A stretch of 64,000 nt of DNA, taken from the NCBI GenBank assembly GCA_041660885.1, contig JBAZVM010000006.1, forward strand, positions 15,063 through 79,062, written 5' to 3'. Of the stretch, positions 1 to 64,000 are shown in pieces. The notes beneath the pieces are model-generated. The model saw nothing but the letters and a program-made list of their open reading frames with translations. It did no database searches and had not been told where the DNA came from. The DNA comes from Patescibacteria group bacterium. GTDB taxonomy: Bacteria > Patescibacteriota > Patescibacteriia > UBA9570 > JAHJKD01. The first letter of the stretch is position 1. Every line of letters starts with the position of its first letter. Both the position numbers and the translations under genes were made by a program.

Positions 1-222
1 ATGCTGATAGTAGACCATGTGGCTTCCGGCGAAGTAACTGTTTATCCGCCGTTTATAACGGCTATGAAGAGCCCCGAAGATACTTTGGTGATGCTTAAAG
101 AAATCGCTACGATCGGCGTAGCAATGACTATAGCGGTTTTTATTTTTTGGATTTCATTGGTATTTATGGCCAATTATATTACCAAACTAAGAGAGAAAAA
201 AATTAAAATAATTAATTCATAA
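1..222 (+). CDS. membrane protein, C-terminal fragment (start lies upstream of the window)
   Basis: ORF open at the window edge. Hydrophobic stretch IATIGVAMTIAVFIFWISLVFMANYI. No family recognised. Confidence 0.35.
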   Translation: MLIVDHVASGEVTVYPPFITAMKSPEDTLVMLKEIATIGVAMTIAVFIFWISLVFMANYITKLREKKIKIINS

Positions 223-226
223 ATTT

Positions 227-802
227 ATGAAATCATTAAAAGGAACGCAAACGGAAAAAAATTTATTAAAAGCTTTTGCCGGTGAATCGCAAGCTAGAAT
301 GCGCTATGATTATTTTAGCAGCCAAGCGAAAAAAGAGGGGCTGGAACAAATGGCCGAGATTTTTATGGAAACATCGCTTAACGAGAGGGAACACGCTAAA
401 AGATTCTTTAAATTTTTAGAAGGAAGACCAGTAGAAATTACGGCCACTTATCCCGCGGGGAAAATAAACGACACTCTAAAAAATTTAAAAGCCGCGGCCG
501 AAGGCGAACACGAAGAATGGACTAAGCTTTATCCGGAATTTGAAAAGCAAGCCTTAGCAGATGGATTTAAAGAAATCGCTTCGGCTTTTAAAGAAATCGC
601 GGAAGTGGAAGAAGCGCACGAAAAAAGATACAAAAAATTATACGACAATCTGGAAAGCGGGCAAGTATTCAAGAGAAATAAAACCGTTATTTGGAAGTGC
701 CGAAACTGTGGCTATTTGCACGAAGGAAAAGAAGCACCCAAAGTATGCCCCTCTTGCCTTCATCCGCAAGCTTATTTTCAGATTAAAGAAAATAATTACT
801 AA
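227..802 (+). CDS. rbr: rubrerythrin
   Basis: N-terminal ferritin-like di-iron domain (ExxH motifs: ESQARMRY, NEREHAKRF, EGEHEEW, EEAHEKRY). C-terminal rubredoxin-like CRNCG...CPSC. Confidence 0.9.
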   Translation: MKSLKGTQTEKNLLKAFAGESQARMRYDYFSSQAKKEGLEQMAEIFMETSLNEREHAKRFFKFLEGRPVEITATYPAGKINDTLKNLKAAAEGEHEEWTKLYPEFEKQALADGFKEIASAFKEIAEVEEAHEKRYKKLYDNLESGQVFKRNKTVIWKCRNCGYLHEGKEAPKVCPSCLHPQAYFQIKENNY

Positions 803-808
803 ACTATA

Positions 809-1219
809 ATGTCAAACCTTGAAGGAGCGCCTCAGACCATGGCGCAGGTAGTGGAAGGAGAGATTAAACTTTGGAAAACAGGCGAGGATGAGGACGAAAA
901 ATTAGTAGATTATTTAAATAATTTTCATGCGAATATTCCTTGTCGAGACGGTTATATTATAAATGAGACAATGTTTGGTGTACCTGCCGCAGAAGAGGTG
1001 AAGAAAGAGCGAGAAAGCAGAAGCGGTTTTTATCAAGCTCTGAATGATGCTCTAGAACAATCCGGAGCGAAAGAAGAAATACTAAATTTTGTCGAAGAGT
1101 TACGAGAGAAAAAAAGAAGCATTAGTCTAGGCGATGTCCCAAGAATTCGGGCATTGTTACTTCCGGTTTATGTTAAGATGAGAGAAAGGGGTTTTTCTCA
1201 TCAAGAAATAACAATATAA
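809..1219 (+). CDS. hypothetical protein
   Basis: 136-aa ORF starting directly after rbr. No motif recognised. Confidence 0.45.
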   Translation: MSNLEGAPQTMAQVVEGEIKLWKTGEDEDEKLVDYLNNFHANIPCRDGYIINETMFGVPAAEEVKKERESRSGFYQALNDALEQSGAKEEILNFVEELREKKRSISLGDVPRIRALLLPVYVKMRERGFSHQEITI

Positions 1220-1295
1220 TTACTAACTTTTTTTCTTTACAAAACGCTGTTTTTTTGCTAGACTAATACTGTCTAAATATTAATATTTCAAACAT

Positions 1296-1424
1296 ATGGC
1301 AAACTGCCAAAAGTGCGGGATTCCCTTAGATGAAGAAACTAAGTGTTCCTGCGAGGAAACTACTTGCTCTACCTGCTGCAGTTGCGAGGAAAAATGCGAC
1401 TGCGGATGCAAGAAAGAAAAATAA
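1296..1424 (+). CDS. small cysteine-rich protein (42 aa, 11 Cys), metallothionein-like or zinc-ribbon-like
   Basis: Hand translation: MANCQKCGIPLDEETKCSCEETTCSTCCSCEEKCDCGCKKEK. Below the ORF-track length cut-off. Followed immediately by an intrinsic terminator. Confidence 0.5.
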   Translation: MANCQKCGIPLDEETKCSCEETTCSTCCSCEEKCDCGCKKEK

Positions 1425-1437
1425 ACTTACCTCAGTT

Positions 1438-1466
1438 AAATCCCCTCTGCATAAAGAGGGGATTTT
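1438..1466 (+). terminator. intrinsic terminator hairpin
   Basis: AAATCCCCTCT-GCATAA-AGAGGGGATTT stem-loop with a U-rich tail. Confidence 0.6.
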
Positions 1467-1484
1467 AACATTAATTATATAAAT

Positions 1485-2975
1485 ATGGGAACATTTGATA
1501 ACCCAAAAAATAGATCAAGAAGAGTATATCCAACAGAAGTTAGAGCAGGAAGTGATGTACAAGAACTGAATCCCGCTGATTCCACTCGTAGAAAAAATAC
1601 TGAAGATGACCCCAGCCCTAATCTTACGTCTGACTTAGAAGAGGAAAAAAAGAATCTTGATAAAGAAGACGATTCTGATGAAATTGTAATAGAAAAGTTG
1701 TATCCTGTGCGGCCTTTGTTTGGACAATTTCCTGATTCCAAAGAAACCGAAGGAACAGCTCCGGCGCGAGTACAAGTTCCGCCAGGTAGTATGCGAGAGC
1801 CGGCCCCTCCCATTAAACAAACAACACCACCACCTGCGCCAAAAAAAAGCGGTTTTTTAGCTGGCTTAAAAAGAGGATTAGGCAGAATAGGAGCGGCTTT
1901 AGGTTTATACGCAGCTATAGCGCGAGGAGGCGAAACAGACGAAAAAGTTACGCCCCAACCTTTAGAACCGGAAAACCCCACGGAAATGCCGGCACAATTG
2001 ACTGAAGAAGCTGCAACTACAGCACCGGAAAAAGCACCGGAAGCAGAGCAAGCCAAACCCAGCGAAGAAATAATAAAATTAAGCACCGTGCGCGCGGGTG
2101 AAGGGCCGACTCATGCCATGTTACGCCAAGTTATGGCCAGCCCGGAATCTTTCGGCTTTGACCCAAAAACCATGAACCCTGCGGAATTTGTAAAAAATCT
2201 CGCTATTGAAACCGGGGCGATAACAGTTGATGATTCCGGTAAAATTATCAATGAAACCCGTATAGAAAAACCGGATAGTTTCGCTTTTGTTTTAAATACT
2301 GATAATCAGGGAAAACATTTTACCAATATTTATCCTGTGGAAACCCAAGTAGATAAAGATGGCAAAATTATTTCCAGCAAATTTTCAGAGCAGCCGGTTA
2401 GCGGCCAAGATGTATATGATGTAACTTATCAAGACGAACAAAATAGGCCATCTGCGGAAGAAATTTTAAAACAATTGCATGCCAGTATTGATCGCTCTAA
2501 TTTAGTCAGCCAAATTACTGCGCCAACAGAAAAACCGGCAGTTGCTGAAACTCAATCAGAAAATTCAACGGTTGCCGTGGAAACGGCGCCGGAAAACTCT
2601 ACGTCGGCGGCTATTATTCCCGGCGTTGAAATTGGCGGTACGGTTCATATAAAAAGAAAAGGAGAATTCAAGCCGGTGACGGTTAATAAAATTAATGAAG
2701 ACGGTACTGTTTGCCTGGTAGATAATAAAAACCGGCAGTTGATAAACCAAAAAACGAACGACGCCAATTTTACCTTGGAAGATGTAATTAGAACGCCCCA
2801 TGTGGATGATATCGTAAAAGTTAAAATAAAAGGGGAGATTATTGAAGGAAAAGTATGGAAAGTAAAACCGGATGGAACTTTCGGCATTATGTCTTTGGAT
2901 GAAAAAGAAATAATAAAAACTCCGCTTGGCTCGGAAAATTTTTCTTTGCGTTACTTGGCAATCAACGAAAGCTAG
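1485..2975 (+). CDS. hypothetical protein with a disordered Pro/Glu-rich N-terminal half and two C-terminal SH3/KOW-like repeats
   Basis: 496-aa ORF. Low-complexity PAPPIKQTTPPPAPKK region. Repeated motif KxGxxxxxxVxKxxxDGT near the C-terminus. Confidence 0.55.
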   Translation: MGTFDNPKNRSRRVYPTEVRAGSDVQELNPADSTRRKNTEDDPSPNLTSDLEEEKKNLDKEDDSDEIVIEKLYPVRPLFGQFPDSKETEGTAPARVQVPPGSMREPAPPIKQTTPPPAPKKSGFLAGLKRGLGRIGAALGLYAAIARGGETDEKVTPQPLEPENPTEMPAQLTEEAATTAPEKAPEAEQAKPSEEIIKLSTVRAGEGPTHAMLRQVMASPESFGFDPKTMNPAEFVKNLAIETGAITVDDSGKIINETRIEKPDSFAFVLNTDNQGKHFTNIYPVETQVDKDGKIISSKFSEQPVSGQDVYDVTYQDEQNRPSAEEILKQLHASIDRSNLVSQITAPTEKPAVAETQSENSTVAVETAPENSTSAAIIPGVEIGGTVHIKRKGEFKPVTVNKINEDGTVCLVDNKNRQLINQKTNDANFTLEDVIRTPHVDDIVKVKIKGEIIEGKVWKVKPDGTFGIMSLDEKEIIKTPLGSENFSLRYLAINES

Positions 2976-3526
2976 AGCGCGTGCTCCAATAAAATTTTTA
3001 CACCGATACCGATAAGAATTAAGCCTCCGATCAATTCGGCTTTTTTCCCTATTAAGTCTCCGAATTTTTTCCCCATGTAAACCGCCAGTAAGGAAAGAGT
3101 AAAAGTGATTGCCCCGATAATAGCGGATGCCAGCCAAATATTCATAACTATCAAGGCGAAAGTTATGCCCACCACTAACGCGTCGATACTGGTGGCTATG
3201 GCTAATAGTAAAAGAATTTTTAAAGAGGTAATGTCTGCTTGCTTTTCCTTTTCTATTTTAAAAGATTCAATAATCATTTTAACGCCAATGGCGGTTAAAA
3301 GGAAAAAGGCCACCCAATGATCGAAGCTGGTGATAAATTTTTCCAAACCGGAACCGATCAGCCAGCCGATAATCGGCATGAGCATCTGGAAAAAGCCGAA
3401 GAAAAAAGCAATTTTTATTGCTTTTGAGATTTTAATTTTCGAAACCATAGCACCATAAGCCGCGGCTACGGCCATGGCATCGAAAGAAAGCGAAATCGCG
3501 ATAAGGAAAATATTAAGCAAGGACAT
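2972..3526 (-). CDS. mntP: manganese efflux pump MntP
   Basis: Two DUF204-type repeats (SLSFDAMAVAAAYG, ATSIDALVVGITFAL). C-terminal GKKAELIGGLILIGIGVKIL matches recalled MntP sequence. Confidence 0.88.
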   Translation of the reverse strand: MSLLNIFLIAISLSFDAMAVAAAYGAMVSKIKISKAIKIAFFFGFFQMLMPIIGWLIGSGLEKFITSFDHWVAFFLLTAIGVKMIIESFKIEKEKQADITSLKILLLLAIATSIDALVVGITFALIVMNIWLASAIIGAITFTLSLLAVYMGKKFGDLIGKKAELIGGLILIGIGVKILLEHAL

Positions 3527-3527
3527 A

Positions 3528-4478
3528 TTAATAAAACATTTTACTGGTGGGAAAAAGTATCACGTCTTCCAAGCTGGTTTTATTGGTAAGTAGCATAATC
3601 AAGCGATCCACACCCAAGGCAATGCCGCCGCAAGGAGGCAAGCCCTTTTTTAATCCCGCGATGAATTCCATATCCACGGGATAGGCTTCTTTGCCTAATT
3701 TATTTCTTTCCTCTCTTTCCGCTTCCAAACGAGCAAACTGTTCTTGCCAATCTGTCAGTTCGGAAAAAGCATTGGCCAATTCTATGCCAGCGATATAAAG
3801 CTCAAAACGTTCCGCGAAAAATTCATTTTTCTTTTTAGAGAGCGCGGCCATAGATGCGGGGTAATCCGTTAAAAAAGTCGGTTTATCTTGCCCGAGCTTT
3901 CTTTCTATATCGGTTAAAAATATTTTATAGAATTTTTCCTCAAAATTAGTCTCTTGCATTAATTTTTTCAAATCAGTATTGGCGTATTTTTTAAAGGCCT
4001 GCTCGCAAGTAATATATTCCCAGGGAGGGGTTAAGTTTATTTTTTTGTTTTGATAGTTAAGATAATCTGATTTATTAAATTGCTTATTAATAAAATAAAT
4101 TAAATTTTCCGTGTCTTTGGCGATTCCCATATAATCCGTATTCACGCGATACCATTCCAGAATTTTAAATTCCAGATTATGAATGGGGGAGTTATCTTCT
4201 TCGTTTCTGAAAGCCGAAGTGATTTGAAAGATTTTTTCAAAGCCATCAGCAAGCAAGCGCTTCATGGCGTATTCCGGAGACATAATCAAATACGCCGGCT
4301 TTTTGGCGCCTTTAAAGCTAATCACTTCGGTTTTAAACGGCGTTAAATACGGCTCCATGCTGGGAACGGCTACCAGTTCCGGCGTGGCCACTTCTAGAAA
4401 TTTATTTTTTTTGAACCACTGCCGCGTGAAATCGGTTATGCGGCTGTAATTTTGCGCTATGGTTAATTTTTCTTTCAT
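3528..4478 (-). CDS. epmA: EF-P lysine ligase EpmA/GenX (truncated class II LysRS paralog)
   Basis: Class II aaRS motifs SPEYAMKRLL, FRNEE, ERFELYIAGIELANAF, GIALGVDRLIMLL. About 316 aa, with no anticodon-binding domain. Confidence 0.85.
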   Translation of the reverse strand: MKEKLTIAQNYSRITDFTRQWFKKNKFLEVATPELVAVPSMEPYLTPFKTEVISFKGAKKPAYLIMSPEYAMKRLLADGFEKIFQITSAFRNEEDNSPIHNLEFKILEWYRVNTDYMGIAKDTENLIYFINKQFNKSDYLNYQNKKINLTPPWEYITCEQAFKKYANTDLKKLMQETNFEEKFYKIFLTDIERKLGQDKPTFLTDYPASMAALSKKKNEFFAERFELYIAGIELANAFSELTDWQEQFARLEAEREERNKLGKEAYPVDMEFIAGLKKGLPPCGGIALGVDRLIMLLTNKTSLEDVILFPTSKMFY

Positions 4479-4537
4479 TGTCTTAGCTTATTATATTTTA
4501 TTAAATATTTCAATAGAAATATGGTATAATCAATATT

Positions 4538-6961
4538 ATGAAAAGAATAATTTTTGTTATTGTCTTTAGCGTATTTTTACTATCAAGTAATTACTGCTTG
4601 GCGCAGGAGTTAGATATTGGGGAATATGCTCCGGATGAAGTAATCGTGCAATTTCACGCGATAAATACCGATAAAATAGAAGCAGATAGACAATTATCTA
4701 GTTTTGCCGTGGCCAATGATATGGAATATACGGAATCTTTATTATTTGTTGATGCCGCGGTTTTTAAAATTAATAACGGGGAAACAGTATTGGAAGCTAT
4801 CACGAGGTTAAAAGAGAATCCGGCTGTTTCTTATGTCCAGCCGAATTTTCGCTATCATTCATTATCCATTGATACCAATGATCCTTATAAAGATTTTTTA
4901 TGGGGCTTGGATAACAGCGGGCAGACTATAAACACCGTGGTTGGCACGACTGACGCGGATATAGACGCTCCGGAAGCTTGGGCCATTAACGAAGGCACGA
5001 ATGAAGATGTTATTGTGGCTGTGATAGATATGGGAGTGGGCTATAACCATCCGGATCTAGTTAACCAGATGTGGGATGGCACAAATTGCCTGGATGAAAA
5101 CGGCAATTATTTGGGCGGATGCGTTCATGGCTATGACTACGGATACGACGATAAAGACCCTTTGCCCAATGGTGATTCCCACGGCACGCATGTTTCCGGC
5201 ACCATTGCCGCGGAAAAGAATAACGGCTTTGGCATCGCGGGAGTGGCGCCTCAAGCGACGATCATGGCTCTACAAGCCACGCAATCAGACGGATATTTTT
5301 ATGATACGGAAATAATGAAGTCTATAAATTTTGCCAAGCAAAACGGCGCCAGCGTTATTAATGCCAGCTTTGGCGGCGGATCTTTCGCTTGCTTTTTTAT
5401 TTACGATGAACTGACCTACAACGCCATCGCGGATTTTCCCGGATTGTTCGTGGTCGCCGCGGGAAACGATAGCGCGGAACACGATGGATCCAATTATGTG
5501 GTCGTGCCCGCGGATTACGGGCACCCGAGCGATTGCTGGGACGGGTTAGATAATGTTATTAGCGTGGCCGCGACAGACTCCAACGATGAGCTGGCATCTT
5601 TTTCCGATTATGGCGCAAATTTTATAGATGTCGGCGCACCCGGTGCAGATACTTTAAGCAGCGTCGCGGAAAATTTTTATCTGTATGAAACTTTCGGCAA
5701 TACCGCAACTGGATCTCTTCCTGCTAGCTGGACCAGTTCCGGTGGTAACTGGGGTGCGGGTTCTGTCGCCACTTTTAACAGCGAATCATCTTGGGGCCAG
5801 GTGCTGTACCCAGATGTTAGTGGTGTCGCCACTACCGGCTATTATTACGCGGGAAGCGATAGCAGTTCTATCACTTCGCCGGTTTACGATTTAAGCGCTG
5901 CCAGCACCGAAGCCACTTTTAATTTTCGCGCCAGATGCGACACGGAGTATGTGGAAACGCCGCACGATTATATGGCGCTTTCTTTCAGCGCGGACGGTAT
6001 TACCTTTACCCCCGTGAGCTTGTCTTATTACGGCGATGAAAAAATTGATGAATATATTTTAGACAGCATCGAAGGAGATTATGATTCTGACAATGATACT
6101 TATTCATATTTTGATGATGTGGCTTTAGATGGATATTTTACCGGTAATTTTCAGTTTCGTTTTTCTTGGGTTTCCGATGGCGATGATAATGCGCATCGAG
6201 GATGTGTTGTTGATAATATTTCCGTAAATATAATGGGAGACGGTTCAGCGGACGAGTATGATTATTACAGCGGCACATCCATGGCCGCGCCGCATGTTTC
6301 GGGCTTAGCCGCTTTGTTAATGGGGTACCGCCCCAATTTAACAGCGGCGCAGGTAAAATCCGTAATTTTGGAATCCGGCGACAGTTTGGATTCTTTGTCC
6401 GGCAAAACCGTAACCGGAAAAAGAATCAATGCTTATAACGCCTTGGCCAATTCCGATTTTCCCAATCCGCCTACTGTTAATACTCTTAAAACTCCCACGA
6501 AAAAAGCCACCAAGACTATTTCCGGAACCAAAGACGCCAATACATCCGTATTGTTAAATGGCGAAAGAATTGTTGAAAGAGATAGCGCTGCAACTTGGAG
6601 TTACGAGTTAACCTTAACAGAAGGCGTTAATAATCTTAGCTTTACTTCTAAAAATTCTAGTGGCTTGGAAAGCGCGGCCGCGGAAACCGCGGTTACTCTG
6701 GATACTACCGCGCCAAAGATTCGTTCTAATTATCACACCGGCACGTATCATCATCAGCGCAGAATGAGATTATCCTGCAATGAAGTGTGCACGCTTTATT
6801 ACACGCGCGATAAAACTAAACCCACAAAGCATTCAAAAAAATATAAGCATTCCTTTCTCGTAAAACAAAGCAAGACCATTAAAATCGTAGCATTTGACCA
6901 ATTAAATAATAAATCCGATATTAAAAAAATAATAATTCATATTGACTATATTAAAAAATAA
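4538..6961 (+). CDS. secreted subtilisin-like serine protease (peptidase S8) with a long C-terminal extension
   Basis: Signal peptide. Catalytic motifs VAVIDMGV (Asp), HGTHVSGTIAA (His), GTSMAAPHVSGLAALL (Ser). Confidence 0.9.
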   Translation: MKRIIFVIVFSVFLLSSNYCLAQELDIGEYAPDEVIVQFHAINTDKIEADRQLSSFAVANDMEYTESLLFVDAAVFKINNGETVLEAITRLKENPAVSYVQPNFRYHSLSIDTNDPYKDFLWGLDNSGQTINTVVGTTDADIDAPEAWAINEGTNEDVIVAVIDMGVGYNHPDLVNQMWDGTNCLDENGNYLGGCVHGYDYGYDDKDPLPNGDSHGTHVSGTIAAEKNNGFGIAGVAPQATIMALQATQSDGYFYDTEIMKSINFAKQNGASVINASFGGGSFACFFIYDELTYNAIADFPGLFVVAAGNDSAEHDGSNYVVVPADYGHPSDCWDGLDNVISVAATDSNDELASFSDYGANFIDVGAPGADTLSSVAENFYLYETFGNTATGSLPASWTSSGGNWGAGSVATFNSESSWGQVLYPDVSGVATTGYYYAGSDSSSITSPVYDLSAASTEATFNFRARCDTEYVETPHDYMALSFSADGITFTPVSLSYYGDEKIDEYILDSIEGDYDSDNDTYSYFDDVALDGYFTGNFQFRFSWVSDGDDNAHRGCVVDNISVNIMGDGSADEYDYYSGTSMAAPHVSGLAALLMGYRPNLTAAQVKSVILESGDSLDSLSGKTVTGKRINAYNALANSDFPNPPTVNTLKTPTKKATKTISGTKDANTSVLLNGERIVERDSAATWSYELTLTEGVNNLSFTSKNSSGLESAAAETAVTLDTTAPKIRSNYHTGTYHHQRRMRLSCNEVCTLYYTRDKTKPTKHSKKYKHSFLVKQSKTIKIVAFDQLNNKSDIKKIIIHIDYIKK

Positions 6962-6977
6962 GAATTAAAATACAATT

Positions 6978-7361
6978 ATGACACAAAAAAATCAAGTATA
7001 TCGCTGCAATGTTTGCGGCAATATGGTGGTAATCGTGCGCAATGGCGCGGGGCAGCTGGTTTGCTGCGGCCAGCCCATGGAATTATTGGAAGAAAATTCC
7101 GTGGACGCTTCTAAAGAAAAACACGTACCTGTGATCACCAAAGAAGGCGATAAAGTGAAAGTGCAAGTGGGCTCGGTTTTGCATCCCATGGAAGAAAAAC
7201 ATTTTATAGAATGGATCGAGTTAATCGTTAATGGCATCCCTTGCCGCCACTTTTTAAAGCCCGGCGATAATCCCATCGTGGAAGCACATGCCAAAGAAGG
7301 TGCGGTTATCGAAGCCAGAGCTTATTGCAATATACATGGGTTATGGAAAGCAATAGTATAA
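6978..7361 (+). CDS. dfx: desulfoferrodoxin (2Fe superoxide reductase)
   Basis: N-terminal desulforedoxin CxxC...CC (YRCNVCGNMV...LVCCGQPM). KHVPVI, HPMEEKHFIEWIEL and CNIHGLWK motifs. Confidence 0.9.
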   Translation: MTQKNQVYRCNVCGNMVVIVRNGAGQLVCCGQPMELLEENSVDASKEKHVPVITKEGDKVKVQVGSVLHPMEEKHFIEWIELIVNGIPCRHFLKPGDNPIVEAHAKEGAVIEARAYCNIHGLWKAIV

Positions 7362-7405
7362 AATTCGGCAATTAATATTATTAACAGATAATAGATAAGA
7401 AAAAC

Positions 7406-8929
7406 TTGCTAAATATGCCTAGAGATTATAATGAAAAGAGAAGAAAAAGACAAGAAAAAATAGCAGCTAACCCTATAATACAAATTCAATATGACGTAGG
7501 CAGATATTTTGATTTAGGAGTATTTTCCGAGACAGAAAAACACGACTTATTGAAAATCGCGTTTTTTTTCAATGATTTAGAACCATTGGCAGTCAGCACT
7601 TGGGAAAATTCAGAAAATAAAAAAGATTTATTAGCATTACTCCAAGCAGAAAATTATTTTAGCCCAGATTTTTTAGAGAACTTACAAACGCTAGGCAAGC
7701 AAACTATTCAAAGAATACAGCGCAAAATGGATAGAGTATACGAGCAGTTCTCAATTTTTCCAGAACAAACAAGTATAAGAGTTAAGGAAGAGACACGCTA
7801 CCAAAAGGCTTATATGGAAATATATGAAAAAGCTTTGGCGAAAAATCGCCCTTTATTTGCCATGATTATTTTTGAGATGTTTCTTTTTCAGCAAAGGTGG
7901 GCGTTTTCAAGATTTTTACAGAACACAAAAGGAATTAATGATGAAGAAGAAGAAAAAGTAATTGCTGATGTAGCAAAATCAAACGAAGATATGGGACCGG
8001 ATTATGGAAAATTAGCTGAGTGCTTGCCTTGGGTTTATACTTCTCGGAGATTAACTTGGTGCAAAGATGCGCCGAGAATAGACTTTGATGATTTAGATGA
8101 AGATGCTTCTCTATATCATCAAGAATTGGTAGATGAAGATTTTTTACCGCAAGCAAATTTGATTATTCCTTTGCCGGAAATCAGGTGTAAAGGGTCTGCA
8201 GTTTCATTACACGTTATATTTCCCTCTGAAGACCAAAGAAACGCTTTTAGTTTAGCGGATTTTAGTCTTGATTATGATGACCACGTGAAAAGAAAGAGAA
8301 TATCCGTCAGGGGTCACATTTCTAGAGTTACTGGTGAATTATGTGTAAAGTATAGTAATTTTATCGGTATGCAGGATACTTTTGCGGTTGTGGATAAAGA
8401 AGATATTTATAAATATTTAAAAGTAATTATTTTAAAAAATATATACGAGGCCGCCAGTGCTAATAAAATTGTAAGAAATGTATTTATTGATATTGACAGC
8501 GAAGAGAAAGTAGAAGAGGCCAGCGACATTGTTCCAGAAGTCCCATCCTTAGAAGCAGGTGGAATCGTGTCATCAGGTAGCGTCGATGAACAGGAAGCCC
8601 CCGCGTTACCTGAAACTTTTGAAGCTGTTAAGGAAGAAAGTGAAGTGGTTTCTCGTGAACCGAAAAAAAGAAGATTAAGGCCAATTAGTGAAGGAAAATT
8701 TACTTGGTTTAGAATTATTTCGGCTATAAAACATTATGGTATTGATATTGAAGAGTCAGACCATCCTATGTTAGTATATCAAGGGTCGCGAACAAGGTTT
8801 ATTAATCGTCATTCCGCAGGAAGTCCAAAATGGAATAAAGATGTGTTGATAGGAGCGTTAGCAAACATCGGAATTAGGTGGAATGATTTTATCAACGATA
8901 GTCGAGTACGAAAATTTTTTAAATCATGA
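7406..8929 (+). CDS. hypothetical protein (507 aa) with a possible C-terminal HicA-like small domain
   Basis: Long ORF whose TGA stop overlaps the prfB ATG (ATGA). The C-terminal ~70 aa (FTWFRIISAIKHYGIDIEESDHPMLVYQGSRTRFINRH...) loosely resemble the HicA/YcfA pattern. Confidence 0.5.
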   Translation: MLNMPRDYNEKRRKRQEKIAANPIIQIQYDVGRYFDLGVFSETEKHDLLKIAFFFNDLEPLAVSTWENSENKKDLLALLQAENYFSPDFLENLQTLGKQTIQRIQRKMDRVYEQFSIFPEQTSIRVKEETRYQKAYMEIYEKALAKNRPLFAMIIFEMFLFQQRWAFSRFLQNTKGINDEEEEKVIADVAKSNEDMGPDYGKLAECLPWVYTSRRLTWCKDAPRIDFDDLDEDASLYHQELVDEDFLPQANLIIPLPEIRCKGSAVSLHVIFPSEDQRNAFSLADFSLDYDDHVKRKRISVRGHISRVTGELCVKYSNFIGMQDTFAVVDKEDIYKYLKVIILKNIYEAASANKIVRNVFIDIDSEEKVEEASDIVPEVPSLEAGGIVSSGSVDEQEAPALPETFEAVKEESEVVSREPKKRRLRPISEGKFTWFRIISAIKHYGIDIEESDHPMLVYQGSRTRFINRHSAGSPKWNKDVLIGALANIGIRWNDFINDSRVRKFFKS

Positions 8930-9993
8930 ATAAAGACTTAGCACAGAAAATCAGTGATTTACTAGCCAGAATAAAAAAAACATGGACGCTTTTAGATTTG
9001 GACTCGTCTAAAACGCGTCTTAAAATAATAGAAAGTGAAATGAGTGATCCGGATTTTTGGAAAGATCCGGAACAAGCAAAAAAAACCAGTAAAGAACATG
9101 AAGACCTTTCCAAAGAATTAGCCACTTGGAAAAAAATCCAAAAAGAAACCGAAGATTTGTTAGAGTTAGCAAAAATGGGAGAGGATGTTGTAAAAGACTA
9201 TGAAAAATTATTAAGGCAGTTTGAAAAATTGGAATTTTATATTTTGCTTGGCGGTAAATACGATAAAGCCAACGCTGTAGTTGCCATACATTCCGGCGCG
9301 GGCGGAGTAGACGCGCAAGACTGGGCAGAGATGCTATTGCGCATGATTATCCGCTATGCCGAGCGCAAAGATTTCAATGTAAAAATTATTGAAATCTCCA
9401 AAGGCGGGGAGGCGGGTATTAAAAAAGCGGTTTTGCACATAGAGGGCCGTTATGCTTATGGCTACTTGAAAAGCGAGAACGGCGTGCATCGCTTGGTGCG
9501 CATTTCTCCGTTTGATGCTGAGGCCATGCGCCATACTTCTTTCGCTTTAATAGAAGTTTTACCGGAGTTAGAAAAAATAGAGGACATTAAAATAAAAGAT
9601 GAAGATTTGCGTATCGATGTTTTCCGCGCGGGCGGCCATGGCGGGCAAGGGGTAAATACTACTGATAGCGCCGTGCGCATCGTACACATTCCCACCAATA
9701 TTACGGTTACCTGCCAAAACGAAAGGTCCCAGCACCAAAATAAGGCCACAGCTTTGAAAATACTAGCCAGCAAATTAAAACTTTTGGAAGAGGCGGAAAA
9801 AGACGAAGAAAAGCGCAAGATTCGCGGGGAATTTACCTCGGTGGAATGGGGCAGCCAGATTCGCTCATATGTAGTTCATCCATATAAAATGGTGAAAGAT
9901 CACCGCACAAAATACGAAGAAAGCGACCCCAATGCCGTGCTAGATGGCAAGTTAGAGGGATTTGTGGAAGCATTCTTGCGCTCTAAAGCGTAA
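8926..9993 (+). CDS. prfB: peptide chain release factor 2
   Basis: SPF tripeptide (RISPFDA) and GGQ motif (GGHGGQGVNTTDSAV). Single uninterrupted frame. Confidence 0.92.
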   Translation: MNKDLAQKISDLLARIKKTWTLLDLDSSKTRLKIIESEMSDPDFWKDPEQAKKTSKEHEDLSKELATWKKIQKETEDLLELAKMGEDVVKDYEKLLRQFEKLEFYILLGGKYDKANAVVAIHSGAGGVDAQDWAEMLLRMIIRYAERKDFNVKIIEISKGGEAGIKKAVLHIEGRYAYGYLKSENGVHRLVRISPFDAEAMRHTSFALIEVLPELEKIEDIKIKDEDLRIDVFRAGGHGGQGVNTTDSAVRIVHIPTNITVTCQNERSQHQNKATALKILASKLKLLEEAEKDEEKRKIRGEFTSVEWGSQIRSYVVHPYKMVKDHRTKYEESDPNAVLDGKLEGFVEAFLRSKA

Positions 9994-10018
9994 TTCTTTA
10001 TAATAAAAACTCACCTAA

Positions 10019-10039
10019 CCCCACATTTAAAATGTGGGG
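10019..10039. repeat. REP-like palindromic hairpin (CCCCACAT-TTAAA-ATGTGGGG)
   Basis: Perfect stem. Related to the hairpins flanking tnpA at 13892-13966 (shared GTGGGGCTAAG / GTGGGCTAAGC). Confidence 0.5.
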
Positions 10040-10073
10040 CTAAGGAGAGCTTATATAATTAATCAAAAATATC

Positions 10074-11912
10074 ATGTGTGGTATCATCGGATACGTCGGC
10101 AACAAAAAAGCAGCCCCAATATTAATAGAAGGCTTAAAAAAAATGGAATATCGCGGATACGATTCCGCCGGAGTGGCCATTATTCATAAAAAAGGAAAAA
10201 TATCCTGCCATAAGAAAAAAGGGAAGATTTCTAATCTGGAAAAAGATCTTCCGGAAATTTTAAACGACGGAAGCATTGGCATTGCCCACACTCGCTGGGC
10301 TACCCATGGCGCGCCATCAGATCTAAACGCCCACCCGCATGCCGGTTGCGATGAAGAATTATATTTGGTGCATAATGGCATTATAGAAAATTATTACGAT
10401 TTAAAAAAACAATTAATCAGCGAAGGCCACAAAATAAAAACTCAGACGGATACGGAAATTTTGGTACACTTGGTGGAAAAATATTATAAAAAACACAAGC
10501 CGTTGGAAACAGCGGTGATGAAAGCTTTGGGCGATGTTGTGGGCACTTACGGTTTGGCCGTGGTTTCTTCTTCCGAGCCCAATAAAATAGTGGCGGCCCG
10601 CTTGGGAAGCCCCTTGGTTTTGGGAGTGGTAAAAGATGGAGAATATATTGTGGCTTCCGATGTTACAGCTTTGCTCAAGCATACCAGACAAGTGATATAC
10701 ATGGAAGACAGAGAAATAGTCACCATCACTCCCAAGGGATTTGAAATCTGCACTTTAGATAATAAAAAAATTACCAAATCAATCAGACAGATAGAGTGGG
10801 ATATGAAAGAAGCGGAAAAGCAAGGCCACCCGCATTTCATGTTTAAAGAAATTATGGAACAGCCGCACGTGGTGCAAGACGCCATGCGCGGACGTTTGAT
10901 TACCGAAGAAGGATTATCCCGTTTAGGTGGATTTATGGAACAGGAAGAGCGCTTGCGCAAAGTAAAAAGAATCGTCATAGTCGCTTGCGGTACGGCTTAC
11001 TACGCCGGCTTGGTGGGAGAGTATATGATAGAAGAATACGCGGGCATTCCCACGGAAGTGGATTTTGCTTCCGAATTCCGTTATAAAAAACCGGTTATCA
11101 ACGGAGACACCGCCGTAATTATAATCAGCCAATCCGGAGAAACAGCCGATACCCTAGCCGCTCTGCGCGAATCCAAAAGAAAGGGCGCTTTAGTTTTAGG
11201 CATTGTTAATGTGGTTGGCTCCACCATCGCGCGCGAAGTGGACGCCGGCGCTTATTCTCACGCGGGTCCGGAAATCGGCGTGGCTTCCACTAAAGCTTTT
11301 ATGTCGCAGCTGACCGTTTTGGTTTTGGTAGCCATGTATTTGGGTAGGCAAAGAGGCATGTCTCTCGTCACCGGTAAAAGAATCGGCGAGGAATTGAAAT
11401 TAATACCGGATAAAATAAAGAAAATTTTAAAGCAAAACGACGACATAAAAAAATTAGCCAAGAAATATTATAAATATAAAGATTTTTTATACTTGGGCCG
11501 CAAATACAATTACGCCATTGCCTATGAAGGCGCTTTAAAGCTTAAAGAAATTTCTTATATTCATAGCGAAGGTTTTGGTTCCGGCGAGATGAAACACGGC
11601 CCGATTGCTTTGATAGATGAAAATTTCCCCACTTTGATGATTGTTCCGCAAGACAGCGTATATGAAAAAAATATGAGCAACTTGCAGGAAGTAAAAGCCC
11701 GCGGCGGGAAAATCATCGCCATTGCCACCGAAGGGGATAAAGAAATAAAAAAATTAGTGGATGATGTGATTTATATTCCGAAAACTTTAGAAATGTTAAC
11801 CCCGATGCTTACAGTTATTCCTCTCCAGCTTTTTGCCTATCATTGCGCCGTCTTGTTAAAACGCAATGTGGATCAGCCTCGTAATTTGGCTAAGAGTGTT
11901 ACGGTAGAATAA
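10074..11912 (+). CDS. glmS: glutamine--fructose-6-phosphate aminotransferase
   Basis: N-terminal MCGIIGY Ntn amidotransferase domain, two SIS domains, C-terminal ...AKSVTVE. Confidence 0.95.
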   Translation: MCGIIGYVGNKKAAPILIEGLKKMEYRGYDSAGVAIIHKKGKISCHKKKGKISNLEKDLPEILNDGSIGIAHTRWATHGAPSDLNAHPHAGCDEELYLVHNGIIENYYDLKKQLISEGHKIKTQTDTEILVHLVEKYYKKHKPLETAVMKALGDVVGTYGLAVVSSSEPNKIVAARLGSPLVLGVVKDGEYIVASDVTALLKHTRQVIYMEDREIVTITPKGFEICTLDNKKITKSIRQIEWDMKEAEKQGHPHFMFKEIMEQPHVVQDAMRGRLITEEGLSRLGGFMEQEERLRKVKRIVIVACGTAYYAGLVGEYMIEEYAGIPTEVDFASEFRYKKPVINGDTAVIIISQSGETADTLAALRESKRKGALVLGIVNVVGSTIAREVDAGAYSHAGPEIGVASTKAFMSQLTVLVLVAMYLGRQRGMSLVTGKRIGEELKLIPDKIKKILKQNDDIKKLAKKYYKYKDFLYLGRKYNYAIAYEGALKLKEISYIHSEGFGSGEMKHGPIALIDENFPTLMIVPQDSVYEKNMSNLQEVKARGGKIIAIATEGDKEIKKLVDDVIYIPKTLEMLTPMLTVIPLQLFAYHCAVLLKRNVDQPRNLAKSVTVE

Positions 11913-11983
11913 TAGGTACAGACGTGGCATGCCACGTCTCTACACTTGACTCTTATATAGTGATTTGCTAGTTTAGTTTTATA

Positions 11984-12023
11984 GGCGCTCCCTCTTTTCC
12001 CTAGAGAAGGAGCGTCTTTTTTT
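11984..12023 (+). terminator. strong intrinsic terminator abutting the comEC start codon
   Basis: About 12-bp stem GGCGCTCCCTCT / AGAGAAGGAGCGTC with one mismatch, followed by T7. A 20-bp perfect palindrome AGACGTGGCATGCCACGTCT lies upstream at 11920-11939. Confidence 0.65.
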
Positions 12024-13445
12024 ATGCATAAAAGCGAAAAGCTGTTATACTTCTGCTTATTTTTTTTAGGCGGAGTTTTTACCGCATCCTTATGGCCTAA
12101 TATTTATTATGGCTTTATTATCGCTATTATTTTTTATGGGATTATAAAAAATTTTAGAATATTATTCTTATTATTGTGCGTCGCGGCTTTTTGGGGAGGC
12201 GGATATTATTTAAAAGAGTCATATATAAAAGAAAATAATTATTATAATAAAGAGATATCTTTTCAAGGCGTTGTTGCGCAAGAGACGGATGAAAGAAATC
12301 TATATACGAATTTAATAGTAAAATCAGATAAATTCAATGGGCTAGTTTTGGTGAAGGCTCCGGTGTATCCGCAATATCAGTATGGTGATTTGCTGGAAAT
12401 ATATTGCTTGATAGAAAAACCGGATAAAATAGAGGATTTTGATTACGCGAAATATTTGGCCATATCCGATATTTACAGTTTATGTTCCGATCCGCAAATA
12501 AAATTACTAGGTGAGCATAAAGGTGATATTATTCTGCAAAATATTTTTGCTTTAAAAAAATATTTGCAAAATATTATTAATAAAATTTGGACTATGCCAA
12601 GTTCGGCTTTCATGGCCGGGTTGCTTTTGGGAATGAAAAAGGGTTTGCCCGCGGAAATAGAGAATGATTTTAAAAGCACGGGCACAATCCATATTTTGGT
12701 CGTATCCGGTTCGCACCTGGTAGTTCTGGCCGCTTTTGTGCGCGAGCTGCTTAAAAATTTTTATATTAATAGGAAAAAACTTTTTTATATTATTGCCGGC
12801 GTATTGATTTTTTATGTGGTTTTAACCGGCATGTCGGCCGCGGCTGTGCGCGCGGCTTTATTAGCAATATTAATAATGCTGGCGGAAAAATTTTGCCGCC
12901 CAAAAGCCACGCTGAACATTCTTATCTTCAGCGCTTTTTTAATGGTAATACAGAATCCCAAAATTTTAGTTTACGATACCGGATTTCAACTTTCATTTTT
13001 AGCCACGGTCGGATTGGTTTATCTAAGTAAACCTATGGAGAAAGTGTTATTTTTTCTTCCGCAATTTCTCGGTATAAAAAATTTAATGGCGCAAACCCTT
13101 TCCGCCATAGCTTTAACCAATCCTATTATCTGGTATCAATTCGGCAGGCTCTCTCTTGTGGCGCCTTTAGCAAATTTATTAACAGTTCCGTTTATTAATA
13201 GCATTATGATTGCCGGCATGGTGGCGGTATTTTTAGCCGCGCTTATTCCCATTCTCGGCCAGCTGGCGGCTTGGCTGGTAATGCTGCTTATTAATTTGGT
13301 GCTGTTCATTAATCATTGGCTCGCATCACTTTCTTGGGCCAGCATTGCGGCGCCGGCGCTTTCGGCCTATTGGCTGGCAGCGATTTATTTAATTATTTTA
13401 GGAATTATTTACTTGTTAAACAGAAAAGACAACACACACGTTTAA
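12024..13445 (+). CDS. comEC: ComEC/Rec2 DNA-uptake channel, membrane part (DUF4131 plus competence domain)
   Basis: Polytopic membrane ORF. Competence-domain motif GTIHILVVSGSHL. Ends just before the tnpA element. Confidence 0.8.
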   Translation: MHKSEKLLYFCLFFLGGVFTASLWPNIYYGFIIAIIFYGIIKNFRILFLLLCVAAFWGGGYYLKESYIKENNYYNKEISFQGVVAQETDERNLYTNLIVKSDKFNGLVLVKAPVYPQYQYGDLLEIYCLIEKPDKIEDFDYAKYLAISDIYSLCSDPQIKLLGEHKGDIILQNIFALKKYLQNIINKIWTMPSSAFMAGLLLGMKKGLPAEIENDFKSTGTIHILVVSGSHLVVLAAFVRELLKNFYINRKKLFYIIAGVLIFYVVLTGMSAAAVRAALLAILIMLAEKFCRPKATLNILIFSAFLMVIQNPKILVYDTGFQLSFLATVGLVYLSKPMEKVLFFLPQFLGIKNLMAQTLSAIALTNPIIWYQFGRLSLVAPLANLLTVPFINSIMIAGMVAVFLAALIPILGQLAAWLVMLLINLVLFINHWLASLSWASIAAPALSAYWLAAIYLIILGIIYLLNRKDNTHV

Positions 13446-13966
13446 AACGTGGGGTTGTCTTTTACTATTAATATGGATATTAAAAATCAAAAAATATATC
13501 ATCTTGTATTTGCCACATATAAAAGAAAGCCCATTCTTTATGCTGAATTATATAGATATACTTTATCCGCAATACTTAATAATATATTTATAGAGAAAAA
13601 AATTAAAGTAATAATTTATAAAATATTGTCTGACCATATTCATCTTTTAATAGTTAAACAAAAAAATGTAGAATTATTTTGGATCATCAAATTAATAAAA
13701 GGGATTTCAACTTATTATTTTTATCAACAATTTAATGATATAAAATTTGATGTTCAAAAAGGAAGGCTATGGGCAAAAGGATATTGGTGGGAATTAATAA
13801 AAAATGAAAAACAGCTAAAAAATACTATTTTATATATAAAAAATAATAATGATAAATATAAATAATAAAAATATGCTATCATCAGGTTATAGCTTAACCC
13901 CACATTTTATATGTGTGGGTTAAGCGGCTTTAGCCTGTGGGCGTAAAAAAGATTTGTGGGCTAAGC
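13427..13966 (+). mobile_element. IS200/IS605-like or RAYT-type element (tnpA flanked by subterminal hairpins) inserted between the two comEC parts
   Basis: Left hairpin 13427-13460 (AGACAAC...GTTGTCT enclosing CACG-TTTAAAA-CGTG). Right hairpin 13892-13925 (GCTTAACCCCACA...TGTGTGGGTTAAGC). Further GTGGG repeats extend to 13966. Confidence 0.6.
13473..13865 (+). CDS. tnpA: Y1 HUH transposase TnpA (IS200/IS605 family) or REP-associated tyrosine transposase
   Basis: IYHLVFATYKRKP, HUH motif SDHIHLLIV, LIKGIS, WAKGYW. About 130 aa from ATG 13473; the track ORF begins at GTG 13449. Confidence 0.8.
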   Translation: MDIKNQKIYHLVFATYKRKPILYAELYRYTLSAILNNIFIEKKIKVIIYKILSDHIHLLIVKQKNVELFWIIKLIKGISTYYFYQQFNDIKFDVQKGRLWAKGYWWELIKNEKQLKNTILYIKNNNDKYK

Positions 13967-13985
13967 GATATGCTTATTATAAAAT

Positions 13986-14849
13986 ATGTCTCAAAGAAAA
14001 ATACTTAAATTATTAATGGCATTGCTCTTACTTTGCGTAGGCGCGGGATATTTTTATATTGAGCAATCCAAACCCCATGGCTTGCAGGTTTATTATTTGA
14101 ATGTGGGGCAGGGGGATAGCGTTTTAATCCGCACGCCGGATAATCAGGATATTCTTATCGACGGCGGTCCGGATAAAGCCGTGCTTAGTGAATTGGGAAA
14201 GTATCTGCCGTTCTGGGATAGAGATATAGAGCTGATGTTGCTGACCCATCCGCATGAAGATCATATCGCCGGCTTAATACCCGTGCTTAATCAGTATCAG
14301 GTTAATAAAATTTTATATAACGATGTGGCTTATGAAAATAATAATTTCGCGGAATTTGAAAAAATAATTCAAGATAAAAAAATTGATACGGCGTCGTTTG
14401 TTTATGGAGATAAAATAAATTTAGCGCCGGATATTTATTTAGAAAGCGTTTACCCCTTTGGCAATAGCGACTTAAACGCCATAGAAAATATCAATAATAC
14501 TTCTTTAGTAAGCCGCTTGGTTTACAAAGAAAACGAGTTTATTTTTACCGGAGACGCGGAGCAAGAAACAGAGCAAATAATTCTGGATAATCAAATCAAT
14601 ATTCAAGCCGATGTTTTAAAAGTTGGGCATCACGGCTCAAAAACCGCTTCTATCGAAGCTTTTTTAGACGCGGTTAAACCTAGCCAAGCCGTAATCTCTT
14701 GCGGCGTGGGCAATAAATTCAAACACCCGCATTTTATTACGCTTTATAAGTTTCAGCAGAGAGATTATACAATTTGGCGCACGGATGAAGACGGCACTGT
14801 TAAATGCGAAGGAGACGGGATTGAAATTAATTGCGAGAAAATGCTATAA
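13986..14849 (+). CDS. comEC: ComEC C-terminal metallo-beta-lactamase domain, encoded as a separate ORF
   Basis: N-terminal TM helix. MBL motifs LNVGQGDS, THPHEDH, KVGHHGS. Confidence 0.85.
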   Translation: MSQRKILKLLMALLLLCVGAGYFYIEQSKPHGLQVYYLNVGQGDSVLIRTPDNQDILIDGGPDKAVLSELGKYLPFWDRDIELMLLTHPHEDHIAGLIPVLNQYQVNKILYNDVAYENNNFAEFEKIIQDKKIDTASFVYGDKINLAPDIYLESVYPFGNSDLNAIENINNTSLVSRLVYKENEFIFTGDAEQETEQIILDNQINIQADVLKVGHHGSKTASIEAFLDAVKPSQAVISCGVGNKFKHPHFITLYKFQQRDYTIWRTDEDGTVKCEGDGIEINCEKML

Positions 14850-14881
14850 TAAGTATAATAATAACAAATTAACATAAAACA

Positions 14882-16624
14882 ATGGAAAAAATAAAAAAAA
14901 TAATCCCCATGGGTTTTGTTTTTAGTATGCTCCTGGGGGTTTTTTGTTTTGCCAATTCCGCACTGGCCGCTTGGCAATCGGAACAATTAGAGAATGATTA
15001 TTCCATTTCCGGCCAAGACAATGCGATTGCTTTGACTAGCGGGGGAGATCCAGTAATTTTATATGATTATAATGGCACGGAAGGCGACGAATCTGTTTAT
15101 AAACTCAAAGTAGCCACCAAAGATGCTGATGGCTGGAATTTTGAAACAGTCGTTAATACTACTGAAGAAAATATCGGATGGAGCGCGGACTTAGTTTTAG
15201 ACGCCGATGATCAACCGCACATAGCTTATTTGTATAAGGAAAATTGGCCAGATGAAGAAGCTGGCGATTATACTGTTTCTTTAAAATACGCATATAAAAC
15301 CAATGATGGTTGGGAATATGAAACCGTGGCCACTTACAGTAATGCCAGCGACAGACCGGCTACCGGAACCGTTAGTTTAGAATTAGATTCTAATGGGAAT
15401 CCGGCCATTGCTTATACGGGAGTTGGAGACAGCTATCAAACGAAATACGCATATAAATTAAATGATGTCTGGCAAACAGAATCTATTGAAGCTGATTTAA
15501 ACTGCGAAGATGCTGATATGGTATTTGATTCTATTGATTTGCCACATATTGTCATGGCTTGCCGCGATAATTATGAAACTATAAGCGGTGTTAATTATCA
15601 TGATGCGGTATTATATTCTACTTATAAAAATGGCGGAGTATGGGAAGCTTATGAAACTGTTGATGCCAATGAAGATTTAACTTCATCCGGTTATGATTAT
15701 TATAAGCATCTCTCTTTAACTATCAATGAAGATAACCAATTGTTCGTGCTGTATCACGATATGTTGAATCGCAATTTAATGTATGCCGATAATACTTCCG
15801 GCGCTTGGGCCGCGGAATTTGTAGATGACAGTTTTTACGCGGAGGATGTCAGTCCCATTAATGTTTATTTTAAGAATTCCATTGCTTTAGACAACAGCGG
15901 CTATCCATACGTAGCGTATTATAATTTTTATGTGAAGAGCTTGATGATTGCTCACAAATACCCGGATGGTTGGCATTTTCAGTTCATGTTTTCCGTGCCA
16001 TGGAAAAATGAAGGCGGATTACCCTCAATGACTTTCGATACCGCAAATACTCCGCATATCAGCTATATTGGAATGAATGTGACGGAAGAATACGCGGTGC
16101 GTTATGCCTATTTTTCTCTGCCCAGTGTTTTTGCCACTTTAGAAAGTGAAGACATAACCCATTTAAGCGAGCTGAACAATGAAACAATTGTCACAGAAGG
16201 GCATTCCTATTTTACAAAAGGATTTGCTATGTCATATTTAACTTTGCCCTCAAAATTGCAGGAGAGTCGTTATTATATAAGAAGTGCAAAGATTGCTAAA
16301 TATCCCGAACACTATGGTATAAGTCATAGTAAAATTTTTAAAAAATATTGGCGTGTGACCAGTAATTTAAATACTTACGTGCCAAGCACCGAGGATGAAA
16401 CATATTCTCTGCGCTTAATGTTTTCCTATAAACCCGCAGAACTGAAAGCGATTAAACGTCATGGCGTAAGAGAAAATCAGTTAAAATTAAAGTATTTTGA
16501 TCGCACCAGCCAAACTTGGGTAGAGGTGGCAGATGCCGAGCATGATTCAGCACGCAATCTATTCTATGTTACTTTAGATTCCTACACATACCCAACCAAG
16601 ACTTTATTCACTATCGGTAAGTAA
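14882..16624 (+). CDS. secreted hypothetical protein (580 aa)
   Basis: Signal peptide (FCFANSALA). Repetitive beta-rich sequence with a recurring pattern (PHIAY, PAIAY, PHIVM, PYVAY, PHISY) that suggests a propeller-like repeat. Confidence 0.55.
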   Translation: MEKIKKIIPMGFVFSMLLGVFCFANSALAAWQSEQLENDYSISGQDNAIALTSGGDPVILYDYNGTEGDESVYKLKVATKDADGWNFETVVNTTEENIGWSADLVLDADDQPHIAYLYKENWPDEEAGDYTVSLKYAYKTNDGWEYETVATYSNASDRPATGTVSLELDSNGNPAIAYTGVGDSYQTKYAYKLNDVWQTESIEADLNCEDADMVFDSIDLPHIVMACRDNYETISGVNYHDAVLYSTYKNGGVWEAYETVDANEDLTSSGYDYYKHLSLTINEDNQLFVLYHDMLNRNLMYADNTSGAWAAEFVDDSFYAEDVSPINVYFKNSIALDNSGYPYVAYYNFYVKSLMIAHKYPDGWHFQFMFSVPWKNEGGLPSMTFDTANTPHISYIGMNVTEEYAVRYAYFSLPSVFATLESEDITHLSELNNETIVTEGHSYFTKGFAMSYLTLPSKLQESRYYIRSAKIAKYPEHYGISHSKIFKKYWRVTSNLNTYVPSTEDETYSLRLMFSYKPAELKAIKRHGVRENQLKLKYFDRTSQTWVEVADAEHDSARNLFYVTLDSYTYPTKTLFTIGK

Positions 16625-16640
16625 AAAATTTATAATCGAT

Positions 16641-16669
16641 AAAAAGCCCGGTTCATAGCCGGGCTTTTT
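16641..16669 (+). terminator. intrinsic terminator
   Basis: AAAAAGCCCGG-TTCATAG-CCGGGCTTTTT. Confidence 0.75.
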
Positions 16670-16709
16670 CAAATATAGTTGAAATATCTTCTAATAAAAT
16701 GATATAATA

Positions 16710-17933
16710 ATGCGCATGAGTATAATAAAAGGAAACATGGTCATTGGCCAATCGGGCGGGCCAACGGCCGTTATCAATCAAAGCCTGGTGGGCGCTATTA
16801 AACAAGCCATGAAGCATCCCGAGATTACGGGGATATACGGCATGAAGCATGGCGTGAAAGGCGCGCTTAGCGAACAATTTATTGATTTAAAACAAGAAGA
16901 CGAAGCCACGCTGGAAGTAATTGCCAACACTCCGGCTTCAGCTTTGGGCACTTGCCGCCATAAACCCACGGAAGAAGAATGCCAAAAACTTTTCACCATA
17001 TTTGAAAAGTATCATGTAAAATATTGGTTTTATATCGGTGGAAACGATTCCGCGGAAACTTGCCATGTGGTCAATGAAATCGCCAAGAAGCACAAATACG
17101 AATTGCGTATTTTTCACATTCCCAAAACCATTGATAATGATTTAGTAATAACCGATCATTGCCCGGGATACGCTTCGGCCGCGAAATATGTGGCTTTATG
17201 TTTTATGGGTAATAATCTGGATAATCGTTCTTTACCCGGAGTAAAGATTGATATCGTGATGGGCCGGCACGCGGGCTGGCTAACGGCCGCCTCAAGTTTG
17301 GGTAGAAAATTCGATGATGACGGCCCGCATTTAATATATGTGCCCGAACATCCGGTTTCTTTGGAACAAATTGTAAAAGACATAGACGCGGTTTATGAAA
17401 AATTAGGGAGATGTTTGGTGGCTGTTTCCGAAGGCGTAAAAACGCCAGATGGAAAATTACTGGGTGAAGGTTTTATTAAAGAAAAAGACATGCACGGCAA
17501 TGTGCAGCTTTCCGGCTCCGGCGCTCTTGGCGATTCTTTGGCTGAGTACGTGAAAGAACATTCCAAACATAAGAAATTAAGAGTGCGCGCCGATACTTTG
17601 GGTTACGCCCAACGATCCTTCCCGAAAATCGTAAGCGAGACAGATAAACAAGAAGCCAGAATGGTTGGGGAAGAAGCCGTTAAGTACGCCATGAAAGGAG
17701 ATATCGACGGCTCGGTTACCATTAAAAGAATCGGCGAAGGTGATAATTATGCCACAGAACCCGATTTGGTAAAATTATCCGAAGTGGCTAAAAAAACAAA
17801 ATTACTGCCTAAAGAATTTATTAATGCAGAAGGAAAAAATGTTACGCCGGAGTTTTTAAATTACGCTTTGCCTTTAGTAGGCGATTTACCCGAGCATCTT
17901 CGCTTAAAAGAAGTGCCGGTTATAAAGAATTAA
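16710..17933 (+). CDS. pfp: phosphofructokinase, PPi-dependent type
   Basis: GGPTAVINQSL, IGGNDS and PKTIDND motifs. About 400 aa. An alternative start exists at 16716. Confidence 0.85.
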   Translation: MRMSIIKGNMVIGQSGGPTAVINQSLVGAIKQAMKHPEITGIYGMKHGVKGALSEQFIDLKQEDEATLEVIANTPASALGTCRHKPTEEECQKLFTIFEKYHVKYWFYIGGNDSAETCHVVNEIAKKHKYELRIFHIPKTIDNDLVITDHCPGYASAAKYVALCFMGNNLDNRSLPGVKIDIVMGRHAGWLTAASSLGRKFDDDGPHLIYVPEHPVSLEQIVKDIDAVYEKLGRCLVAVSEGVKTPDGKLLGEGFIKEKDMHGNVQLSGSGALGDSLAEYVKEHSKHKKLRVRADTLGYAQRSFPKIVSETDKQEARMVGEEAVKYAMKGDIDGSVTIKRIGEGDNYATEPDLVKLSEVAKKTKLLPKEFINAEGKNVTPEFLNYALPLVGDLPEHLRLKEVPVIKN

Positions 17934-17950
17934 TATTTAAGCTTCTATAT

Positions 17951-17973
17951 ACCCCCGGTTTTAAACCGGGGGT
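17951..17973. repeat. palindromic intergenic repeat ACCCCCGGTTTTAAACCGGGGGT (copy 1)
   Basis: Near-identical copy at 42476-42498. Both lie just downstream of a + strand gene. Confidence 0.55.
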
Positions 17974-17989
17974 TAGAAAGGAACAACTT

Positions 17990-18979
17990 ATGCTCGTACC
18001 AAGTAAAATTTTGTTGGATCATGCGTTAAAAAATAAATATTGCGTTGGCGCTTTTAACGTGAACAACATGGAACAGATTCAAGCCATAATGCAAGCGGCC
18101 TCCGAAACGTTGTCGCCGGTTATTGTTCAGGCGTCTCGCGGGGCTTTAAAGTATTCTAAAATGATTTATTTACAGAAATTAATGGAAGCGGCCAGTATAG
18201 ATAATCCGGAAATTCCCGTGACTATTCATTTAGACCATGGCAATTCTCTGGCCACGGTAAAAGAAGCCGTAGCTTTAAAATTCACTTCCGTAATGATAGA
18301 CGGTTCTTTAGATGAAACCGGAAAGATTCCCAATACCTACGAACAAAATGTGGCTGTGACAAAATCCGTTGTTGAATATTGCCATCCTTTGGGCATTACC
18401 GTGGAAGGGGAACTCGGCACTTTAGGCGGCATTGAAGACGGCGTGGGTTCTGGCAAAGTACAATTAACCGATCCGGATCAAGCCGTGCAATTCGTGAAAG
18501 AAACCGGAGTGGATTCTTTGGCCGTGGCTATTGGCACTTCTCATGGCGCGTATAAATTTAAAGTGGCGCCGAAACTCGCTTTGGATATCGTAAAAACTAT
18601 TCATGAAAAACTGCCGAATCTGGCTTTGGTTATGCACGGTTCTTCTTCCGTCCCCGAAGAATTGGTGGCGATTGTTAACAAATACGGCGGAAAAATGCCC
18701 AATGCCAAAGGCGTGCCTTTGGATCAAATCCAATCCGTCATTCCGCACGGCGTGGCTAAAGTAAATGTGGATACGGACGGCCGCATCACCATGACCGGCG
18801 CGATAAGAAAAGTTTTTGTGGAACAACCGGAAAAGTTTGACCCCAGAGATTATTTAAAACCGGCTCGTGAAGCTTTAGCCAAGATGATCGCCGAAAGAAT
18901 GAAGGCCTTTGGCACGGCTGGACATGCCAAAGAAATAAAACAGATCTCGTTGGAAGAAGCGAAGAAATTTTATGAATAA
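17990..18979 (+). CDS. fba: class II fructose-bisphosphate aldolase
   Basis: FNVNNMEQ, HLDHG, GELGTLGG, VAIGTSHGAYKF, MHGSSSVP. Confidence 0.9.
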   Translation: MLVPSKILLDHALKNKYCVGAFNVNNMEQIQAIMQAASETLSPVIVQASRGALKYSKMIYLQKLMEAASIDNPEIPVTIHLDHGNSLATVKEAVALKFTSVMIDGSLDETGKIPNTYEQNVAVTKSVVEYCHPLGITVEGELGTLGGIEDGVGSGKVQLTDPDQAVQFVKETGVDSLAVAIGTSHGAYKFKVAPKLALDIVKTIHEKLPNLALVMHGSSSVPEELVAIVNKYGGKMPNAKGVPLDQIQSVIPHGVAKVNVDTDGRITMTGAIRKVFVEQPEKFDPRDYLKPAREALAKMIAERMKAFGTAGHAKEIKQISLEEAKKFYE

Positions 18980-19745
18980 AATCATTAAAATTGTTGCTGT
19001 ATCTTTAATAGTAATATTCATTGGCGGAGTGATTTACGCTCTGGCTTCTTCCGGTATCAAGAGTTATCAAGAAAAAAAGGCTAATCAAACGGCGGAACTT
19101 TCCGCCATAAAACTAGTGGACGCAACTTGCCCAAATTGTTTTAAAATGGATTCTTTGCTTGATATTTTAAAAAAAGAAAATGTAGTTTTTAAGGATATTA
19201 AAGAAGTGGATGTTTCTTCCGAAGAAGGAAATGCTTTAATAAGCCAACATAATATTACTAAAATTCCGATATTAATTATTACGGGGGATATAGAAAAAAA
19301 CGAGCCATTTACCAAACTTTGGGAAGGCTTTGGCCAGAAAAAAGATAAAACTTTAATTTCCGATGTGTTTCCGCCTTATAAAAATTTGAATGATAGCACC
19401 ACTATAGGTTTGGTGGACTTAACTGTAATCTACGACAGCACATGTACGGAGTGCTATAATAGCAAAATGCACGATGTTTATTTGGCTGCGGAAGGAATAT
19501 ATCCGGTTAATACGAATAAATTAGATGCTTCTTCGCAAGAAGCTAAAGATTTAATCGCGAAATATAACATAAAAAAAATTCCCACCGTCATACTAACTCC
19601 GGAGGCGAAGTATTACAAAAATTTAACGGAAAAATGGGTGCAGGATGGATTTATAGCTGATGACGGATATTATATTTTCACGGCTCCGGAAAAAATAGGC
19701 ACTTATAAAGATCTAGAAACAAACGAAATAATTAAAAATAATTAA
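18972..19745 (+). CDS. membrane-anchored protein with two thioredoxin-like CxxC modules
   Basis: N-terminal TM helix. CPNC and CTEC motifs, each followed by KIPxxI(I/L)T. Confidence 0.55.
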   Translation: MNKIIKIVAVSLIVIFIGGVIYALASSGIKSYQEKKANQTAELSAIKLVDATCPNCFKMDSLLDILKKENVVFKDIKEVDVSSEEGNALISQHNITKIPILIITGDIEKNEPFTKLWEGFGQKKDKTLISDVFPPYKNLNDSTTIGLVDLTVIYDSTCTECYNSKMHDVYLAAEGIYPVNTNKLDASSQEAKDLIAKYNIKKIPTVILTPEAKYYKNLTEKWVQDGFIADDGYYIFTAPEKIGTYKDLETNEIIKNN

Positions 19746-19746
19746 T

Positions 19747-20496
19747 ATGCGCAGAGAAGACATAGAACCGGATGTAGAAATAATTCCGCCTAAAGAAAAA
19801 TGGTATCAGCGCAAAGGATGCATGGTTTTTTTTGTTATTATGCTTTTACTCTTGGCTGGCGCGGGCTTATTCGGCTGGCAAGTTTATAAATATTACTCTG
19901 CTATCAAATCCGGCAACTATACGCCTGAGATGCAAGCCATGCTTGATAGCGTGGTCGGCTCCGATGAGTCCGCCGTGACGGTTACCAAAGATGATGACCC
20001 CGCCCAAGGTAATCCGGACGCGAAAATAGTGGTTATCGCTTTTGAGGATTTTCAATGCCCGATTTGCGGAGAAGCTTATCCCATATTAAAACAAGTGCTG
20101 CCTGATTATTCCGATAAAGTATTATTCGTTTATCGCGATTTCCCCACAGGCCATGAATTTTCCCAGAGCGCGGCCGAAGCGGCCAATTGCGCCAATGAAC
20201 AAGGCCAATTCTGGGCATACCACGATTTATTATTCAGCGATCAAGCGGCCATTACCGGCTCAGAAATATTTTCCCAATACGCAGACCAGCTTGGTTTAGA
20301 TGTTGATGCATTCGATGAATGCTATATGTCCGGACGCTATGCCGCAGAAGTCAATAAAGATTTTTTAGACGGCAATATTGCCGGCGTTTCCGGCACGCCC
20401 ACTTTCTTCATTAATGGCTATATGCTGCAAGGTTCTTATCCCGTGGAATTCTGGCGCCAGTCTTTTGATTACCTTATAGAAGAACTATACAAGTAA
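19747..20496 (+). CDS. DsbA-family thiol:disulfide oxidoreductase, membrane-anchored
   Basis: TM helix. FEDFQCPICGE active site. GTPTFFINGY cis-Pro loop region. Confidence 0.75.
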   Translation: MRREDIEPDVEIIPPKEKWYQRKGCMVFFVIMLLLLAGAGLFGWQVYKYYSAIKSGNYTPEMQAMLDSVVGSDESAVTVTKDDDPAQGNPDAKIVVIAFEDFQCPICGEAYPILKQVLPDYSDKVLFVYRDFPTGHEFSQSAAEAANCANEQGQFWAYHDLLFSDQAAITGSEIFSQYADQLGLDVDAFDECYMSGRYAAEVNKDFLDGNIAGVSGTPTFFINGYMLQGSYPVEFWRQSFDYLIEELYK

Positions 20497-20520
20497 GTTC
20501 GGTTTTGTTATAATTAGCGC

Positions 20521-21138
20521 ATGATAGAAATCAGAATTCACGGTCGCGGAGGCCAAGGGTCTGTCACTATGGCGTATCTTTTAGCCATGGCCGGCCATGC
20601 CGAAGGATACGAAGCGCAAGCCTTCCCGCATTTTGGCGTGGAACGCCGCGGCGCGCCTGTGGCCGCATATGTGCGTTTTTCTAAAAACCCCATTCGTTTG
20701 CGGGAGCATGTTTATCATCCCGAAGTAATAATTATTCAAGATCCGTCTTTAATCGGCAGCGTTGATATCCTTCAAGGAGCGCATAAAGACACGAAAATTA
20801 TCGTAAATACGGAAAAAAGCATTAAGGATCTAGGCTTGCCGAAAAATTATAAAGTTTTAACCGTTCCCGCGGCTAAAATCGCCATGGAAACAATAGGCCA
20901 GCCGATTATCAATACCGTTATGCTCGGCGCATTTGGCGGAGTTTTTTCTATGCTGAAATTTGCCTCCATTAGAGCGGCCATATGCCAGAATTTTTCCGAG
21001 GATTTGGCTAAAGTTAATGTAAAAGCGGCCAATACTGCTTATTGCCATACTCAGTCAGGCAATAAATATTGCCAGCTTACGCCGAATGTCTGCAGTATTT
21101 CCAACGACGATGTCAATAAATTAAAAGTACAATGTTAA
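20521..21138 (+). CDS. porG: 2-oxoacid (pyruvate):ferredoxin oxidoreductase gamma subunit
   Basis: IRIHGRGGQG N-terminus. Operon context with the delta, alpha and beta subunits. Confidence 0.85.
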   Translation: MIEIRIHGRGGQGSVTMAYLLAMAGHAEGYEAQAFPHFGVERRGAPVAAYVRFSKNPIRLREHVYHPEVIIIQDPSLIGSVDILQGAHKDTKIIVNTEKSIKDLGLPKNYKVLTVPAAKIAMETIGQPIINTVMLGAFGGVFSMLKFASIRAAICQNFSEDLAKVNVKAANTAYCHTQSGNKYCQLTPNVCSISNDDVNKLKVQC

Positions 21139-21419
21139 AAAAGAAAAAAAATATCGATTTATCAGCCAAACCCGGTAGTGCTATGGATAATAAAACCGGC
21201 TCTTGGCGTACTTATAAACCCGTGGTTAATCATGAAAAATGCATTGGCTGCGGAACCTGCGAACGGGTATGCCCCGAAGGCGTTTGCTACAAAACCGGAA
21301 AGAAAAATAAAGCGGGCAAAGAATATTACGATAACGACCTTGATTATTGCAAAGGTTGCGGTATTTGCGCGGAAGAATGCCCGGTAAAATGCATTAAAAT
21401 AGAAATGGAGGAAAAATAA
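21132..21419 (+). CDS. porD: 2-oxoacid:ferredoxin oxidoreductase delta subunit (2x[4Fe-4S] ferredoxin)
   Basis: CIGCGTCERVCP and CKGCGICAEECP. Confidence 0.85.
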   Translation: MLKKKKNIDLSAKPGSAMDNKTGSWRTYKPVVNHEKCIGCGTCERVCPEGVCYKTGKKNKAGKEYYDNDLDYCKGCGICAEECPVKCIKIEMEEK

Positions 21420-21421
21420 TT

Positions 21422-22579
21422 ATGCGTCAAATAATGGAAGGGTCGCACGCTGTGGCCCAAACAATAAAATTGATCAAGCCGAAAGTAGTTTCGGCTTATC
21501 CTATTACTCCGCAAACGCACATCGTGGAAGCTTTGGCCGATTATAAAGCCAAGGGTGATGTGGATTACGAGTATGTCTTGGCGGAATCGGAATTTGCCGC
21601 CGCCTCCATTGTGGAAGGCGCTTGTTTGCGCGGAGTGCGCACATACACGGCCACATCTTCGCAAGGGCTTTTGTTAATGGCGGAAGTGCTTTTCAATATC
21701 GCGGGCATGCGCTTGCCCATGGTGATGACCGTAGCCAATCGTGCGCTTTCCGGCCCCATAAACATTTGGAACGACCAGCAAGACGCGGTAACAGTGCGTG
21801 ATAGCGGCTGGCTCATGCTTTACGCGGAAGACAATCAAGAAGCCGCGGACATGCACGTGGAAGCGTATAAATTGGCGGAATCATTAAATCTGCCCGTAAT
21901 GGTAAATATGGACGGCTATGTTTTAACGCATACTTTTGAGCCCGTGGAAATTCCCGATAGCAAACTGATTAAAAAGTTTTTACCGGAATATAAGCCAAAA
22001 CAGGGAACTTATCTAGATGTAAAAAATCCCAGAACTTTCGGCGCCTTCGCCACCCCGGAAACTTACATGAATATTCGGGAGGATTTGTTTAATCAAGTAG
22101 CTGAAGCCAAATCTGCCATAAAAAAAACGCATCAAGATTTTAAAAAAATATTTAAACGCGGAAATGGCGACGGTGTTGTTGATACTTATCAAATAAAAGA
22201 TGCGGAAATAGTATTGGTTTCTTTTGGCTCAGTTTTGGGCACTATAAAAGATGTAGTGGATGAGCAAAGAAAAAAAGGTGTGAAAGTCGGCGTGTTAAAA
22301 GTGCGCTGCTTTAGGCCTTTCCCGGCTTTAGAAATTGTAAACAATTTAAAAAAGGCTAAATATATCGGAGTTGTGGAAAAATGCTTATCCATCGGCAACG
22401 AAGGAATACTCGCGAACGAAATAAAAGCCGCGGCTTATGATGCCAAACTAAAAGGAAAAATATCTTCATTTATCGTGGGTTTGGGCGGACGGGATGTTAC
22501 AAAAAATAATATCTTAGAAATAATAAGTGCCGCGAAGAAAGGCAATAAAAAAATAAATTTCGTTTATGGAGCGCAATAA
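21422..22579 (+). CDS. porA: 2-oxoacid:ferredoxin oxidoreductase alpha subunit
   Basis: MEGSHAVAQ..., YPITPQT, SEFAAAS. 385 aa. Confidence 0.9.
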   Translation: MRQIMEGSHAVAQTIKLIKPKVVSAYPITPQTHIVEALADYKAKGDVDYEYVLAESEFAAASIVEGACLRGVRTYTATSSQGLLLMAEVLFNIAGMRLPMVMTVANRALSGPINIWNDQQDAVTVRDSGWLMLYAEDNQEAADMHVEAYKLAESLNLPVMVNMDGYVLTHTFEPVEIPDSKLIKKFLPEYKPKQGTYLDVKNPRTFGAFATPETYMNIREDLFNQVAEAKSAIKKTHQDFKKIFKRGNGDGVVDTYQIKDAEIVLVSFGSVLGTIKDVVDEQRKKGVKVGVLKVRCFRPFPALEIVNNLKKAKYIGVVEKCLSIGNEGILANEIKAAAYDAKLKGKISSFIVGLGGRDVTKNNILEIISAAKKGNKKINFVYGAQ

Positions 22580-23462
22580 CAAAAATTCCAAGAATAAGTT
22601 TTTATTGGCCGAAGGCCACTCCGGCTGTTCCGGCTGCGGGCAATTGCTGGCAGCCAGGCATGTGATAGAAAGCGCCGGGCCGAATACCATAATTTTAAAT
22701 TCCACCGGCTGTTTGGAAGTAACTACCACTCCTTTTCCGCGCACGGCTTGGCGCGTGCCCTGGGCGCACTCGTTGTTTGAGAATTCCGCCGCCCTGGCTT
22801 CCGGCGTGGCCGCGGCATTGCGCGCGCAAAAGCTGGAAAATAAAATAAATATTATTGCTCAGGCCGGCGATGGCGGTTCTTTTGATATCGGTTTCGGTTT
22901 GATATCGGGTTTATGGGAAAGGAATGATAACGTGTTATACGTTTGCTACGATAACGAAGCTTACATGAATACGGGCGTGCAAGCCTCCAGCGCCACTATG
23001 CCCGGCACAAGCACCACCACTTCTCCTGCCGGATATCCTTATAAAAAGAAAAACATGCCGCAAATCGCCATGAGCCATAATTTATCTTATGTGGCCGTAG
23101 CCACAGTAGGAAATCTGCTTGATTTAAACAATAAAGTAAAAAAAGCTTTAACCATGCCCGGAGCCAAATATTTACAAATTCTTTGCCCTTGCACGGCCGG
23201 ATGGAAATATGAAGATAGATTAACTATAAAGTTAGCGCAGCTGGCACAGAAAACAGGGTTGTATCCGGTTTTTGAAGCGGAATATGGAAAGATCACCTCA
23301 AGCATGAAAGTGCCTAAAGAAAAAATAGCAATTACGGAATATTTAAAACCGCAAAAACGCTTTAAGCATCTATTTAAAAGAAAAGAAGGGGAGAAGACAA
23401 TAGCCGAATTGCAAGCATGGGCTGATAATAACAAGACAATATATAATTTGTTGCCGCAATAA
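22566..23462 (+). CDS. porB: 2-oxoacid:ferredoxin oxidoreductase beta subunit (TPP-binding)
   Basis: GHSGCSGCG, GDGGSFDIGF, CYDNEAYMNTG. Confidence 0.9.
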   Translation: MERNNKNSKNKFLLAEGHSGCSGCGQLLAARHVIESAGPNTIILNSTGCLEVTTTPFPRTAWRVPWAHSLFENSAALASGVAAALRAQKLENKINIIAQAGDGGSFDIGFGLISGLWERNDNVLYVCYDNEAYMNTGVQASSATMPGTSTTTSPAGYPYKKKNMPQIAMSHNLSYVAVATVGNLLDLNNKVKKALTMPGAKYLQILCPCTAGWKYEDRLTIKLAQLAQKTGLYPVFEAEYGKITSSMKVPKEKIAITEYLKPQKRFKHLFKRKEGEKTIAELQAWADNNKTIYNLLPQ

Positions 23463-23463
23463 C

Positions 23464-24389
23464 ATGACGCCGGAAAAATTAAAAAAATTCAAAGGTTATT
23501 TTGTTCGGAAAAAATACAAAGTATTTGATTATTTGGCTTTGGGCAATAAGCTTCCGGAAACGCCGTTTTTCAAGGAAGCATTGTTCCCTTGGAACGACGC
23601 GGTCATTGAATATAACAACGCCAAACAAAAAGAAATTTTTGATAATCGCAAACGAGTTTTGCTGGGAGTGAACATTTTAGATTTAAGAGCGTTATCATTG
23701 TGGCACCAAGTTTTTGAAAAGGACTCATTTTTTCAAAAGCGTTTGCGCAATACAATTATTATCGGACAATTTATCGCGCCAGTAAGGAAAAACGATTCCG
23801 GCTTTTTACTCGATAAATTTGAAGAAGAAAATTTGGAACATTTGAAATTTGATATTTTTATCATTGGCAGTGAAAAATATTATAAAATTTTACGGGTTCG
23901 GAAGAAGGCCAAAAAATATTGGAAGATTTCGGTTATACCGAATACGAGCATGTGGATTTTATGGGGCTGATAAAAGAAGAAGGCATGGATGAAAAAGTGC
24001 TGAAAATAAAAAAGAAATTGAAAAATCGTTATGTAAAAAAAATTTGGGAAAAAATCGGAAAAAAATGTTTGGAGTGCGGTCGTTGCACTTATGTTTGTCC
24101 TACATGTTTTTGTTTCGATATAGTGGAAAAGCCAGGGTTTAAAAAGGGCAAAGGCGTGCGCAGCCGAGAATGGAATTCTTGTTTATTTCCGGCTTTTTCC
24201 CAAGTAACCGGCGGGCATAAATTTCAAAAAAATACGGCCGAGCGTTTGTATTTTTGGTATTACCATAAATTCGTGCGCATACCCGAAGAATTTAATTTGC
24301 CCGGTTGCGTGGGTTGCGGACGCTGTTCCCGCGCCTGTCCCGTGGGTATTGATATCGTTAAAGTGCTAGACGAAATATTAAAAAGTTGA
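23464..24389 (+). pseudogene. hydB: sulfhydrogenase beta / AsrA-like 4Fe-4S subunit, frame broken near 23885-23895
   Basis: Two overlapping ORFs (23464-23970 and 23919-24389) together look like one protein. The downstream frame reads ...TGSEEGQKILEDFGYTEYEHVDF straight after the A4T4 run. The C-terminal part carries CxxCxxCxxxCP clusters. Confidence 0.65.
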
Positions 24390-24392
24390 TTT

Positions 24393-25208
24393 ATGCGCAA
24401 TCCCTATTTGGCCGAAGAAGCCGTTATCAATAAAATTACCCAGGAATGCTCCGATGTTAAAACTTATAATATTTCTTTGCTAAATAAAAAGAAGCAGAAA
24501 GAAATAATTTTTACGGCCGGACAATTCTTCATGATCGGCTTGCCGGGCATTGGGGAATCGGCCATTTCCATTTCCTCTTCTCCCGATATTAAAGATAGTT
24601 TTGAATTAACTATCAGGCTGGCCGGAAAAGTCACAAAGGCATTAAACAAATTAAAAAAAGGGGAGAGAGTTTTTATCCGCGGACCTTTCGGGCATGGATG
24701 GCCGGAAATTAAAAAGGAAGACGATATAGTTTTAATCGCCGGCGGCGTGGGCTTGCCCGCTATTAAACCGATTCTTGATGATTATTGCCACGGCCGGATT
24801 TCCTGTAAAAATATCCAGCTTTTTTATGGAACAACAAATATTGAAAAACTGGTTTGCGTGCGTTATTACGGTCTTTGGAAAAAAGAAGCGCATCTTTGCA
24901 TGACGCTTGATAAGGGAGATAAGCGCTGGAAAGAGCATGTGGGAGTAATAACCGGCATTATTCAAAAGGCAAAAATTTCCGCCAAAGCCAAAGCTTTCGT
25001 TATCGGCCCGCCGATAATGTATAAATTTGTCATCGCGGAATTAAAAAATAAAGGCTTGAAAGACGAAAATATTTATGTTTCTTTAGAACGTAGAATGCAT
25101 TGCGGCGTAGGCGTTTGCCAGCATTGCGCTTGTGGCCATTTGTATACCTGCAAAGACGGCCCGGTATTTCAATACAGCCAAATTAAAGATATTCCATTTG
25201 CCATATAA
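24393..25208 (+). CDS. hydG: sulfhydrogenase gamma / AsrB-like FAD-NAD(P)-binding subunit with a 2Fe-2S site
   Basis: Ferredoxin-reductase-like fold motifs (GQFFMIG, IAGGVGLPAIKP). C-terminal CGVGVCQHCACGHLYTCKDGPVF. Confidence 0.8.
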   Translation: MRNPYLAEEAVINKITQECSDVKTYNISLLNKKKQKEIIFTAGQFFMIGLPGIGESAISISSSPDIKDSFELTIRLAGKVTKALNKLKKGERVFIRGPFGHGWPEIKKEDDIVLIAGGVGLPAIKPILDDYCHGRISCKNIQLFYGTTNIEKLVCVRYYGLWKKEAHLCMTLDKGDKRWKEHVGVITGIIQKAKISAKAKAFVIGPPIMYKFVIAELKNKGLKDENIYVSLERRMHCGVGVCQHCACGHLYTCKDGPVFQYSQIKDIPFAI

Positions 25209-25211
25209 ATT

Positions 25212-25412
25212 ATGTGTTTAACCATTCCCGGCCAAGTGAAAGAAATAAATAAAGATAACTATGTGGTGCAATACGGTCCGCAAGAAATAAAAGTGCCCAA
25301 TACCATTATTAAAAATATTGAAGAAGGCGATTGGGTAATGGTGCAGAATAAAACCATTACGCAAAAAATATCCCCCAAACAAGCGCAAGATTTTTTTAAA
25401 TTAATGAAATAA
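25212..25412 (+). CDS. hypC: hydrogenase assembly chaperone HypC/HupF
   Basis: Diagnostic N-terminus MCLTIPGQV. 66 aa. Confidence 0.85.
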   Translation: MCLTIPGQVKEINKDNYVVQYGPQEIKVPNTIIKNIEEGDWVMVQNKTITQKISPKQAQDFFKLMK

Positions 25413-25414
25413 TT

Positions 25415-26317
25415 ATGAAGAAAGGAATCATTCTCATTCTTACCACCGCCGTAATCTCCGGCTTCTCCATATTTATAAATCAATTTGGAGTGAAGGTTAT
25501 AAACTCAGATATTTTTGCCGGGCTGAAAAATATTACCGTCGCTTTATTATTGTTTGCGGTGATATTATTATTTCGCGAATGGGTTAATTTTAAAAAATTA
25601 TCCAAAAAAGATTGGCTGACATTAATAATAATCGGTTTGGTGGGAGGCAGCGTTCCTTTCTTAATGTTCTTTAAAGGTTTAAGTTTATCCACCGCGCCGG
25701 AAGCGGCTTATATTCATAAATTCTTGTTTGTTTTTATCATAATCCTAGCGCCGCTTATATTAAAAGAAAAACTGCAATGGCATTATTTATTGGGTTTTGT
25801 TTTTCTAATCATGGGCAGCGCCTTGCTTTTTAAAGTCAACGGCAACTTTACCTTCAATAAAGGAAATTTATTGATACTGGGAGCCACTTTTATTTGGGCC
25901 ATAGAAAATATAATCGCTAAAAAAGCCGTGGCCACTATTTCTCCGCGTTTGGTGGCCTGGGGCCGCATGGGTTTTGGTTCGCTGTTTATCTTAATATATT
26001 TAGGCTTTACGCATCAGCTTGGGGCATTAACGCAATTAACCCTCACGCAATTCTCTTGGGTGTTTTTATCTGCGCTATTATTATTGGGATACGTGCTTAC
26101 TTGGTATACCGGCTTAAAATATATTCCTCTATCTTTTGCCGCGGCCATATTATCTTTGGGTGCGCTAATTACCGCGCTGTTAGAAATTACTCAAGGGAAA
26201 GCCTATAGCACGACGCAGATTATCGGGTTGGTGCTTATGGTTTTTGGTATCAGCGTTATTTTGTGGTTAAAGAAAATATTATGCTTACGCTCCGCCAAGC
26301 TTGTCGCTTCTCGCTAA
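25415..26317 (+). CDS. EamA/DMT-family transporter
   Basis: Ten predicted TM helices in a two-EamA-repeat layout. 300 aa. Confidence 0.75.
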   Translation: MKKGIILILTTAVISGFSIFINQFGVKVINSDIFAGLKNITVALLLFAVILLFREWVNFKKLSKKDWLTLIIIGLVGGSVPFLMFFKGLSLSTAPEAAYIHKFLFVFIIILAPLILKEKLQWHYLLGFVFLIMGSALLFKVNGNFTFNKGNLLILGATFIWAIENIIAKKAVATISPRLVAWGRMGFGSLFILIYLGFTHQLGALTQLTLTQFSWVFLSALLLLGYVLTWYTGLKYIPLSFAAAILSLGALITALLEITQGKAYSTTQIIGLVLMVFGISVILWLKKILCLRSAKLVASR

Positions 26318-26772
26318 TACCGCACGAATTGGGTTTTTGCGGCCCGCGGAAAAATTGTTCGCTGAAGTTGAAGAATTATATTAATAAAAAAAATAATAAT
26401 AAAAAGGAAATAAAAAAAATCCTGAAGCAGTTTAAAGCGGTTTATTTCTATTGCCAGCAAATTGCCAAGAAAAATAATATTAAAGATCCGTTGAATGAAG
26501 AAGTACTGGAAGCATATTGGCTGGGCAATGATCTTTTAAAAAAATGCCGCTACAAAAACGGGGGCTATCCGCATCACTCCTTTCACGTTTGGCAAACAAA
26601 ACCCTTTAATAAGGAGATTAAGCTGACAAAAAAGATGAAGGAAGTATGCCAAGTCAGTGTGAATAAAAAATATGCTTATCACTGGAAAAAGAGAATCATG
26701 AAATTAAATAAAGAGCAAATAAAAAATTTAAAATATTATAATAATATAAACCAATGTCTAAGCCAAAAGTAG
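26281..26772 (+). CDS. hypothetical protein (Lys-rich)
   Basis: ORF with ATG at 26281 (track ORF starts at 26263). Conserved-looking N-terminus LRQACRFSLIPHELGFCGP. Family not recognised. Confidence 0.45.
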   Translation: MLTLRQACRFSLIPHELGFCGPRKNCSLKLKNYINKKNNNKKEIKKILKQFKAVYFYCQQIAKKNNIKDPLNEEVLEAYWLGNDLLKKCRYKNGGYPHHSFHVWQTKPFNKEIKLTKKMKEVCQVSVNKKYAYHWKKRIMKLNKEQIKNLKYYNNINQCLSQK

Positions 26773-27527
26773 CATTTATTTCATTAACATCATGCGAAGG
26801 ATGCCAAATGGCTTTGATAGATTTGGGCAAAGATTTTCTGGCATTGCTTGAATATGTGGATATTGCCAAGCACCGCTTGATAGAAGAAAGAAAAGATAAG
26901 AAGAATAATTTATATGATATTTGTTTTATTGAAGGGTCGCCGTTATATAAAGATAATATTGAGGCGTTGAAAGATTTAAGGAAAAGATCGAAAGTGATCG
27001 TTGTGCTGGGAGGATGCGCGGATTCCGGATGCGTCTACGCTTTAAGAAATTATACCAATAAAGAAAAAGCCGCGCGTCATGTGTATCCGAAATCATCTAA
27101 AACCATATTTAATCCGGCCGTGGCTGGCATTTCGAGTGTCATTACTATTGATTATGTGTTGCCGGGCTGTCCGGTTACGGCTAATGAGTTTATTGATTTT
27201 GTTACTCAAGTTATCGGCCGGGGAGATTACAAAAGAGAAGAGCGGCCGATTTGTTATGAATGTAAGAAGAAAAACAATCCTTGCTTGTTACAACAGGGAT
27301 TGCCTTGTCTGGGGCCCTGCATGCAGGGCGGCTGCGAGGCTGTTTGTCCGTCAGCCGGCATGCCGTGCCAAGGCTGCCGTGGCCCTTTGCCTGATGCGCA
27401 ATGGGATAATATGGAGAAGAAGCTGAAAGAATTGCTGCCTGCAAAAAAAGTTAATGAAATTTTAGAAATTTTTGGAGAAAAAGAAAGAGTAAAATCTAAA
27501 AGCAGAATCACGAAGACACGAAATTAA
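26754..27527 (+). CDS. hydD: NiFe hydrogenase small (delta) subunit, NuoB-like
   Basis: SLTSCEGCQ, GGCADSGC, PGCPV. C-terminal Cys clusters for distal FeS centres. Confidence 0.8.
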   Translation: MSKPKVAFISLTSCEGCQMALIDLGKDFLALLEYVDIAKHRLIEERKDKKNNLYDICFIEGSPLYKDNIEALKDLRKRSKVIVVLGGCADSGCVYALRNYTNKEKAARHVYPKSSKTIFNPAVAGISSVITIDYVLPGCPVTANEFIDFVTQVIGRGDYKREERPICYECKKKNNPCLLQQGLPCLGPCMQGGCEAVCPSAGMPCQGCRGPLPDAQWDNMEKKLKELLPAKKVNEILEIFGEKERVKSKSRITKTRN

Positions 27528-27542
27528 CGAAAAGAATAAAAT

Positions 27543-28382
27543 ATGGCTCCATTTGAGCGTTTAAGAACAATAATTTTAGATGGGGGTTTACCTGCACCTA
27601 GTCCTGAAGATATGGCAAAAATAAATGAAATAGATGCGGCCGTAGAAGGTTCAGATGAAGAATTGGCCAATAGACTGCAGGAATTAAGTACTAAACTCTC
27701 AGAAAAATTAGAAGAAATGTTTGGTCAATCAAGGGGTGGGTATAGAGGAACGACATTAGCTCCATTGCCAGAAAATAATGGACAACAATTTACAGAAATA
27801 GCGTTGATAACGCAGGAACATCAGAGGCGTTTAGATACTATAAGAAATATAGTCGCTGATTTATTTCCCGATGTAATGATAATTGACGGTGGCATAAAAA
27901 GTGTAGAAAGAGCATTAAAGAAAGAGGAAGGATATAAGAAAAGGCATCCTGCTAATACTAATGATATAGCTCATTGCCCGGATTTAAGTCGTATTCGTTT
28001 AATAGCTTCGGGGCTAAAAGAAATGTCTTCCCTATCTTACGTTATTAAAAATGAGATGGAAGGCTATGGAATTATTGCGAACTATAATCGTTATTCAACA
28101 AATTTTGGAAAAAAATACGAGACTCCATTTAAAGGAGTGATATGGAATTTTTGTTGGGAAGACGACAATAAAGATTTAACAGATACCATGTCCACAGAGG
28201 TGCAATTGGTAACAGCCCGCGTTGCCGCGGTTATGAGTTTAAATCACGCATTTGATGTGGAGCAAATTCTTGAGTATCCGGATCAAGAAACAAAAGATCG
28301 CGTAAACGCTTTATTCTGCAAAGCTTCAATACTTGATCTTCAGGAATTGGCAGCTAGTTTGGAAACACCAGAAGAAAAATAA
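27543..28382 (+). CDS. hypothetical protein with RelA/SpoT-like (alarmone-synthetase-fold nucleotidyltransferase) motifs
   Basis: Ordered motifs GIKSVERALKK, DLSRIRLI and EVQLVT, spaced about 28 and 72 aa apart, as in small alarmone synthetases. Recalled pattern match only. Confidence 0.4.
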   Translation: MAPFERLRTIILDGGLPAPSPEDMAKINEIDAAVEGSDEELANRLQELSTKLSEKLEEMFGQSRGGYRGTTLAPLPENNGQQFTEIALITQEHQRRLDTIRNIVADLFPDVMIIDGGIKSVERALKKEEGYKKRHPANTNDIAHCPDLSRIRLIASGLKEMSSLSYVIKNEMEGYGIIANYNRYSTNFGKKYETPFKGVIWNFCWEDDNKDLTDTMSTEVQLVTARVAAVMSLNHAFDVEQILEYPDQETKDRVNALFCKASILDLQELAASLETPEEK

Positions 28383-28423
28383 TTAATAATACATACTACG
28401 CACTAAATAACTACATACTAACT

Positions 28424-29692
28424 ATGAAAATACGCATAAATCATTTGGCAAAAATGGAAGGGCACGCCTCATTCGTGGGCAATATTATCGCCACGGGAGA
28501 AGTGCAAGAAGCCATGGTGCAAACCGAAGAAGGCGCCAGGCTGATCGAGGGCATTTTAATCGGCCGGCACTTTAGCGAAGCAAAAACCGTCACTTCCAGA
28601 ATTTGCGGCGTCTGCCCCGTGGTGCATTATCTTACGGCTATGGCCGCCATGGAAAACGCGCTTGATATCCAACCGCGCGAGATTGATATAAAAATAAGAA
28701 AACTTTTAGAAGCCAGCCAAATAATTTACAGCCATGCTTTGCATATTTTTTTCTTGAGCCTGCCGGATTTCTTGGATTTCGACGACGATATAAAAATGGC
28801 CGGAAAGTATCCGAAAGAAACAGAACTGGCCATAGAAATTCGGGAGTGGGCTATTGATCTGCAAAGAATAGTGGCCGGCCGCACTATTCATCCGCTTTCC
28901 ATGGAAGAAGGAGGCATGAAGCGCTATCCGAAAAAAGAAGACATGATAAAATTATATGAACGAAGCGACGAGATTATAAAGAAGACCAGTATTATCGGTA
29001 ATTTTTTCGCGAAATTAAAATATCCCGCTTTTAGCCGCGACACAGAATTTATCGCTCTGGGTAAAAAGAAAGAGTATGCTTATCTAGACGGCAGCTTAGT
29101 TTCCAATAAAGGCTTGAATATTTCTCCGGAAAAATTCGCGCACAATATAGAGGAAATCGAAAGGCCGTATCAATTAGTAAAGCGCACTCATTGGCAGGGG
29201 AAACCGTATTTTGTCGGCGCTTTAGCTAGAATTAATTTGCACTCAAAGCTTTTGCATCCGCAAGCCAAGAAAGTTTTACAAGCAAGCCATGTTTCTTTTC
29301 CCAATAACAATACTTTTTATAATGTCTTGGCGCAGGCCATAGAGCTTATTCATTTTGCGGAAGAGGCAAAAATATTATTAAAAAATATTATTGCCAATTA
29401 CAGCCTATGCGATGTTAGTAATAATATTAAATATAAAATTAAAGCGGGAAAAGGCTTGGGAGCTGTTGAAGCTCCTCGAGGCACTCTTTATCATTATTAT
29501 GAGCTTGATAGTAAAGGGTATATAGTGGATTGTAATATTATTACTCCCACGGCGCAGTTCTTGGCGAATCTGGACGCGGATTTAAAAGTATTATTGCCCA
29601 CAACTTTAAAATTAAACCAGCATCAGCGCGAGAGAAGGATCAAACAGCTTATTAGAGCTTACGATCCTTGCATTTCTTGCGCCACCCATTAA
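28424..29692 (+). CDS. hydA: NiFe hydrogenase large (alpha) subunit, group 3b-like
   Basis: N-terminal RICGVCPVVH and C-terminal DPCISCATH nickel-binding motifs. 422 aa. Confidence 0.9.
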   Translation: MKIRINHLAKMEGHASFVGNIIATGEVQEAMVQTEEGARLIEGILIGRHFSEAKTVTSRICGVCPVVHYLTAMAAMENALDIQPREIDIKIRKLLEASQIIYSHALHIFFLSLPDFLDFDDDIKMAGKYPKETELAIEIREWAIDLQRIVAGRTIHPLSMEEGGMKRYPKKEDMIKLYERSDEIIKKTSIIGNFFAKLKYPAFSRDTEFIALGKKKEYAYLDGSLVSNKGLNISPEKFAHNIEEIERPYQLVKRTHWQGKPYFVGALARINLHSKLLHPQAKKVLQASHVSFPNNNTFYNVLAQAIELIHFAEEAKILLKNIIANYSLCDVSNNIKYKIKAGKGLGAVEAPRGTLYHYYELDSKGYIVDCNIITPTAQFLANLDADLKVLLPTTLKLNQHQRERRIKQLIRAYDPCISCATH

Positions 29693-29694
29693 TT

Positions 29695-29949
29695 ATGCAC
29701 GATTTACACGTAGCTGATAAAATTATCAAGCTGGCGTTGCAATACGCTGAAAAAAATAAATTAAAGAAAATTACCGTTATTTCCGTTGAATTGGGAACGG
29801 TGGTGGAACACGGGGAAGAAATTAATCCGGATAATTTGAAATTTAACATGAATTTATTGGCAAAAGATACCATGGCGGAAAACGCTAAAATAATAATCGG
29901 AAAAATAAAAGGAGAGAGTTGGAATTTAAAGGAAATTGAAGGAGAATAA
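29695..29949 (+). CDS. hypA: HypA-like protein lacking the zinc-binding Cys motifs
   Basis: N-terminus MHDLHVADKII resembles the HypA MHE nickel site. Only 84 aa and no cysteine at all. Confidence 0.45.
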   Translation: MHDLHVADKIIKLALQYAEKNKLKKITVISVELGTVVEHGEEINPDNLKFNMNLLAKDTMAENAKIIIGKIKGESWNLKEIEGE

Positions 29950-29988
29950 AATTTGATTGTTTTCATTAAAATATAGTATAATAGAGCC

Positions 29989-30417
29989 ATGATATACTTA
30001 GGTGCGGATCATGCGGGATACGCTTTAAAAGAAAAAATTAAAGGCTATTTAAACAGAAAAAAAATAGCTTATAATGATTTAGGCACTAATTCGTTAGAAA
30101 GTGTTGATGCTTCTGATTATGCCGCGATGGTGGCGCACTCCCTGCGCGCGAGCGATAGGGGGATTCTAATATGCGGTTCCGGTATTATGATGAGCATGGC
30201 CGCCAATAGAATAAAAGGCATTCGAGCGGCGTTGGCTTTTAATCCTAGAATCGCCCGCCAAGCGCGAGAGCATAATAATGCCAACATATTAGTATTATCC
30301 GGCCGCGAATCATCTCCTAAAGATTGGCAGAAAATTGTGGATACTTTTTTAAAAACCAAGTTTTTAAATAAAGAAAAATATGTCAGGAGGCTTAAGAAAT
30401 TAGAGAAAATAAAATGA
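29989..30417 (+). CDS. rpiB: ribose-5-phosphate isomerase B
   Basis: LGADHAGYALKE, ILICGSGIMMSMAANR, HNNANILVL. Confidence 0.9.
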   Translation: MIYLGADHAGYALKEKIKGYLNRKKIAYNDLGTNSLESVDASDYAAMVAHSLRASDRGILICGSGIMMSMAANRIKGIRAALAFNPRIARQAREHNNANILVLSGRESSPKDWQKIVDTFLKTKFLNKEKYVRRLKKLEKIK

Positions 30418-31040
30418 TTGAAGTCATCCCCGCTATTTTGGAAAAAAATATCAATGATATTAAAGCCAAAGTGGAATTGGTAAAGCCTTTTTGTAAACGC
30501 GTGCATCTGGATATTATGGACGGCGCTTTCGTACCCAATGTTACTTACAACGACCCAAGAGAATTGGCGGAAAATAAATTAGGCATTAAATTCTGGCCGC
30601 ATCTCATGATCAAGCATCCGGAATTATTCGTAAAAAAATGGAACATCGAAGAAGTGGAAGGAATTATTTTTCACAAAGAAGCCGCGCAAAATGTTAACGA
30701 AACAATCCGGCTTATTAAAGGCATCGGTAAAAAAGCGGGCATTGCCATTAATCCGCATACTTCCAGCTATGATATAAAAGAATATCTGGATGAGTTAGAT
30801 CTGATTTTGGTAATGGGCGTGGAACCGGGGTTCGCGCATCAGGCTTTCAATTCCGACGTGCTGGATAAAATTTCTTATCTTAAAAAGATAAAACCCAGTC
30901 TGCCCATCGCGGTGGATGGCGGCGTGAACATGGAAACCAGGAATAAAATCAAGCGAGCCGGAGCGGATATTTTATCAGCCAACAGTTTTATTTTTAACAG
31001 CGGCAATATTAAAGAAGCCATCGAAGCGCTGGCTTTATAA
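30414..31040 (+). CDS. rpe: ribulose-phosphate 3-epimerase
   Basis: HLDIMDGAFVPN, MGVEPGFAHQAF, VDGGVN. Confidence 0.9.
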   Translation: MIEVIPAILEKNINDIKAKVELVKPFCKRVHLDIMDGAFVPNVTYNDPRELAENKLGIKFWPHLMIKHPELFVKKWNIEEVEGIIFHKEAAQNVNETIRLIKGIGKKAGIAINPHTSSYDIKEYLDELDLILVMGVEPGFAHQAFNSDVLDKISYLKKIKPSLPIAVDGGVNMETRNKIKRAGADILSANSFIFNSGNIKEAIEALAL

Positions 31041-31041
31041 T

Positions 31042-31818
31042 ATGCGAAATTTTCTTATTGATACGGCTAATCAAGCCGGTTTGAAGCTACGCTCGTTTTT
31101 CGGCAAGGCCATTAAAAGATACAGCAAAGACGACTTTGGTGATTTTGTCACCACGGCCGATTATGCCGCGGAAAAAATTATTCTCGCCAGCATAGAAAAA
31201 AAATTTCCCCATGATAATATTTTGTCCGAAGAAGCGGGAGAGATAAATATTTCAGCTGATTCTGAATATACATGGATTGTTGACCCGCTGGACGGCACGA
31301 AAAATTTTGCCAGCGGCATTCCTTTATTCGGCACCACCATAGCGCGCATGCGTAAGAATGAAATAGTGGAGGCCGTTATTTTCAATCCCATGCAAAACGA
31401 AATGTTCTACGCCAAGAAAGGCCACGGCGCATTTTTAAACGGCCGGCGCATTCATGCCAGCCAAAAAAAGGAAACAGAGCATTTGATGAGCGGAGTGGGC
31501 AATGTGCGCTCCAGAACAGATAATAAATGTTATGATAATATCAGGTGCGCTTTTTACAAGATATCCTCCGGTTTTCGCGTGTACGGCTCGGCCGTAATCG
31601 ATTTATCCTATACGGCTTGCGGACGCATGGACGCGTTTGTTTTGGGCGGTCCTTACCCTTGGGATATCGCGGCCGGCGGCTTGATCATACAAGAAGCAGG
31701 CGGTATTATTACCGCAGTAAACGGTGATAAATGGGATCCTATGGCCAATAAACAAGAAATATTAGTTTCCGGCAATAAAATTTTACATAAAAAATTATTA
31801 AAAATAATTAAAAAGTAA
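31042..31818 (+). CDS. inositol monophosphatase family protein
   Basis: WIVDPLDGTKNF and WDIAAG motifs. Confidence 0.85.
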   Translation: MRNFLIDTANQAGLKLRSFFGKAIKRYSKDDFGDFVTTADYAAEKIILASIEKKFPHDNILSEEAGEINISADSEYTWIVDPLDGTKNFASGIPLFGTTIARMRKNEIVEAVIFNPMQNEMFYAKKGHGAFLNGRRIHASQKKETEHLMSGVGNVRSRTDNKCYDNIRCAFYKISSGFRVYGSAVIDLSYTACGRMDAFVLGGPYPWDIAAGGLIIQEAGGIITAVNGDKWDPMANKQEILVSGNKILHKKLLKIIKK

Positions 31819-31821
31819 TTT

Positions 31822-32823
31822 ATGGCAAAAAAATTTAAAGTTTTTATCACCCGCCCCATTCCGGAAAAGGGCATTAACATGCTAAAAAAGCATTTTCAAG
31901 TGAAAGTGCGTCAAGCAGATTTTCCCATTCCCAAGAAAGAATTGGAAAAAGAAGTGAAACAATGCGATGCTTTGCTTTGCATGCTCACCGACCAAATAGA
32001 CAGCGGCATTATGGATTGCAACCCGAAATTAAAAGTGATTTCCAATTTTGCCGTCGGCTACAATAATATTTCCATTCCCGCGGCCACCAACCGCCGCTTG
32101 CCCGTGGGCAACACGCCTAATGTGCTAACGCAATCTACGGCCGAGCACGCCATGTCTTTGATAATGAGCATTACCAAACGCGTAGCCGAAGGGGACGATA
32201 TCATGCGCAGAAACGCTTTTCCCGGTTGGGGGCCCATGTATATGCTGGGTACCGAGCTTTACAATAAAACCGTGGGTATAATCGGTTGCGGCAGAATTGG
32301 CGGGCAGTTGGCTAGAATGATGAACAAGGCTTTTCAATGCAAAATTTTATATACCGGGCATTTTCACAATGAGCCCATAGAAAACGCCACGCAAGCCAAA
32401 AAAGTAAGCATGAATGAATTATTAAAAAAATCCGATATCGTGAGCATTCATGTGCCGTTGTTTCCGGAAACCACGCACTTGATCAGCACGAAAGAATTCG
32501 GCATGATGAAAAAAACGGCTTACTTGATCAATACGGCCAGAGGCCCGATCGTGGATGAAAAAGCGTTATTAAAAGCTTTGCAGAAAAAACAAATTGCCGG
32601 CGCGGGTTTAGATGTATTCGAATGGGAACCCAAGCGTTTAGCCGGTTTGGAAAAATGTCCCAATATAGTGATGACGCCGCACACGGCTTCAGCCACTTGG
32701 GAAGCCAGAACTCTGATGTCTGAAGTGGCCGCGCAAAATATTATTGGTATTTTAGGCAAGAAACAATCTCCGATTTCCATTGTAAACTCTGAAGTGCTCA
32801 ATCAGGGTAAGATCTATGATTAA
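31822..32823 (+). CDS. D-2-hydroxyacid dehydrogenase (glyoxylate/hydroxypyruvate reductase-like)
   Basis: GIIGCGRIGGQLA NAD-binding motif, NTARGPIVDE, TPHTASAT. Confidence 0.85.
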   Translation: MAKKFKVFITRPIPEKGINMLKKHFQVKVRQADFPIPKKELEKEVKQCDALLCMLTDQIDSGIMDCNPKLKVISNFAVGYNNISIPAATNRRLPVGNTPNVLTQSTAEHAMSLIMSITKRVAEGDDIMRRNAFPGWGPMYMLGTELYNKTVGIIGCGRIGGQLARMMNKAFQCKILYTGHFHNEPIENATQAKKVSMNELLKKSDIVSIHVPLFPETTHLISTKEFGMMKKTAYLINTARGPIVDEKALLKALQKKQIAGAGLDVFEWEPKRLAGLEKCPNIVMTPHTASATWEARTLMSEVAAQNIIGILGKKQSPISIVNSEVLNQGKIYD

Positions 32824-34096
32824 AAATAAAAAGGCCCTTTCTTCTCGCTATCCGCAAGCTCGAATTCTTCTTGATCTGGCCGAAGAAGCTTTGTTTTATT
32901 TGCAGCCGGAAAATTTAATACGCCAGCATGTGCGCTTAAAAAATAATCGGCTGATTATTGATAAAAAAGTTTTTGATTTGCATAAAATTGAAAATATTTA
33001 TGTGCTTGGCGCGGGAAAAGCCACTTATCAAATGGCTTTGGTTATCGATAAAATACTAAACAAGAAAATAACCGCGGGGGCCATTAACGTGCCCAAGGCA
33101 TATACGAAAAAAATCGGGCGGATAAACGTCACGCAGGCCAGCCATCCTTTTCCCAATGAAGCGGGAGTGGCCGGCGCGCAAGCCATTTTGGATTTGGCCA
33201 ATAGAGCCGGAAATAAGGATTTAGTTATATGCTTAATGAGCGGCGGCGGTTCGGCTTTAATGCCGCTGCCTCCGTATAATTTTTCTTTGCAGGAAAAGAT
33301 CGAGCTCACTCGGAAGCTACTTAAGTGTTCCGCCAATATTAAAGAAATAAATTGCGTACGCAAGCATTTATCGCAAATTAAAGGCGGGCGATTAGGCGCT
33401 GCGGCAATGCCGGCGACCATTGTTTCTCTTTATATTTCCGATGTTATCGGCGATGATTTAAACGCTATTGCTTCCGGGCCGACCGTGCCGGATCCTTCCA
33501 CCTCCAAACAAGCGATAAAAATATTAAAAAAATATAAAATAAGCGACAAAAAATTAGAACTGATTATTTTAGAAAACGAAAGTCCAAAATTTCTTGATAA
33601 GAAAAAAGTTTTTAATTTTATCGTGGGTAACAATCAACAGGTTTTAGACCATTTGATTTTATTAGCCAAAAGAAAAAAATATAAAACAAAATTTTTAACA
33701 GCCACTCTGCATGGTGAAGCAAAAGCAGTCGCCAAACGATTAATTGCACTGGCAGAGAAGCTGAACAGGAAAACCATTTTAATCGCCGGGGGTGAAACCA
33801 CGGTGAAAATTATTGGCAAGGGTTTTGGCGGGCGCAATCAAGAATTCGTATTAGCCGCCTCGCAATATATCGGCCAAGATTTAACCGTACTTTCTTTGGC
33901 TACCGACGGGGTAGACGGGTTAACTCCAAAACCCGTGGCCGGAGCCATTTTAGACAGTAAAAATGCACCTAAAAACGCGAATAAATATTTAGAAAATAAT
34001 GATTCATATACCATTTTAAATAAAATCCACAGCTTGTTAAAAACAGGCTTAACAGGCACCAATGTTGGTGATATAATATTACTACTAAAAAATTAA
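32816..34096 (+). CDS. glycerate 2-kinase (MOFRL/DUF4147 family)
   Basis: GAGKAT, SGGGSALM, IAGGETTV, ATDGVDG. Confidence 0.8.
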   Translation: MIKNKKALSSRYPQARILLDLAEEALFYLQPENLIRQHVRLKNNRLIIDKKVFDLHKIENIYVLGAGKATYQMALVIDKILNKKITAGAINVPKAYTKKIGRINVTQASHPFPNEAGVAGAQAILDLANRAGNKDLVICLMSGGGSALMPLPPYNFSLQEKIELTRKLLKCSANIKEINCVRKHLSQIKGGRLGAAAMPATIVSLYISDVIGDDLNAIASGPTVPDPSTSKQAIKILKKYKISDKKLELIILENESPKFLDKKKVFNFIVGNNQQVLDHLILLAKRKKYKTKFLTATLHGEAKAVAKRLIALAEKLNRKTILIAGGETTVKIIGKGFGGRNQEFVLAASQYIGQDLTVLSLATDGVDGLTPKPVAGAILDSKNAPKNANKYLENNDSYTILNKIHSLLKTGLTGTNVGDIILLLKN

Positions 34097-34107
34097 GTTT
34101 ATCCAGT

Positions 34108-35322
34108 ATGCAAAAATTAACTCCATCCCAGCGTTCCATTAAAACAAAGCCGTCTCCCATTCGCGGTTTGGTAAATTTAGCCAATGCGCAAAAGAAAAAG
34201 GGCGTGAAAATCAATCACTTCAACATTGGCCAGCCTGATTTGCCCACGCATGATGATTTTTACAAAGCCGTGAAAGATTTTAAAGAAAAGAATGTAGCTT
34301 ACGCACCCACTCAAGGCCGTATGGAGGCGCAATTGGGCTGGCAGAAATATTTTAAAAGCATCGGAATCAATTATAAGGTAGAAGAAATGATCGTCACCTC
34401 CGGCGGGGTAGAGGCTTTATTTTTAGCCCATGCCGCGTTATTGGATCCGGGAGAAGAACTTTTAGTCTTTGAACCGTTTTATCCTTATTACGCCAACCAA
34501 GCTGATATTTTAAACACGAAAATTGTTCCAATTAGTTTAAGCATAAAAAATGGCTTTCATTTGCCACCAGTTTCCGAAATGCAAAAGAAAGTGACGAAAA
34601 GAACAAAAGCCATTTTATTCTGTAATCCCAGCAACCCGACCGGCGTGGTATTTACTCCGCAGGAAGTAAAAGCCGTGGCGCAATTTGCCAAGAAAAATAA
34701 ATTATGGGTCATTGCCGATGAAGTATATCGCGAATACGCTTTTTCCCGCCCGGCTTTATCCATGGCAAAAATTCCCGCTATAAAGAATCAAGTGATTCTT
34801 TGCGATACCGCCTCCAAAAGATTCAATCTCTGCGGCGCGCGCGTGGGCGTGCTGGCTTGCCACAACAAAGAATTTTATAAGAACGTATTCAAACTGGCCA
34901 TGGCCAGAGAATCCGTGGCTACTATCGAGCAAATCGCTGTGGCCGCACTTCTTAACAACGCGAAAAAATATTATGGTCCTTCCATAAAAATTTACGCTAA
35001 AAGAAGAGACGCGGTTTATGCCGGCTTGAAAAAAATTCCCGGAGCTGTCGTCCATAAACCGGAAGGCGCATTCTACATTATTATTGGCTTGCCCATTACC
35101 AATAGCCAGCACTTTGCCGAATGGTTGCTAACCGATTTCAGGCAGAACAATACCACTATTTGCGTTTCTCCGGCCGCCGGTTTTTATCAAACCAAAGGCC
35201 GCGGGCACGATGAAATCCGCTTAAGCTATGTGGTAGACATTAAAGTGATTAACGAGTCCATGGATTTGTTGAAGAAAGCTTTAGAGGTTTACAAGAAGAA
35301 GTTTCCCAAATTTTGTAAGTAA
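34108..35322 (+). CDS. class I/II pyridoxal-phosphate aminotransferase (aspartate aminotransferase-like)
   Basis: NPSNPTG. PLP-lysine motif SKRFNLCGARVG. Confidence 0.85.
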   Translation: MQKLTPSQRSIKTKPSPIRGLVNLANAQKKKGVKINHFNIGQPDLPTHDDFYKAVKDFKEKNVAYAPTQGRMEAQLGWQKYFKSIGINYKVEEMIVTSGGVEALFLAHAALLDPGEELLVFEPFYPYYANQADILNTKIVPISLSIKNGFHLPPVSEMQKKVTKRTKAILFCNPSNPTGVVFTPQEVKAVAQFAKKNKLWVIADEVYREYAFSRPALSMAKIPAIKNQVILCDTASKRFNLCGARVGVLACHNKEFYKNVFKLAMARESVATIEQIAVAALLNNAKKYYGPSIKIYAKRRDAVYAGLKKIPGAVVHKPEGAFYIIIGLPITNSQHFAEWLLTDFRQNNTTICVSPAAGFYQTKGRGHDEIRLSYVVDIKVINESMDLLKKALEVYKKKFPKFCK

Positions 35323-35339
35323 TTTTTAATTTAAAAAAT

Positions 35340-36548
35340 ATGGAACAGGCTAATAATTCGGCTAAAAAAGCCGTTCTCCTTTCGGTTGTGGTTACTTTAA
35401 TCGTAGCTACGCTGATCGGCTTAAGCGCAGGCGTGTTAGGCGGATACGCCACGTTTAAGTATTTTAATGATTCTTCGGAATCCAGTGTTAGCGGTACGAA
35501 TTCCACAACAACAAATATGGTGGAAGAAGAATCCGCTACCATTTCCGCCGTGGAAAAAGCCAGCCCTTCCGTGGTAAGCATCGTGGGCTCGCAGGATGTG
35601 CCCGTGTTTGAACAATATTGGGACAATTCTTCCGGTTTTTGGGCTATCCCGCAATACCGGCAAAAAGGCACGGAGAAACAAGATGTCAGCGCCGGTACCG
35701 GTTTTATCGTTTCCAATGATGGGTATATCGTTACCAATCGTCATGTGGTTGATGGCGATGGCATAGAATTCACTATTTTCTTGAATAACGGAGAAAAATA
35801 TCCAGCCACGATTTTGGCCAAAGATACCGTCTTAGATTTGGCAGTTTTAAAAATAGAAGCGAACAATTTAACGCCTCTAGAATTCGGCGATTCCGATCCG
35901 TTAAAGCCCGGGCAAACCGTTATTGCCATTGGTTATGCTTTGGGAGAGTTTAAAAATACTGTTTCTAAAGGAGTTATTTCCGGTTTAAGCAGAAGCATTA
36001 CTGCCGGAGATAGCACCGGCCAATCCACGGAGCAACTGGATAATATTATTCAAACAGACGCGGCCATTAATCCGGGAAATTCCGGCGGGCCACTTTTAAA
36101 TATTTCCGGACAAGTGATTGGCATTAATGTGGCCATGGCCAATGGCAGCGAGAATATCGCCTTTGCCATACCTATTAACGATGCCAAAAGCGTGATAGAA
36201 TCAGTAAAGAAAGATGGTAAAATAGTGAGGCCCTATTTGGGAGTGCGCTATGTGCCCATAACTGCGGAAATTAAAGAAGCTAATCAGCTTTCCGTGGATT
36301 ACGGCGTGCTGGTGTTGCGCGGCCAAACCGACGCGGAATTGGCGGTTTTGCCCGGCTCTCCGGCGGATAAAGCAGGCCTCGAGGAAAACGACATTATTTT
36401 GGAAGTGGACGGCAATAAAATCTCGGAAGACAATGATCTTAAAACTTATATTGCCAAAAAAAATCCCGGTGATAAAATATCTTTAAAAATATTGCACGAC
36501 GGCGAAGAAAAAACCGTTGATGTGACTTTAGAAGAATTGAAGAATTAA
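35340..36548 (+). CDS. htrA: HtrA/DegP-family serine protease with PDZ domain
   Basis: Catalytic triad contexts TNRHVV, DLAVLKI, GNSGGPLLN. C-terminal PDZ. N-terminal TM anchor. Confidence 0.9.
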   Translation: MEQANNSAKKAVLLSVVVTLIVATLIGLSAGVLGGYATFKYFNDSSESSVSGTNSTTTNMVEEESATISAVEKASPSVVSIVGSQDVPVFEQYWDNSSGFWAIPQYRQKGTEKQDVSAGTGFIVSNDGYIVTNRHVVDGDGIEFTIFLNNGEKYPATILAKDTVLDLAVLKIEANNLTPLEFGDSDPLKPGQTVIAIGYALGEFKNTVSKGVISGLSRSITAGDSTGQSTEQLDNIIQTDAAINPGNSGGPLLNISGQVIGINVAMANGSENIAFAIPINDAKSVIESVKKDGKIVRPYLGVRYVPITAEIKEANQLSVDYGVLVLRGQTDAELAVLPGSPADKAGLEENDIILEVDGNKISEDNDLKTYIAKKNPGDKISLKILHDGEEKTVDVTLEELKN

Positions 36549-36551
36549 CCT

Positions 36552-37481
36552 ATGATAAAAATCAGCCATTTAACCAAGAAATACGATGTGCAAAAAGCGC
36601 TCGATGATATTTCTTTGGAAGTAAAAAAGGGGGAGATTGTGGGCTTTTTAGGGCCCAATGGAGCGGGTAAAACCACTACCATGAAAATTCTTACCGGGTT
36701 TATTTCGCCCACCAGCGGGGAAGTGCAAATAGACGGCATTAATGTTCAAGAAGATTCGCTTTCCGTGCGCAAGAAAATCGGCTACTTGCCGGAAAATAAT
36801 CCGCTTTACGAAGACATGACCGTGCGGGAATATTTATCATTCGTTTCCGGCATGCGCGAAGTGACGGACGAAAAACAGCAAGAAGAAATTATCAACACTT
36901 GCGGTCTTAGCAATGTGTTGGAGAAAAATATTTCCGAATTATCCAAAGGCTATCGGCAAAGAACGGGCTTGGCCTCGGCTTTGATGCATAACCCCGAAAT
37001 TTTGATTCTAGACGAACCAACAAGCGGCTTAGACCCCAACCAAATAGTGGAAATCAGGAATCTGATCAAAAAAATAGGGGAACAAAAAACCGTGATACTT
37101 TCCACTCACATTTTACCTGAAGTGCAGGCTACTTGCGACCGCGTGGTAATTATCAATGAAGGAAAAATCGCGGCTGTCGGAACTATCGAGGAAATCATCC
37201 AGCGCGCCAAAGGAAAGGAAGAAATTTACGCCAAAGTAAAAGGGGACGAAGAAAAAGTAAAAAAAGTTTTATCCGATATTCCGGCCGTGGCCACCGTTAC
37301 TAAAGCGGAAGAAGAAAGCGCGGAAATAAAAGGCTATAAAATAACAGCCGAAGAAGAAAAAGATTTACGCGAAGAAATATTCGATGCCTTGGTGGCTAAT
37401 GGTTTTAAACTGCTGGAACTTAAAAGAATCCGCGTGAGCTTGGAAGACGTCTTTCGAGAATTAACCACTAAAGAAATATGA
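36552..37481 (+). CDS. ABC transporter ATP-binding protein (GldA-like)
   Basis: Walker A GPNGAGKTT, signature LSKGYRQR, Walker B ILILDEP. Confidence 0.9.
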   Translation: MIKISHLTKKYDVQKALDDISLEVKKGEIVGFLGPNGAGKTTTMKILTGFISPTSGEVQIDGINVQEDSLSVRKKIGYLPENNPLYEDMTVREYLSFVSGMREVTDEKQQEEIINTCGLSNVLEKNISELSKGYRQRTGLASALMHNPEILILDEPTSGLDPNQIVEIRNLIKKIGEQKTVILSTHILPEVQATCDRVVIINEGKIAAVGTIEEIIQRAKGKEEIYAKVKGDEEKVKKVLSDIPAVATVTKAEEESAEIKGYKITAEEEKDLREEIFDALVANGFKLLELKRIRVSLEDVFRELTTKEI

Positions 37482-38194
37482 AACACTTTTTAGCAATTTT
37501 TAAAAAAGAAATATTAAGCTACTTCAATTCTCCCTTGGCTTATATTTTTACCGCTATTTTTTTGGTCACGGGCAACTGGCTTTTTTTCCAGAATTTTTTC
37601 CTTATGAACCAAGCCAGCGTGCGCAGCTACTTTGATTTGCTGCCCTGGATTTTTTTATTCATCACTCCGGCGCTAACCATGCGCTTGTGGGCGGAAGAAA
37701 AAAAGAGCGGTACCATGGAAGTGCTGCTTACTTTTCCGGTGCGGGATATCGTAGTGGTGCTGGCTAAATATGTCAGCAGCTTGGTATTTTTAATGCTGGT
37801 TTTACTGCTCTCCCTTTCTTTGCCCATTACCGTGGCTTGTTTGGGCAATTTAGATTGGGGCTTGGTTATCGGCGGCTATGTGGGCGCGGTTTTGCTCGGC
37901 GGCTTGTATTTAGCCATGGGCTTGTTTATATCGTCTCTTACTAAAAATCAAATAGTCGCGTTGTTGCTCACCGCTGTTTCCTGCTTTTTATTATTTATTA
38001 TCAGCAGTTCCTTTGTATTGCAATCCATGGGTTTTTTGGCTCCGGTTTTCAGAATCGCTGGCGCGGCCGATCATTTTTATAACATGGCCAGAGGCGTGAT
38101 AGACACGCGAGATCTGATATATTTTATCTCTATTATTTCCCTATTTATTTATTTAAATAATCAAAGCTTAAATAGCCGTAATTGGAAAGCATAA
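37478..38194 (+). CDS. ABC-2 type permease (GldF-like)
   Basis: Six-TM ORF translationally coupled to the ATPase (ATGA overlap). Confidence 0.8.
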   Translation: MKHFLAIFKKEILSYFNSPLAYIFTAIFLVTGNWLFFQNFFLMNQASVRSYFDLLPWIFLFITPALTMRLWAEEKKSGTMEVLLTFPVRDIVVVLAKYVSSLVFLMLVLLLSLSLPITVACLGNLDWGLVIGGYVGAVLLGGLYLAMGLFISSLTKNQIVALLLTAVSCFLLFIISSSFVLQSMGFLAPVFRIAGAADHFYNMARGVIDTRDLIYFISIISLFIYLNNQSLNSRNWKA

Positions 38195-38198
38195 ATTT

Positions 38199-39734
38199 AT
38201 GTTGAACAATATCAAGAAAAAATATTTTGCCAATTCCGCGGTCGCGATTATCGCGGTGATCGGCATCGTGGCTTTATTGAATATCTTGGCCGTGGAAATT
38301 TTTCATCGTTTTGATATCACGCAAGATAAAGAATACTCGCTGTCCACCGCTTCAAAAAACACTTTGAAAGATTTAAGCGAGAAAGTTACAGTTAATGTAT
38401 ATTTCAGTGAAAAATTACCCCCGGAATACTTAACCGTGCGCCAAAAAGTGGAAGACATGCTGAAGGAATACAAAACATACGGCAAAGGAAAAATAGAGGT
38501 GAATTATATCGACCCGAAAGACGACGAAGACATGAAGCAAGAACTGATGATGAAGGGGATTCCGGAATTGCAATTCAATGTCATGGAAAAAGATCAATTT
38601 CAATTAACTACGGGTTATTTGGGGTTAACGGTTGATTATTTGGATCAAGAAGAAGTGCTGCCTGTTATCGAAGACACCAGCGCTTTTGAGTATGATATGA
38701 CTTCAGCCATCAAGAAAGTGGTAGACCCGCAAAATTACAGCGTAGGTTGGTTTTCTAAAAGTGAAACTTACACCGAAGTATTAAAAGAATTGAAAACCAA
38801 TTATAAAATTTCCGAAGTGGATATTACCGAGGGAAAATTATTGGATAACGCGCAATACAAAGCTTTAATTGTCGTGGCCGTGGAAGAGGAGTTAACCGAC
38901 AAAAGCAAATATGTGCTGGATCAGTTTATTATGAAAGGCGGCAGCGTCATGTTTTTGCTGGATGCGGTAAAAGTGGACCAGGGTTTGCAAGCCACCCCCA
39001 ATAAAACCGGTTTGGAAGAGATGCTGGCCGGATATGGCGTTACCATGAAAAAGAATTTAGTGCTGGATAGCAGCAGTGAAATTGCCACTTTTCAAGGTGG
39101 TTACACGAATTTTATGGTGCAGTACCCTTATTGGGTAAAGGTGCAGAAAGACGGCTTTGCTTCGGATAATGCCGCTGTTTCCCAATTGGAATCGGCGACC
39201 TTTCCTTGGGTAGGAGCTTTAGATATTAGCAACGGAAAGCCTTTGGTTATCAGCACCAAAAAAAGCTGGCTTTCTCCGGAAGCCATTGATTTGAACCCGC
39301 AGCAAGATTTTGCCGGACAAAATTTAAGCCAAAATAATTTAGCTGCGGTAATTACCGGGCAGCTTAACAGTTTCTATAAAGATAAAGACAAGCCGGCCGA
39401 GATGGATACCAAAGATTTCAAAGATACCGCGGAAAATGGCCGCGTGGTGGTGGTGGCCGATGCCGATTTTATAAGCGATATGTTTGTCGGGCAATTTCCG
39501 GGAAATTACGTATTCCTGGCTAACATGATCGACTGGTTGAATCAAGACGAATCTTTAATCGCCATTCGTTCCAAAGGCATCAGCGACCGCGCTTTAAAAA
39601 CATTAACCGACCAGCAGAAAGCTTCCATAAAATACGGTAATATTTTCGGCTTGACTGCCATAGTAATTGTTATCGGCGCGATACGATTTATCACTCGCCG
39701 TAAAAGAATCAGGAAAATAAAATTTAAACTATAA
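38199..39734 (+). CDS. GldG-like ABC-system auxiliary protein
   Basis: N- and C-terminal TM anchors. Size and position after the GldA/GldF-like genes. Confidence 0.65.
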   Translation: MLNNIKKKYFANSAVAIIAVIGIVALLNILAVEIFHRFDITQDKEYSLSTASKNTLKDLSEKVTVNVYFSEKLPPEYLTVRQKVEDMLKEYKTYGKGKIEVNYIDPKDDEDMKQELMMKGIPELQFNVMEKDQFQLTTGYLGLTVDYLDQEEVLPVIEDTSAFEYDMTSAIKKVVDPQNYSVGWFSKSETYTEVLKELKTNYKISEVDITEGKLLDNAQYKALIVVAVEEELTDKSKYVLDQFIMKGGSVMFLLDAVKVDQGLQATPNKTGLEEMLAGYGVTMKKNLVLDSSSEIATFQGGYTNFMVQYPYWVKVQKDGFASDNAAVSQLESATFPWVGALDISNGKPLVISTKKSWLSPEAIDLNPQQDFAGQNLSQNNLAAVITGQLNSFYKDKDKPAEMDTKDFKDTAENGRVVVVADADFISDMFVGQFPGNYVFLANMIDWLNQDESLIAIRSKGISDRALKTLTDQQKASIKYGNIFGLTAIVIVIGAIRFITRRKRIRKIKFKL

Positions 39735-39735
39735 T

Positions 39736-40254
39736 ATGCCAAAAAAATATTTAGCCACTTATATATTATTAGGATGCTTGGCTTTATTAGCCGTGGCTGT
39801 TTATATTATTAAAGTCCAGCCATTTTCTAACAAAGAAGATGCTAGCGGAATTTCTTTTTATTCGGCTTTTAATAAAGACAATATCACTAAAATAGAAATT
39901 ATAAATTCCGGGCAAACGGTTACCCTAACCAAAGAAAGCGATAAATGGATGCAAGATGGGGTTGAGGCCAAAACCGAAGATATCGACAGCATCTTTACCA
40001 AAACCGCGGATATTAAAGTAACCGAGCCGATTACAGATTCAGCGGATAAACTGACATTATTTCAGGTGGACGGCTCCGCTCTTACCGTTAAAATGTACGC
40101 CGGCGAACAGCTTATTTATCATTTCTACATAGGAAAAAATACCCCTGATTACAACGGCAATTATATCCGCAAAGAAGGGGAGAACAAAGTATACGCGGCC
40201 GAGCCAATGATCAGCTATTATTTCACGAAAGATAGCTTTGCCAAAGAAGAATAA
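39736..40254 (+). CDS. DUF4340-like membrane-anchored protein
   Basis: Typical fourth gene of GldAFG-like operons. N-terminal TM helix. Recall-based call. Confidence 0.45.
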   Translation: MPKKYLATYILLGCLALLAVAVYIIKVQPFSNKEDASGISFYSAFNKDNITKIEIINSGQTVTLTKESDKWMQDGVEAKTEDIDSIFTKTADIKVTEPITDSADKLTLFQVDGSALTVKMYAGEQLIYHFYIGKNTPDYNGNYIRKEGENKVYAAEPMISYYFTKDSFAKEE

Positions 40255-41040
40255 GTGCGATATAATGCGGTTATGGACAAGCATTTAACCGATAAAGACA
40301 CAAAAGAGCATTGGTTTACGCGCTTAACCAGCCCGCGCCTTAGTTTTTGGCTGGGCGTGGTTTTAGGCTGCTTGATTATCACTTTTGCCGGTGTTGGTTT
40401 TATCGGGTATCTTTACGCCGATGGAAAGTTTTTTTTAGAACAGCCTGATTTGAATATTAATGCCGTGAGAAAAGCCGTGGAGAATCCCGTAGAAGATCTC
40501 ACTACGAAAAAAAGCGATGTATCTTTGGGCACCATGGATTATCCTTACGGATATGACCAAGCGGAACTTATTTTAGTAGTTTATAGCGATTACGAATGTC
40601 CTATTTGCCAGCTTTATTATAATAATGTGCAAAGTTTTGTGGCGACGTATCCGGGGAGAATGCGGCTGGTGATGAAAAATTTTGTGCTCAACCAAAAGCA
40701 TCCAAAAGCGCAAAGCGCCGCGCAAGCCGCCATCTGCGCCGGACAACAAGGCCAGTATTACGGATTTGCCGATAGATTATTTGCCGATCAAAATTCTTTA
40801 AACGAAGAAGCTTATTTGCGTTATGCAGCAGAGCTGGGCTTTAATGAGAATGAGTTTACGGCTTGCCTGGATGATCAAACAGTCACGGAAAAAATCTATC
40901 AAGATTATCAAGAAGCGCTGGATTTAGGCGTGCATGGCATTCCCAATACCATTATCATCTATCCGGACGATACTACTCAGCTGATCGACGGCAATGTATC
41001 CAAGGATTTCCTCGCTTCTTTGCTCAGCGATTATTTATAA
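40255..41040 (+). CDS. DsbA-family thiol:disulfide oxidoreductase, membrane-anchored
   Basis: YSDYECPICQ active site and GIPNTIIIY. The likely real start is ATG 40274. Confidence 0.75.
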   Translation: MRYNAVMDKHLTDKDTKEHWFTRLTSPRLSFWLGVVLGCLIITFAGVGFIGYLYADGKFFLEQPDLNINAVRKAVENPVEDLTTKKSDVSLGTMDYPYGYDQAELILVVYSDYECPICQLYYNNVQSFVATYPGRMRLVMKNFVLNQKHPKAQSAAQAAICAGQQGQYYGFADRLFADQNSLNEEAYLRYAAELGFNENEFTACLDDQTVTEKIYQDYQEALDLGVHGIPNTIIIYPDDTTQLIDGNVSKDFLASLLSDYL

Positions 41041-41790
41041 ATGATTCCCTATTTTCAATCCATCTCTTTTAACATAGGCCCTATTCCGATTCAGGTTTGG
41101 GGCTTAATGGTCTCTTTGGGCATTATCGCGGCTTTAATCGTGATTTATTTTTTAGCGAAAAAGCAGGGCTTGGAATATAAAAAGATTCCGGACATGGGTT
41201 TTTGGATAGTGCTTATGGCGCTTATTGGCGGCCGCGTTTTTTATATTCTTGGCGATTTTAATTATTTTTTTCAAAATCCTCTGGATGTGTTTAAAGTCTG
41301 GGAGGGGGGGATGTCTATATCCGGCGGATTCGTTTTTGCCACCATAACCGGCTGGCTGTATTGCCGAATCAATAAATTAAAGTTCTTGGATTATGTGAAT
41401 GTTTGTCTTTTTGGTTTGCCTTTAGGCTTGGGCATTGGCCGTTTAGGCTGTTTTTTTGTGTTTGACCATCCAGGCAAGGCCACTAATTTTTTTCTCGGAG
41501 AAAAATATATCGACGGCATTGTCCGTCATAATCACGGACTTTATTTAAGTATAGAGGGTTTTATTTTATTTATAGTTTTTTTATTAATATATTGTTGGGG
41601 CAGATCTAGATCTGCCAGTACACCCTACCTATACGCCATCATCTTTTTGATCGGTGACGGCCTTACGCGTTTTATCTTGGATTTTTATCGCATAAACGAC
41701 CCTCTTTTTTGGGGGCTTACTATTGCTCAGTATTTAGCCGTATTAATGGTTATTGGAGGCATTATTTTAGCTGTTAAAAGGAAAAGTTGA
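41041..41790 (+). CDS. lgt: prolipoprotein diacylglyceryl transferase
   Basis: GPIPIQVWGLM, GGRVFYIL, GGMSISGG, GRLGCFF motifs. Confidence 0.9.
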   Translation: MIPYFQSISFNIGPIPIQVWGLMVSLGIIAALIVIYFLAKKQGLEYKKIPDMGFWIVLMALIGGRVFYILGDFNYFFQNPLDVFKVWEGGMSISGGFVFATITGWLYCRINKLKFLDYVNVCLFGLPLGLGIGRLGCFFVFDHPGKATNFFLGEKYIDGIVRHNHGLYLSIEGFILFIVFLLIYCWGRSRSASTPYLYAIIFLIGDGLTRFILDFYRINDPLFWGLTIAQYLAVLMVIGGIILAVKRKS

Positions 41791-41815
41791 CAGGTTGGTT
41801 ATTTTAATATAATAT
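41787..41815 (+). promoter_or_regulatory. sigma70-type promoter for rplJ-rplL
   Basis: TTGACA at 41787-41792. TATAAT at 41808-41813 or TAATAT at 41810-41815 (spacer 15 or 17 nt). Confidence 0.5.
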
Positions 41816-41821
41816 TGTTTT

Positions 41822-41915
41822 TACATAGCCGAAGACCATGGGTAGCGCAAGTATAAATCCCATGCAGGTGAAAATATATTTATTTATATTATTCGGCTAA
41901 AATAGCCGATTTTTT
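41822..41915 (+). promoter_or_regulatory. ribosomal protein L10 leader with terminator/antiterminator
   Basis: Hairpin CATGGG...CCCATG. Terminator TCGGCTA-AAA-TAGCCGA followed by T6 at 41893-41915. Upstream ATAGCCGAA (41825-41833) can pair with the terminator 5-prime arm. Confidence 0.5.
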
Positions 41916-41933
41916 ATTAAATTTTATTGATAT

Positions 41934-42455
41934 ATGGCAAAAAATAAGCAGCAGAAAGAAGAAATAGTAGTTGATTTAACTAAAAGGCTAAAAGAAGCCA
42001 AGGGCGTTGTTTTTGGCAGCTATATCGGTTTAAAAGTGGTGGAATTGGAAGAACTTAGAAAGACGCTTCGCGCTCAAAAGGCCGATTTAATGGTAGCCAA
42101 GAAAACCCTGTTAAAGCGCGCTTTGGAATCTTCCGATTTAAAAGACGTAAAAGTGGAAAACATGGAAGGCGGCGTAATCGTGGCTACGGGAGCAGACGAA
42201 GTGCAACCCGCGAAAGTAATGCAAGCTTTTTCTAAAAAGCACGCGCCTGTGAAATTTTTTGGCGGCATTATGGAAAAAAAGTGGATAGACGTAGAAAAAG
42301 TAAATGCTTTGGCTGCCTTGCCTTCTAAAGAAGAATTATTGGCCAAGATTGTCGGTTCTTTGAACGCTCCGGTTTCCGGATTTGTGCGCGTTCTTTCCGG
42401 TAATCTGCGCGGATTGGTGCAAGCCTTAAACGCCATTAAAGAGAAGAAAGCTTAA
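41934..42455 (+). CDS. rplJ: 50S ribosomal protein L10
   Basis: Sequence and position upstream of rplL. Confidence 0.95.
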   Translation: MAKNKQQKEEIVVDLTKRLKEAKGVVFGSYIGLKVVELEELRKTLRAQKADLMVAKKTLLKRALESSDLKDVKVENMEGGVIVATGADEVQPAKVMQAFSKKHAPVKFFGGIMEKKWIDVEKVNALAALPSKEELLAKIVGSLNAPVSGFVRVLSGNLRGLVQALNAIKEKKA

Positions 42456-42475
42456 TATCTTACGATATTCCTAAT

Positions 42476-42498
42476 ACCCCCGGTTTAAAACCGGGGGA
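42476..42498. repeat. palindromic intergenic repeat ACCCCCGGTTTAAAACCGGGGGA (copy 2)
   Basis: Matches 17951-17973. Confidence 0.55.
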
Positions 42499-42531
42499 TA
42501 ATGATAGACATTAAAAATTAATTATAAAATT

Positions 42532-42945
42532 ATGGCAGACGAAGTAAAAAAGGAAGAAAAAAAAGAAGTAGTTGTACCCGAGAAATTTAAATCTCTGGTA
42601 GAACAGATTGAAAAAATGTCCGTCTTGGACTTAGCCGAATTGGTTAAGATCCTGGAAGATAAATTCGGCGTTTCCGCCGCCGCTCCTATGATGGCTATGG
42701 CCGCGGGCGCTGCAGCTGCTCCAGCTGAAGAAAAGGATGCTTTCGATGTGGAATTATCCTCTATCGGCAGCGATAAAATCGGCGCCATTAAAGTGGTGCG
42801 CGAATTAACCGAACTTGGTTTGAAAGAAGCTAAAGATTTGGTGGAAAAAGCTCCGAAAATGGTAAAACAAGGCGTAAAGAAAGAAGACGCCGAAACCATG
42901 AAGAAAAAGTTAGAAGCTGTTGGTTGCAAAGTAGCTTTAAAATAA
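42532..42945 (+). CDS. rplL: 50S ribosomal protein L7/L12
   Basis: Ala-rich hinge. C-terminal domain [24 protein letters not shown]. Confidence 0.95.
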
Positions 42946-42952
42946 ATCATAT

Positions 42953-42981
42953 AAAAAACCCCGCTACGGCGGGGTTTTTTT
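42953..42981. terminator. bidirectional intrinsic terminator between convergent genes
   Basis: A6-CCCCGC-TACG-GCGGGG-T7. Confidence 0.8.
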
Positions 42982-42996
42982 ATTTAAAGAGATTTA

Positions 42997-45270
42997 TTAA
43001 GGCAGATCGATTTCAAATACCTCTAGCCCGTTAAGCAAGTATAATTTTTTATTGGCTTCATCTAGGGTCATGCCTTTAAGATCTCCCCATTTATCGGAAA
43101 GATATTGCGCTTTTAGTTTGCCGTTTTTATCAAACACAGCTACTTGTTTTTGAGAAGGATTTAATATGTACAAGCTTTGGCTGTTTTCGTCCGTGTAGAT
43201 TTCCGTACTGCCGGATAATCCCGGTTGGACGGTTTCCATCTTCCATTCCTTTTCCACGGCGCCGCTGAATAATTTTATCACTTCGCCGTTATCTTTTAAC
43301 ACATAGATGGCCCCGTCAATGGAAAAGCTTTTGGCCGTGCTTAAATCAATGTCTTCATCTGTTATCCATTCTTCCGCTTGGCCGTAATTATCTCCGCTTT
43401 TGGTGTTTTTATAGATCTGATTGTTTTTTATATCGAGGGTGTATAAACGAGAACCGAAAGTGACCAGATCTATTAAATTAGTATTTTTATCGCCGAATTC
43501 GGCGGAAACTTTGGATAATTTTTCCAACACCGGATTAAATTGCGTTAGGGATTGATCGTCCAATAAAGCCAGCACCGTAGCCGCGGAATCTTTGGTTATG
43601 GCGCGGAATTTTTTATCCGCTGCGTCTTTGCTTACCACAGCTTTCGCTTCGTTTGTTTCCATGTCATAGCGGTAAACTGAATTATTATCCGCGGCGAATC
43701 CGAAAACATTTTCGCTGATCAAGCTGATCTGGCTTAAATTTATGCCGCTGCCAACAGAAGAAAAATTAGCTACGGATTTTGGTTCGCTTATTCTGGTAAC
43801 ATAATTAACTTTATCTTCAATGGCTTGCAGCTTGTTTTGCGGGTCTGCGCCTTTTTCTTTCCAAAGCTTGCTGTCTTTCGGAATAGCGGCGAGAAGATCA
43901 GAGGCCTCTTTGGCTAAATTTCGCGCGCCTTGGTAATCGTTCATCAATATTTTAGTATCCGCTTCGCCCAATTTATTATTGGCCGTATCGATATTGGTTT
44001 CGTAAGTTTTTTCCGATACGACTTTTTCTTGGTTTTTCCCTTGCAGTATTATGCTGTAAGAAAATACTAAAATAATCACAATAAATAAAACCATGAACGC
44101 TTTGCGGGGAGTGGATAAATTTTTAAACCAAGTAATGGTGCGGTTTAAAAATCCGCCGGCTTTATTCGGCAAGGCGCCGAAACTTTGGGAGTATTTTCTT
44201 TTTTGCTTGAACAGCCCGGCTATTTGCCGGAAAAACCATACGATTCCGGAGACTATTTGCAATCCGGCGTTTTTTAGAAATGATCCGATTTTTTTAAGAA
44301 TCAGCAGCCAAGCAGGCGGTGTTTTAAATTCTTTGGTATCCAGTTTCTCCGGAGAGTTATCGGGCTTGATATCCGGTGGGCTTGTTTTAATCGGAGAAAC
44401 TTTAGAAGCCATCTGCTTGATATTCTTTTTTATACCCGGCCATAAAGAAGGAGAAAGCAATTCGGTGGTGCGGCTTTCTTGAGAAACAAGCTTGGTCATG
44501 GAATCGTCGGCCGGAGATTGCGGCTCGTGGCTTAAATTTTGACGCGCTAATTTTTCCGTAGGCGCGATTTTTGCTTCCACCGCCGGTGTTTTAGCCGGCA
44601 TTTCTCCCGGCCTAAGCCCTAAAACCAAAGCCGCGAAATTAGTGGCGTTGCTATTTTCCGCGAGAAGTTCCTCTAAATAATGGCAAGCTTCTTCCGGTTC
44701 GTTTTCTTTTAATGTTTTCTTGATTTTTTCTTGAGAAAGATAATCCAATATGCTTTCCGTGGCGAAGATCATAGATGAATTGGGGGAAAGCTGGCCAGAG
44801 GAAATGTTGGATAATATTTTAAGCGGGTTTTTAGATTGATATTTGCTGCTTTCGTCCAGTTTTATAATATTGTTTTTTTGCACCAATAATATATTAATGG
44901 CGCCGGTTTGCGTGAAATGGATTTCATTTCCTTTTATAACGGCAATGGATAGATTTAATTTTTTCAGCCATTCTTCGCCTAATTCGCCGATCACTTTTTG
45001 CAATTTGCGGTTCAAAAGATGCAGGGTATTTTCAAATGCCGTTTCCGTTTCTAAATCGGTGGAGCGATAGTAATTTTGGGTTAATTCTTCGTTGATCAAG
45101 TTAATGACTTCCGCGTTGGCTTCGTCTTTAGAATCGATATTTACAATAGAAAAAATAGTGCCGAAATTTTTTTCTTCCAAGGGCGTAGGTTCGGAAACAT
45201 AAATGCCGGTGGTGCTTTTTTCGTTTTCCGGCGGCGTTATTAGCAATTGGCTTATTTTATGCATAATCAA
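42997..45270 (-). CDS. large hypothetical membrane protein (757 aa)
   Basis: Long ORF with a central TM helix (FMVLFIVIILVFSYSIIL). C-terminal half is beta-rich and repeat-like. Confidence 0.55.
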   Translation of the reverse strand: MIMHKISQLLITPPENEKSTTGIYVSEPTPLEEKNFGTIFSIVNIDSKDEANAEVINLINEELTQNYYRSTDLETETAFENTLHLLNRKLQKVIGELGEEWLKKLNLSIAVIKGNEIHFTQTGAINILLVQKNNIIKLDESSKYQSKNPLKILSNISSGQLSPNSSMIFATESILDYLSQEKIKKTLKENEPEEACHYLEELLAENSNATNFAALVLGLRPGEMPAKTPAVEAKIAPTEKLARQNLSHEPQSPADDSMTKLVSQESRTTELLSPSLWPGIKKNIKQMASKVSPIKTSPPDIKPDNSPEKLDTKEFKTPPAWLLILKKIGSFLKNAGLQIVSGIVWFFRQIAGLFKQKRKYSQSFGALPNKAGGFLNRTITWFKNLSTPRKAFMVLFIVIILVFSYSIILQGKNQEKVVSEKTYETNIDTANNKLGEADTKILMNDYQGARNLAKEASDLLAAIPKDSKLWKEKGADPQNKLQAIEDKVNYVTRISEPKSVANFSSVGSGINLSQISLISENVFGFAADNNSVYRYDMETNEAKAVVSKDAADKKFRAITKDSAATVLALLDDQSLTQFNPVLEKLSKVSAEFGDKNTNLIDLVTFGSRLYTLDIKNNQIYKNTKSGDNYGQAEEWITDEDIDLSTAKSFSIDGAIYVLKDNGEVIKLFSGAVEKEWKMETVQPGLSGSTEIYTDENSQSLYILNPSQKQVAVFDKNGKLKAQYLSDKWGDLKGMTLDEANKKLYLLNGLEVFEIDLP

Positions 45271-45407
45271 AAATATAGCTAATATTAAATATCATTATTA
45301 TTATAATAAGAAGAAGTAAAAATAGCAAGAAGCCCGGCTCATTGCTAAAAAATAGTATCTATTATATAATATTTTCAGTTAATAAAGGTTAAATTGTAAA
45401 TATAAAC

Positions 45408-45968
45408 ATGCTTGAACAATTATTTGGTTCGCGGACCAGGGTAAAACTATTGCGCTTGTTCTGCCGCTATCCGGAGCAGCGTTTTTTTGTGCGCGAGCTT
45501 ACCAGAAAAATAGACGAACAAATCAACTCCATCCGCAGGGAATTGGCCAATTTGGAAAAGATGGGCTTGCTGAAATCTGAAGTAAAAGATAAAAAAAAGT
45601 ATTACCAGATCATTCCGGATTTTATTTTATACCCGGAAATCAAAGCGCTTATTTTAAAATCGCGCTTTACCATGGAAAGGGAATTCGTTTCCGGTATCAA
45701 GAAATTCGGCACTTTGCAGTATCTGGCATTATGCGGCTATTTCGTGGATGATAAAGAAGCGCCCGTGGATTTATTCATAGTCGGCCGGGTAAGTAAAAAA
45801 AAGCTGGCTGATCTTTTGGAAAAGTTTAATCGCGGTTTTGGCTATGAAGTGCGCTTTACCGTGATGGATATCGATGAATATAAATATCGCAAGGAAATCA
45901 CTGATAAATTTTTATACGAAATATTAAACCGCAATAAAATTATTGTGGTCGATAAATTAAACGGATAG
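45408..45968 (+). CDS. winged-helix DNA-binding protein
   Basis: N-terminal ArsR/MarR-like wHTH (RVKLLRLF...FVRELTRKIDEQINSIRRELANLEKMGLL). Confidence 0.5.
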   Translation: MLEQLFGSRTRVKLLRLFCRYPEQRFFVRELTRKIDEQINSIRRELANLEKMGLLKSEVKDKKKYYQIIPDFILYPEIKALILKSRFTMEREFVSGIKKFGTLQYLALCGYFVDDKEAPVDLFIVGRVSKKKLADLLEKFNRGFGYEVRFTVMDIDEYKYRKEITDKFLYEILNRNKIIVVDKLNG

Positions 45969-45972
45969 CCCC

Positions 45973-47907
45973 ATGAAACGTTTATTTTTTCTTTTCTTAT
46001 TAGCGCCATTATTATTATGGCCGAATTTGTTTTTTGCGCAGACCGCGGAAAAATCATATTATCTTTCGGATTTCTCCACTTATTTTACCGTGAACGAAAA
46101 TTCTTCTGTTTTGGTGCAGGAATTTGAAACTGTTAATTTTACCGGAAGCTTTTCCTATATCACCAGAGAAATACCGTATCAAGGAGAAATGGAGATTGAA
46201 AGTTTGGAAGTATACGACCAAAAAGACCAACATCTGCTAACCGGCGATGAAATAGAAATAGTGGATACGGGATATTCCAAACAAATCACCATTAATTTTT
46301 CCGCCGTGAATGAAGAACGCACTTGGCTTTTTCAGTACAAGGTAAGAAATGTTATAAATTATTTTACGGATTACGATGAATTATATTGGAATGTGTTGCC
46401 GGACGACCGAGATGTTCCTTGCGATAAAGTAAAAGCCGTGGTTTACCTGCCTAATCCCGTAGCGGATACTTCTTCATTTCAACAAAAAATATATTATGGC
46501 TATTATGGTTCCGAATCTGAAGCCACTACTTATCGTGTTGTAGATAATCAAACTTTATTATTCGAAGGCGTGAATGTGCCGGCTTATTACGATTTTACCA
46601 TTGTAGCGGGTTGGCCCAAAGGAATCGTAGAAAAACCGCCGAAGTTTGCGGTGAACACCAATATCGCGGCTGATGTTTTTATAGACGGGAAAGATACATA
46701 TTTTCAAACGCCTCATGAATTCTGGATAGGAGAAGATGAAATTTTTTCACCGGGTAAGCATGAAATCATATTGTCCCGTTTCGGCTATGGCACTTATACC
46801 GGAGAAATTGATGTGGTAAACAAACAAGCCGGAGAATTATCCGTAGATTTGAAAATAGAGCTTTGGTATCGTATTGCCAAGTATATTATTTACTTATTAA
46901 TCGGTTTGTATTTCGCGTCACCTTTGTTTGTGGGCATATTTTTATTGCGCCGCTGGTTCAAACTGGGCCGCGACCCCAAAGGAAAGGGGACAATCATCCC
47001 GCAATATGAATCTTATAAAAATGATCCTCCCGGCGTAGTTGGCACTTTGATTGATGAAAAGGCCGATTTGAAAGATTTAACTTCTACCATCATTGATCTG
47101 GCCGTGCGCGGGTATTTAAAAATATTGGAAAAAGAAAAAAATAAATATTCTTTCAAGAAATTAAAAGAGTGGAACAGCGACGCCACTTTACACACCTATG
47201 AAAAAACTTTACTGTCTGATATATTTGGCGCAAAAGAAGAAGTGAGCTTAAACGATTTACGCTATAAATTTTACAGTTATATCGCTCCGCTGCGCGACAT
47301 GCTGCACGAGGAAGTGCTGAATCATAATTATTTCGCGCGCAATCCCGGAAAGGTGCGCAAGAAATACACCGGTTTTGGCGTGGCTTTAATTATTTTCGGC
47401 TTTGTCGGGTCGTTCTTCTTTTTTATCGGCATTCCTTTGATAGTCATCGGCATCATGTTGGCGATATTCGCTTCCCGCATGCCGCAGAAGACCATGGAGG
47501 GAGTATTGGCCAATGAATGGGCGCAAGGATTTAAAATGTTTTTGTTTCACGCGGAAAGATACCGCATTGCTAAAATGACACCGGAATTTTTCGAGCGCTG
47601 TTTGCCCTATGCCATGGTTTTTGGCGTGGAAAAAGAATGGGCCAATCAATTTAAAGATATTTATAAGCAACCGCCTTCCTGGTACGAAGGCTATAGCACT
47701 TCGCATTTGGCTGCTTGGTCGGTTATCGGATTCACTAGCGGGCTTTCTTCTTCCTTTAGTTCAGCCGTGCAAACCACTCTTACCAGCATGCCCAGAAGCA
47801 GCAGCAGCGGCGGCCACTGGGGCGGAGCAGCCGGCGGCCATTCCGGATTCTCGGGTGGAGGATTCTCTGGCGGCGGCTTCGGCGGCGGCGGATTTCGCGC
47901 GGGTTAA
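45973..47907 (+). CDS. DUF2207-family membrane protein
   Basis: Signal peptide, extracellular N-domain, TM helices, and the characteristic Gly-rich tail GGFSGGGFGGGGFRAG. Confidence 0.7.
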   Translation: MKRLFFLFLLAPLLLWPNLFFAQTAEKSYYLSDFSTYFTVNENSSVLVQEFETVNFTGSFSYITREIPYQGEMEIESLEVYDQKDQHLLTGDEIEIVDTGYSKQITINFSAVNEERTWLFQYKVRNVINYFTDYDELYWNVLPDDRDVPCDKVKAVVYLPNPVADTSSFQQKIYYGYYGSESEATTYRVVDNQTLLFEGVNVPAYYDFTIVAGWPKGIVEKPPKFAVNTNIAADVFIDGKDTYFQTPHEFWIGEDEIFSPGKHEIILSRFGYGTYTGEIDVVNKQAGELSVDLKIELWYRIAKYIIYLLIGLYFASPLFVGIFLLRRWFKLGRDPKGKGTIIPQYESYKNDPPGVVGTLIDEKADLKDLTSTIIDLAVRGYLKILEKEKNKYSFKKLKEWNSDATLHTYEKTLLSDIFGAKEEVSLNDLRYKFYSYIAPLRDMLHEEVLNHNYFARNPGKVRKKYTGFGVALIIFGFVGSFFFFIGIPLIVIGIMLAIFASRMPQKTMEGVLANEWAQGFKMFLFHAERYRIAKMTPEFFERCLPYAMVFGVEKEWANQFKDIYKQPPSWYEGYSTSHLAAWSVIGFTSGLSSSFSSAVQTTLTSMPRSSSSGGHWGGAAGGHSGFSGGGFSGGGFGGGGFRAG

Positions 47908-48061
47908 AACAAAAAAATATGGACAAAGAAAAAATATTCAACAGCCGGACAGATAAATTAATGAAGCGTTTTGCCATTGCTAGCGGTTTGATCGGTTTGT
48001 TTTCCTTGATTATTCTGGCGGTTTTGTACTATCTATCTTCTAATTATTCCGCTTAATAAAT

Positions 48062-49057
48062 ATGCCGGCTATGCTGAAAAAAATCTGTCTATTGTTGGCG
48101 TGCGCGATTTTATTTTCCGGCTGCTTGAATCAGCCGCAGGCCAATACAAACAGCCAGCAGATTTTTAACGCTAACCGAGTTTTATTATACATTCAAGACG
48201 GGCAAATATACGCCGCGGAAGAAGACGGGCAAGACCCCGTTAATGTTTCCAATAACAACAAAGAAAATTTTTCTCCCGTTTGGATTACGAAAGGCGCGGA
48301 GGCCTTGTTCATTGCCAAACAGAATGAATATTACGAAGTTTGGCAGACAAATTTGGAAAGCGAAGACACTCAACTTTTATGGGGTTCCAAGAAAGAGCCG
48401 AATTTAATCGCGCTTTCCCCGGATAATTTGTGGCTGACTTACGCGGAAGAAGGGGGATGCTTTTTATTTAATAAAGAAGAAAAGAATGCCACCCGCATCA
48501 GCGAAGAATGCAATTTTTTATCTTGGGCGCATAAGAAAAAACGCTTTGTTTATATCAGCGAAGATAAATTGTTCGTGCGAGATTTCAATATTAAGCAAGA
48601 TTTATCCGAGCCCAAGGAAATTTATAGCGGAGAATTGCAGTACCCTCTTTTTTTAGATGATAACACTATTATTTTCGAAGCGCCCGATGAAAATTCCGAT
48701 CCCGCAACCCATGATATATACAAATTATCTTTGGAAGACAGCGTAAAAACCGCCATAACCGATTTGAATTGGCCAGGCCATGAAAATGTTCGCCTGGCAA
48801 TTTCTCCGGATAAAGAAAAAATAGCTTATAGTTTTGATGAAGAAACATGGCTGATACCCATAGCCAGCCCGGAATTGGCCAAACAAGTGCTGACCAAAGC
48901 TTCGGATTTAATCTGGGACATGGAAAGCAGCGGGTATTATTACACGGCAGAAGAAGTGGACGAAAATAATGAATTAAGGCATAATATCTACCGAGCAACA
49001 AAGGACGGGTTAAACAAACAATTGATAATAAATAACGCGGAAAAACCAGTATTATAA
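48062..49057 (+). CDS. lipoprotein, TolB-like beta-propeller repeats
   Basis: Lipobox LFSGC. Repeated S-P-D-x-x-x-(I/L)-(A/T)-Y type motifs (LSPDNLWLTY, ISPDKEKIAY). Confidence 0.55.
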   Translation: MPAMLKKICLLLACAILFSGCLNQPQANTNSQQIFNANRVLLYIQDGQIYAAEEDGQDPVNVSNNNKENFSPVWITKGAEALFIAKQNEYYEVWQTNLESEDTQLLWGSKKEPNLIALSPDNLWLTYAEEGGCFLFNKEEKNATRISEECNFLSWAHKKKRFVYISEDKLFVRDFNIKQDLSEPKEIYSGELQYPLFLDDNTIIFEAPDENSDPATHDIYKLSLEDSVKTAITDLNWPGHENVRLAISPDKEKIAYSFDEETWLIPIASPELAKQVLTKASDLIWDMESSGYYYTAEEVDENNELRHNIYRATKDGLNKQLIINNAEKPVL

Positions 49058-49058
49058 T

Positions 49059-49820
49059 ATGTTGATTTTAAAAAGACTAACTCCTTATATCAGCGCGGCC
49101 ATCTTTCTGGCCCTGTTTCAATTTTCCGAAATTTATTATACTTATTGGTATTATTTTATCGCGGGCATAGTTATTTTATCCGTTTTTACGGTTTTTTTCT
49201 TAAATAAATTTTCTTTTTCCAAAGAAACGCTGGCTTTTTGCCTGCCTTTATTCTGGTTTTCCCTGGGCGTTTTCGCTTTTCTATTTTTTCAGGATAAAGA
49301 ATTGGTTAAGCAGATAATAATTTTTTCAAGCGCTTTTATTTTTTGGTTGTACACCAATAATATCGCCATCTATATTTATAAGCACAACGCGTATTTGGCT
49401 TATTCCTTGGAAAATATTTCCAATTACCTAAACTTGCTCACTGTTTTTTTGGTTTATGTTTCCAGTTTCAGTTATTTTATTCTTTCCGTGGCCAGATTGC
49501 GCTGGGTAATGATTTTGATTTTTGTATTTACTTATTTGCTGACTTGGCAAACCATGTGGATCAATCAGGTACATAGCCACAAGTTTAAATATTTCTCCTT
49601 GATCATGGCGGCCGTGTGCACGGAAATGTTTTGGGCTTTGAAATTTTGGCCCACCAGCTATTACGTCAATGGCTTGGTTTTAGCCGCGGTTTTTTTTATT
49701 CTTTCTCATTTTGTAAAATTGCGGCACTCGGAAACTTTAAGCAAGAAAATAATTTTTCGCTATTTAGCCGGCAGCGCGTTTGTTTTAACAATTATTTTAG
49801 CCACAGCCCAGTGGACATAA
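49059..49820 (+). CDS. polytopic membrane protein, unknown function
   Basis: 253-aa ORF with 7-8 hydrophobic segments. Confidence 0.5.
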   Translation: MLILKRLTPYISAAIFLALFQFSEIYYTYWYYFIAGIVILSVFTVFFLNKFSFSKETLAFCLPLFWFSLGVFAFLFFQDKELVKQIIIFSSAFIFWLYTNNIAIYIYKHNAYLAYSLENISNYLNLLTVFLVYVSSFSYFILSVARLRWVMILIFVFTYLLTWQTMWINQVHSHKFKYFSLIMAAVCTEMFWALKFWPTSYYVNGLVLAAVFFILSHFVKLRHSETLSKKIIFRYLAGSAFVLTIILATAQWT

Positions 49821-49821
49821 T

Positions 49822-50850
49822 ATGCAAAGAGAAATAGTACCAACATCGCCCCAGTATAAAGGAGCGGACAAGCCGCAACTAAAACAGCCAAAGGAAAAAT
49901 ATCGCCTTGGCCTTTGGGAGCTTCTGCTGATTTTATTATTCAGTTTAATCGGCGGCATTTCCGGTAGCATTATTATTAACAATCAAATTACTTTAAAAGA
50001 TACTCTGGCTAAAGAAATTGTGTATCTCGCGGAGAAAAGAGACGGGCAAGAAGAACTGATGAAAACAGCCATAGAAAAAATAAAGCCCAGCGTGGTAGGG
50101 CTATATAACGAAAATTTTATCGGATCCGGATTGGCGCTAACCTCCGATGGCTGGATAGTTACCACAATAGCGGATATTAATAAAGAACAAACGAAAATTA
50201 AAACCGCCGACAATAAAGAATTTACTATAGACCAAATTATTATCGATAATTATTCCGGCACTACTTTTATTAAAGTGAGCACGCTGAATTTAACGCCCGC
50301 GCAATTCGCGAACGCGGAAAAGATAAATCTGGGCGATAAAGCGGCAGGCGTGTTTAATTCGCAATACAGCGGGGAAAGAGTATTTATTTCTTATTTGGAG
50401 AATATCGCTTATCATGAGGCGGATACATTTAATACGCAGAATTACCCATATAATTATTTGTTTAACAATACTTTTAAACAAGAATATTCGGGAGCGCCGG
50501 TAATTAACGATAGAGGCGAAGTCTTGGCTTTATATTTGAGCGAGGGAAAGGCTTTGCCGCATCGCTATTTCAGCCAAGTGCTTTCTTCTGTTATTTCTGA
50601 TCAAAATATATCGCGGCCGATTTTTAACATTGATTACGCCTTGCTAACAGACGGAGGAGCGGAGATTAAAGCGATTAGTACGAAAAATACCGGATTATTA
50701 ATAGGGGATGTGATTAAAAAAGTAGACGGCCAAGAAATCAATAAAATTTACAACTTAAACCATGTTTTAGAGGGGTATAAAACTGGAGATACTAAGACAT
50801 TTACTATAATAAGAGGGGAAAACGAGCAAGAATTGGAATTAGTGCTTTAG
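49822..50850 (+). CDS. HtrA-like protein with a degenerate catalytic triad (probable pseudo-protease) and a PDZ-like C-terminus
   Basis: Aligns by eye to the HtrA at 35340. TNRHV becomes TTIADI (His lost), DLAVLKI becomes TTFIKVS (Asp lost), GNSGGP becomes EYSGAP (Ser kept). Confidence 0.55.
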   Translation: MQREIVPTSPQYKGADKPQLKQPKEKYRLGLWELLLILLFSLIGGISGSIIINNQITLKDTLAKEIVYLAEKRDGQEELMKTAIEKIKPSVVGLYNENFIGSGLALTSDGWIVTTIADINKEQTKIKTADNKEFTIDQIIIDNYSGTTFIKVSTLNLTPAQFANAEKINLGDKAAGVFNSQYSGERVFISYLENIAYHEADTFNTQNYPYNYLFNNTFKQEYSGAPVINDRGEVLALYLSEGKALPHRYFSQVLSSVISDQNISRPIFNIDYALLTDGGAEIKAISTKNTGLLIGDVIKKVDGQEINKIYNLNHVLEGYKTGDTKTFTIIRGENEQELELVL

Positions 50851-50915
50851 TATTAATCTTGACAATTTAGAAACCGCATGCTAATATAGCCCGTTTTAAT
50901 AATAACAAATTATCT

Positions 50916-51734
50916 ATGGCTAATTTTTATTTAAGTATTTTTAAAAGGCATTACAAACTATTCATTATACTTCCGGTTTTATCTTTAACCGCGGCTGTTT
51001 TATTTACCGCATTTCAAACCCCCATGTATGAATCCAGCACGGATTTGTTGATATTGCAGAAACAAGGCACGGACATGGATGCGTATACCGCGGCCAAGGC
51101 CTCGGAAAAACTTGGCAGTAATTTAGCTAAAGTAATATATACCACCTCCTTTTTTCAAAAAGTGGAAAATCAAGGCATAGATTTAAGCTATCTGCCTGCT
51201 GATGAACAAAAAAAACGCGCGGAATGGAAAAACTCGGTTTCCGCCAGCGTAACTCCGGAATCAAGCTTGCTTTCCGTTAAAACATACGCGCCTACGCCGC
51301 AAACGGCTTCGGAATTAGCGAGCGCAGTTTCTTATGTATTAACTTATGAAAGTGCGGAATATACCGGCGCCGGAGACACTGTTTCCATACAAGTGGTTAA
51401 CGCTCCTACCACTTCAAAATATCCCACCAAGCCGAATGTGCTAATGAACATTAGTGCCGGTGTAATCGGAGGTTTTTTATTAGCTGTGATATTAGCCGTG
51501 TTATTGAGTGAATTTAAAGGCACTAATAAAAAGGAGCATCAATCTACAGTAAAATCGGAACACATTCATAATAAACCCGTCTTTCATGTGCACACGCCGC
51601 ATCAGAACGGAAGAATAAACCATGAGGAAACCGTGTCTTATAGGGTATTGGATCATAATACTTTTCCGGAAAACCAGAACATCACTTCGGAAAGCGAAGA
51701 TACGATAACCATGCAACAAAAGAAACATCAATAA
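50916..51734 (+). CDS. Wzz-like polysaccharide chain-length determinant protein
   Basis: N-terminal TM helix followed by YESSTDLLI, periplasmic segment, second TM helix (GGFLLAVILAVLL). Recall-based call. Confidence 0.55.
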   Translation: MANFYLSIFKRHYKLFIILPVLSLTAAVLFTAFQTPMYESSTDLLILQKQGTDMDAYTAAKASEKLGSNLAKVIYTTSFFQKVENQGIDLSYLPADEQKKRAEWKNSVSASVTPESSLLSVKTYAPTPQTASELASAVSYVLTYESAEYTGAGDTVSIQVVNAPTTSKYPTKPNVLMNISAGVIGGFLLAVILAVLLSEFKGTNKKEHQSTVKSEHIHNKPVFHVHTPHQNGRINHEETVSYRVLDHNTFPENQNITSESEDTITMQQKKHQ

Positions 51735-51738
51735 ATTT

Positions 51739-51764
51739 AAAGCCTCTAATTAATTAGGGGCTTT
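51739..51764 (+). terminator. hairpin terminator
   Basis: AAAGCCTCTAAT-TA-ATTAGGGGCTTT. Confidence 0.5.
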
Positions 51765-51843
51765 AAATTATGCAGATAAAATAGTATAATAAGATAAAGA
51801 ATTGATAATCAATTTATTCAATTAAAAATTAAATATTAAAAAA

Positions 51844-52170
51844 ATGGCGACTATTAATTTATTGAACGAAGAGCAGATAAAACAAGCGATTTTACGAGAT
51901 TTGAATCTGCAAGACGCTCCGCAAAGTGTGCAAGAACAAACCATTGTTAAAATTACGGAAATGGCTTTGAAGCAGCTTATGATTGCCGTATTAGAGAAAT
52001 TAAATGAGTCGGACGCCCAAGAATTGGTTCGCATGCAAGAAAACGGCGCAAGCCAAGAAAAGTTGACAGCTTTTGTTAAAAGTAAAATTCCCGATTTTGA
52101 TTCCATGGCGCAGCAAACCATGCAAAAGTTCAAAGAAGATTTTAAAAAAACAGTAACCGATGTCAAATAA
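51844..52170 (+). CDS. hypothetical protein
   Basis: 108-aa ORF, helical and charged. Confidence 0.45.
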   Translation: MATINLLNEEQIKQAILRDLNLQDAPQSVQEQTIVKITEMALKQLMIAVLEKLNESDAQELVRMQENGASQEKLTAFVKSKIPDFDSMAQQTMQKFKEDFKKTVTDVK

Positions 52171-52181
52171 GGATTATTAAA

Positions 52182-52361
52182 ATGTCAGAGCCGACTGATC
52201 AAGAAAAAATTGAGAAATTGCACGCAATTTTAAATCATTTTATCAATGAGATTGAAAGCGTGCGCCACGAAAGAGATGAAAGGATTCAGACAATAATAAA
52301 AAAATTCGAAGAAAAGAAAGTAGGCGAGTTATTGGCGGACATTAAAAAAATTAAAGATTAA
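52182..52361 (+). CDS. small coiled-coil protein (59 aa)
   Basis: Hand translation: MSEPTDQEKIEKLHAILNHFINEIESVRHERDERIQTIIKKFEEKKVGELLADIKKIKD. Just below the track threshold. Tightly packed between neighbouring genes. Confidence 0.4.
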   Translation: MSEPTDQEKIEKLHAILNHFINEIESVRHERDERIQTIIKKFEEKKVGELLADIKKIKD

Positions 52362-52372
52362 TTTTCATTAAT

Positions 52373-55300
52373 ATGCCGGATGCTACTAACCAGCAAGAAC
52401 AACAAAATCAGCCCAAAACACCAGAAAAGAGAAAACCCAGTATTTGGGAAGGAATAAAAATATTTTTTCGCAGAGGAGAACAAATCCAAGAAGAGGGCGC
52501 AAAAAAAGTCGATGCGGTACCGGAAGAAATAAGGCCGGAAGTGCAGCAAGTAGTATTGGAGAGCACCGATAGAATTGTGCGATATTTGGAGCAAGCCGAA
52601 AGAGAAATTCAAGAAGCGATGAGCGCGGGGATTAAAACACCGTCTGAGTCAATCAAACAAGAAATTGTTTTAAAATATAAGATTGATCAATTATCCGCTC
52701 AAGACGCCAGCGCGTTACTTAAAAAATTAGAGCTTGTTAAACCCGCCGTAGATGCCGGGCAAATTAATATTCGTAATATAGATGATTTAAATAATAATGC
52801 TGTGATTCCGCAGAATGCAGGAGCCCGCGAGTATCATTTATCACCCGAGGAAGTAAGGAAATTAAGCGAGCAAAGAGACGCTGTAGATGTTGTTGGAAGC
52901 GCTATTTATAAACCAGATGATCAGGTTGGCCCGCCGATAATCAACCCTGAAGATTTGATTGTATCTACCGACCCCGCAAAACGTAAAGCAATGCCTAACA
53001 TCAATAGTTTAGATCCTAATTTATTAACTATACAAGATATGTCGCCAAAAAAAAGACGCGGCCCCGATGCCATTCCTCCGGGAGCGGGCAATTTGGATGC
53101 CAAATTAGTTGATGGAACCTTGCTGGCTATTGGTGGCTTGGTTCGATTGGAAAATGACAATGTAAATACTTGGCAAATTACAGAAATACAATCTGGCAGA
53201 GTTGGGGTGGTTAATATTAATAATCCCAAAGAAAAAGAATGGTTGAAGAGAGGCAATGATGGAAAAGTTGATGAAATTGAAAGAACGCTCACGAAAGATG
53301 AAATCGATGCTTTATATCCGCCTGCTCCTGTGGCCGCTTCTTCCGGGCCAACACCGCCCAACCCCGCCACACCTCCGCCACCGGGCGCCATGCCTCCGCC
53401 ACCTCCGAGCCCCGCTGCTCCTCCCGCACCGCCTTCGGGCCCTCCAACGCGCGGCAGATTAGGTTCGCTATGGGATAGAGTGCGAGGCCGCGGCGATAGC
53501 GCTTTAACTCCGGAAGATAAAGAAAAAGCTTTATTAGCCAAGATGAGCCTGAGAGAATTTATCTACAGTCCGGATGATAAAGAAGCCATGATAGCTAAGG
53601 AAAACGCTATTAGTACGGCTCGTGGTTTATATGCGCGCGAGGGTAATGATGCCAATAAAAATGACTATAGATTAAAAATTAACGAATATCGCGCGGCTAT
53701 TAAGGAAGCGATAAATCGCAAAGATAGTATTCTAACCCCGGAAAAGAAAAAGCAATTTTTAGATGAGCTTTATATTTTAACCGTAGTAGACGAGGCAACA
53801 GCTTTATATGAAGCGCAACAACAGGCGCAGAGAGAAAGCCAGCCCGATGGAATAAAGAAAAAAGGAAAAGAATTATGGGCCAGATTTACCAACCATATAG
53901 ATAACCGTTTAAATTGGTATCGCGGTTTATCTTGGAAGAAAAAAATCGCGGTTAGCGCCGGTTTAATGGGAATAGGTTTAGCCGGCGGATTCGCCGGCGG
54001 CGCGATCGGCGCTTCAGCCGTGGGCGCGGCGGCAGCCGGCGGTTACGCTTTGCGTTTATTAGGCGCGACTGTCATGGCTAAAACCGGAGCGCGCTTGGGA
54101 AGCGACTATGCCCGCAAGCGGCAGCAAAGAAGGGATTTGGGAGATATCCAACAAACTCCGGAAAGCGCTGAATACCTAGCTGAAACGGACTTGGCAAAAA
54201 TTGAAAGTTTAGACAATGCTTTAAATGATAAATTATCCAGCTTATTGCAAAATCAAGCGCGAGATAAAAGAAACCGATTATTAGCCGCCACGGGCGGAGC
54301 CGTTCTCGGCGCCGGCGCTTCCATAGGTATTGGCCAGGTGGGCCGCTATTTATCTCACGATATCGTAGGCTATTTTCAAGGTGAAGCTCCAACAGCTGAA
54401 GCGCCCGTAGAACCAGCTGGTACTGCTAATACAGCTGAAGCTATGCCTCCTACTTCTAATGTCGCTCCCGAAGCGCCATCCACGGAAGTGATCAGGCCGG
54501 TGGCGACTCATTATTATACCAATGAAATAGAAGGCACAACCGGACGGGATTATGAATCTAAATCTTTGCTTCAATTGATTGAAGCGCATAAAACGGATTT
54601 GGGATATGATTCCAATACGGACGGAGATCCGGATAAATGGGTGCGCCATGAATTCCGTACAGCCATGGCCGAATTAAAAGGCAAAGGCCAATGGTATGAT
54701 TTAACTCATCAGGGAGATAGAGTGGTTTTGCAGGTGAATCCTGATGGCAGCCATGAGTATTCTTTTCAAAATGATTCTGCCATTGCCCCGGGCGAGCATT
54801 TGCCTCAACACGCGCCGGCCACCGTAGCCGAGTCCGCGGAACAACCGGCATTGGAACCTACTAAACCCGAAGTAATTCCCGAAGAGCATAGTTTATCTAC
54901 GGAAGAGGCGCGAGTATTGCATGATATGCAGCATTCGCATGAAGATACAATGAAACCCATGAAACACATGCAGGCCAGCCGTACCTTCGAGCGCAATTGG
55001 GACACTTTGCAACCTTTAGCCGAATCTTTAGGCCAGACTAAAGAGCAATTTAAAGATGCCTTGTTAGGCCATCTAGACAAAGGAGAAGATATCTCGGATA
55101 TTTATAGCCACGTTGCTCCGACAGCTGAAGCGTCTGTTTCTACTGGGGTATCCGCCGATGGGGTTGGTGAAAGTGGCGGCGGGGGAGCGGCAACTGCGGA
55201 TGAGACGGCTAAGGCTGAACCTCAGCAGGAAGCAGCAGGAATAGATAGCCATGCAGATACTCATATCTCTGCCGCAGACACATTAGATATTAGTTCTGAT

Positions 55301-55720
55301 ACAGTTCAATTATCACCGGAAGCGCTAAAAGGAGTGGATACGGTTTATTATCATCCCGTGGCTAATTATGGCGGTGTTTGGAATGAGCCGGTTACCGGAA
55401 GAGTGGCTCTTGATTTAAGCCCCTATACGCCGGAACAAAAAATGCAGATTATCCAGCTAACTAGGTTAATGAATGTGGCGGCTTTTATGGGAGAAAATCC
55501 AGAGCAACATGGATTAGGCGTAGCTCCGGATGTGGAAACATTTGTCGCTTTTGTTAATAAAGGCGAAGCTTTAAGCTGGCTGTATGATAGTAAAGTGGAT
55601 GGCGTGGCAATAGACATGGCAGACCGTGCCTTGCCGAAAACTATGAATCCACAAGAATGGCAGGATTATATCAGTTCTAATTTATTGCATACCCCTGATC
55701 AAAGAATGGCTGCGAAGTAG
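52373..55720 (+). CDS. very large hypothetical protein (1115 aa) with a polyproline tract and a central Gly/Ala-rich TM region
   Basis: Long ORF. PPPPGAMPPPPPSPAAPPAPPSGPP tract. Hydrophobic region IAVSAGLMGIGLAGGFAGGAIGASAVGAAAAGG. Confidence 0.6.
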   Translation: MPDATNQQEQQNQPKTPEKRKPSIWEGIKIFFRRGEQIQEEGAKKVDAVPEEIRPEVQQVVLESTDRIVRYLEQAEREIQEAMSAGIKTPSESIKQEIVLKYKIDQLSAQDASALLKKLELVKPAVDAGQINIRNIDDLNNNAVIPQNAGAREYHLSPEEVRKLSEQRDAVDVVGSAIYKPDDQVGPPIINPEDLIVSTDPAKRKAMPNINSLDPNLLTIQDMSPKKRRGPDAIPPGAGNLDAKLVDGTLLAIGGLVRLENDNVNTWQITEIQSGRVGVVNINNPKEKEWLKRGNDGKVDEIERTLTKDEIDALYPPAPVAASSGPTPPNPATPPPPGAMPPPPPSPAAPPAPPSGPPTRGRLGSLWDRVRGRGDSALTPEDKEKALLAKMSLREFIYSPDDKEAMIAKENAISTARGLYAREGNDANKNDYRLKINEYRAAIKEAINRKDSILTPEKKKQFLDELYILTVVDEATALYEAQQQAQRESQPDGIKKKGKELWARFTNHIDNRLNWYRGLSWKKKIAVSAGLMGIGLAGGFAGGAIGASAVGAAAAGGYALRLLGATVMAKTGARLGSDYARKRQQRRDLGDIQQTPESAEYLAETDLAKIESLDNALNDKLSSLLQNQARDKRNRLLAATGGAVLGAGASIGIGQVGRYLSHDIVGYFQGEAPTAEAPVEPAGTANTAEAMPPTSNVAPEAPSTEVIRPVATHYYTNEIEGTTGRDYESKSLLQLIEAHKTDLGYDSNTDGDPDKWVRHEFRTAMAELKGKGQWYDLTHQGDRVVLQVNPDGSHEYSFQNDSAIAPGEHLPQHAPATVAESAEQPALEPTKPEVIPEEHSLSTEEARVLHDMQHSHEDTMKPMKHMQASRTFERNWDTLQPLAESLGQTKEQFKDALLGHLDKGEDISDIYSHVAPTAEASVSTGVSADGVGESGGGGAATADETAKAEPQQEAAGIDSHADTHISAADTLDISSDTVQLSPEALKGVDTVYYHPVANYGGVWNEPVTGRVALDLSPYTPEQKMQIIQLTRLMNVAAFMGENPEQHGLGVAPDVETFVAFVNKGEALSWLYDSKVDGVAIDMADRALPKTMNPQEWQDYISSNLLHTPDQRMAAK

Positions 55721-55731
55721 CAGATCAAATT

Positions 55732-55756
55732 AAGCCCCGAAGCAATTCGGGGCTTT
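55732..55756 (+). terminator. intrinsic terminator with GNRA loop
   Basis: AAGCCCCGAA-GCAA-TTCGGGGCTT followed by a T-rich tail. Confidence 0.75.
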
Positions 55757-55774
55757 AATATGGGCTTTAGTATT

Positions 55775-55824
55775 CAAAGATATCCACAGTATAAAATTGC
55801 CATTTTAATATAGAGTGATACTAT
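55775..55824 (+). promoter_or_regulatory. 14-mer CAAAGATATCCACA box plus promoter upstream of the tRNA-like gene
   Basis: Box at 55775-55788. TTGCCA at 55797-55802, 16-nt spacer, TACTAT at 55819-55824. The same box-plus-promoter layout recurs at 56113-56164. Confidence 0.45.
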
Positions 55825-55832
55825 TTCTTTAG

Positions 55833-55875
55833 AGGTACTGTTGCTCGTATACTACGGGCAAAAGTGACTTGTCAA
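55833..55875 (-). repeat. inverted, degenerate copy of the tRNA-like 5-prime half plus a perfect 13-bp inverted repeat
   Basis: The reverse complement of 55833-55859 (GCCCGTAGTATACGAGCAACAGTACCT) matches 55927-55955 at 23 of 29 aligned positions. AGTGACTTGTCAA (55863-55875) is the exact reverse complement of 55956-55968. Confidence 0.6.
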
Positions 55876-55924
55876 TATATAGGCGTCCCAAATAGGGCGC
55901 TTTTATATTTATATGGTGGATCCC

Positions 55925-55999
55925 GGGCCCGTAGTGTAATGGCAGCACAGTACCTTTGACAAGTCACTAGTGCGGGTTCAATTCCCGTCGGGTCCACCA
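55925..55999 (+). tRNA. tRNA-like gene with encoded CCA but no canonical anticodon stem (possible pseudo-tRNA or recombination-scarred tRNA)
   Basis: 75 nt in total. Acceptor stem GGGCCCG/CGGGTCC. D arm GTGT-AATGGCA-GCAC. T arm GCGGG-TTCAATT-CCCGT. Discriminator A followed by CCA. The 17-nt anticodon-arm slot GTACCTTTGACAAGTCA cannot form a 5-bp stem. Confidence 0.6.
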
Positions 56000-56032
56000 C
56001 CTAAAAAACAACATTATTTAAATAACATTAAT

Positions 56033-56105
56033 AAACCCCAATGCCCTGTGCTCCGCCGTAGCGTAGCCGCTAGGCTGCGCAGAGGCGAGAATTTGGGGTT
56101 TATTT
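56033..56105 (+). terminator. long compound hairpin with U-rich tail downstream of the tRNA-like gene
   Basis: Outer stem AAACCCCAAT / ATTTGGGGTTT. Inner GC-rich hairpin GCGTAGCC-GCTA-GGCTGCGC (56061-56080). Followed by TTTATTT. Confidence 0.55.
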
Positions 56106-56112
56106 GTACCCC

Positions 56113-56164
56113 CAAAGATATCCACACCATAGGTATTGACAATATCCTCGCTCGGGTGTATTAT
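56113..56164 (+). promoter_or_regulatory. CAAAGATATCCACA box plus near-consensus sigma70 promoter driving the island leader
   Basis: Box at 56113-56126. TTGACA at 56136-56141, exact 17-nt spacer, TATTAT at 56159-56164. Confidence 0.65.
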
Positions 56165-56167
56165 AGC

Positions 56168-56896
56168 TGGTTCTTTTAAAATCAATTTTTGCCCTTACCG
56201 TTCAGCAAGCAATTGCTGGCCGGGTTATCCGTAACAAAAAAGCCTCAATCTAACCTTGAATTTGCAGGAGTGTTATACGGATGGAGGTTTTTTTGTTGCG
56301 GATATAAAGGGCTGCAACATACAGCGTCCGAAGGCCTCTGCCCCGCCTTGGCGGGGAAGAGGTCCGCGGTTCGCTGATATCCCTTCGAAGCTCGAGTGAA
56401 ACGAGAGCGAAGGAGGATGAATGAAGCAAATTGATATGCTCTTTACAATAGATTTATAAGCCACGCGGGAAACCAGGTTAAGGGCAGCAGGAATGTTATA
56501 TATAGGCACTTGCCTTCGAAAGCTCGTCCTATTGGTGGTGATATTATTATCGCTATTAATAGATCGAGCTTTTGGGCAAGTGCGCATAGCATTTCTACTG
56601 TCCTTGACCTGGCCCGCGTCCCTGTGAAGTTCCGAAAGGAACTGAACAGGACGGCGCGCCAGAACCCACTGAAGTGAACCCGAATGGGTACTTCACTGAA
56701 GGGGACCCCGATGGGCCCTTCAGGGAGATCGGAAACGATCTTCACGGGGATCCGAAAGGGTCTCTTGAGAGATTCGAAAGAATTTCTCGGGTATCCTGGC
56801 ATAGGGCCGGGTCAGTCATGGATAACGAGACATCACCGAGTGCGACCGCAACACAGGGCCGCACTTTTCCAGCAACTCCAAACGAGGTTAACAGCC
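56168..56896 (+). ncRNA. about 0.7 kb highly structured leader or large ncRNA candidate (many GNRA-capped hairpins)
   Basis: No credible ORF. Hairpins: 56203-56218 (GCAA loop), long-range helix 56226-56246 with 56283-56307, 56335-56362, 56382-56412, helix 56506-56527 with 56564-56584, 56621-56650 (CCTGT-GA-AGTTCC-GAAA-GGAACT-GA-ACAGG), 56696-56723, and three back-to-back GAAA hairpins at 56726-56741, 56746-56765 and 56767-56788. Confidence 0.55.
56840..56868 (+). terminator. possible attenuator hairpin just upstream of the cassette-1 RBS
   Basis: GTGCGACC-GCAACACAG-GGCCGCAC followed by TTTT. GAGG RBS at 56884-56887. Confidence 0.35.
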
Positions 56897-57640
56897 ATGA
56901 TGACCCTTCTGGCCCTTCTGACCCTGAACGCCTTCGCCGACGAGCCCGTCATCGACCGCATCATCATCCGCTCGTTCCCGACCGAGGCGGCCCCGATCGA
57001 TCCGTGCACGGACCCCTGCGCCAAGCCGGAGCCCGTCGTCAAGTACGTCGACACGGGCACGAACGACCACGACCAGGCGATTGCCGAGAGCGACAACGCC
57101 GCCGACGTCGCGATCGCCGAGAGTGCCGACGGCCGCGACATCGCCATCGCCACGGTCGAGTCCACAACCACGCTCGGTCTCGCCACCGAGGAGACCAAGC
57201 AGCAGGCGGCGCTGAGCCCGACGATCGAAGACGTCGCCCGAGCCGCTGCAGCTGGTGGGGCGCCGCTCTACATCAACATGGAGACCGGCATCATCAGCAC
57301 CGGCCGGCCCATGTACACCTCCGAGATCGTCGCCACGCAGGAAGGGAACCCCGCGGACCCGAAGACCAGCCTCACCTACGCCACCGGGCGCAAGGTGACC
57401 TCCTCGCAGCTCCGCGGCCTCCAGCCCCTCGACATCCGCCACAACGGCCACCTCGACTGGGCCCCGGCGATCGCGGCCACCGTCGTTGGATTCGCCGCGG
57501 GCTTCATCGCCGGCGGTGACTACCAGCACATCAACGACGGGCAGACCGACACCCTCTACGCGAACTACGGGCTCCGGTCCGTCCTCGCGGGCGCGGGCGT
57601 CGGCGCGGCCACCGGCGGGCTGGCCCTGTTCACCTTCTAG
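56897..57640 (+). CDS. high-GC cassette 1: secreted/membrane protein (247 aa) with Gly-zipper-like C-terminal helices
   Basis: GAGG RBS 9 nt upstream. Signal peptide MMTLLALLTLNAFA-DEP. GC3-rich codons. Repeats D(x)AIAES. C-terminal GFAAGFIAGG and AGAGVGAATGGLALFTF. Confidence 0.7.
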   Translation: MMTLLALLTLNAFADEPVIDRIIIRSFPTEAAPIDPCTDPCAKPEPVVKYVDTGTNDHDQAIAESDNAADVAIAESADGRDIAIATVESTTTLGLATEETKQQAALSPTIEDVARAAAAGGAPLYINMETGIISTGRPMYTSEIVATQEGNPADPKTSLTYATGRKVTSSQLRGLQPLDIRHNGHLDWAPAIAATVVGFAAGFIAGGDYQHINDGQTDTLYANYGLRSVLAGAGVGAATGGLALFTF

Positions 57641-57825
57641 CCTCTGGCTGGAGGTGAGCCCCGATCTTGGCCACGGGTGAGTTGGCCAAAAAACACTGCC
57701 CCGGGTTCCTTCACGAAGGGACCTGGGCAACTGGGAGGAGAAGTGAGATCAATCAAGACACAGCATCTTCTCTTCCCTTCCAGTTCAGTGCTTCTTAGCA
57801 AAGCTAGGGAGCAGTGAGAATGGAA
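57641..57825 (+). ncRNA. cassette 3-prime structured module, copy 1 (pseudoknot, mid hairpin, SD-like hairpin HP1, hairpin HP2)
   Basis: Pseudoknot: CCCG-ATCTTGGCCA-CGGG (57660-57677) with loop TTGGCCA pairing to TGGCCAA (57683-57689). Mid hairpin 57700-57727. HP1 57729-57785, with core GGGAGGAGAAG / CTTCTCTTCCC. HP2 57789-57813. Confidence 0.6.
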
Positions 57826-58021
57826 TTCGTTCTTTACAATAAAATCCGATTCAATAGCCCATTTGCAGGATAACCGGGCTGCGAAATATGACTGCATCAT
57901 AAATGATGTATCCATATTCCGTGGCCTGGCCTGCTAGGGTGCCTAAGTTCTTGTGCAGAGGGATTGTCCCACCGCGCATTTACCCCGGCTCCTTTTGGGC
58001 TGGGCCAGAACACGGTAACAC

Positions 58022-58042
58022 GGCCCTACTATCTATAGGGCC
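58022..58042 (+). promoter_or_regulatory. leader hairpin immediately upstream of the cassette-2 RBS
   Basis: GGCCCTA-CTATCTA-TAGGGCC, followed by a GGAG RBS at 58049-58052. Confidence 0.4.
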
Positions 58043-58058
58043 ATCACTGGAGAACGCC

Positions 58059-58502
<444 letters not shown>

Positions 58503-58685
58503 TCTCGGTGCCAGCTAGTCCGATCTTGATCCCGGACGATAATTGTGGATCACACCTACAGCCCCGAGTCCTAGATAGGACATCGGGCAACTGGGAGGAG
58601 AAGTGAGATCATACATGTTACAGCATCTTCTCTTCCCTTCCAGTTCAGTGCTTCTTAGCAAAGCTAGGGAGCAGTGAGAATGGAA
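58503..58685 (+). ncRNA. cassette 3-prime structured module, copy 2
   Basis: Pseudoknot: GTCCG-ATCTTGATCC-CGGAC (58518-58537) with loop TGATCC pairing to GGATCA (58547-58552). Mid hairpin 58563-58587. HP1 58589-58645. HP2 58649-58673. The last 100 nt equal copy 1 except for a 10-nt loop segment. Confidence 0.6.
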
Positions 58686-58698
58686 AAGGGGAGTAACT

Positions 58699-58782
58699 GA
58701 ATCACAGATTACGCAGATAAATATAGATAACACAGATATATTTTTAAGAGTAATCAGTATTAATCTGTGTAATCTGTGATTC
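58699..58782. mobile_element. CACAGAT-type inverted-repeat element A (MITE-like, no ORF)
   Basis: Left arm GAATCACAGATTACGCAGATAAA. The right arm reverse complement is GAATCACAGATTACACAGATTAA. 38-bp AT-rich centre. Confidence 0.55.
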
Positions 58783-58841
58783 AACGCCCTATGAGAAAAT
58801 CGTCGTACCTTTAAATTTATTATCAACCCCTTAACGGGTTT

Positions 58842-58897
58842 CAGGTCATGGAAGATGCGCGTTATATGAAAATATAACGATCGTCTCCCATGACCTG
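58842..58897 (+). promoter_or_regulatory. 56-nt extended hairpin with GAAA tetraloop in the cassette-3 leader
   Basis: 26-bp stem (3 mismatches, 1 GU pair) capped by GAAA. Its 3-prime arm overlaps the conserved GACCTGGCCCGCG motif. Confidence 0.55.
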
Positions 58898-58981
58898 GCC
58901 CGCGCCAGAGCTCGCACAAGGAGCATCCTGGCCAAGAAAGGGTCGGGTCAGTCTTGGGGTCACCCAGAACAGGAGTATGCC

Positions 58982-59296
58982 GTGAACATCAACTCGTGGT
59001 GGAAGTGGCTGTTGACCGTCGTCGTCACCCTCGTGGTCTTCGGACTCGGCATCGTCGTCGGGCACTACGCGTGGACTCCGTCCAACGCGCCCGTCGTCGT
59101 CGCGCAGTCCCAGACCTACCCCGACTTCCAGCAGCTCGCCGCGCTTGCCGCGAGCGGGTACGAGGTGGAGGTGGTCTACAACACCCCCGCCACCGTCCCC
59201 GTCGAGGTGCCGGTCTACGTGCCCGTCGAGGTCGAGCGCATCCCGGCCGAGGAGCCGAGCAAGGGCTCCAAGGCGTCGAAGGCCCCCGCGCGCTAG
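58982..59296 (+). CDS. high-GC cassette 3: small N-terminally anchored protein (104 aa)
   Basis: AGGAG RBS 6 nt upstream of the GTG start. TM helix WKWLLTVVVTLVVFGLGIVVG. Val/Pro/Glu-rich tail. Confidence 0.6.
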   Translation: MNINSWWKWLLTVVVTLVVFGLGIVVGHYAWTPSNAPVVVAQSQTYPDFQQLAALAASGYEVEVVYNTPATVPVEVPVYVPVEVERIPAEEPSKGSKASKAPAR

Positions 59297-59470
59297 CAGT
59301 AGCGCATGGGATAGTCCGACTCTGACCCCGGACGAAAATTGTGGGTCAAAGCTACGAAAGGGTACCCTTCGGGGGACCCGCGGGAGGGAACTGAGATATG
59401 ACTGCAACAGCATGTTCTCTCCCTTCCGCAAAAGTGTTCGTGAGGTTTCTACATAAATAAACCTCGAGAA
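59297..59470 (+). ncRNA. cassette 3-prime structured module, copy 3 (diverged, with compensatory changes)
   Basis: Pseudoknot: GTCCG-ACTCTGACCC-CGGAC (59314-59333) with loop TGACCC pairing to GGGTCA (59343-59348). Mid hairpin with UUCG loop 59360-59379. HP1 GGGAGGGAAC / GTTCTCTCCC 59382-59423. Terminal hairpin 59442-59465. Confidence 0.6.
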
Positions 59471-59486
59471 TAGTTAGCGGAATAAA

Positions 59487-59597
59487 GGTATCACAGACGG
59501 AATCACAGATTACACAGATAAATAAAAAATAAACACAGATAAGAAAACATCTGTGCAATCTGTGATCAATGTATTTATCTGCGGCATCCGTGATTCC
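59487..59597. mobile_element. CACAGAT-type inverted-repeat element B (MITE-like, no ORF)
   Basis: Outer inverted repeat 59499-59524 versus 59572-59597 (22 of 26 match). Nested inner CACAGAT/ATCTGTG repeats. Confidence 0.55.
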
Positions 59598-59648
59598 CTT
59601 ACTCCTTGCTGGACATATTAATTATTTCAGGTATTATAATAAACAAGG

Positions 59649-59675
59649 CGGCTCCCAATGCGGAGGCGTTTTTTT
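59649..59675 (+). terminator. intrinsic terminator
   Basis: CGGCTCC-CAATGC-GGAGGCG stem followed by T7. Confidence 0.55.
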
Positions 59676-59691
59676 ATTTATGGCGATGAAT

Positions 59692-60169
59692 GAATCACAA
59701 ATCACACAGATAAATCTCCGGATGGTATCGATAATTAATTTATTTAATATAAATATATGGAAGAAAATAATAAGGAAATAACATATAAAGTTATAGGTGT
59801 TGCTTATGAAGTACATAATAATTTGGGACCGGGGTTTCAAGAGGTTATTTATCAAAGGGCGCTGGCGCGAGAATTTATGGCAAAAAATATTAATTTCGCG
59901 CGTGAAGAATGGATTCCGGTATACTATAAAAATACCGTAATTGGAAAAAGAAGAGTGGATTTTACACTGTCAAAAATCATCGTCGAAATAAAAGCAAGAG
60001 CTGAAATTAAACCTAAAGATTACATTCAAACTTTATCATATTTAAAAGCGACTAAATTTAAAATAGCTCTGCTATTAAATTTTGGTACGAAACAACTACA
60101 AGTCAAACGATTTATTAATTAATCTAGTTATCTGTGTTTATCTGCATTCATTTGTGTCATCTGTGATTC
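59692..60169. mobile_element. CACAGAT-type inverted-repeat element C carrying the GxxExxY gene
   Basis: Left arm GAATCACAAATCACACAGATAAAT (59692-59715). The right arm reverse complement is GAATCACAGATGACACAAAT (60150-60169). Confidence 0.55.
59757..60122 (+). CDS. GxxExxY family protein (PD-(D/E)XK nuclease-like)
   Basis: 121 aa. Eponymous motif GFQEVIY. Overall pattern YxVIGxAxEVHxxLGxGFxExxYxxAL...RxDFxxxxxIVEIKA...LNFG matches recalled family members. Confidence 0.8.
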   Translation: MEENNKEITYKVIGVAYEVHNNLGPGFQEVIYQRALAREFMAKNINFAREEWIPVYYKNTVIGKRRVDFTLSKIIVEIKARAEIKPKDYIQTLSYLKATKFKIALLLNFGTKQLQVKRFIN

Positions 60170-60187
60170 AGCTACTCCCTTTTGTTC

Positions 60188-60216
60188 TTGACATTTTCCT
60201 CTTCGCATGTTACGTT
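60188..60216 (+). promoter_or_regulatory. candidate promoter for cassette 4
   Basis: TTGACA at 60188-60193, 17-nt spacer, TACGTT at 60211-60216. Confidence 0.45.
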
Positions 60217-60404
60217 ATTTCGTTCTCCTGCCCATTTCCCATGGGGATTTTTGCGGCGAATTTTTGTGTTTATTTTAGCCGTATAAACCCCCAAAGGACA
60301 ATGGGGAGTTTCTCAAGCCGTTACCACAGGGGTGGAACGGCGATGTGCGACAGGAAGAGAGAACCCGCCCTCCCACGATAGTGGGACGGCATAGTGAGAA
60401 GACA

Positions 60405-61661
<1,257 letters not shown>

Positions 61662-61750
61662 GTTTTTTTGGCAGCGCCCCGCTATGGCGAGGTGCCTGCC
61701 CCCGGGAGGAGAAGTGAGATTGTCAGCTACTGCATCTTCTCTTCCCTCCC
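61662..61750 (+). ncRNA. cassette 3-prime module, copy 4 (a different upstream hairpin, then HP1)
   Basis: GGCAG(CGCC-CCGCTAT-GGCG)AGGTGCCTGCC hairpin. HP1 GGGAGGAGAAG / CTTCTCTTCCC at 61704-61746, with loop TGAGAT-TGTCAGCTAC-TGCAT. Confidence 0.5.
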
Positions 61751-61876
61751 GACGTATTATCCTTTAATCCTTAGAGGCTAGTATATTGGGAGAACAAGCC
61801 CGTGTTCTCCATGTACTCCGTGTCTTCGTGATTCAGTTCCGGAATCATTGTAACTTCGTAAAAAATATGTCATAAT

Positions 61877-62731
61877 TTGGCTATGTTAAGAAATTGTTTC
61901 TATTATTTTTTTGGTATTATAATTTTATTCATTAATAAAATAAGATACGGCTTTTTTGGATATAAAAAACCGCGAGATTTTCCGGTTTCGGCTATGGAAA
62001 AGGCCATTAAATACGATCAGTCCGTGGTTGATGGCTGGCTGATAAATCTAAAACAATACGAGGGCATGGATATCAAAGATAAAACCGTGCTGGAATTAGG
62101 CCCGGGAGCCGATTTAGGCATTGCCCTGCTTTTATTAAACAAAGGCGCGAAAAAATATACGGCTTTGGATGTAAATAATTTGGTTGAAACCGTGCCCGAA
62201 TTATTCTATGAAAAATTATTGGAAAGCATCAATAATAAGGAATTAATCAGCGCTTTAAAAGATAAAAATAAAATAAATTATATTTGCGATAAAAATTTCA
62301 ATATTTCAAAAATAAATATTGAAGATAGCGCAATAATATTCAGCCAAGCCGCGTTTGAACATTTCAGCGATCCGGAAAAAGCCTTAGAGCAATTAAGCCA
62401 AACAGCAAAATCTGGCGCTATTCTGATAGCCGAGGTGGATTTGCAAACGCACACTAAGTGGCTGCGCGAAAAAGATCCTTTAAACATTTATCGTTATGCC
62501 AATAATATATATAATTTATTCCATTTTTCCGGAATACCAAACAGAATCCGTCCGCAGGAATATAAAAAAATATTGGAAAAAAATAATTGGAAGAATGTAG
62601 TGATTAAACCGAAGAATATCTTAAGCGGCCAAGAGCTAAAAAAAATAAGCCCCAGGCTGGCTGAACCGTTTAATCAGGAATCAGCTCAAATGCAAACGCT
62701 CAGTTTTATTTTATGCGCCACCAAAAAGTAA
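61877..62731 (+). CDS. class I SAM-dependent methyltransferase
   Basis: Motif I VLELGPGADLG. Rossmann-like layout. The probable start is ATG 61883. Confidence 0.75.
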   Translation: MAMLRNCFYYFFGIIILFINKIRYGFFGYKKPRDFPVSAMEKAIKYDQSVVDGWLINLKQYEGMDIKDKTVLELGPGADLGIALLLLNKGAKKYTALDVNNLVETVPELFYEKLLESINNKELISALKDKNKINYICDKNFNISKINIEDSAIIFSQAAFEHFSDPEKALEQLSQTAKSGAILIAEVDLQTHTKWLREKDPLNIYRYANNIYNLFHFSGIPNRIRPQEYKKILEKNNWKNVVIKPKNILSGQELKKISPRLAEPFNQESAQMQTLSFILCATKK

Positions 62732-62732
62732 T

Positions 62733-64000
62733 ATGAAACAATTTCCAGGCATCCGCGACAATCAAATGGAAATTATTTGTACTATCTTCGGCATTGCTTG
62801 CGTAAGTTTTTTTCTATTAGCCGTTATCGTCAGCGGTTTTAATCTTCTGTTGTACATATTCTGTTTTTCTTTGGTATCTATTGTGATTTTTCTTTACCCC
62901 CGCATTGGAATTTCTATTGCGATTTTTTCTACCGTTGTTTTTGAAAGGATTTTTACCCTCACTCCGCTGATAATTTCCGACGCGGAATACAAATTTTATC
63001 CCTTAGACCTAATAATCGTTATCACATTAGTGGCTTGGCTGATGCCTTATTTGGTAAATAGAAAAAAAATATTAAATTTTCAGCAAAACAAATGGTTGAT
63101 AATCAGCTGTTCTTGTTTTTTCTTTTTATTGGCAATCAGTTTTGTGCGCGCTTATTTAACCGGCGCCGATTTAGCCTTGGCTTTCAGCGCTAATAAAAAT
63201 TTTATTTTTTACAGCTTATTTTTTCTTTTAGTGGTTGCTTTAATCGATAATAAACATAAATTAATTACTTTGTTAGCCTCGTCTTTTTTTGGCGCTATCA
63301 GCGTTTTATCGATATTTCTTATGGGTTTGATTACCGGCCAAGCCGTGTTCACGGAATATATACCCCTTTCCACTTATGGTGAACGCTATTTGGGCGGCGG
63401 TTATACTTTTTTTCTGGCTTTAGCCGTAATTTGGATTTTTTCTTTCTTTGTTTTTAAACAGTATAAAGAAAAGAATTGGCTTTATTATTCGGTTTGGGTT
63501 GCGTTATTGATAAGTTTAATAGCGCTGGCGCTTTCCTTGATCCGCCATATCTGGCTGGGTCTAGCCGTGGCTGTAATTTTTTATTTTATTTTTTTGGGGA
63601 AAAGGCAAAAATGGGAATTCGCGAAAATTGTTTCCATTATGCTGTTCTTGATTGTTTTAGGTACTTTTTTAGTGCTCTATGTTAATTATTGGCAAGGAGA
63701 AGCGGGTTTCTCGGTAAAGGAATTATTTACCAGCATTTACCTCCGCGTACAATCGATTTTTACTTTCAGCTATGCCGATGATAGCGCGTTATGGAGAAGA
63801 GAAGCTTGGCTGGCGGCTTATAAAGTGTTTACGCACAATATAGTTTTTGGCATCGGCTTGGGAAAAACTTTAACTTTGGAATTATTCAATTACGAAAGCG
63901 AAGTAGACATTCGGGAACTGCACAACGATTTCGTGGCCATTGCTTTGCAAATGGGTCTTACCGGCCTTTTGCTTATATTCTGGTTCATTTTTGAAATTAT
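62733..64000 (+). CDS. O-antigen ligase / Wzy-like polytopic membrane protein (3-prime end outside the window)
   Basis: Hand translation from ATG 62733 stays open to the window end and is absent from the ORF track. Multiple TM helices. Wzy_C-like motif ELHNDFVAIALQMGLTGLL. Confidence 0.65.
   Translation, partial: MKQFPGIRDNQMEIICTIFGIACVSFFLLAVIVSGFNLLLYIFCFSLVSIVIFLYPRIGISIAIFSTVVFERIFTLTPLIISDAEYKFYPLDLIIVITLVAWLMPYLVNRKKILNFQQNKWLIISCSCFFFLLAISFVRAYLTGADLALAFSANKNFIFYSLFFLLVVALIDNKHKLITLLASSFFGAISVLSIFLMGLITGQAVFTEYIPLSTYGERYLGGGYTFFLALAVIWIFSFFVFKQYKEKNWLYYSVWVALLISLIALALSLIRHIWLGLAVAVIFYFIFLGKRQKWEFAKIVSIMLFLIVLGTFLVLYVNYWQGEAGFSVKELFTSIYLRVQSIFTFSYADDSALWRREAWLAAYKVFTHNIVFGIGLGKTLTLELFNYESEVDIRELHNDFVAIALQMGLTGLLLIFWFIFEI

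Follow-up and report, generated by a model that had tools for sequence, protein, structure and literature searches.

The pseudoknot motif found downstream of three genes on this Patescibacteria contig is the optional first module of a larger structured 3' trailer, in which four modules (A-B-C-D) extend over ~180 nt. We analysed one stretch of 64,000 nucleotides (64 kb) of an 87-kb contig, referred to below as the window. Modules B-D were present behind all four GC-rich gene cassettes of the window and behind two homologous cassettes at a second locus, L060, and behind none of ~50 host genes. Module A was missing from three of the six cassettes (cassette 4 and both L060 cassettes), and because of this absence we do not consider it essential to the trailer's role. 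Locus L060 lies on a second Patescibacteria contig and was reached through P0091, a relative returned by a search with the cassette 4 protein; this search was the only protein route that gave a useful relative.

The ORFs of the four window cassettes, and the 5' leaders of cassettes 1 and 3, were as follows:

56605..56896, + strand: cassette 1 5' leader, -146 kcal/mol, z = -8.1
56897..57640, + strand: cassette 1 ORF, 247 aa, signal peptide, C-terminal membrane segment, GC3 0.93, TAG stop, orphan protein
58059..58502, + strand: cassette 2 ORF, 147 aa, lipoprotein signal, TD repeats, Cys-rich C-terminal domain common with cassette 4, GC3 0.91, TAG stop
58838..58981, + strand: cassette 3 5' leader, hairpin with AT-rich tip, then the shared core CCTGGCCCGCG ... 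GGGTCGGGTCAGTC
58982..59296, + strand: cassette 3 ORF, 104 aa, membrane-anchored, GC3 0.97, TAG stop
60405..61661, + strand: cassette 4 ORF, 418 aa lipoprotein, five MopE-type metal-binding repeats, TD repeats, GC3 0.93, TAG stop

Strongly structured leaders preceded every cassette, each of which had its own ribosome-binding site. In the cassette 1 leader, a closing helix (GACCTGGCCCG with CGGGTCAGTC) encloses several perfect hairpins, mostly with GAAA-type tetraloops. The GC3 of the cassettes ranged from 0.88 to 0.97 compared with a host mean of 0.42, and composition switched sharply at the start of the leader and the end of the trailer. We rejected an assembly chimera as the cause of these GC jumps, because five independent assemblies were 100% identical across the junctions and a different genome showed the same pattern. 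Metagenomes that yielded this strain are SRR18595301, SRR6484324, ERZ27249449 and JGI 3300014208. All six cassette ORFs ended in TAG, compared with TAA in 38 of 47 host ORFs, and all of the cassette products were secreted or membrane-anchored. The cassette 4 ORF matched PF11617 (E = 3e-32). Upstream of cassettes 1-3, the sole strong + strand promoter was at 56136. The first-pass annotation of this DNA overlooked that the motif belongs, as an optional module, to a bigger conserved system of structured trailer and leader, and that this system is tied to extremely GC-rich cassettes alone.

Trailers were delimited by folding and covariance models, and those of cassettes 1-3 also by RNAalifold:

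57698..57826, + strand: cassette 1 trailer; hairpin B 57698-57728, purine/pyrimidine hairpin C 57731-57783, long hairpin D 57778-57826; covariance model 104 bits
58561..58686, + strand: cassette 2 trailer; B 58561-58588, C 58591-58643, D 58638-58686; covariance model 111 bits
59360..59482, + strand: cassette 3 trailer; B 59360-59379, C 59380-59429, D 59424-59482; covariance model 66 bits
61662..61810, + strand: cassette 4 trailer, without module A; T7 run first, then B 61670-61700, C 61703-61751, D 61746-61792, and an additional hairpin at 61788-61810; covariance model 91 bits

Every module lay in untranslated sequence in the same orientation as its ORF. Modules C-D of cassettes 1 and 2 were 95% identical over 101 nt, though the ORFs that they follow are unrelated, and the cassette 4 trailer and its L060 counterpart shared 85% identity over 105 nt while the two proteins were only ~58% identical over aligned columns. 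RNAalifold, applied to the six cassettes from two genomes, returned 22 consensus pairs for C-D, of which eight showed compensatory change. When the 64-kb window and loci L060, L065 and L066 were scanned with a C-D covariance model, the six GC-rich cassettes were the only matches. The sequence GAGAA was invariant in all six D modules. Trailer folds were much more stable than those of shuffled sequences (z = -3.5 to -4.8), as was the fold of the cassette 1 leader. The sense strand folded more stably than the antisense strand in every one of the six trailers, by 5-22 kcal/mol, with 29 G-U pairs in sense against 13 in antisense; this bias does not discriminate an RNA from a top-strand DNA structure, because G-T wobble also forms in single-stranded DNA. 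A consensus scan found no terminator-like site in any trailer, and the stretch past module D was not U-rich. A small ORF within hairpin C, with a GTG/ATG start past a GGAGG-like arm, was rejected since its frame varies among the copies.

Module A was found in three copies, which we assessed from sequence, pair counts, energies and folds:

57653..57697, + strand: module A copy 1 with its candidate closing helix (GGTG 57653-56 with CACT 57694-97); core (hairpin and pseudoknot) 57660-57689, CCCG-ATCTTGGCCA-CGGG-TGAGT-TGGCCAA
58507..58556, + strand: module A copy 2 with its candidate closing helix (GGTG 58507-10 with CACC 58553-56); core 58518-58552, GTCCG-ATCTTGATCC-CGGAC-GATAATTGT-GGATCA
59299..59355, + strand: module A copy 3 with a closing helix (GTAGC 59299-303 with GCTAC 59351-55) seen in the minimum-free-energy fold; core 59314-59348, GTCCG-ACTCTGACCC-CGGAC-GAAAATTGT-GGGTCA

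The coordinates and sequences given for these copies in the first-pass annotation were exact and both helices were present, in the architecture that it had described: a hairpin of 4-5 bp (S1), with part of its loop paired to 6-7 nt further downstream (S2). Its placement of the motif directly after the stop codon needed correction, as the real spacers were 19, 15 and 17 nt for copies 1, 2 and 3. Likewise, the double compensatory change that it saw between copies 2 and 3 came down to one compensatory base pair; these two copies were 82% identical. We counted pairs on a gap-free alignment of the three copies from which the linker had been removed. The alignment held 11 pairs, with 97% of cells paired, and four of these pairs were altered on both sides yet still paired (one of five in S1, U:A to C:G, and three of six in S2), which bears out the claim of covariation in both helices. 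Sliding the S2 partner by 1-3 columns reduced pairing to 20-55% and left zero compensatory pairs. Column shuffles reached the observed pairing values in 8 of 500 trials, a control that ignores the relatedness of the copies. Given the compensatory changes in both helices, the fold does look selected rather than drifting, as had been proposed; covariation among three related sequences of one strain makes this suggestive, short of proof.

Helix stacking energies lay between -9 and -10 kcal/mol in S1 and between -11 and -15 kcal/mol in S2, and either hairpin by itself gave -4.6 to -9.4 kcal/mol; these calculations showed the predicted knot to be energetically favoured over each single hairpin. With loops of 3-4 nt (L1), 0 nt (L2) and 5-9 nt (L3), an H-type knot is sterically feasible, and a weak outer helix may close around it. 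An unlikely alternative is that the helices are mutually exclusive hairpins with no knot, or that S2 is a functionless accident of ancestry and palindromic cores (GGCC, GATC). There are only three related copies, and nested-only folding preferred S2 in two of them (copies 1 and 3) and S1 in copy 2. The S2 strands of copy 1 double as direct repeats of the palindrome TTGGCCA(A), and because of this we gave copy 1 slightly lower evidential weight. Furthermore, a loose descriptor of the architecture gave roughly one match for every 4.4 kb of each strand of the 64-kb window, so a lone copy is meaningless and the evidence lies in covariation among homologous copies. Against this alternative stand the both-sided changes counted above, the absence of any broken S2 pair, the true inverted (not direct) repeat formed by S2 in copies 2 and 3, and the L2 of 0 nt, which permits coaxial stacking.

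The first-pass annotation did not recognise the motif, and neither did Rfam 15: cmscan with 4227 models gave no match for the trailers or module A at gathering thresholds. At E values up to 10, there was again none for either, on 55700-62000 or on short trailer segments scanned with lax filters. Over all Rfam scans, which covered the window, the island, two trailers and L060, the only matches were one tRNA and weak generic miRNA hairpins. A likeness to small riboswitches or to self-cleaving ribozymes such as pistol, raised earlier, did not hold up, as no covariance model of those classes scored even weakly; the models concerned include pistol (RF02679), preQ1-I/II/III, SAM-II, SAM-V, fluoride and guanidine-III. 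Module A resembles pistol, preQ1, SAM-II and guanidine-III solely in small size and in the generic layout of a loop paired downstream, and has none of their conserved nucleotides. The riboswitch-like layout fails also on location. A riboswitch occupies the 5' leader of the gene that it regulates and overlaps a terminator or ribosome-binding site, whereas module A follows its gene, 15-19 nt past the stop codon and with the next start codon at least 370 nt downstream; it is also dispensable.

Position after UAG brings viral H-type pseudoknots to mind, some of which, 3' of stop codons, influence termination. Module A is like these read-through stimulators and exonuclease-resistant RNAs (xrRNAs) in its loop-to-downstream topology, its location soon after UAG and its compactness, and is perhaps likewise closed by a helix. 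It could then act on termination at UAG through read-through, ribosome pausing or recycling, which we judge highly improbable. The consistent TAG stops of the cassettes and the structure behind the stop codon in three of them would suit such a role. However, known read-through and frameshift stimulators lie ~5-9 nt from the recoding site and the spacers here are too long. In addition, the reading frames disfavour it: read-through would add one codon in cassette 3 (a second in-frame TAG follows two codons on), nine in cassette 2 (to a TGA nine codons on) and, in cassette 1, ~57 codons that are not conserved. The three TAG cassettes without module A show that the preference for TAG does not depend on it. 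With these spacers and no conserved ORF extension, a read-through or -1 frameshift stimulator was rejected.

We tentatively favour a reading that we regard as possible rather than probable, namely that the surface-protein mRNAs are stable, possibly processed, and capped at their 3' ends by a stack of RNA structures. In this model, module A would be an RNA element, an H-type pseudoknot perhaps set within a short outer helix, and the trailer would bracket each GC-rich surface-protein gene together with the strongly folded 5' leader. The cassettes would be transcribed from the + strand, at least the first three possibly from the promoter at 56136. An endonuclease would cut in the AU-rich single-stranded spacers that separate a trailer from the following leader, and the GC-rich stacks at both ends of the message would stop exonucleases, leaving a long-lived mRNA. 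The mRNA covered by a terminating ribosome ends just short of 15-19 nt past the stop; because it starts just beyond this footprint, module A could remain folded during translation and may form the final barrier ahead of the coding region for a 3'-to-5' exonuclease. The model leaves the need for a pseudoknot unexplained, in that a simple hairpin would be sufficient against exonucleases.

Precedents for such a cap are well known. Stable 3' stem-loops shield upstream mRNA from 3' exonucleases, and stem-loops at the 5' terminus guard against 5'-end-dependent decay. Like REP/BIME elements, the Rhodobacter puf hairpins and the 'positive retroregulator' of Bacillus thuringiensis cry genes, the trailers place a stable sense-strand structure just 3' of the coding region, have no U tract, recur after several genes, and have AU-rich spacers between units; as in 3' stabilisers, this untranslated structure is conserved independently of the ORF. 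By analogy, their expected effect would be protection from 3' exonucleases. The trailer differs from these systems in having four modules over ~180 nt with a pseudoknot and an equally structured 5' leader, and in being limited to GC-rich cassettes. The GTAG/RAYT association of REP-type elements was not found for the trailers.

The same features could mean instead that the trailer is released as a stable 3' UTR-derived RNA or is a platform for an RNA-binding protein (in mRNA regulation, localisation or export), which we consider quite unlikely. Module A would then mark the 5' edge, for example by halting a 5'-to-3' exonuclease as viral xrRNAs do. This reading would account for trailers that are more strongly conserved than the preceding ORFs, for a compact and perhaps helix-closed knot at the trailer's 5' end, and for the invariant GAGAA of the D modules. 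There is, however, no nameable target or partner protein, half of the cassettes do without module A, and no likeness to any Rfam xrRNA or sRNA family was found. Module A, in a bacterial and chromosomal setting, also lacks the three-way junction or ring of an xrRNA.

The main rival to the mRNA cap is that the hairpins act as single-stranded DNA sites of recombination or capture, building and reshuffling a cassette array, with module A as an accessory; functionally, they would be comparable to integron attC sites or to the subterminal hairpins that IS200/IS605-type elements carry. We consider this unlikely, although the near-identity of C-D in cassettes 1 and 2 and an orphan 3' half of hairpin C with module D at an L060 cassette junction (3845-3895) are no easier to explain by an RNA stabiliser than by a recombination site. 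Indeed, attC sites within one chromosomal integron are likewise near-identical between unrelated cassettes. The abrupt GC switches at leader start and trailer end, and the ComEC gene (DNA uptake) encoded in the window, also suit a recombination site. Cumulative GC skew was positive on the + strand, so that, as skew is usually read, the folding strand would be the lagging-strand template, exposed as single-stranded DNA. Locus L060 is syntenic and carries typical cassette cargo, with HicAB and four MNT/HEPN pairs between GC-rich cassettes. Trailers of this kind were absent from the GC-rich genes most closely related to the MopE gene; therefore, for a recombination site, they would be a property of the recipient, as is the case for attC sites.

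Chromosomal attC arrays, including those without an integrase (CALIN), are indeed similar in their co-oriented ORF with an imperfect strand-specific hairpin, in the near-identity of that hairpin among a genome's unrelated cassettes, and in cargo of host-foreign composition with toxin-antitoxin cassettes in a syntenic locus. In contrast, the trailers have no RYYYAAC/GTTRRRY core. Cassettes 1 and 2 contained GGGCAAC and GTTCAGT near hairpin C, but AAC/GTT was absent at the equivalent positions in cassettes 3 and 4 and in both L060 cassettes. The coding (top) strand folded better in all six trailers, the reverse of the usual attC arrangement, in which recombination uses a folded bottom strand with extrahelical bases. 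Among the window ORFs scanned (more than 40), none encoded an IntI/Phage_integrase or other recombinase domain, a reverse transcriptase, an HUH enzyme or another transposase. Integron cassette clusters without an integrase exist, so the lack of an integrase does not decide the matter by itself. Membership among integron attC sites and among IS200/IS605-type ends was therefore rejected (no core motifs, no enzyme), as was a diversity-generating retroelement target site (no template repeat, no enzyme).

Other results also count against recombination sites. The toxin-antitoxin cassettes of L060 were divided by repeated promoters and not by hairpin sites, and five assemblies from different samples showed no presence/absence polymorphism. 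The 11-bp sequence TCTTTACAATA, which recurs in direct orientation (56440 and 57831), was rejected as a target-site duplication; both copies trail a D-like element and their flanks align, so it is part of a repeat unit. Each cassette has its own long conserved leader, its own ribosome-binding site and probably its own promoter, unlike attC cassettes and as would fit transcription units.

A very unlikely but broader possibility is that the leader-ORF-trailer units form an undescribed, integrase-independent cassette system of Patescibacteria. Surface genes with high-GC codons, perhaps derived from a host or prey, would be captured or kept in a fixed slot and framed by the organism's own structured modules, with trailer and pseudoknot recognised by machinery for capture, exchange or RNA handling. 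In an extreme version, the stable GC-rich messages would be meant for use in, or mimicry of, a high-GC partner cell. The repeats in one cassette protein are typical of Myxococcota-like organisms. We regard the GC-rich cassette context as a more interesting and important question than module A itself. It could show how ultra-small episymbionts obtain surface proteins with a possible part in host attachment, or how they stabilise or express them, and whether extreme synonymous GC can persist for mRNA stability within an AT-rich genome. To our knowledge, descriptions of cis-acting RNAs from the Candidate Phyla Radiation (CPR) are very few; if the fold were confirmed, module A and B-C-D would be new structured RNA motifs from this group.

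Searches for further copies mostly came back empty. The 17-mer GGGAGGAGAAGTGAGAT had 57 matches in species-representative genomes, compared with ~70 estimated by chance, and the partner arm was present in none. A gapped hairpin-C pattern searched against metagenome contigs recovered nothing beyond one chance match and L059, a fragment of this same strain, and three patterns had no match in viral contigs. In blastn, neither plasmids nor phages matched the island. The cassette 2 protein returned only low-complexity TD-repeat matches among 1.8 billion representatives, a profile of the C-terminal domain common to cassettes 2 and 4 returned none, and P0098 and P0100, which share a C-terminal STYG motif, were rejected as relatives because they are unrelated LTD-domain proteins. 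The cassette 3 ORF has a homologue at L060 80-352, and the chromosomal slot that holds the GC-rich cassettes is shared by two diverged genomes.

The closest published parallel concerns a Gracilibacterium of the CPR, in which long stem-loops occupy both untranslated regions, 5' and 3', of a hypervariable surface gene with PTD repeats (Sieber et al. 2019, PMC6851277). There, only one gene is concerned and its hairpins are simple ones of 14-15 bp; a modular trailer, a pseudoknot or a GC3 anomaly was not described (PMC6851277). The authors discussed the flanking stem-loops as signals of recombination or transcription, and reported that an abundant Colwellia population co-occurring with it likewise has an extracellular protein with Thr-Asp-type repeats (PMC6851277). 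Likened by description and not by sequence, the Gracilibacterium gene resembles our cassettes in its CPR bacterium, its extracellular Thr-Asp-type repeats and its flanking stem-loops.

The window is an ordinary chromosomal stretch (~40% GC) of a Patescibacteria MAG, with genes for PFK, aldolase, PFOR, hydrogenase, GlmS, a release factor, ribosomal protein L10, Lgt and ComEC. Downstream of a tRNA-like gene (55925–55999) lie four units of 62–70% GC, all on the + strand; in each, an ORF that encodes a secreted, lipid-anchored or membrane protein is flanked by a structured 5′ leader and a structured 3′ trailer. We call these units cassettes and their region the island; the cassette 1 protein is annotated as WC752_03320, 'Patescibacteria group bacterium'. 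The ORFs, and the hairpin-plus-pseudoknot motif (module A) that follows three of them, are:

56897–57640, +, ORF of cassette 1
57660–57689, +, module A, copy 1
58059–58502, +, ORF of cassette 2
58518–58552, +, module A, copy 2
58982–59296, +, ORF of cassette 3
59314–59348, +, module A, copy 3
60405–61661, +, ORF of cassette 4

The cassette ORFs are real coding regions, since their GC1/GC2/GC3 periodicity is strong; cassette 4 also carries five MopE-type repeats (PF11617, E = 3e-32). Their GC3 is 0.91–0.97, against a mean of 0.42 (range 0.22–0.52) in host genes. TAG is the stop codon in all six cassette ORFs (window 57638, 58500, 59294 and 61659; 350 and 5410 on L060, a second Patescibacteria contig with two homologous cassettes), and host ORFs stop at TAA in 38 of 47 cases (TAG 5, TGA 4). 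Because window 58394–60730 was 100% identical in four further assemblies from other samples, the junctions between GC-rich and AT-rich DNA are real and not chimeras.

All three copies of module A were found exactly where the first-pass annotation had placed them, although they begin 19, 15 and 17 nt past the stops (copies 1, 2 and 3) and not directly after the stop codon as it had claimed. The copies have in common a 4–5 bp stem (S1), a 10-nt loop, a 5–9 nt linker and a 6–7 nt downstream segment able to pair with the loop's 3′ part (S2), with 0 nt between that loop part and the returning stem strand. In a gap-free alignment of the paired parts (11 pairs, three copies), standard pairs filled 97% of cells and four pairs had changed on both sides, one in S1 and three in S2. 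These values were matched by 8 of 500 shuffles; sliding the partner strand by 1–3 columns lowered pairing to 20–55% and left 0 compensatory pairs. With compensatory change seen in both helices, the claimed covariation is suggestive within a sample of three copies from a single strain; taken alone, module A is a modest candidate motif. Within the window, a loose descriptor of the layout finds a match every 4.4 kb or so on each strand, so the evidence for module A is its covariation, not mere occurrence. Copies 2 and 3 share 82% identity across 44 nt, and in copy 1 the S2 strands double as a directly repeated palindrome. Scans for exact patterns in genomes, metagenomes and viral contigs gave chance matches and one same-strain fragment only.

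The stacking energy of S1 was about −10 kcal/mol, that of S2 −11 to −15 kcal/mol, and the single hairpins, each alone, gave −4.6 to −9.4 kcal/mol. With the usual pseudoknot penalty, a general estimate, included, the knot is a plausible predicted ground state; that the hairpin pair is non-functional or merely bistable is a lesser alternative. A short outer helix, which copies 2 and 3 show in their minimum-free-energy folds, may close the module.

Folding and alignment resolved the trailers into four modules:

Module A, the knot of the first-pass annotation
Module B, a GC hairpin whose base is conserved and whose top varies and covaries
Module C, a hairpin in which a purine run (GGGAGGAGAAG) pairs with a pyrimidine run (CTTCTCTTCCC)
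Module D, a long hairpin whose 5′ closing strand runs straight on from the 3′ arm of C

Owing to the pyrimidine run, hairpin C can pair in two registers. The cassette 4 trailer has B, C and D, and a T7 run replaces A. All trailers were far more stable than their shuffled versions (z = −3.5 to −4.8), and the sense strand folded more stably than its complement in six of six (29 versus 13 G-U pairs). A covariance model of C-D matched all six cassettes at 66–111 bits (its E-values are rough) and had no further match in the window, on L060 or at two high-GC loci.

We compared the motifs with known kinds of RNA and DNA. In Rfam 15, tRNA was the sole match apart from weak hits that modules C and D gave, on short trailer segments under lax filters, to generic hairpin (miRNA) models. 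Module A, for which a search of Rfam had been proposed at first pass, matched no Rfam family even so, and the suggested kinship to pistol or small riboswitches found no support; a position 3′ of the gene also argues against a riboswitch. An intrinsic terminator was rejected for want of a U tract at the trailers. A read-through stimulator was likewise rejected, because of an overlong spacer and of the stops that come within two (cassette 3) or nine codons (cassette 2); an effect of module A on UAG termination is a lesser possibility. Cassette 3 has three in-frame TAGs inside 21 nt.

Only one informative relative was found. The protein P0091, on the 6.4-kb AT-rich contig L060, is 49% identical to the cassette 4 protein over 99% of the query. 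The contig carries, in order:

GC-rich homologue of cassette 3
Palindromic element
660–3841, HicAB and four MNT/HEPN pairs, behind repeated promoters
3845–3895, orphan 3′ half of hairpin C plus D
GC-rich homologue of cassette 4
The membrane-protein gene that in the window follows the island (62.7 kb onward)

In each L060 cassette, B, C and D are present and module A is missing; the stops are TAG and GC3 is 0.88–0.89. Between the two genomes that these trailer comparisons cover, the cassette 4 trailers are 85% identical over 105 nt; the proteins are ~58% identical in aligned columns, and third positions agree in 72% of conserved residues. The GC3 anomaly spans six ORFs (the four of the window and L060 80–352 and 4273–5412; 0.88–0.97 overall) and is kept in the second genome, whose cassette 4 homologue is only ~58% identical in protein. 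The nearest high-GC homologues of the MopE gene lie in compact gene contexts in one Deltaproteobacteria MAG and one Myxococcota MAG, and neither locus has a leader or trailer. This suggests (n = 2) that leader and trailer are features of the Patescibacteria locus and do not travel with the gene.

The main rival to an RNA function is that the hairpins act in single-stranded DNA as recombination sites. In its favor, cassettes 1 and 2, with their unrelated ORFs, share 95% identity over 101 nt of C-D, L060 holds an orphan half-hairpin, and the syntenic locus holds cassette-like cargo. The orphan is a cassette-3-type trailer piece immediately past an MNT gene stop codon, comprising the 3′ arm of hairpin C from CCTTCCGC on and module D; because it begins in that arm, the rearrangement breakpoint lies within hairpin C. 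The array resembles a chromosomal integron in several ways. However, attC sites were rejected, because the conserved AAC/GTT core and an integrase are missing and the coding strand folds better; integrase, reverse transcriptase and transposase domains were absent from the >40 window ORFs scanned, and there were no hairpin recombination sites between the L060 toxin-antitoxin units (660–3841). We consider this rival rather unlikely.

An RNA reading draws on sense-strand specificity, covariation, an exclusive tie to the cassettes, conservation exceeding that of the ORFs and the absence of terminator features, all of them observed. Tentatively, and as our preferred reading of the sequence, we propose that trailers and leaders may be protective structured ends of long-lived mRNAs, with module A as an accessory knot just beyond the footprint of the terminating ribosome. 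The cassettes would be co-transcribed (a single strong promoter, TTGACA-17-TATTAT, lies upstream at 56136), endonucleases would cut in the AU-rich spacers, and the structured ends would block exonucleases. The cassette 1 leader (56605–56896) is a 290-nt domain (−146 kcal/mol, z = −8.1) closed by a long GACCTGGCCCG/CGGGTCAGTC helix enclosing several perfect hairpins, mostly with GAAA-type tetraloops; the helix motif reappears at the start of cassette 3, whose leader is the core only. By leaving few AU-rich single-stranded sites open to cleavage, the very high GC3 could itself belong to this protective design; alternatively, it could reflect repeated import from a high-GC organism. A 3′ untranslated region-derived RNA, trans-acting or protein-bound, is a lesser alternative to protective ends.

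The leader-ORF-trailer system is unusual, its kind being structured untranslated-region elements, and we found no description of it in the literature. The nearest report concerns a hypervariable Gracilibacteria gene with PTD repeats, flanked by long stem-loops; an abundant co-occurring Colwellia population is reported to carry the same repeats in an extracellular protein (PMC6851277). That the cassettes form a genuinely new capture or expression system appears improbable.

Several further features were observed. In the cassette 1 leader, GTGAAG/CTTCAC and CTGAAG/CTTCAG segments interleave. Cassettes 2 and 4 have in common, after Thr-Asp repeats, a Cys-rich C-terminal domain of ~75–80 aa (C..C..W...CxLxxA..C...STYG; window 58254–58499 and 61440–61658, L060 5185–5409), with no homologue found beyond these two genomes. 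A near-identical promoter element, GGTGGAC-T7GG-T7GG-TAGCAT, occurs five times on L060, ahead of most HicB/HicA and MNT/HEPN units.

AT-rich, MITE-like palindromic elements with terminal inverted repeats of ~45 nt (GGAGTAAC-TGAATCACAGATTACRCAGATAAAT; a CACGAA variant on L060) sit exactly between trailer end and next promoter:

Window, 58685–58790, 59490–59605, 59689–60183 and about 61830–61850
L060, 480–662 and 3895–3930

All six inverted-repeat matches in the 64-kb window fall inside the island. One repeat pair (59691–60170) brackets a PDDEXK_3/GxxExxY nuclease-family gene (ORF 59757–60122; PF13366, E = 2e-34), which suggests a small selfish element, with the shorter palindromes as non-autonomous derivatives. 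At a position conserved in both genomes (window 59610–59680; L060 3931–3995), a promoter-like site is followed almost immediately by a hairpin and T-run terminator (GGCGGCTCC...GGAGGCGTTTTTTT), which would yield a ~30-nt transcript.

With the Rfam tRNA model, the tRNA-like gene reached 47 bits. It has a palindromic, non-canonical anticodon arm (TTGACAAGTCA), and ARAGORN gave it an anticodon of 2 bases. About 50 nt upstream (55839–55880), part of the gene's 5′ half is repeated in inverted, rearranged form, and the pair may be the scar of an integration event. At 56136–56440 the near-consensus promoter precedes ~280 nt with no convincing ORF, containing long hairpins and a degenerate D-like element (56330–56425); a TCTTTACAATA spacer follows both this element and cassette 1, and the stretch resembles an 'empty' unit at the head of the array. 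Lastly, ComEC appears to be divided between two ORFs (12024–13445 and 13986–14849), one with the Competence domain and a separate one with the metallo-beta-lactamase domain, with a gap of ~540 nt at 24% GC between them.

Follow-up and report, generated by a model that had tools for sequence, protein, structure and literature searches.

Three of the four leaders in a GC-rich gene cluster of a Patescibacteria chromosome, those of cassettes 1 to 3, share conserved elements with a conserved secondary structure and are almost certainly paralogues derived from one ancestral leader. Their two main helices, a long hairpin termed P0 and a shorter helix termed P1, are very probably real RNA helices. The leaders form a private structured family outside any described RNA family, as compared with Rfam 15. 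On balance we favor the reading that they are paralogous sense-strand mRNA leaders of a tandem GC-rich gene family, serving 5'-end protection, processing or ribosome access. The initial annotation had described the shared motifs as independent short signals presented in differing helices; they are instead base-paired strands of one homologous leader architecture.

The window, meaning the whole stretch of 64,000 nucleotides that was analyzed, belongs to an 87-kb contig from a Patescibacteria MAG. Most of it has a GC content of ~36-45% and carries housekeeping genes, including those for release factor 1, ribosomal protein L10, Lgt, DsbA-like thioredoxins, PFOR, aldolase and NiFe hydrogenase. The GC-rich island extends over ~56.0-61.8 kb, just 3' of a tRNA-like gene (55925-55996), and contains four ORFs on the + strand (Table 1). 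GC jumps from ~38% to ~68%, and GC3 is 0.91-0.97 in the island ORFs versus 0.22-0.40 in the neighboring host genes. ORFs 1 to 3 and a GxxExxY protein correspond to NCBI MFA6027931-34. Read from the translations, the products of ORFs 1 to 4 are all exported or membrane proteins, and a Cys-rich C-terminal domain is common to ORF2 and ORF4. An integrated island targeted to the tRNA was rejected, since the scanned ORFs include no integrase, the 3' end of the tRNA is not repeated, and a second genome carries the island.

The sequence from 58394 to 60730 is 100% identical in four independent assemblies of different samples in the Logan, ENA and JGI datasets (SRR18595301, ERZ27249449, IMG 3300014208 and SRR6484324), and the P0 hairpin of leader 3 is identical in L132 and L133. 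Neither the AT/GC junctions nor the hairpin can therefore be put down to assembly artefacts. The GC jump by itself could suggest a chimera or contamination joining GC-rich foreign DNA to an AT-rich contig. This explanation has next to no probability, as the four assemblies agree across several AT/GC junctions and in L125, the second genome, the syntenic position is arranged in the same way.

Table 1. Coordinates of the features in and around the GC-rich island (positions of the window).
Feature	Position	Strand	Description
Promoter	56136..56164	+	sigma-70-like TTGACA-17-TATTAT, 11/12; best of island
Upstream structured region	56191..56415	+	three hairpins
TCTTTACAATA block	56440..56450	+	-10-like TACAAT; 13 nt 5' of leader 1 P0
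Leader 1 P0	56463..56619	+	~67 pairs; outer stem ACGCGGG/CCCGCGU, AAA bulge, AT-rich tip
Leader 1 P0 inner stem	56463..56619	+	CCAGGUUAAGG/CCUUGACCUGG; motif 1 at 56606-56618 is the 3' base strand
Leader 1 P1	56658..56800	+	GCCAG-A-ACCC ... GGGU-AUC-CUGGC
Leader 1 motif 2	56803..56821	+	AGGGCCGGGUCAGUCAUGG; duplex with motif 1 -29 kcal/mol
ORF1	56897..57640	+	247 aa, signal peptide, GC3 0.93, orphan protein
3' module 1	57696..57825	+	hairpins a, b, c; b is GGGAGGAGAAG/CUUCUCUUCCC
Leader 2 P0	57865..57934	+	GCAGG/CCUGC, AUAA bulge, CCGGGCUGCG/CGUGGCCUGG, tip UAAA
Leader 2 distal part	58005..58052	+	CCAGAACACG 58005-58014; AUAGGGCCAUCACUGGAG 58035-58052
ORF2	58059..58502	+	147 aa lipoprotein, GC3 0.91, TD-repeat linker and Cys-rich C-terminal domain
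3' module, copy	58556..58685	+	95% identical
Leader 3 P0	58835..58902	+	CGGGU/GCCCG, UU bulge, CAGGUCAUGG/CCAUGACCUG, tip GAAA
Leader 3 P1	58904..58932	+	GCCAG-A-GCUC [GCACAAG] GAGC-AUC-CUGGC
Leader 3 distal part	58932..58981	+	motif 2 58939-58957 between CCAAGA/UCUUGG; CCAGAACAGGAG with SD 58971-58975
ORF3	58982..59296	+	104 aa, N-terminal membrane helix, GC3 0.97; start GTG at 58982
3' module, copy	59357..59482	+	diverged
Candidate terminator	59647..59675	+	first hairpin and U7 run after cassette 3; read by eye, not in scan list
Leader 4	60188..60404	+	TTGACA promoter at 60188, own long hairpin 60230-60306; not homologous to leaders 1-3
ORF4	60405..61661	+	418 aa lipoprotein, GC3 0.93, Cu-binding_MopE repeats (E = 3e-32)
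3' module, copy	61670..61795	+	

Whole leaders were compared by gap-tolerant local alignment against dinucleotide shuffles, 200 per pair. Collinear similarity gave z = 5.5 for leaders 1 and 3 and z = 3.0 for leaders 2 and 3, with scores that none of the 200 shuffles reached, and z = 2.7 for leaders 1 and 2, where 1/200 shuffles reached the score. Leader 4 against each of the other three gave z = -0.7 to -1.2, with the score reached by 157-177 of the 200 shuffles. The leader architecture is inherited by duplication and then altered by hairpin insertion and deletion; in leader 1, a 27-nt tandem hairpin duplication at 56667-56722 is one such alteration. Leaders 1 to 3 are paralogues and hence not independent observations.

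The strings and the 56-nt hairpin listed in the initial annotation were all recovered where it had placed them. The 64 kb contain exactly two copies of motif 1 (GACCTGGCCCGCG), at 56606-56618 and 58892-58904, and the variant GGCCTGGCCTGC is present at 57923-57934 in leader 2. The motif 2 pattern AGGGYCGGGTCAGTC occurs in the 64 kb only at 56803-56817 and 58939-58953, and 1/100 shuffles contained at least two matches. The leader 3 hairpin has 26-nt arms (58842-58867 and 58872-58897) that are 85% complementary and joined by a GAAA loop. Several readings attached to these strings did not survive. CCAGAACASG, put forward as a recurring signal, is at chance level alone (the observed count was reached in 11/100 shuffles), and in leader 2 it lies ~35 nt 5' of the SD and not shortly before the RBS. 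The supposed display of AGGGYCGGGTCAG in a loop depends in leader 1 on a CAT/ATG stem of only 3 bp, which is missing from the minimum-energy folds. The GAAA cap is not conserved; the P0 tips are UUAU, UAAA and GAAA in leaders 1, 2 and 3, respectively, and, since these are unrelated, the cap is incidental.

Folding places motif 1 as the 3' strand at the base of P0, a position that the variant also takes in leader 2. P0 in leaders 1 to 3 has a stem of 26-75 bp, with a conserved GC-rich base and a variable AT-rich tip. The base follows one plan, in which an outer stem of 4-7 bp is followed by a 2-4 nt A/U bulge on the 5' strand and then by a CCRGG/CCUGG stem. The leader 1 hairpin contains 58 Watson-Crick pairs, 9 G-U pairs and 1 C-A mismatch, and that of leader 3, which includes the hairpin at 58842-58897, folds at -41.8 kcal/mol. 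The inner stem carries compensatory changes, A-U to U-A between leaders 1 and 3, and U-A to C-G and A-U to C-G between leaders 1 and 2. Leaving low-complexity cases aside, the island is the only part of the 64 kb with long hairpins. Tested as an intrinsic terminator, P0 lacks a U run, and GCCCGCG.../UAGGG... comes next.

The string ATCCTGGC is the 3' strand of helix P1 and pairs with GCCAGA located 3' of motif 1. In leader 1 the helix encloses five tetraloop-capped hairpins (mostly GAAA), which arose partly from a 27-nt tandem duplication. The inner 4-bp stem of P1 covaries between leaders 1 and 3, from ACCC/GGGU to GCUC/GAGC, with two double compensatory changes.

Motif 2 (AGGGYCGGGTCAG; AGGGYCGGGUCAG) is complementary to motif 1, and the sole difference between leaders 1 and 3 in this block (C/U) turns a G-C pair into G-U. 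Leader 2 contains a degenerate equivalent, AUAGGGCCAUCACUGGAG, which runs into the SD GGAG. The predicted duplex of the two motifs has -29 kcal/mol in leader 1, -28 in leader 3 and -19 for the leader 2 equivalent. When the 5' arm of P0 is omitted, the pairing of motif 1 with motif 2 is the minimum-energy fold. In leaders 2 and 3, and only there, the SD is also involved, the adjoining bases UUCC and UCUCC pairing with GGAG. Motif 2 is mostly single-stranded in the minimum-energy folds of full-length leaders, and P0 is always far more stable than the alternative pairing; a switch would therefore require a trigger. Compared with a shuffled P0 3' strand the complementarity is modest (z = -2.3, -1.9 and -1.7), and complementarity of this type is absent in leader 4, L125 cassette 4 and L126 cassette 1. 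For these two reasons we treat the switch as a hypothesis, and whether the modeled alternative pairing acts as one is doubtful.

The sense strand folds more stably than the antisense strand in leader 1 P0 (-102 vs -74 kcal/mol), in the 3' part of leader 1 (-144 vs -122 kcal/mol) and in 3' module 1 (-84 vs -65 kcal/mol). For leaders 2 and 3 the two strands differ by <1 kcal/mol. Six P0 hairpins contain 21 G-U pairs against 5 A-C/C-A single mismatches, a count somewhat biased because the fold algorithm favors G-U pairs. Strand-neutral decay of a DNA palindrome is expected to give G-U and A-C in similar numbers. The sense-strand stability together with the G-U excess points to leader structures that would act as RNA rather than DNA, on the sense strand.

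On the sense strand the fold z-score is -13.5 for leader 1 P0, and it is -11.1 for the 3' part of leader 1, -16.6 for the whole 731-nt leader 1, -5.1 for leader 2 and -4.9 for leader 3. Leaders and modules together range from -3.6 to -16.6. The coding regions are ordinary in this respect (+1.4 to -2.4), and selection for structure throughout them was rejected on that ground. In Rfam 15 no family, be it riboswitch, ribozyme, leader or large structured RNA, matched the leaders, and only the tRNA at 55925-55996 passes the gathering threshold; at E up to 5, the region 55700-62000 gave only far-sub-threshold matches of miRNA-type hairpins. A ribozyme or intron in leader 1 was rejected for want of an Rfam signal.

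A related 3' module is present 3' of all four GC-rich ORFs. Over 101 nt, modules 1 and 2 share 95% identity, and all six copies preserve hairpin b, which shows three compensatory pairs. Within 64 kb the module core, as motifs 1 and 2, occurs only inside 56.6-61.8 kb. The modules have no U run, and the terminator scan lists no terminator at P0 or module positions. The proposal that every cassette is bracketed by related non-coding signals thus holds on the 3' side; leader 4 is unrelated to leaders 1 to 3, and "every cassette" is therefore overstated for the 5' side.

The promoter at 56136-56164 is the candidate start of a transcript of cassettes 1 to 3. In the structured region that follows it, the 3' end and its spacer resemble the end of 3' module 1 and its spacer, and the region is possibly a remnant of an earlier unit. 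An identical copy of the TCTTTACAATA block, a putative promoter by its sequence, is found at 57831-57841, 5' of leader 2 P0. Each P0 has a -10-like hexamer 11-16 nt 5' of it (TACAAT at 56444 and 57835, TATTAT at 58818), with no convincing -35 element. The scan found no terminator-like site on the + strand between 56164 and 59647. With the only strong promoter at 56136-56164 and no terminator until 59647-59675, cassettes 1 to 3 may be one transcript. The hairpin of this candidate terminator has an equivalent with a compensating change in L125.

Protein searches with ORF1 and with the C-terminal domain of ORF2 returned only self-matches. A profile of the ORF2/ORF4 domain, run against 1.84 billion representative proteins, identified two true relatives, P0007 and P0009, both singleton clusters. 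L125, which carries P0007, is an AT-rich 6.4-kb contig syntenic with the window. It contains a GC-rich ORF3-like gene and its 3' module, HicAB and four HEPN/nucleotidyltransferase pairs within an AT-rich stretch, and a GC-rich ORF4 orthologue (49% identity, BLASTP) with promoter, long hairpin and 3' module, followed by the same O-antigen-ligase-like gene (57% identity). The surroundings differ between the genomes, with toxin-antitoxin genes in L125 and a GxxExxY element in the window. At four-fold sites of identical residues, third-base identity is 0.58 in the ORF4 pair vs 0.46 expected from composition, and 0.47 in the host gene pair vs 0.30 expected. Synonymous divergence is near saturation to a similar degree in both pairs; therefore the GC-rich gene looks as old as its neighbor. 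In both lineages the ORF4 orthologues nonetheless retain a GC3 of 0.89-0.93.

The orthologous leader 4 pair of the window and L125 is unalignable except for the TTGACA promoter, and thus leaders evolve fast. The orthologous 3' modules are ~85% identical with three conserved hairpins, and GGTGCCTGCCCCCGGGAGGAGAAGTGA is a 27-mer common to the window and L125. L126, which carries P0009, has two more GC-rich ORFs with a hairpin of at least 25 bp 5' of each, and such hairpins stand 5' of most GC-rich ORFs in L125 and L126. The L126 P0 starts ~90 nt 3' of the predicted start, showing that P0 is not always 5'-terminal. Cassette 4 and its relatives in L125 and L126 have TTGACA promoters. Allowing for as many as 2 mismatches, neither motif 1 nor motif 2 is present in L125 or L126, and the combined 5' motif had 0 matches in viral contigs. 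The motifs are accordingly not enriched beyond the locus in the window, these two relatives or the viral contigs, an outcome that the initial annotation had named as counting against its reading.

Synteny searches with the O-antigen-ligase-like neighbor gave five loci of at most 42% identity, none with a GC-rich island. The specific 3' module patterns had 0 matches in the genome, metagenome (two patterns) and viral contig collections. In the viral contigs, GGGAGGAGAAGTGAGAT matched 4 times and AGGGYCGGGTCAGTC >120 times; none of these matches had the partner sequence beside it, and they were therefore rejected as chance hits. Searches by blastn (leader 1 in phages, intergenic region 1 in plasmids) and by tblastn (ORF1 in both) gave no match. 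A literature search found nothing relevant.

These observations can be combined in a model in which the locus is a small family of expression units arranged in tandem, serving GC-rich secreted or lipoprotein genes on a Patescibacteria chromosome. A leader would consist of P0, P1 (the GCCAG/CUGGC helix) and a pre-RBS block complementary to the 3' strand of P0, with P0 at or near the 5' end of each mature mRNA. That end may be set by a weak promoter 11-16 nt 5' of P0, or by cleavage of a polycistronic transcript running from 56136 to ~59675, in which P0 and the 3' modules would be intercistronic. The role of P0 would be to shield or set that end, for instance as a double-strand-specific site of the RNase III type, and the 3' modules would protect the mRNA 3' ends. 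An RNase III-type site needs ~20 bp or more, often with an internal loop that directs the cut; the P0 stems of leaders 1 to 3 have 25-67 pairs with a 2-4 nt bulge near the base, a feature that is necessary and not sufficient. With P0 closed, the motif 2/SD region would be free. Once the 5' strand of P0 is lost, motif 1 could pair with motif 2 to give a 5'-terminal helix or to mask the SD, and in leaders 2 and 3 the neighboring bases could pair with the SD. We hold end protection or processing as the function of the leaders tentatively.

The same structures could be DNA recombination sites, folded single-strand or site-specific, that shuffle cassettes in the manner of an integron, a CALIN or a surface-protein locus. 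The array looks like cassettes, and the conserved base, asymmetric bulge and variable tip of P0 recall the design of attC. The parts are also mosaic, as ORF2 and ORF4 share a domain behind unrelated leaders and the unrelated ORFs 1 to 3 share a leader; moreover, 3' modules 1 and 2 are nearly identical, and the toxin-antitoxin genes of L125 and the GxxExxY element of the window give the locus different neighborhoods. Yet the hairpin bases lack RYYYAAC/GTTRRRY boxes, and P0 lies 5' of the ORFs with a 3' module between it and the previous ORF. No integrase, transposase or reverse transcriptase domain was found in ORFs of at least 150 aa at 1-35 kb and 41-62.7 kb. The G-U excess and strand asymmetry fit sense-strand RNA, and the GC-rich units are the conserved syntenic part between the genomes, not the variable part. 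Recombination sites are thus quite improbable here. The AT-rich GAATCACAGAT palindromes look like terminal inverted repeats or MITE-like copies; their identity as attC was rejected because one copy encloses a whole gene.

It is improbable, too, that the shared strings are decaying remnants of duplication that have no function of their own and have merely not yet mutated. The units are clearly duplicated, as seen in modules 1 and 2 and in the TCTTTACAATA spacer of two intergenic regions, and the motifs are confined to the locus when the window, L125 and L126 are compared. The initial annotation had reserved this outcome for remnants with no structural conservation; the strings are indeed remnants of a duplicated segment, but the structure is conserved. 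The blocks retained are not random and correspond to helix strands, the substitutions are compensatory or yield G-U pairs, a long hairpin is kept even with unrelated sequence (leader 4, L125 and L126), and the fold z-scores are extreme. A platform for a trans-acting regulator, be it protein, small RNA or ligand, could make use of the closed P0 to keep motif 2 single-stranded, in keeping with the largely unpaired motif 2 of the full-length folds. The tetraloop-capped hairpin array of leader 1 (mostly GAAA) would provide the recognized features, as its tandem-duplicated units, some of them with GAAA, might suggest. This reading is very improbable. No partner candidate emerged, Rfam gave neither a riboswitch nor a protein-binding family, the array is in one leader only, and the motif is not conserved in the related loci. 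We therefore retain sense-strand mRNA leaders as the preferred reading.

Patescibacteria (candidate phyla radiation, CPR) are uncultivated episymbionts whose surface proteins presumably mediate host contact, and to our knowledge almost nothing is known of post-transcriptional expression control in them. Very stable RNA structures stand at both ends of every unit, and the coding regions between them show no unusual folding. Should the hairpins set the mRNA ends or control translation, they would open a concrete, testable route into the gene regulation of Patescibacteria, and they would bear on how a gene set can withstand compositional amelioration. The context is more surprising than the leaders: the alien GC3 persists in a syntenic genome despite near-saturated synonymous divergence. 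Leaders and 3' modules might be the non-coding half of a dedicated expression system of some Patescibacteria, which would keep surface-protein genes at GC3 ~0.9 in a ~38% GC genome through long evolutionary times, an idea that we consider unlikely. On this reading composition and brackets would be selected together, each gene having its long 5' hairpin and three-hairpin 3' module. If true, the purpose could be mRNA resistance to AU-directed endoribonucleases, including the HicA and HEPN toxins adjacent in L125, or a separate processing and stability regime for these mRNAs. A non-adaptive alternative is local GC-biased gene conversion in a recombination hot spot, which would be equally unusual for bacteria.

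Among known systems, REP/BIME/MITE-type repeats are scattered over a genome in many copies, and in this they differ from motif 1, motif 2 and the core of the 3' modules, all of which are restricted to 56.6-61.8 kb of the 64 kb. The variable surface lipoprotein families of Mycoplasma (vsp, vlp and vsa) have conserved 5' regions, and they share with this locus a reduced genome, a surface lipoprotein cluster, and common non-coding 5' sequences before differing coding parts. Here, however, the signal peptides differ from gene to gene, neither a recombinase nor an invertible promoter was seen next to the genes, and these look compositionally foreign, unlike the Mycoplasma families.

A cluster of attC sites with no integrase is termed a CALIN, and an integrase nearby defines a complete integron. 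The base of attC is formed by the R'' (RYYYAAC) and R' (GTTRRRY) boxes, the site stands at the 3' end of a cassette, and cassettes are mostly promoterless. The present locus resembles these arrays in its tandem, same-orientation genes for small secreted or unknown proteins, its hairpin repeats with a conserved base and variable tip, and the toxin-antitoxin genes in the neighborhood. It differs in the P0 bases, which are ACGCGGG/CCCGCGT, GCAGG/CCTGC and CGGGT/GCCCG with no AAC...GTT; that pair occurs in hairpin b of 3' module copies 1 and 2, not in copies 3 and 4. P0 is 5' of the ORF, separated from the previous ORF by a 3' module of 130-190 nt and AT-rich spacers, and the units have their own leaders and apparently promoters, with no integrase found in the scanned ORFs. 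Furthermore, the sense-strand G-U pairs indicate RNA, and the GC-rich units are syntenic and conserved.

Leaders that mask the SD by mutually exclusive helices include the erm type, RNA thermometers and the RNase III-dependent activation of adhE. A similar three-strand layout is predicted here, in which the middle strand, motif 1, could pair with either the P0 5' arm or motif 2 (in leaders 2 and 3 also with SD-adjacent bases). In contrast to those leaders, the stability of the upstream helix by far exceeds that of the alternative, no leader peptide is present, and the downstream pairing has modest statistical support. Hairpins that are processed by RNase III or stabilize the 5' end are known from the phage T7 early mRNA sites, the E. 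coli rpsO-pnp leader and the ompA 5' UTR. P0 has no sequence relation to these; its stems are much longer and more variable (26-75 bp) and belong to a single gene family of aberrant composition, in a Patescibacterium. The likeness lies in imperfect dsRNA stems of at least 20 bp with an asymmetric internal loop near the base, in the intercistronic or 5'-end position with structured 3' ends, and in the sense RNA. By analogy, the leaders appear most like RNase III-type intercistronic or 5' stabilizer hairpins together with SD-masking leaders.

The 3′ modules, three-hairpin elements that follow the GC-rich ORFs, had no match in Rfam. Module 4, which follows ORF4, exhibits about 85% nucleotide identity to its orthologue on L125, an AT-rich 6.4-kb contig of a second genome that is syntenic with the window, and both carry an exact 27-mer, GGTGCCTGCCCCCGGGAGGAGAAGTGA. 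For the unit to which module 4 belongs, the ORF proteins display 49–60% identity between the two contigs, and the leaders are unalignable. Within a unit, conservation is highest in the 3′ module. The positions of these modules and of the other features of the region are collected below.

Features of the island region and their positions in the window and on L125
Feature	Window	L125	Remark
3′ modules	57696–57825, 58556–58685, 59357–59482, 61670–61795	353–480, 5420–5545	three-hairpin structured element
Promoter-like site, hairpin and U7	59610–59675	about 3950–4010 (hairpin and U-run)	
GxxExxY / PDDEXK_3 gene	59757–60122		within region 59691–60170
tRNA-like gene	55925–55999		47 bits
AT-rich stretch between two GC-rich units		713–3841	HicB/HicA and HEPN/nucleotidyltransferase pairs

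The base composition of the four island ORFs (56897–61661) sets them apart, with GC3 of 0.91–0.97 compared with 0.22–0.40 in neighbouring genes. Their L125 counterparts (L125 80–352 and 4273–5412) retain a GC3 of 0.88–0.89, and the adjacent host gene on L125, which is O-antigen-ligase-like, has 0.47. Synonymous divergence of the ORF4 pair between the window and L125 is near saturation, comparable to that of this host gene.

Inside P1, the second helix of the structured leader of ORF1 (leader 1), a 27-nt unit at 56667–56722 is duplicated in tandem (2.1 copies, 79% match), which gives rise to two of the tetraloop-capped hairpins there; duplication of hairpin units is how this leader grows. The 290-nt segment that separates the strong promoter from the long hairpin P0 of leader 1 (56191–56460) forms three further hairpins with a folding z of −6.5. 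One of these is long, with about 47 pairs, 21 of them contiguous, and an AT-rich tip. At its 3′ end the segment resembles the terminal part of a 3′ module together with its spacer. It could be what is left of a lost unit, or it could be a separate small RNA.

The anticodon arm of the tRNA-like gene is unpaired and contains TTGACA, and ARAGORN assigns no anticodon. Since nt 55839–55875 (37 nt) are an inverted copy of the 5′ half of the gene, nt 55839–55999 can form a long hairpin rather than a cloverleaf.

After cassette 3, the hairpin and U7 begin within ~10 nt of the promoter-like site (TGGACA-16-TATTAT, 10/12); the predicted transcript is therefore only ~35–40 nt long. The hairpin and U-run occur at the same place in L125, with a compensating change. 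The GxxExxY / PDDEXK_3 gene looks like an insertion, because it is missing from the equivalent L125 position. Inverted repeats of 25 nt, TGAATCACAAATCACACAGATAAAT ... ATCTGTGATTCA, lie on both sides of it. Palindromic copies of this repeat without the gene follow cassettes 2 and 3 (58698–58783 and 59499–59597); after cassette 4 there is half a copy (about 61828). The equivalent repeats in L125 have CACGAA in place of CACAGAT.

Besides HicB/HicA, the AT-rich stretch of L125 encodes HEPN and nucleotidyltransferase toxin-antitoxin pairs, four in a row. A similar T-rich tract and a promoter-like box, TGGTAG..TATAA, lie in front of each.

ORF2 and ORF4 share a Cys-rich C-terminal domain of ~75–85 residues (58242–58502 in ORF2, 61437–61661 in ORF4) with the motif C.L[FY]AAG..C....[ST]YG[ST]. 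When 1.84 billion representative proteins were searched, only two further full-length relatives of this domain came up, P0007, encoded on L125, and P0009, on L126; both are encoded by GC-rich ORFs on AT-rich contigs.
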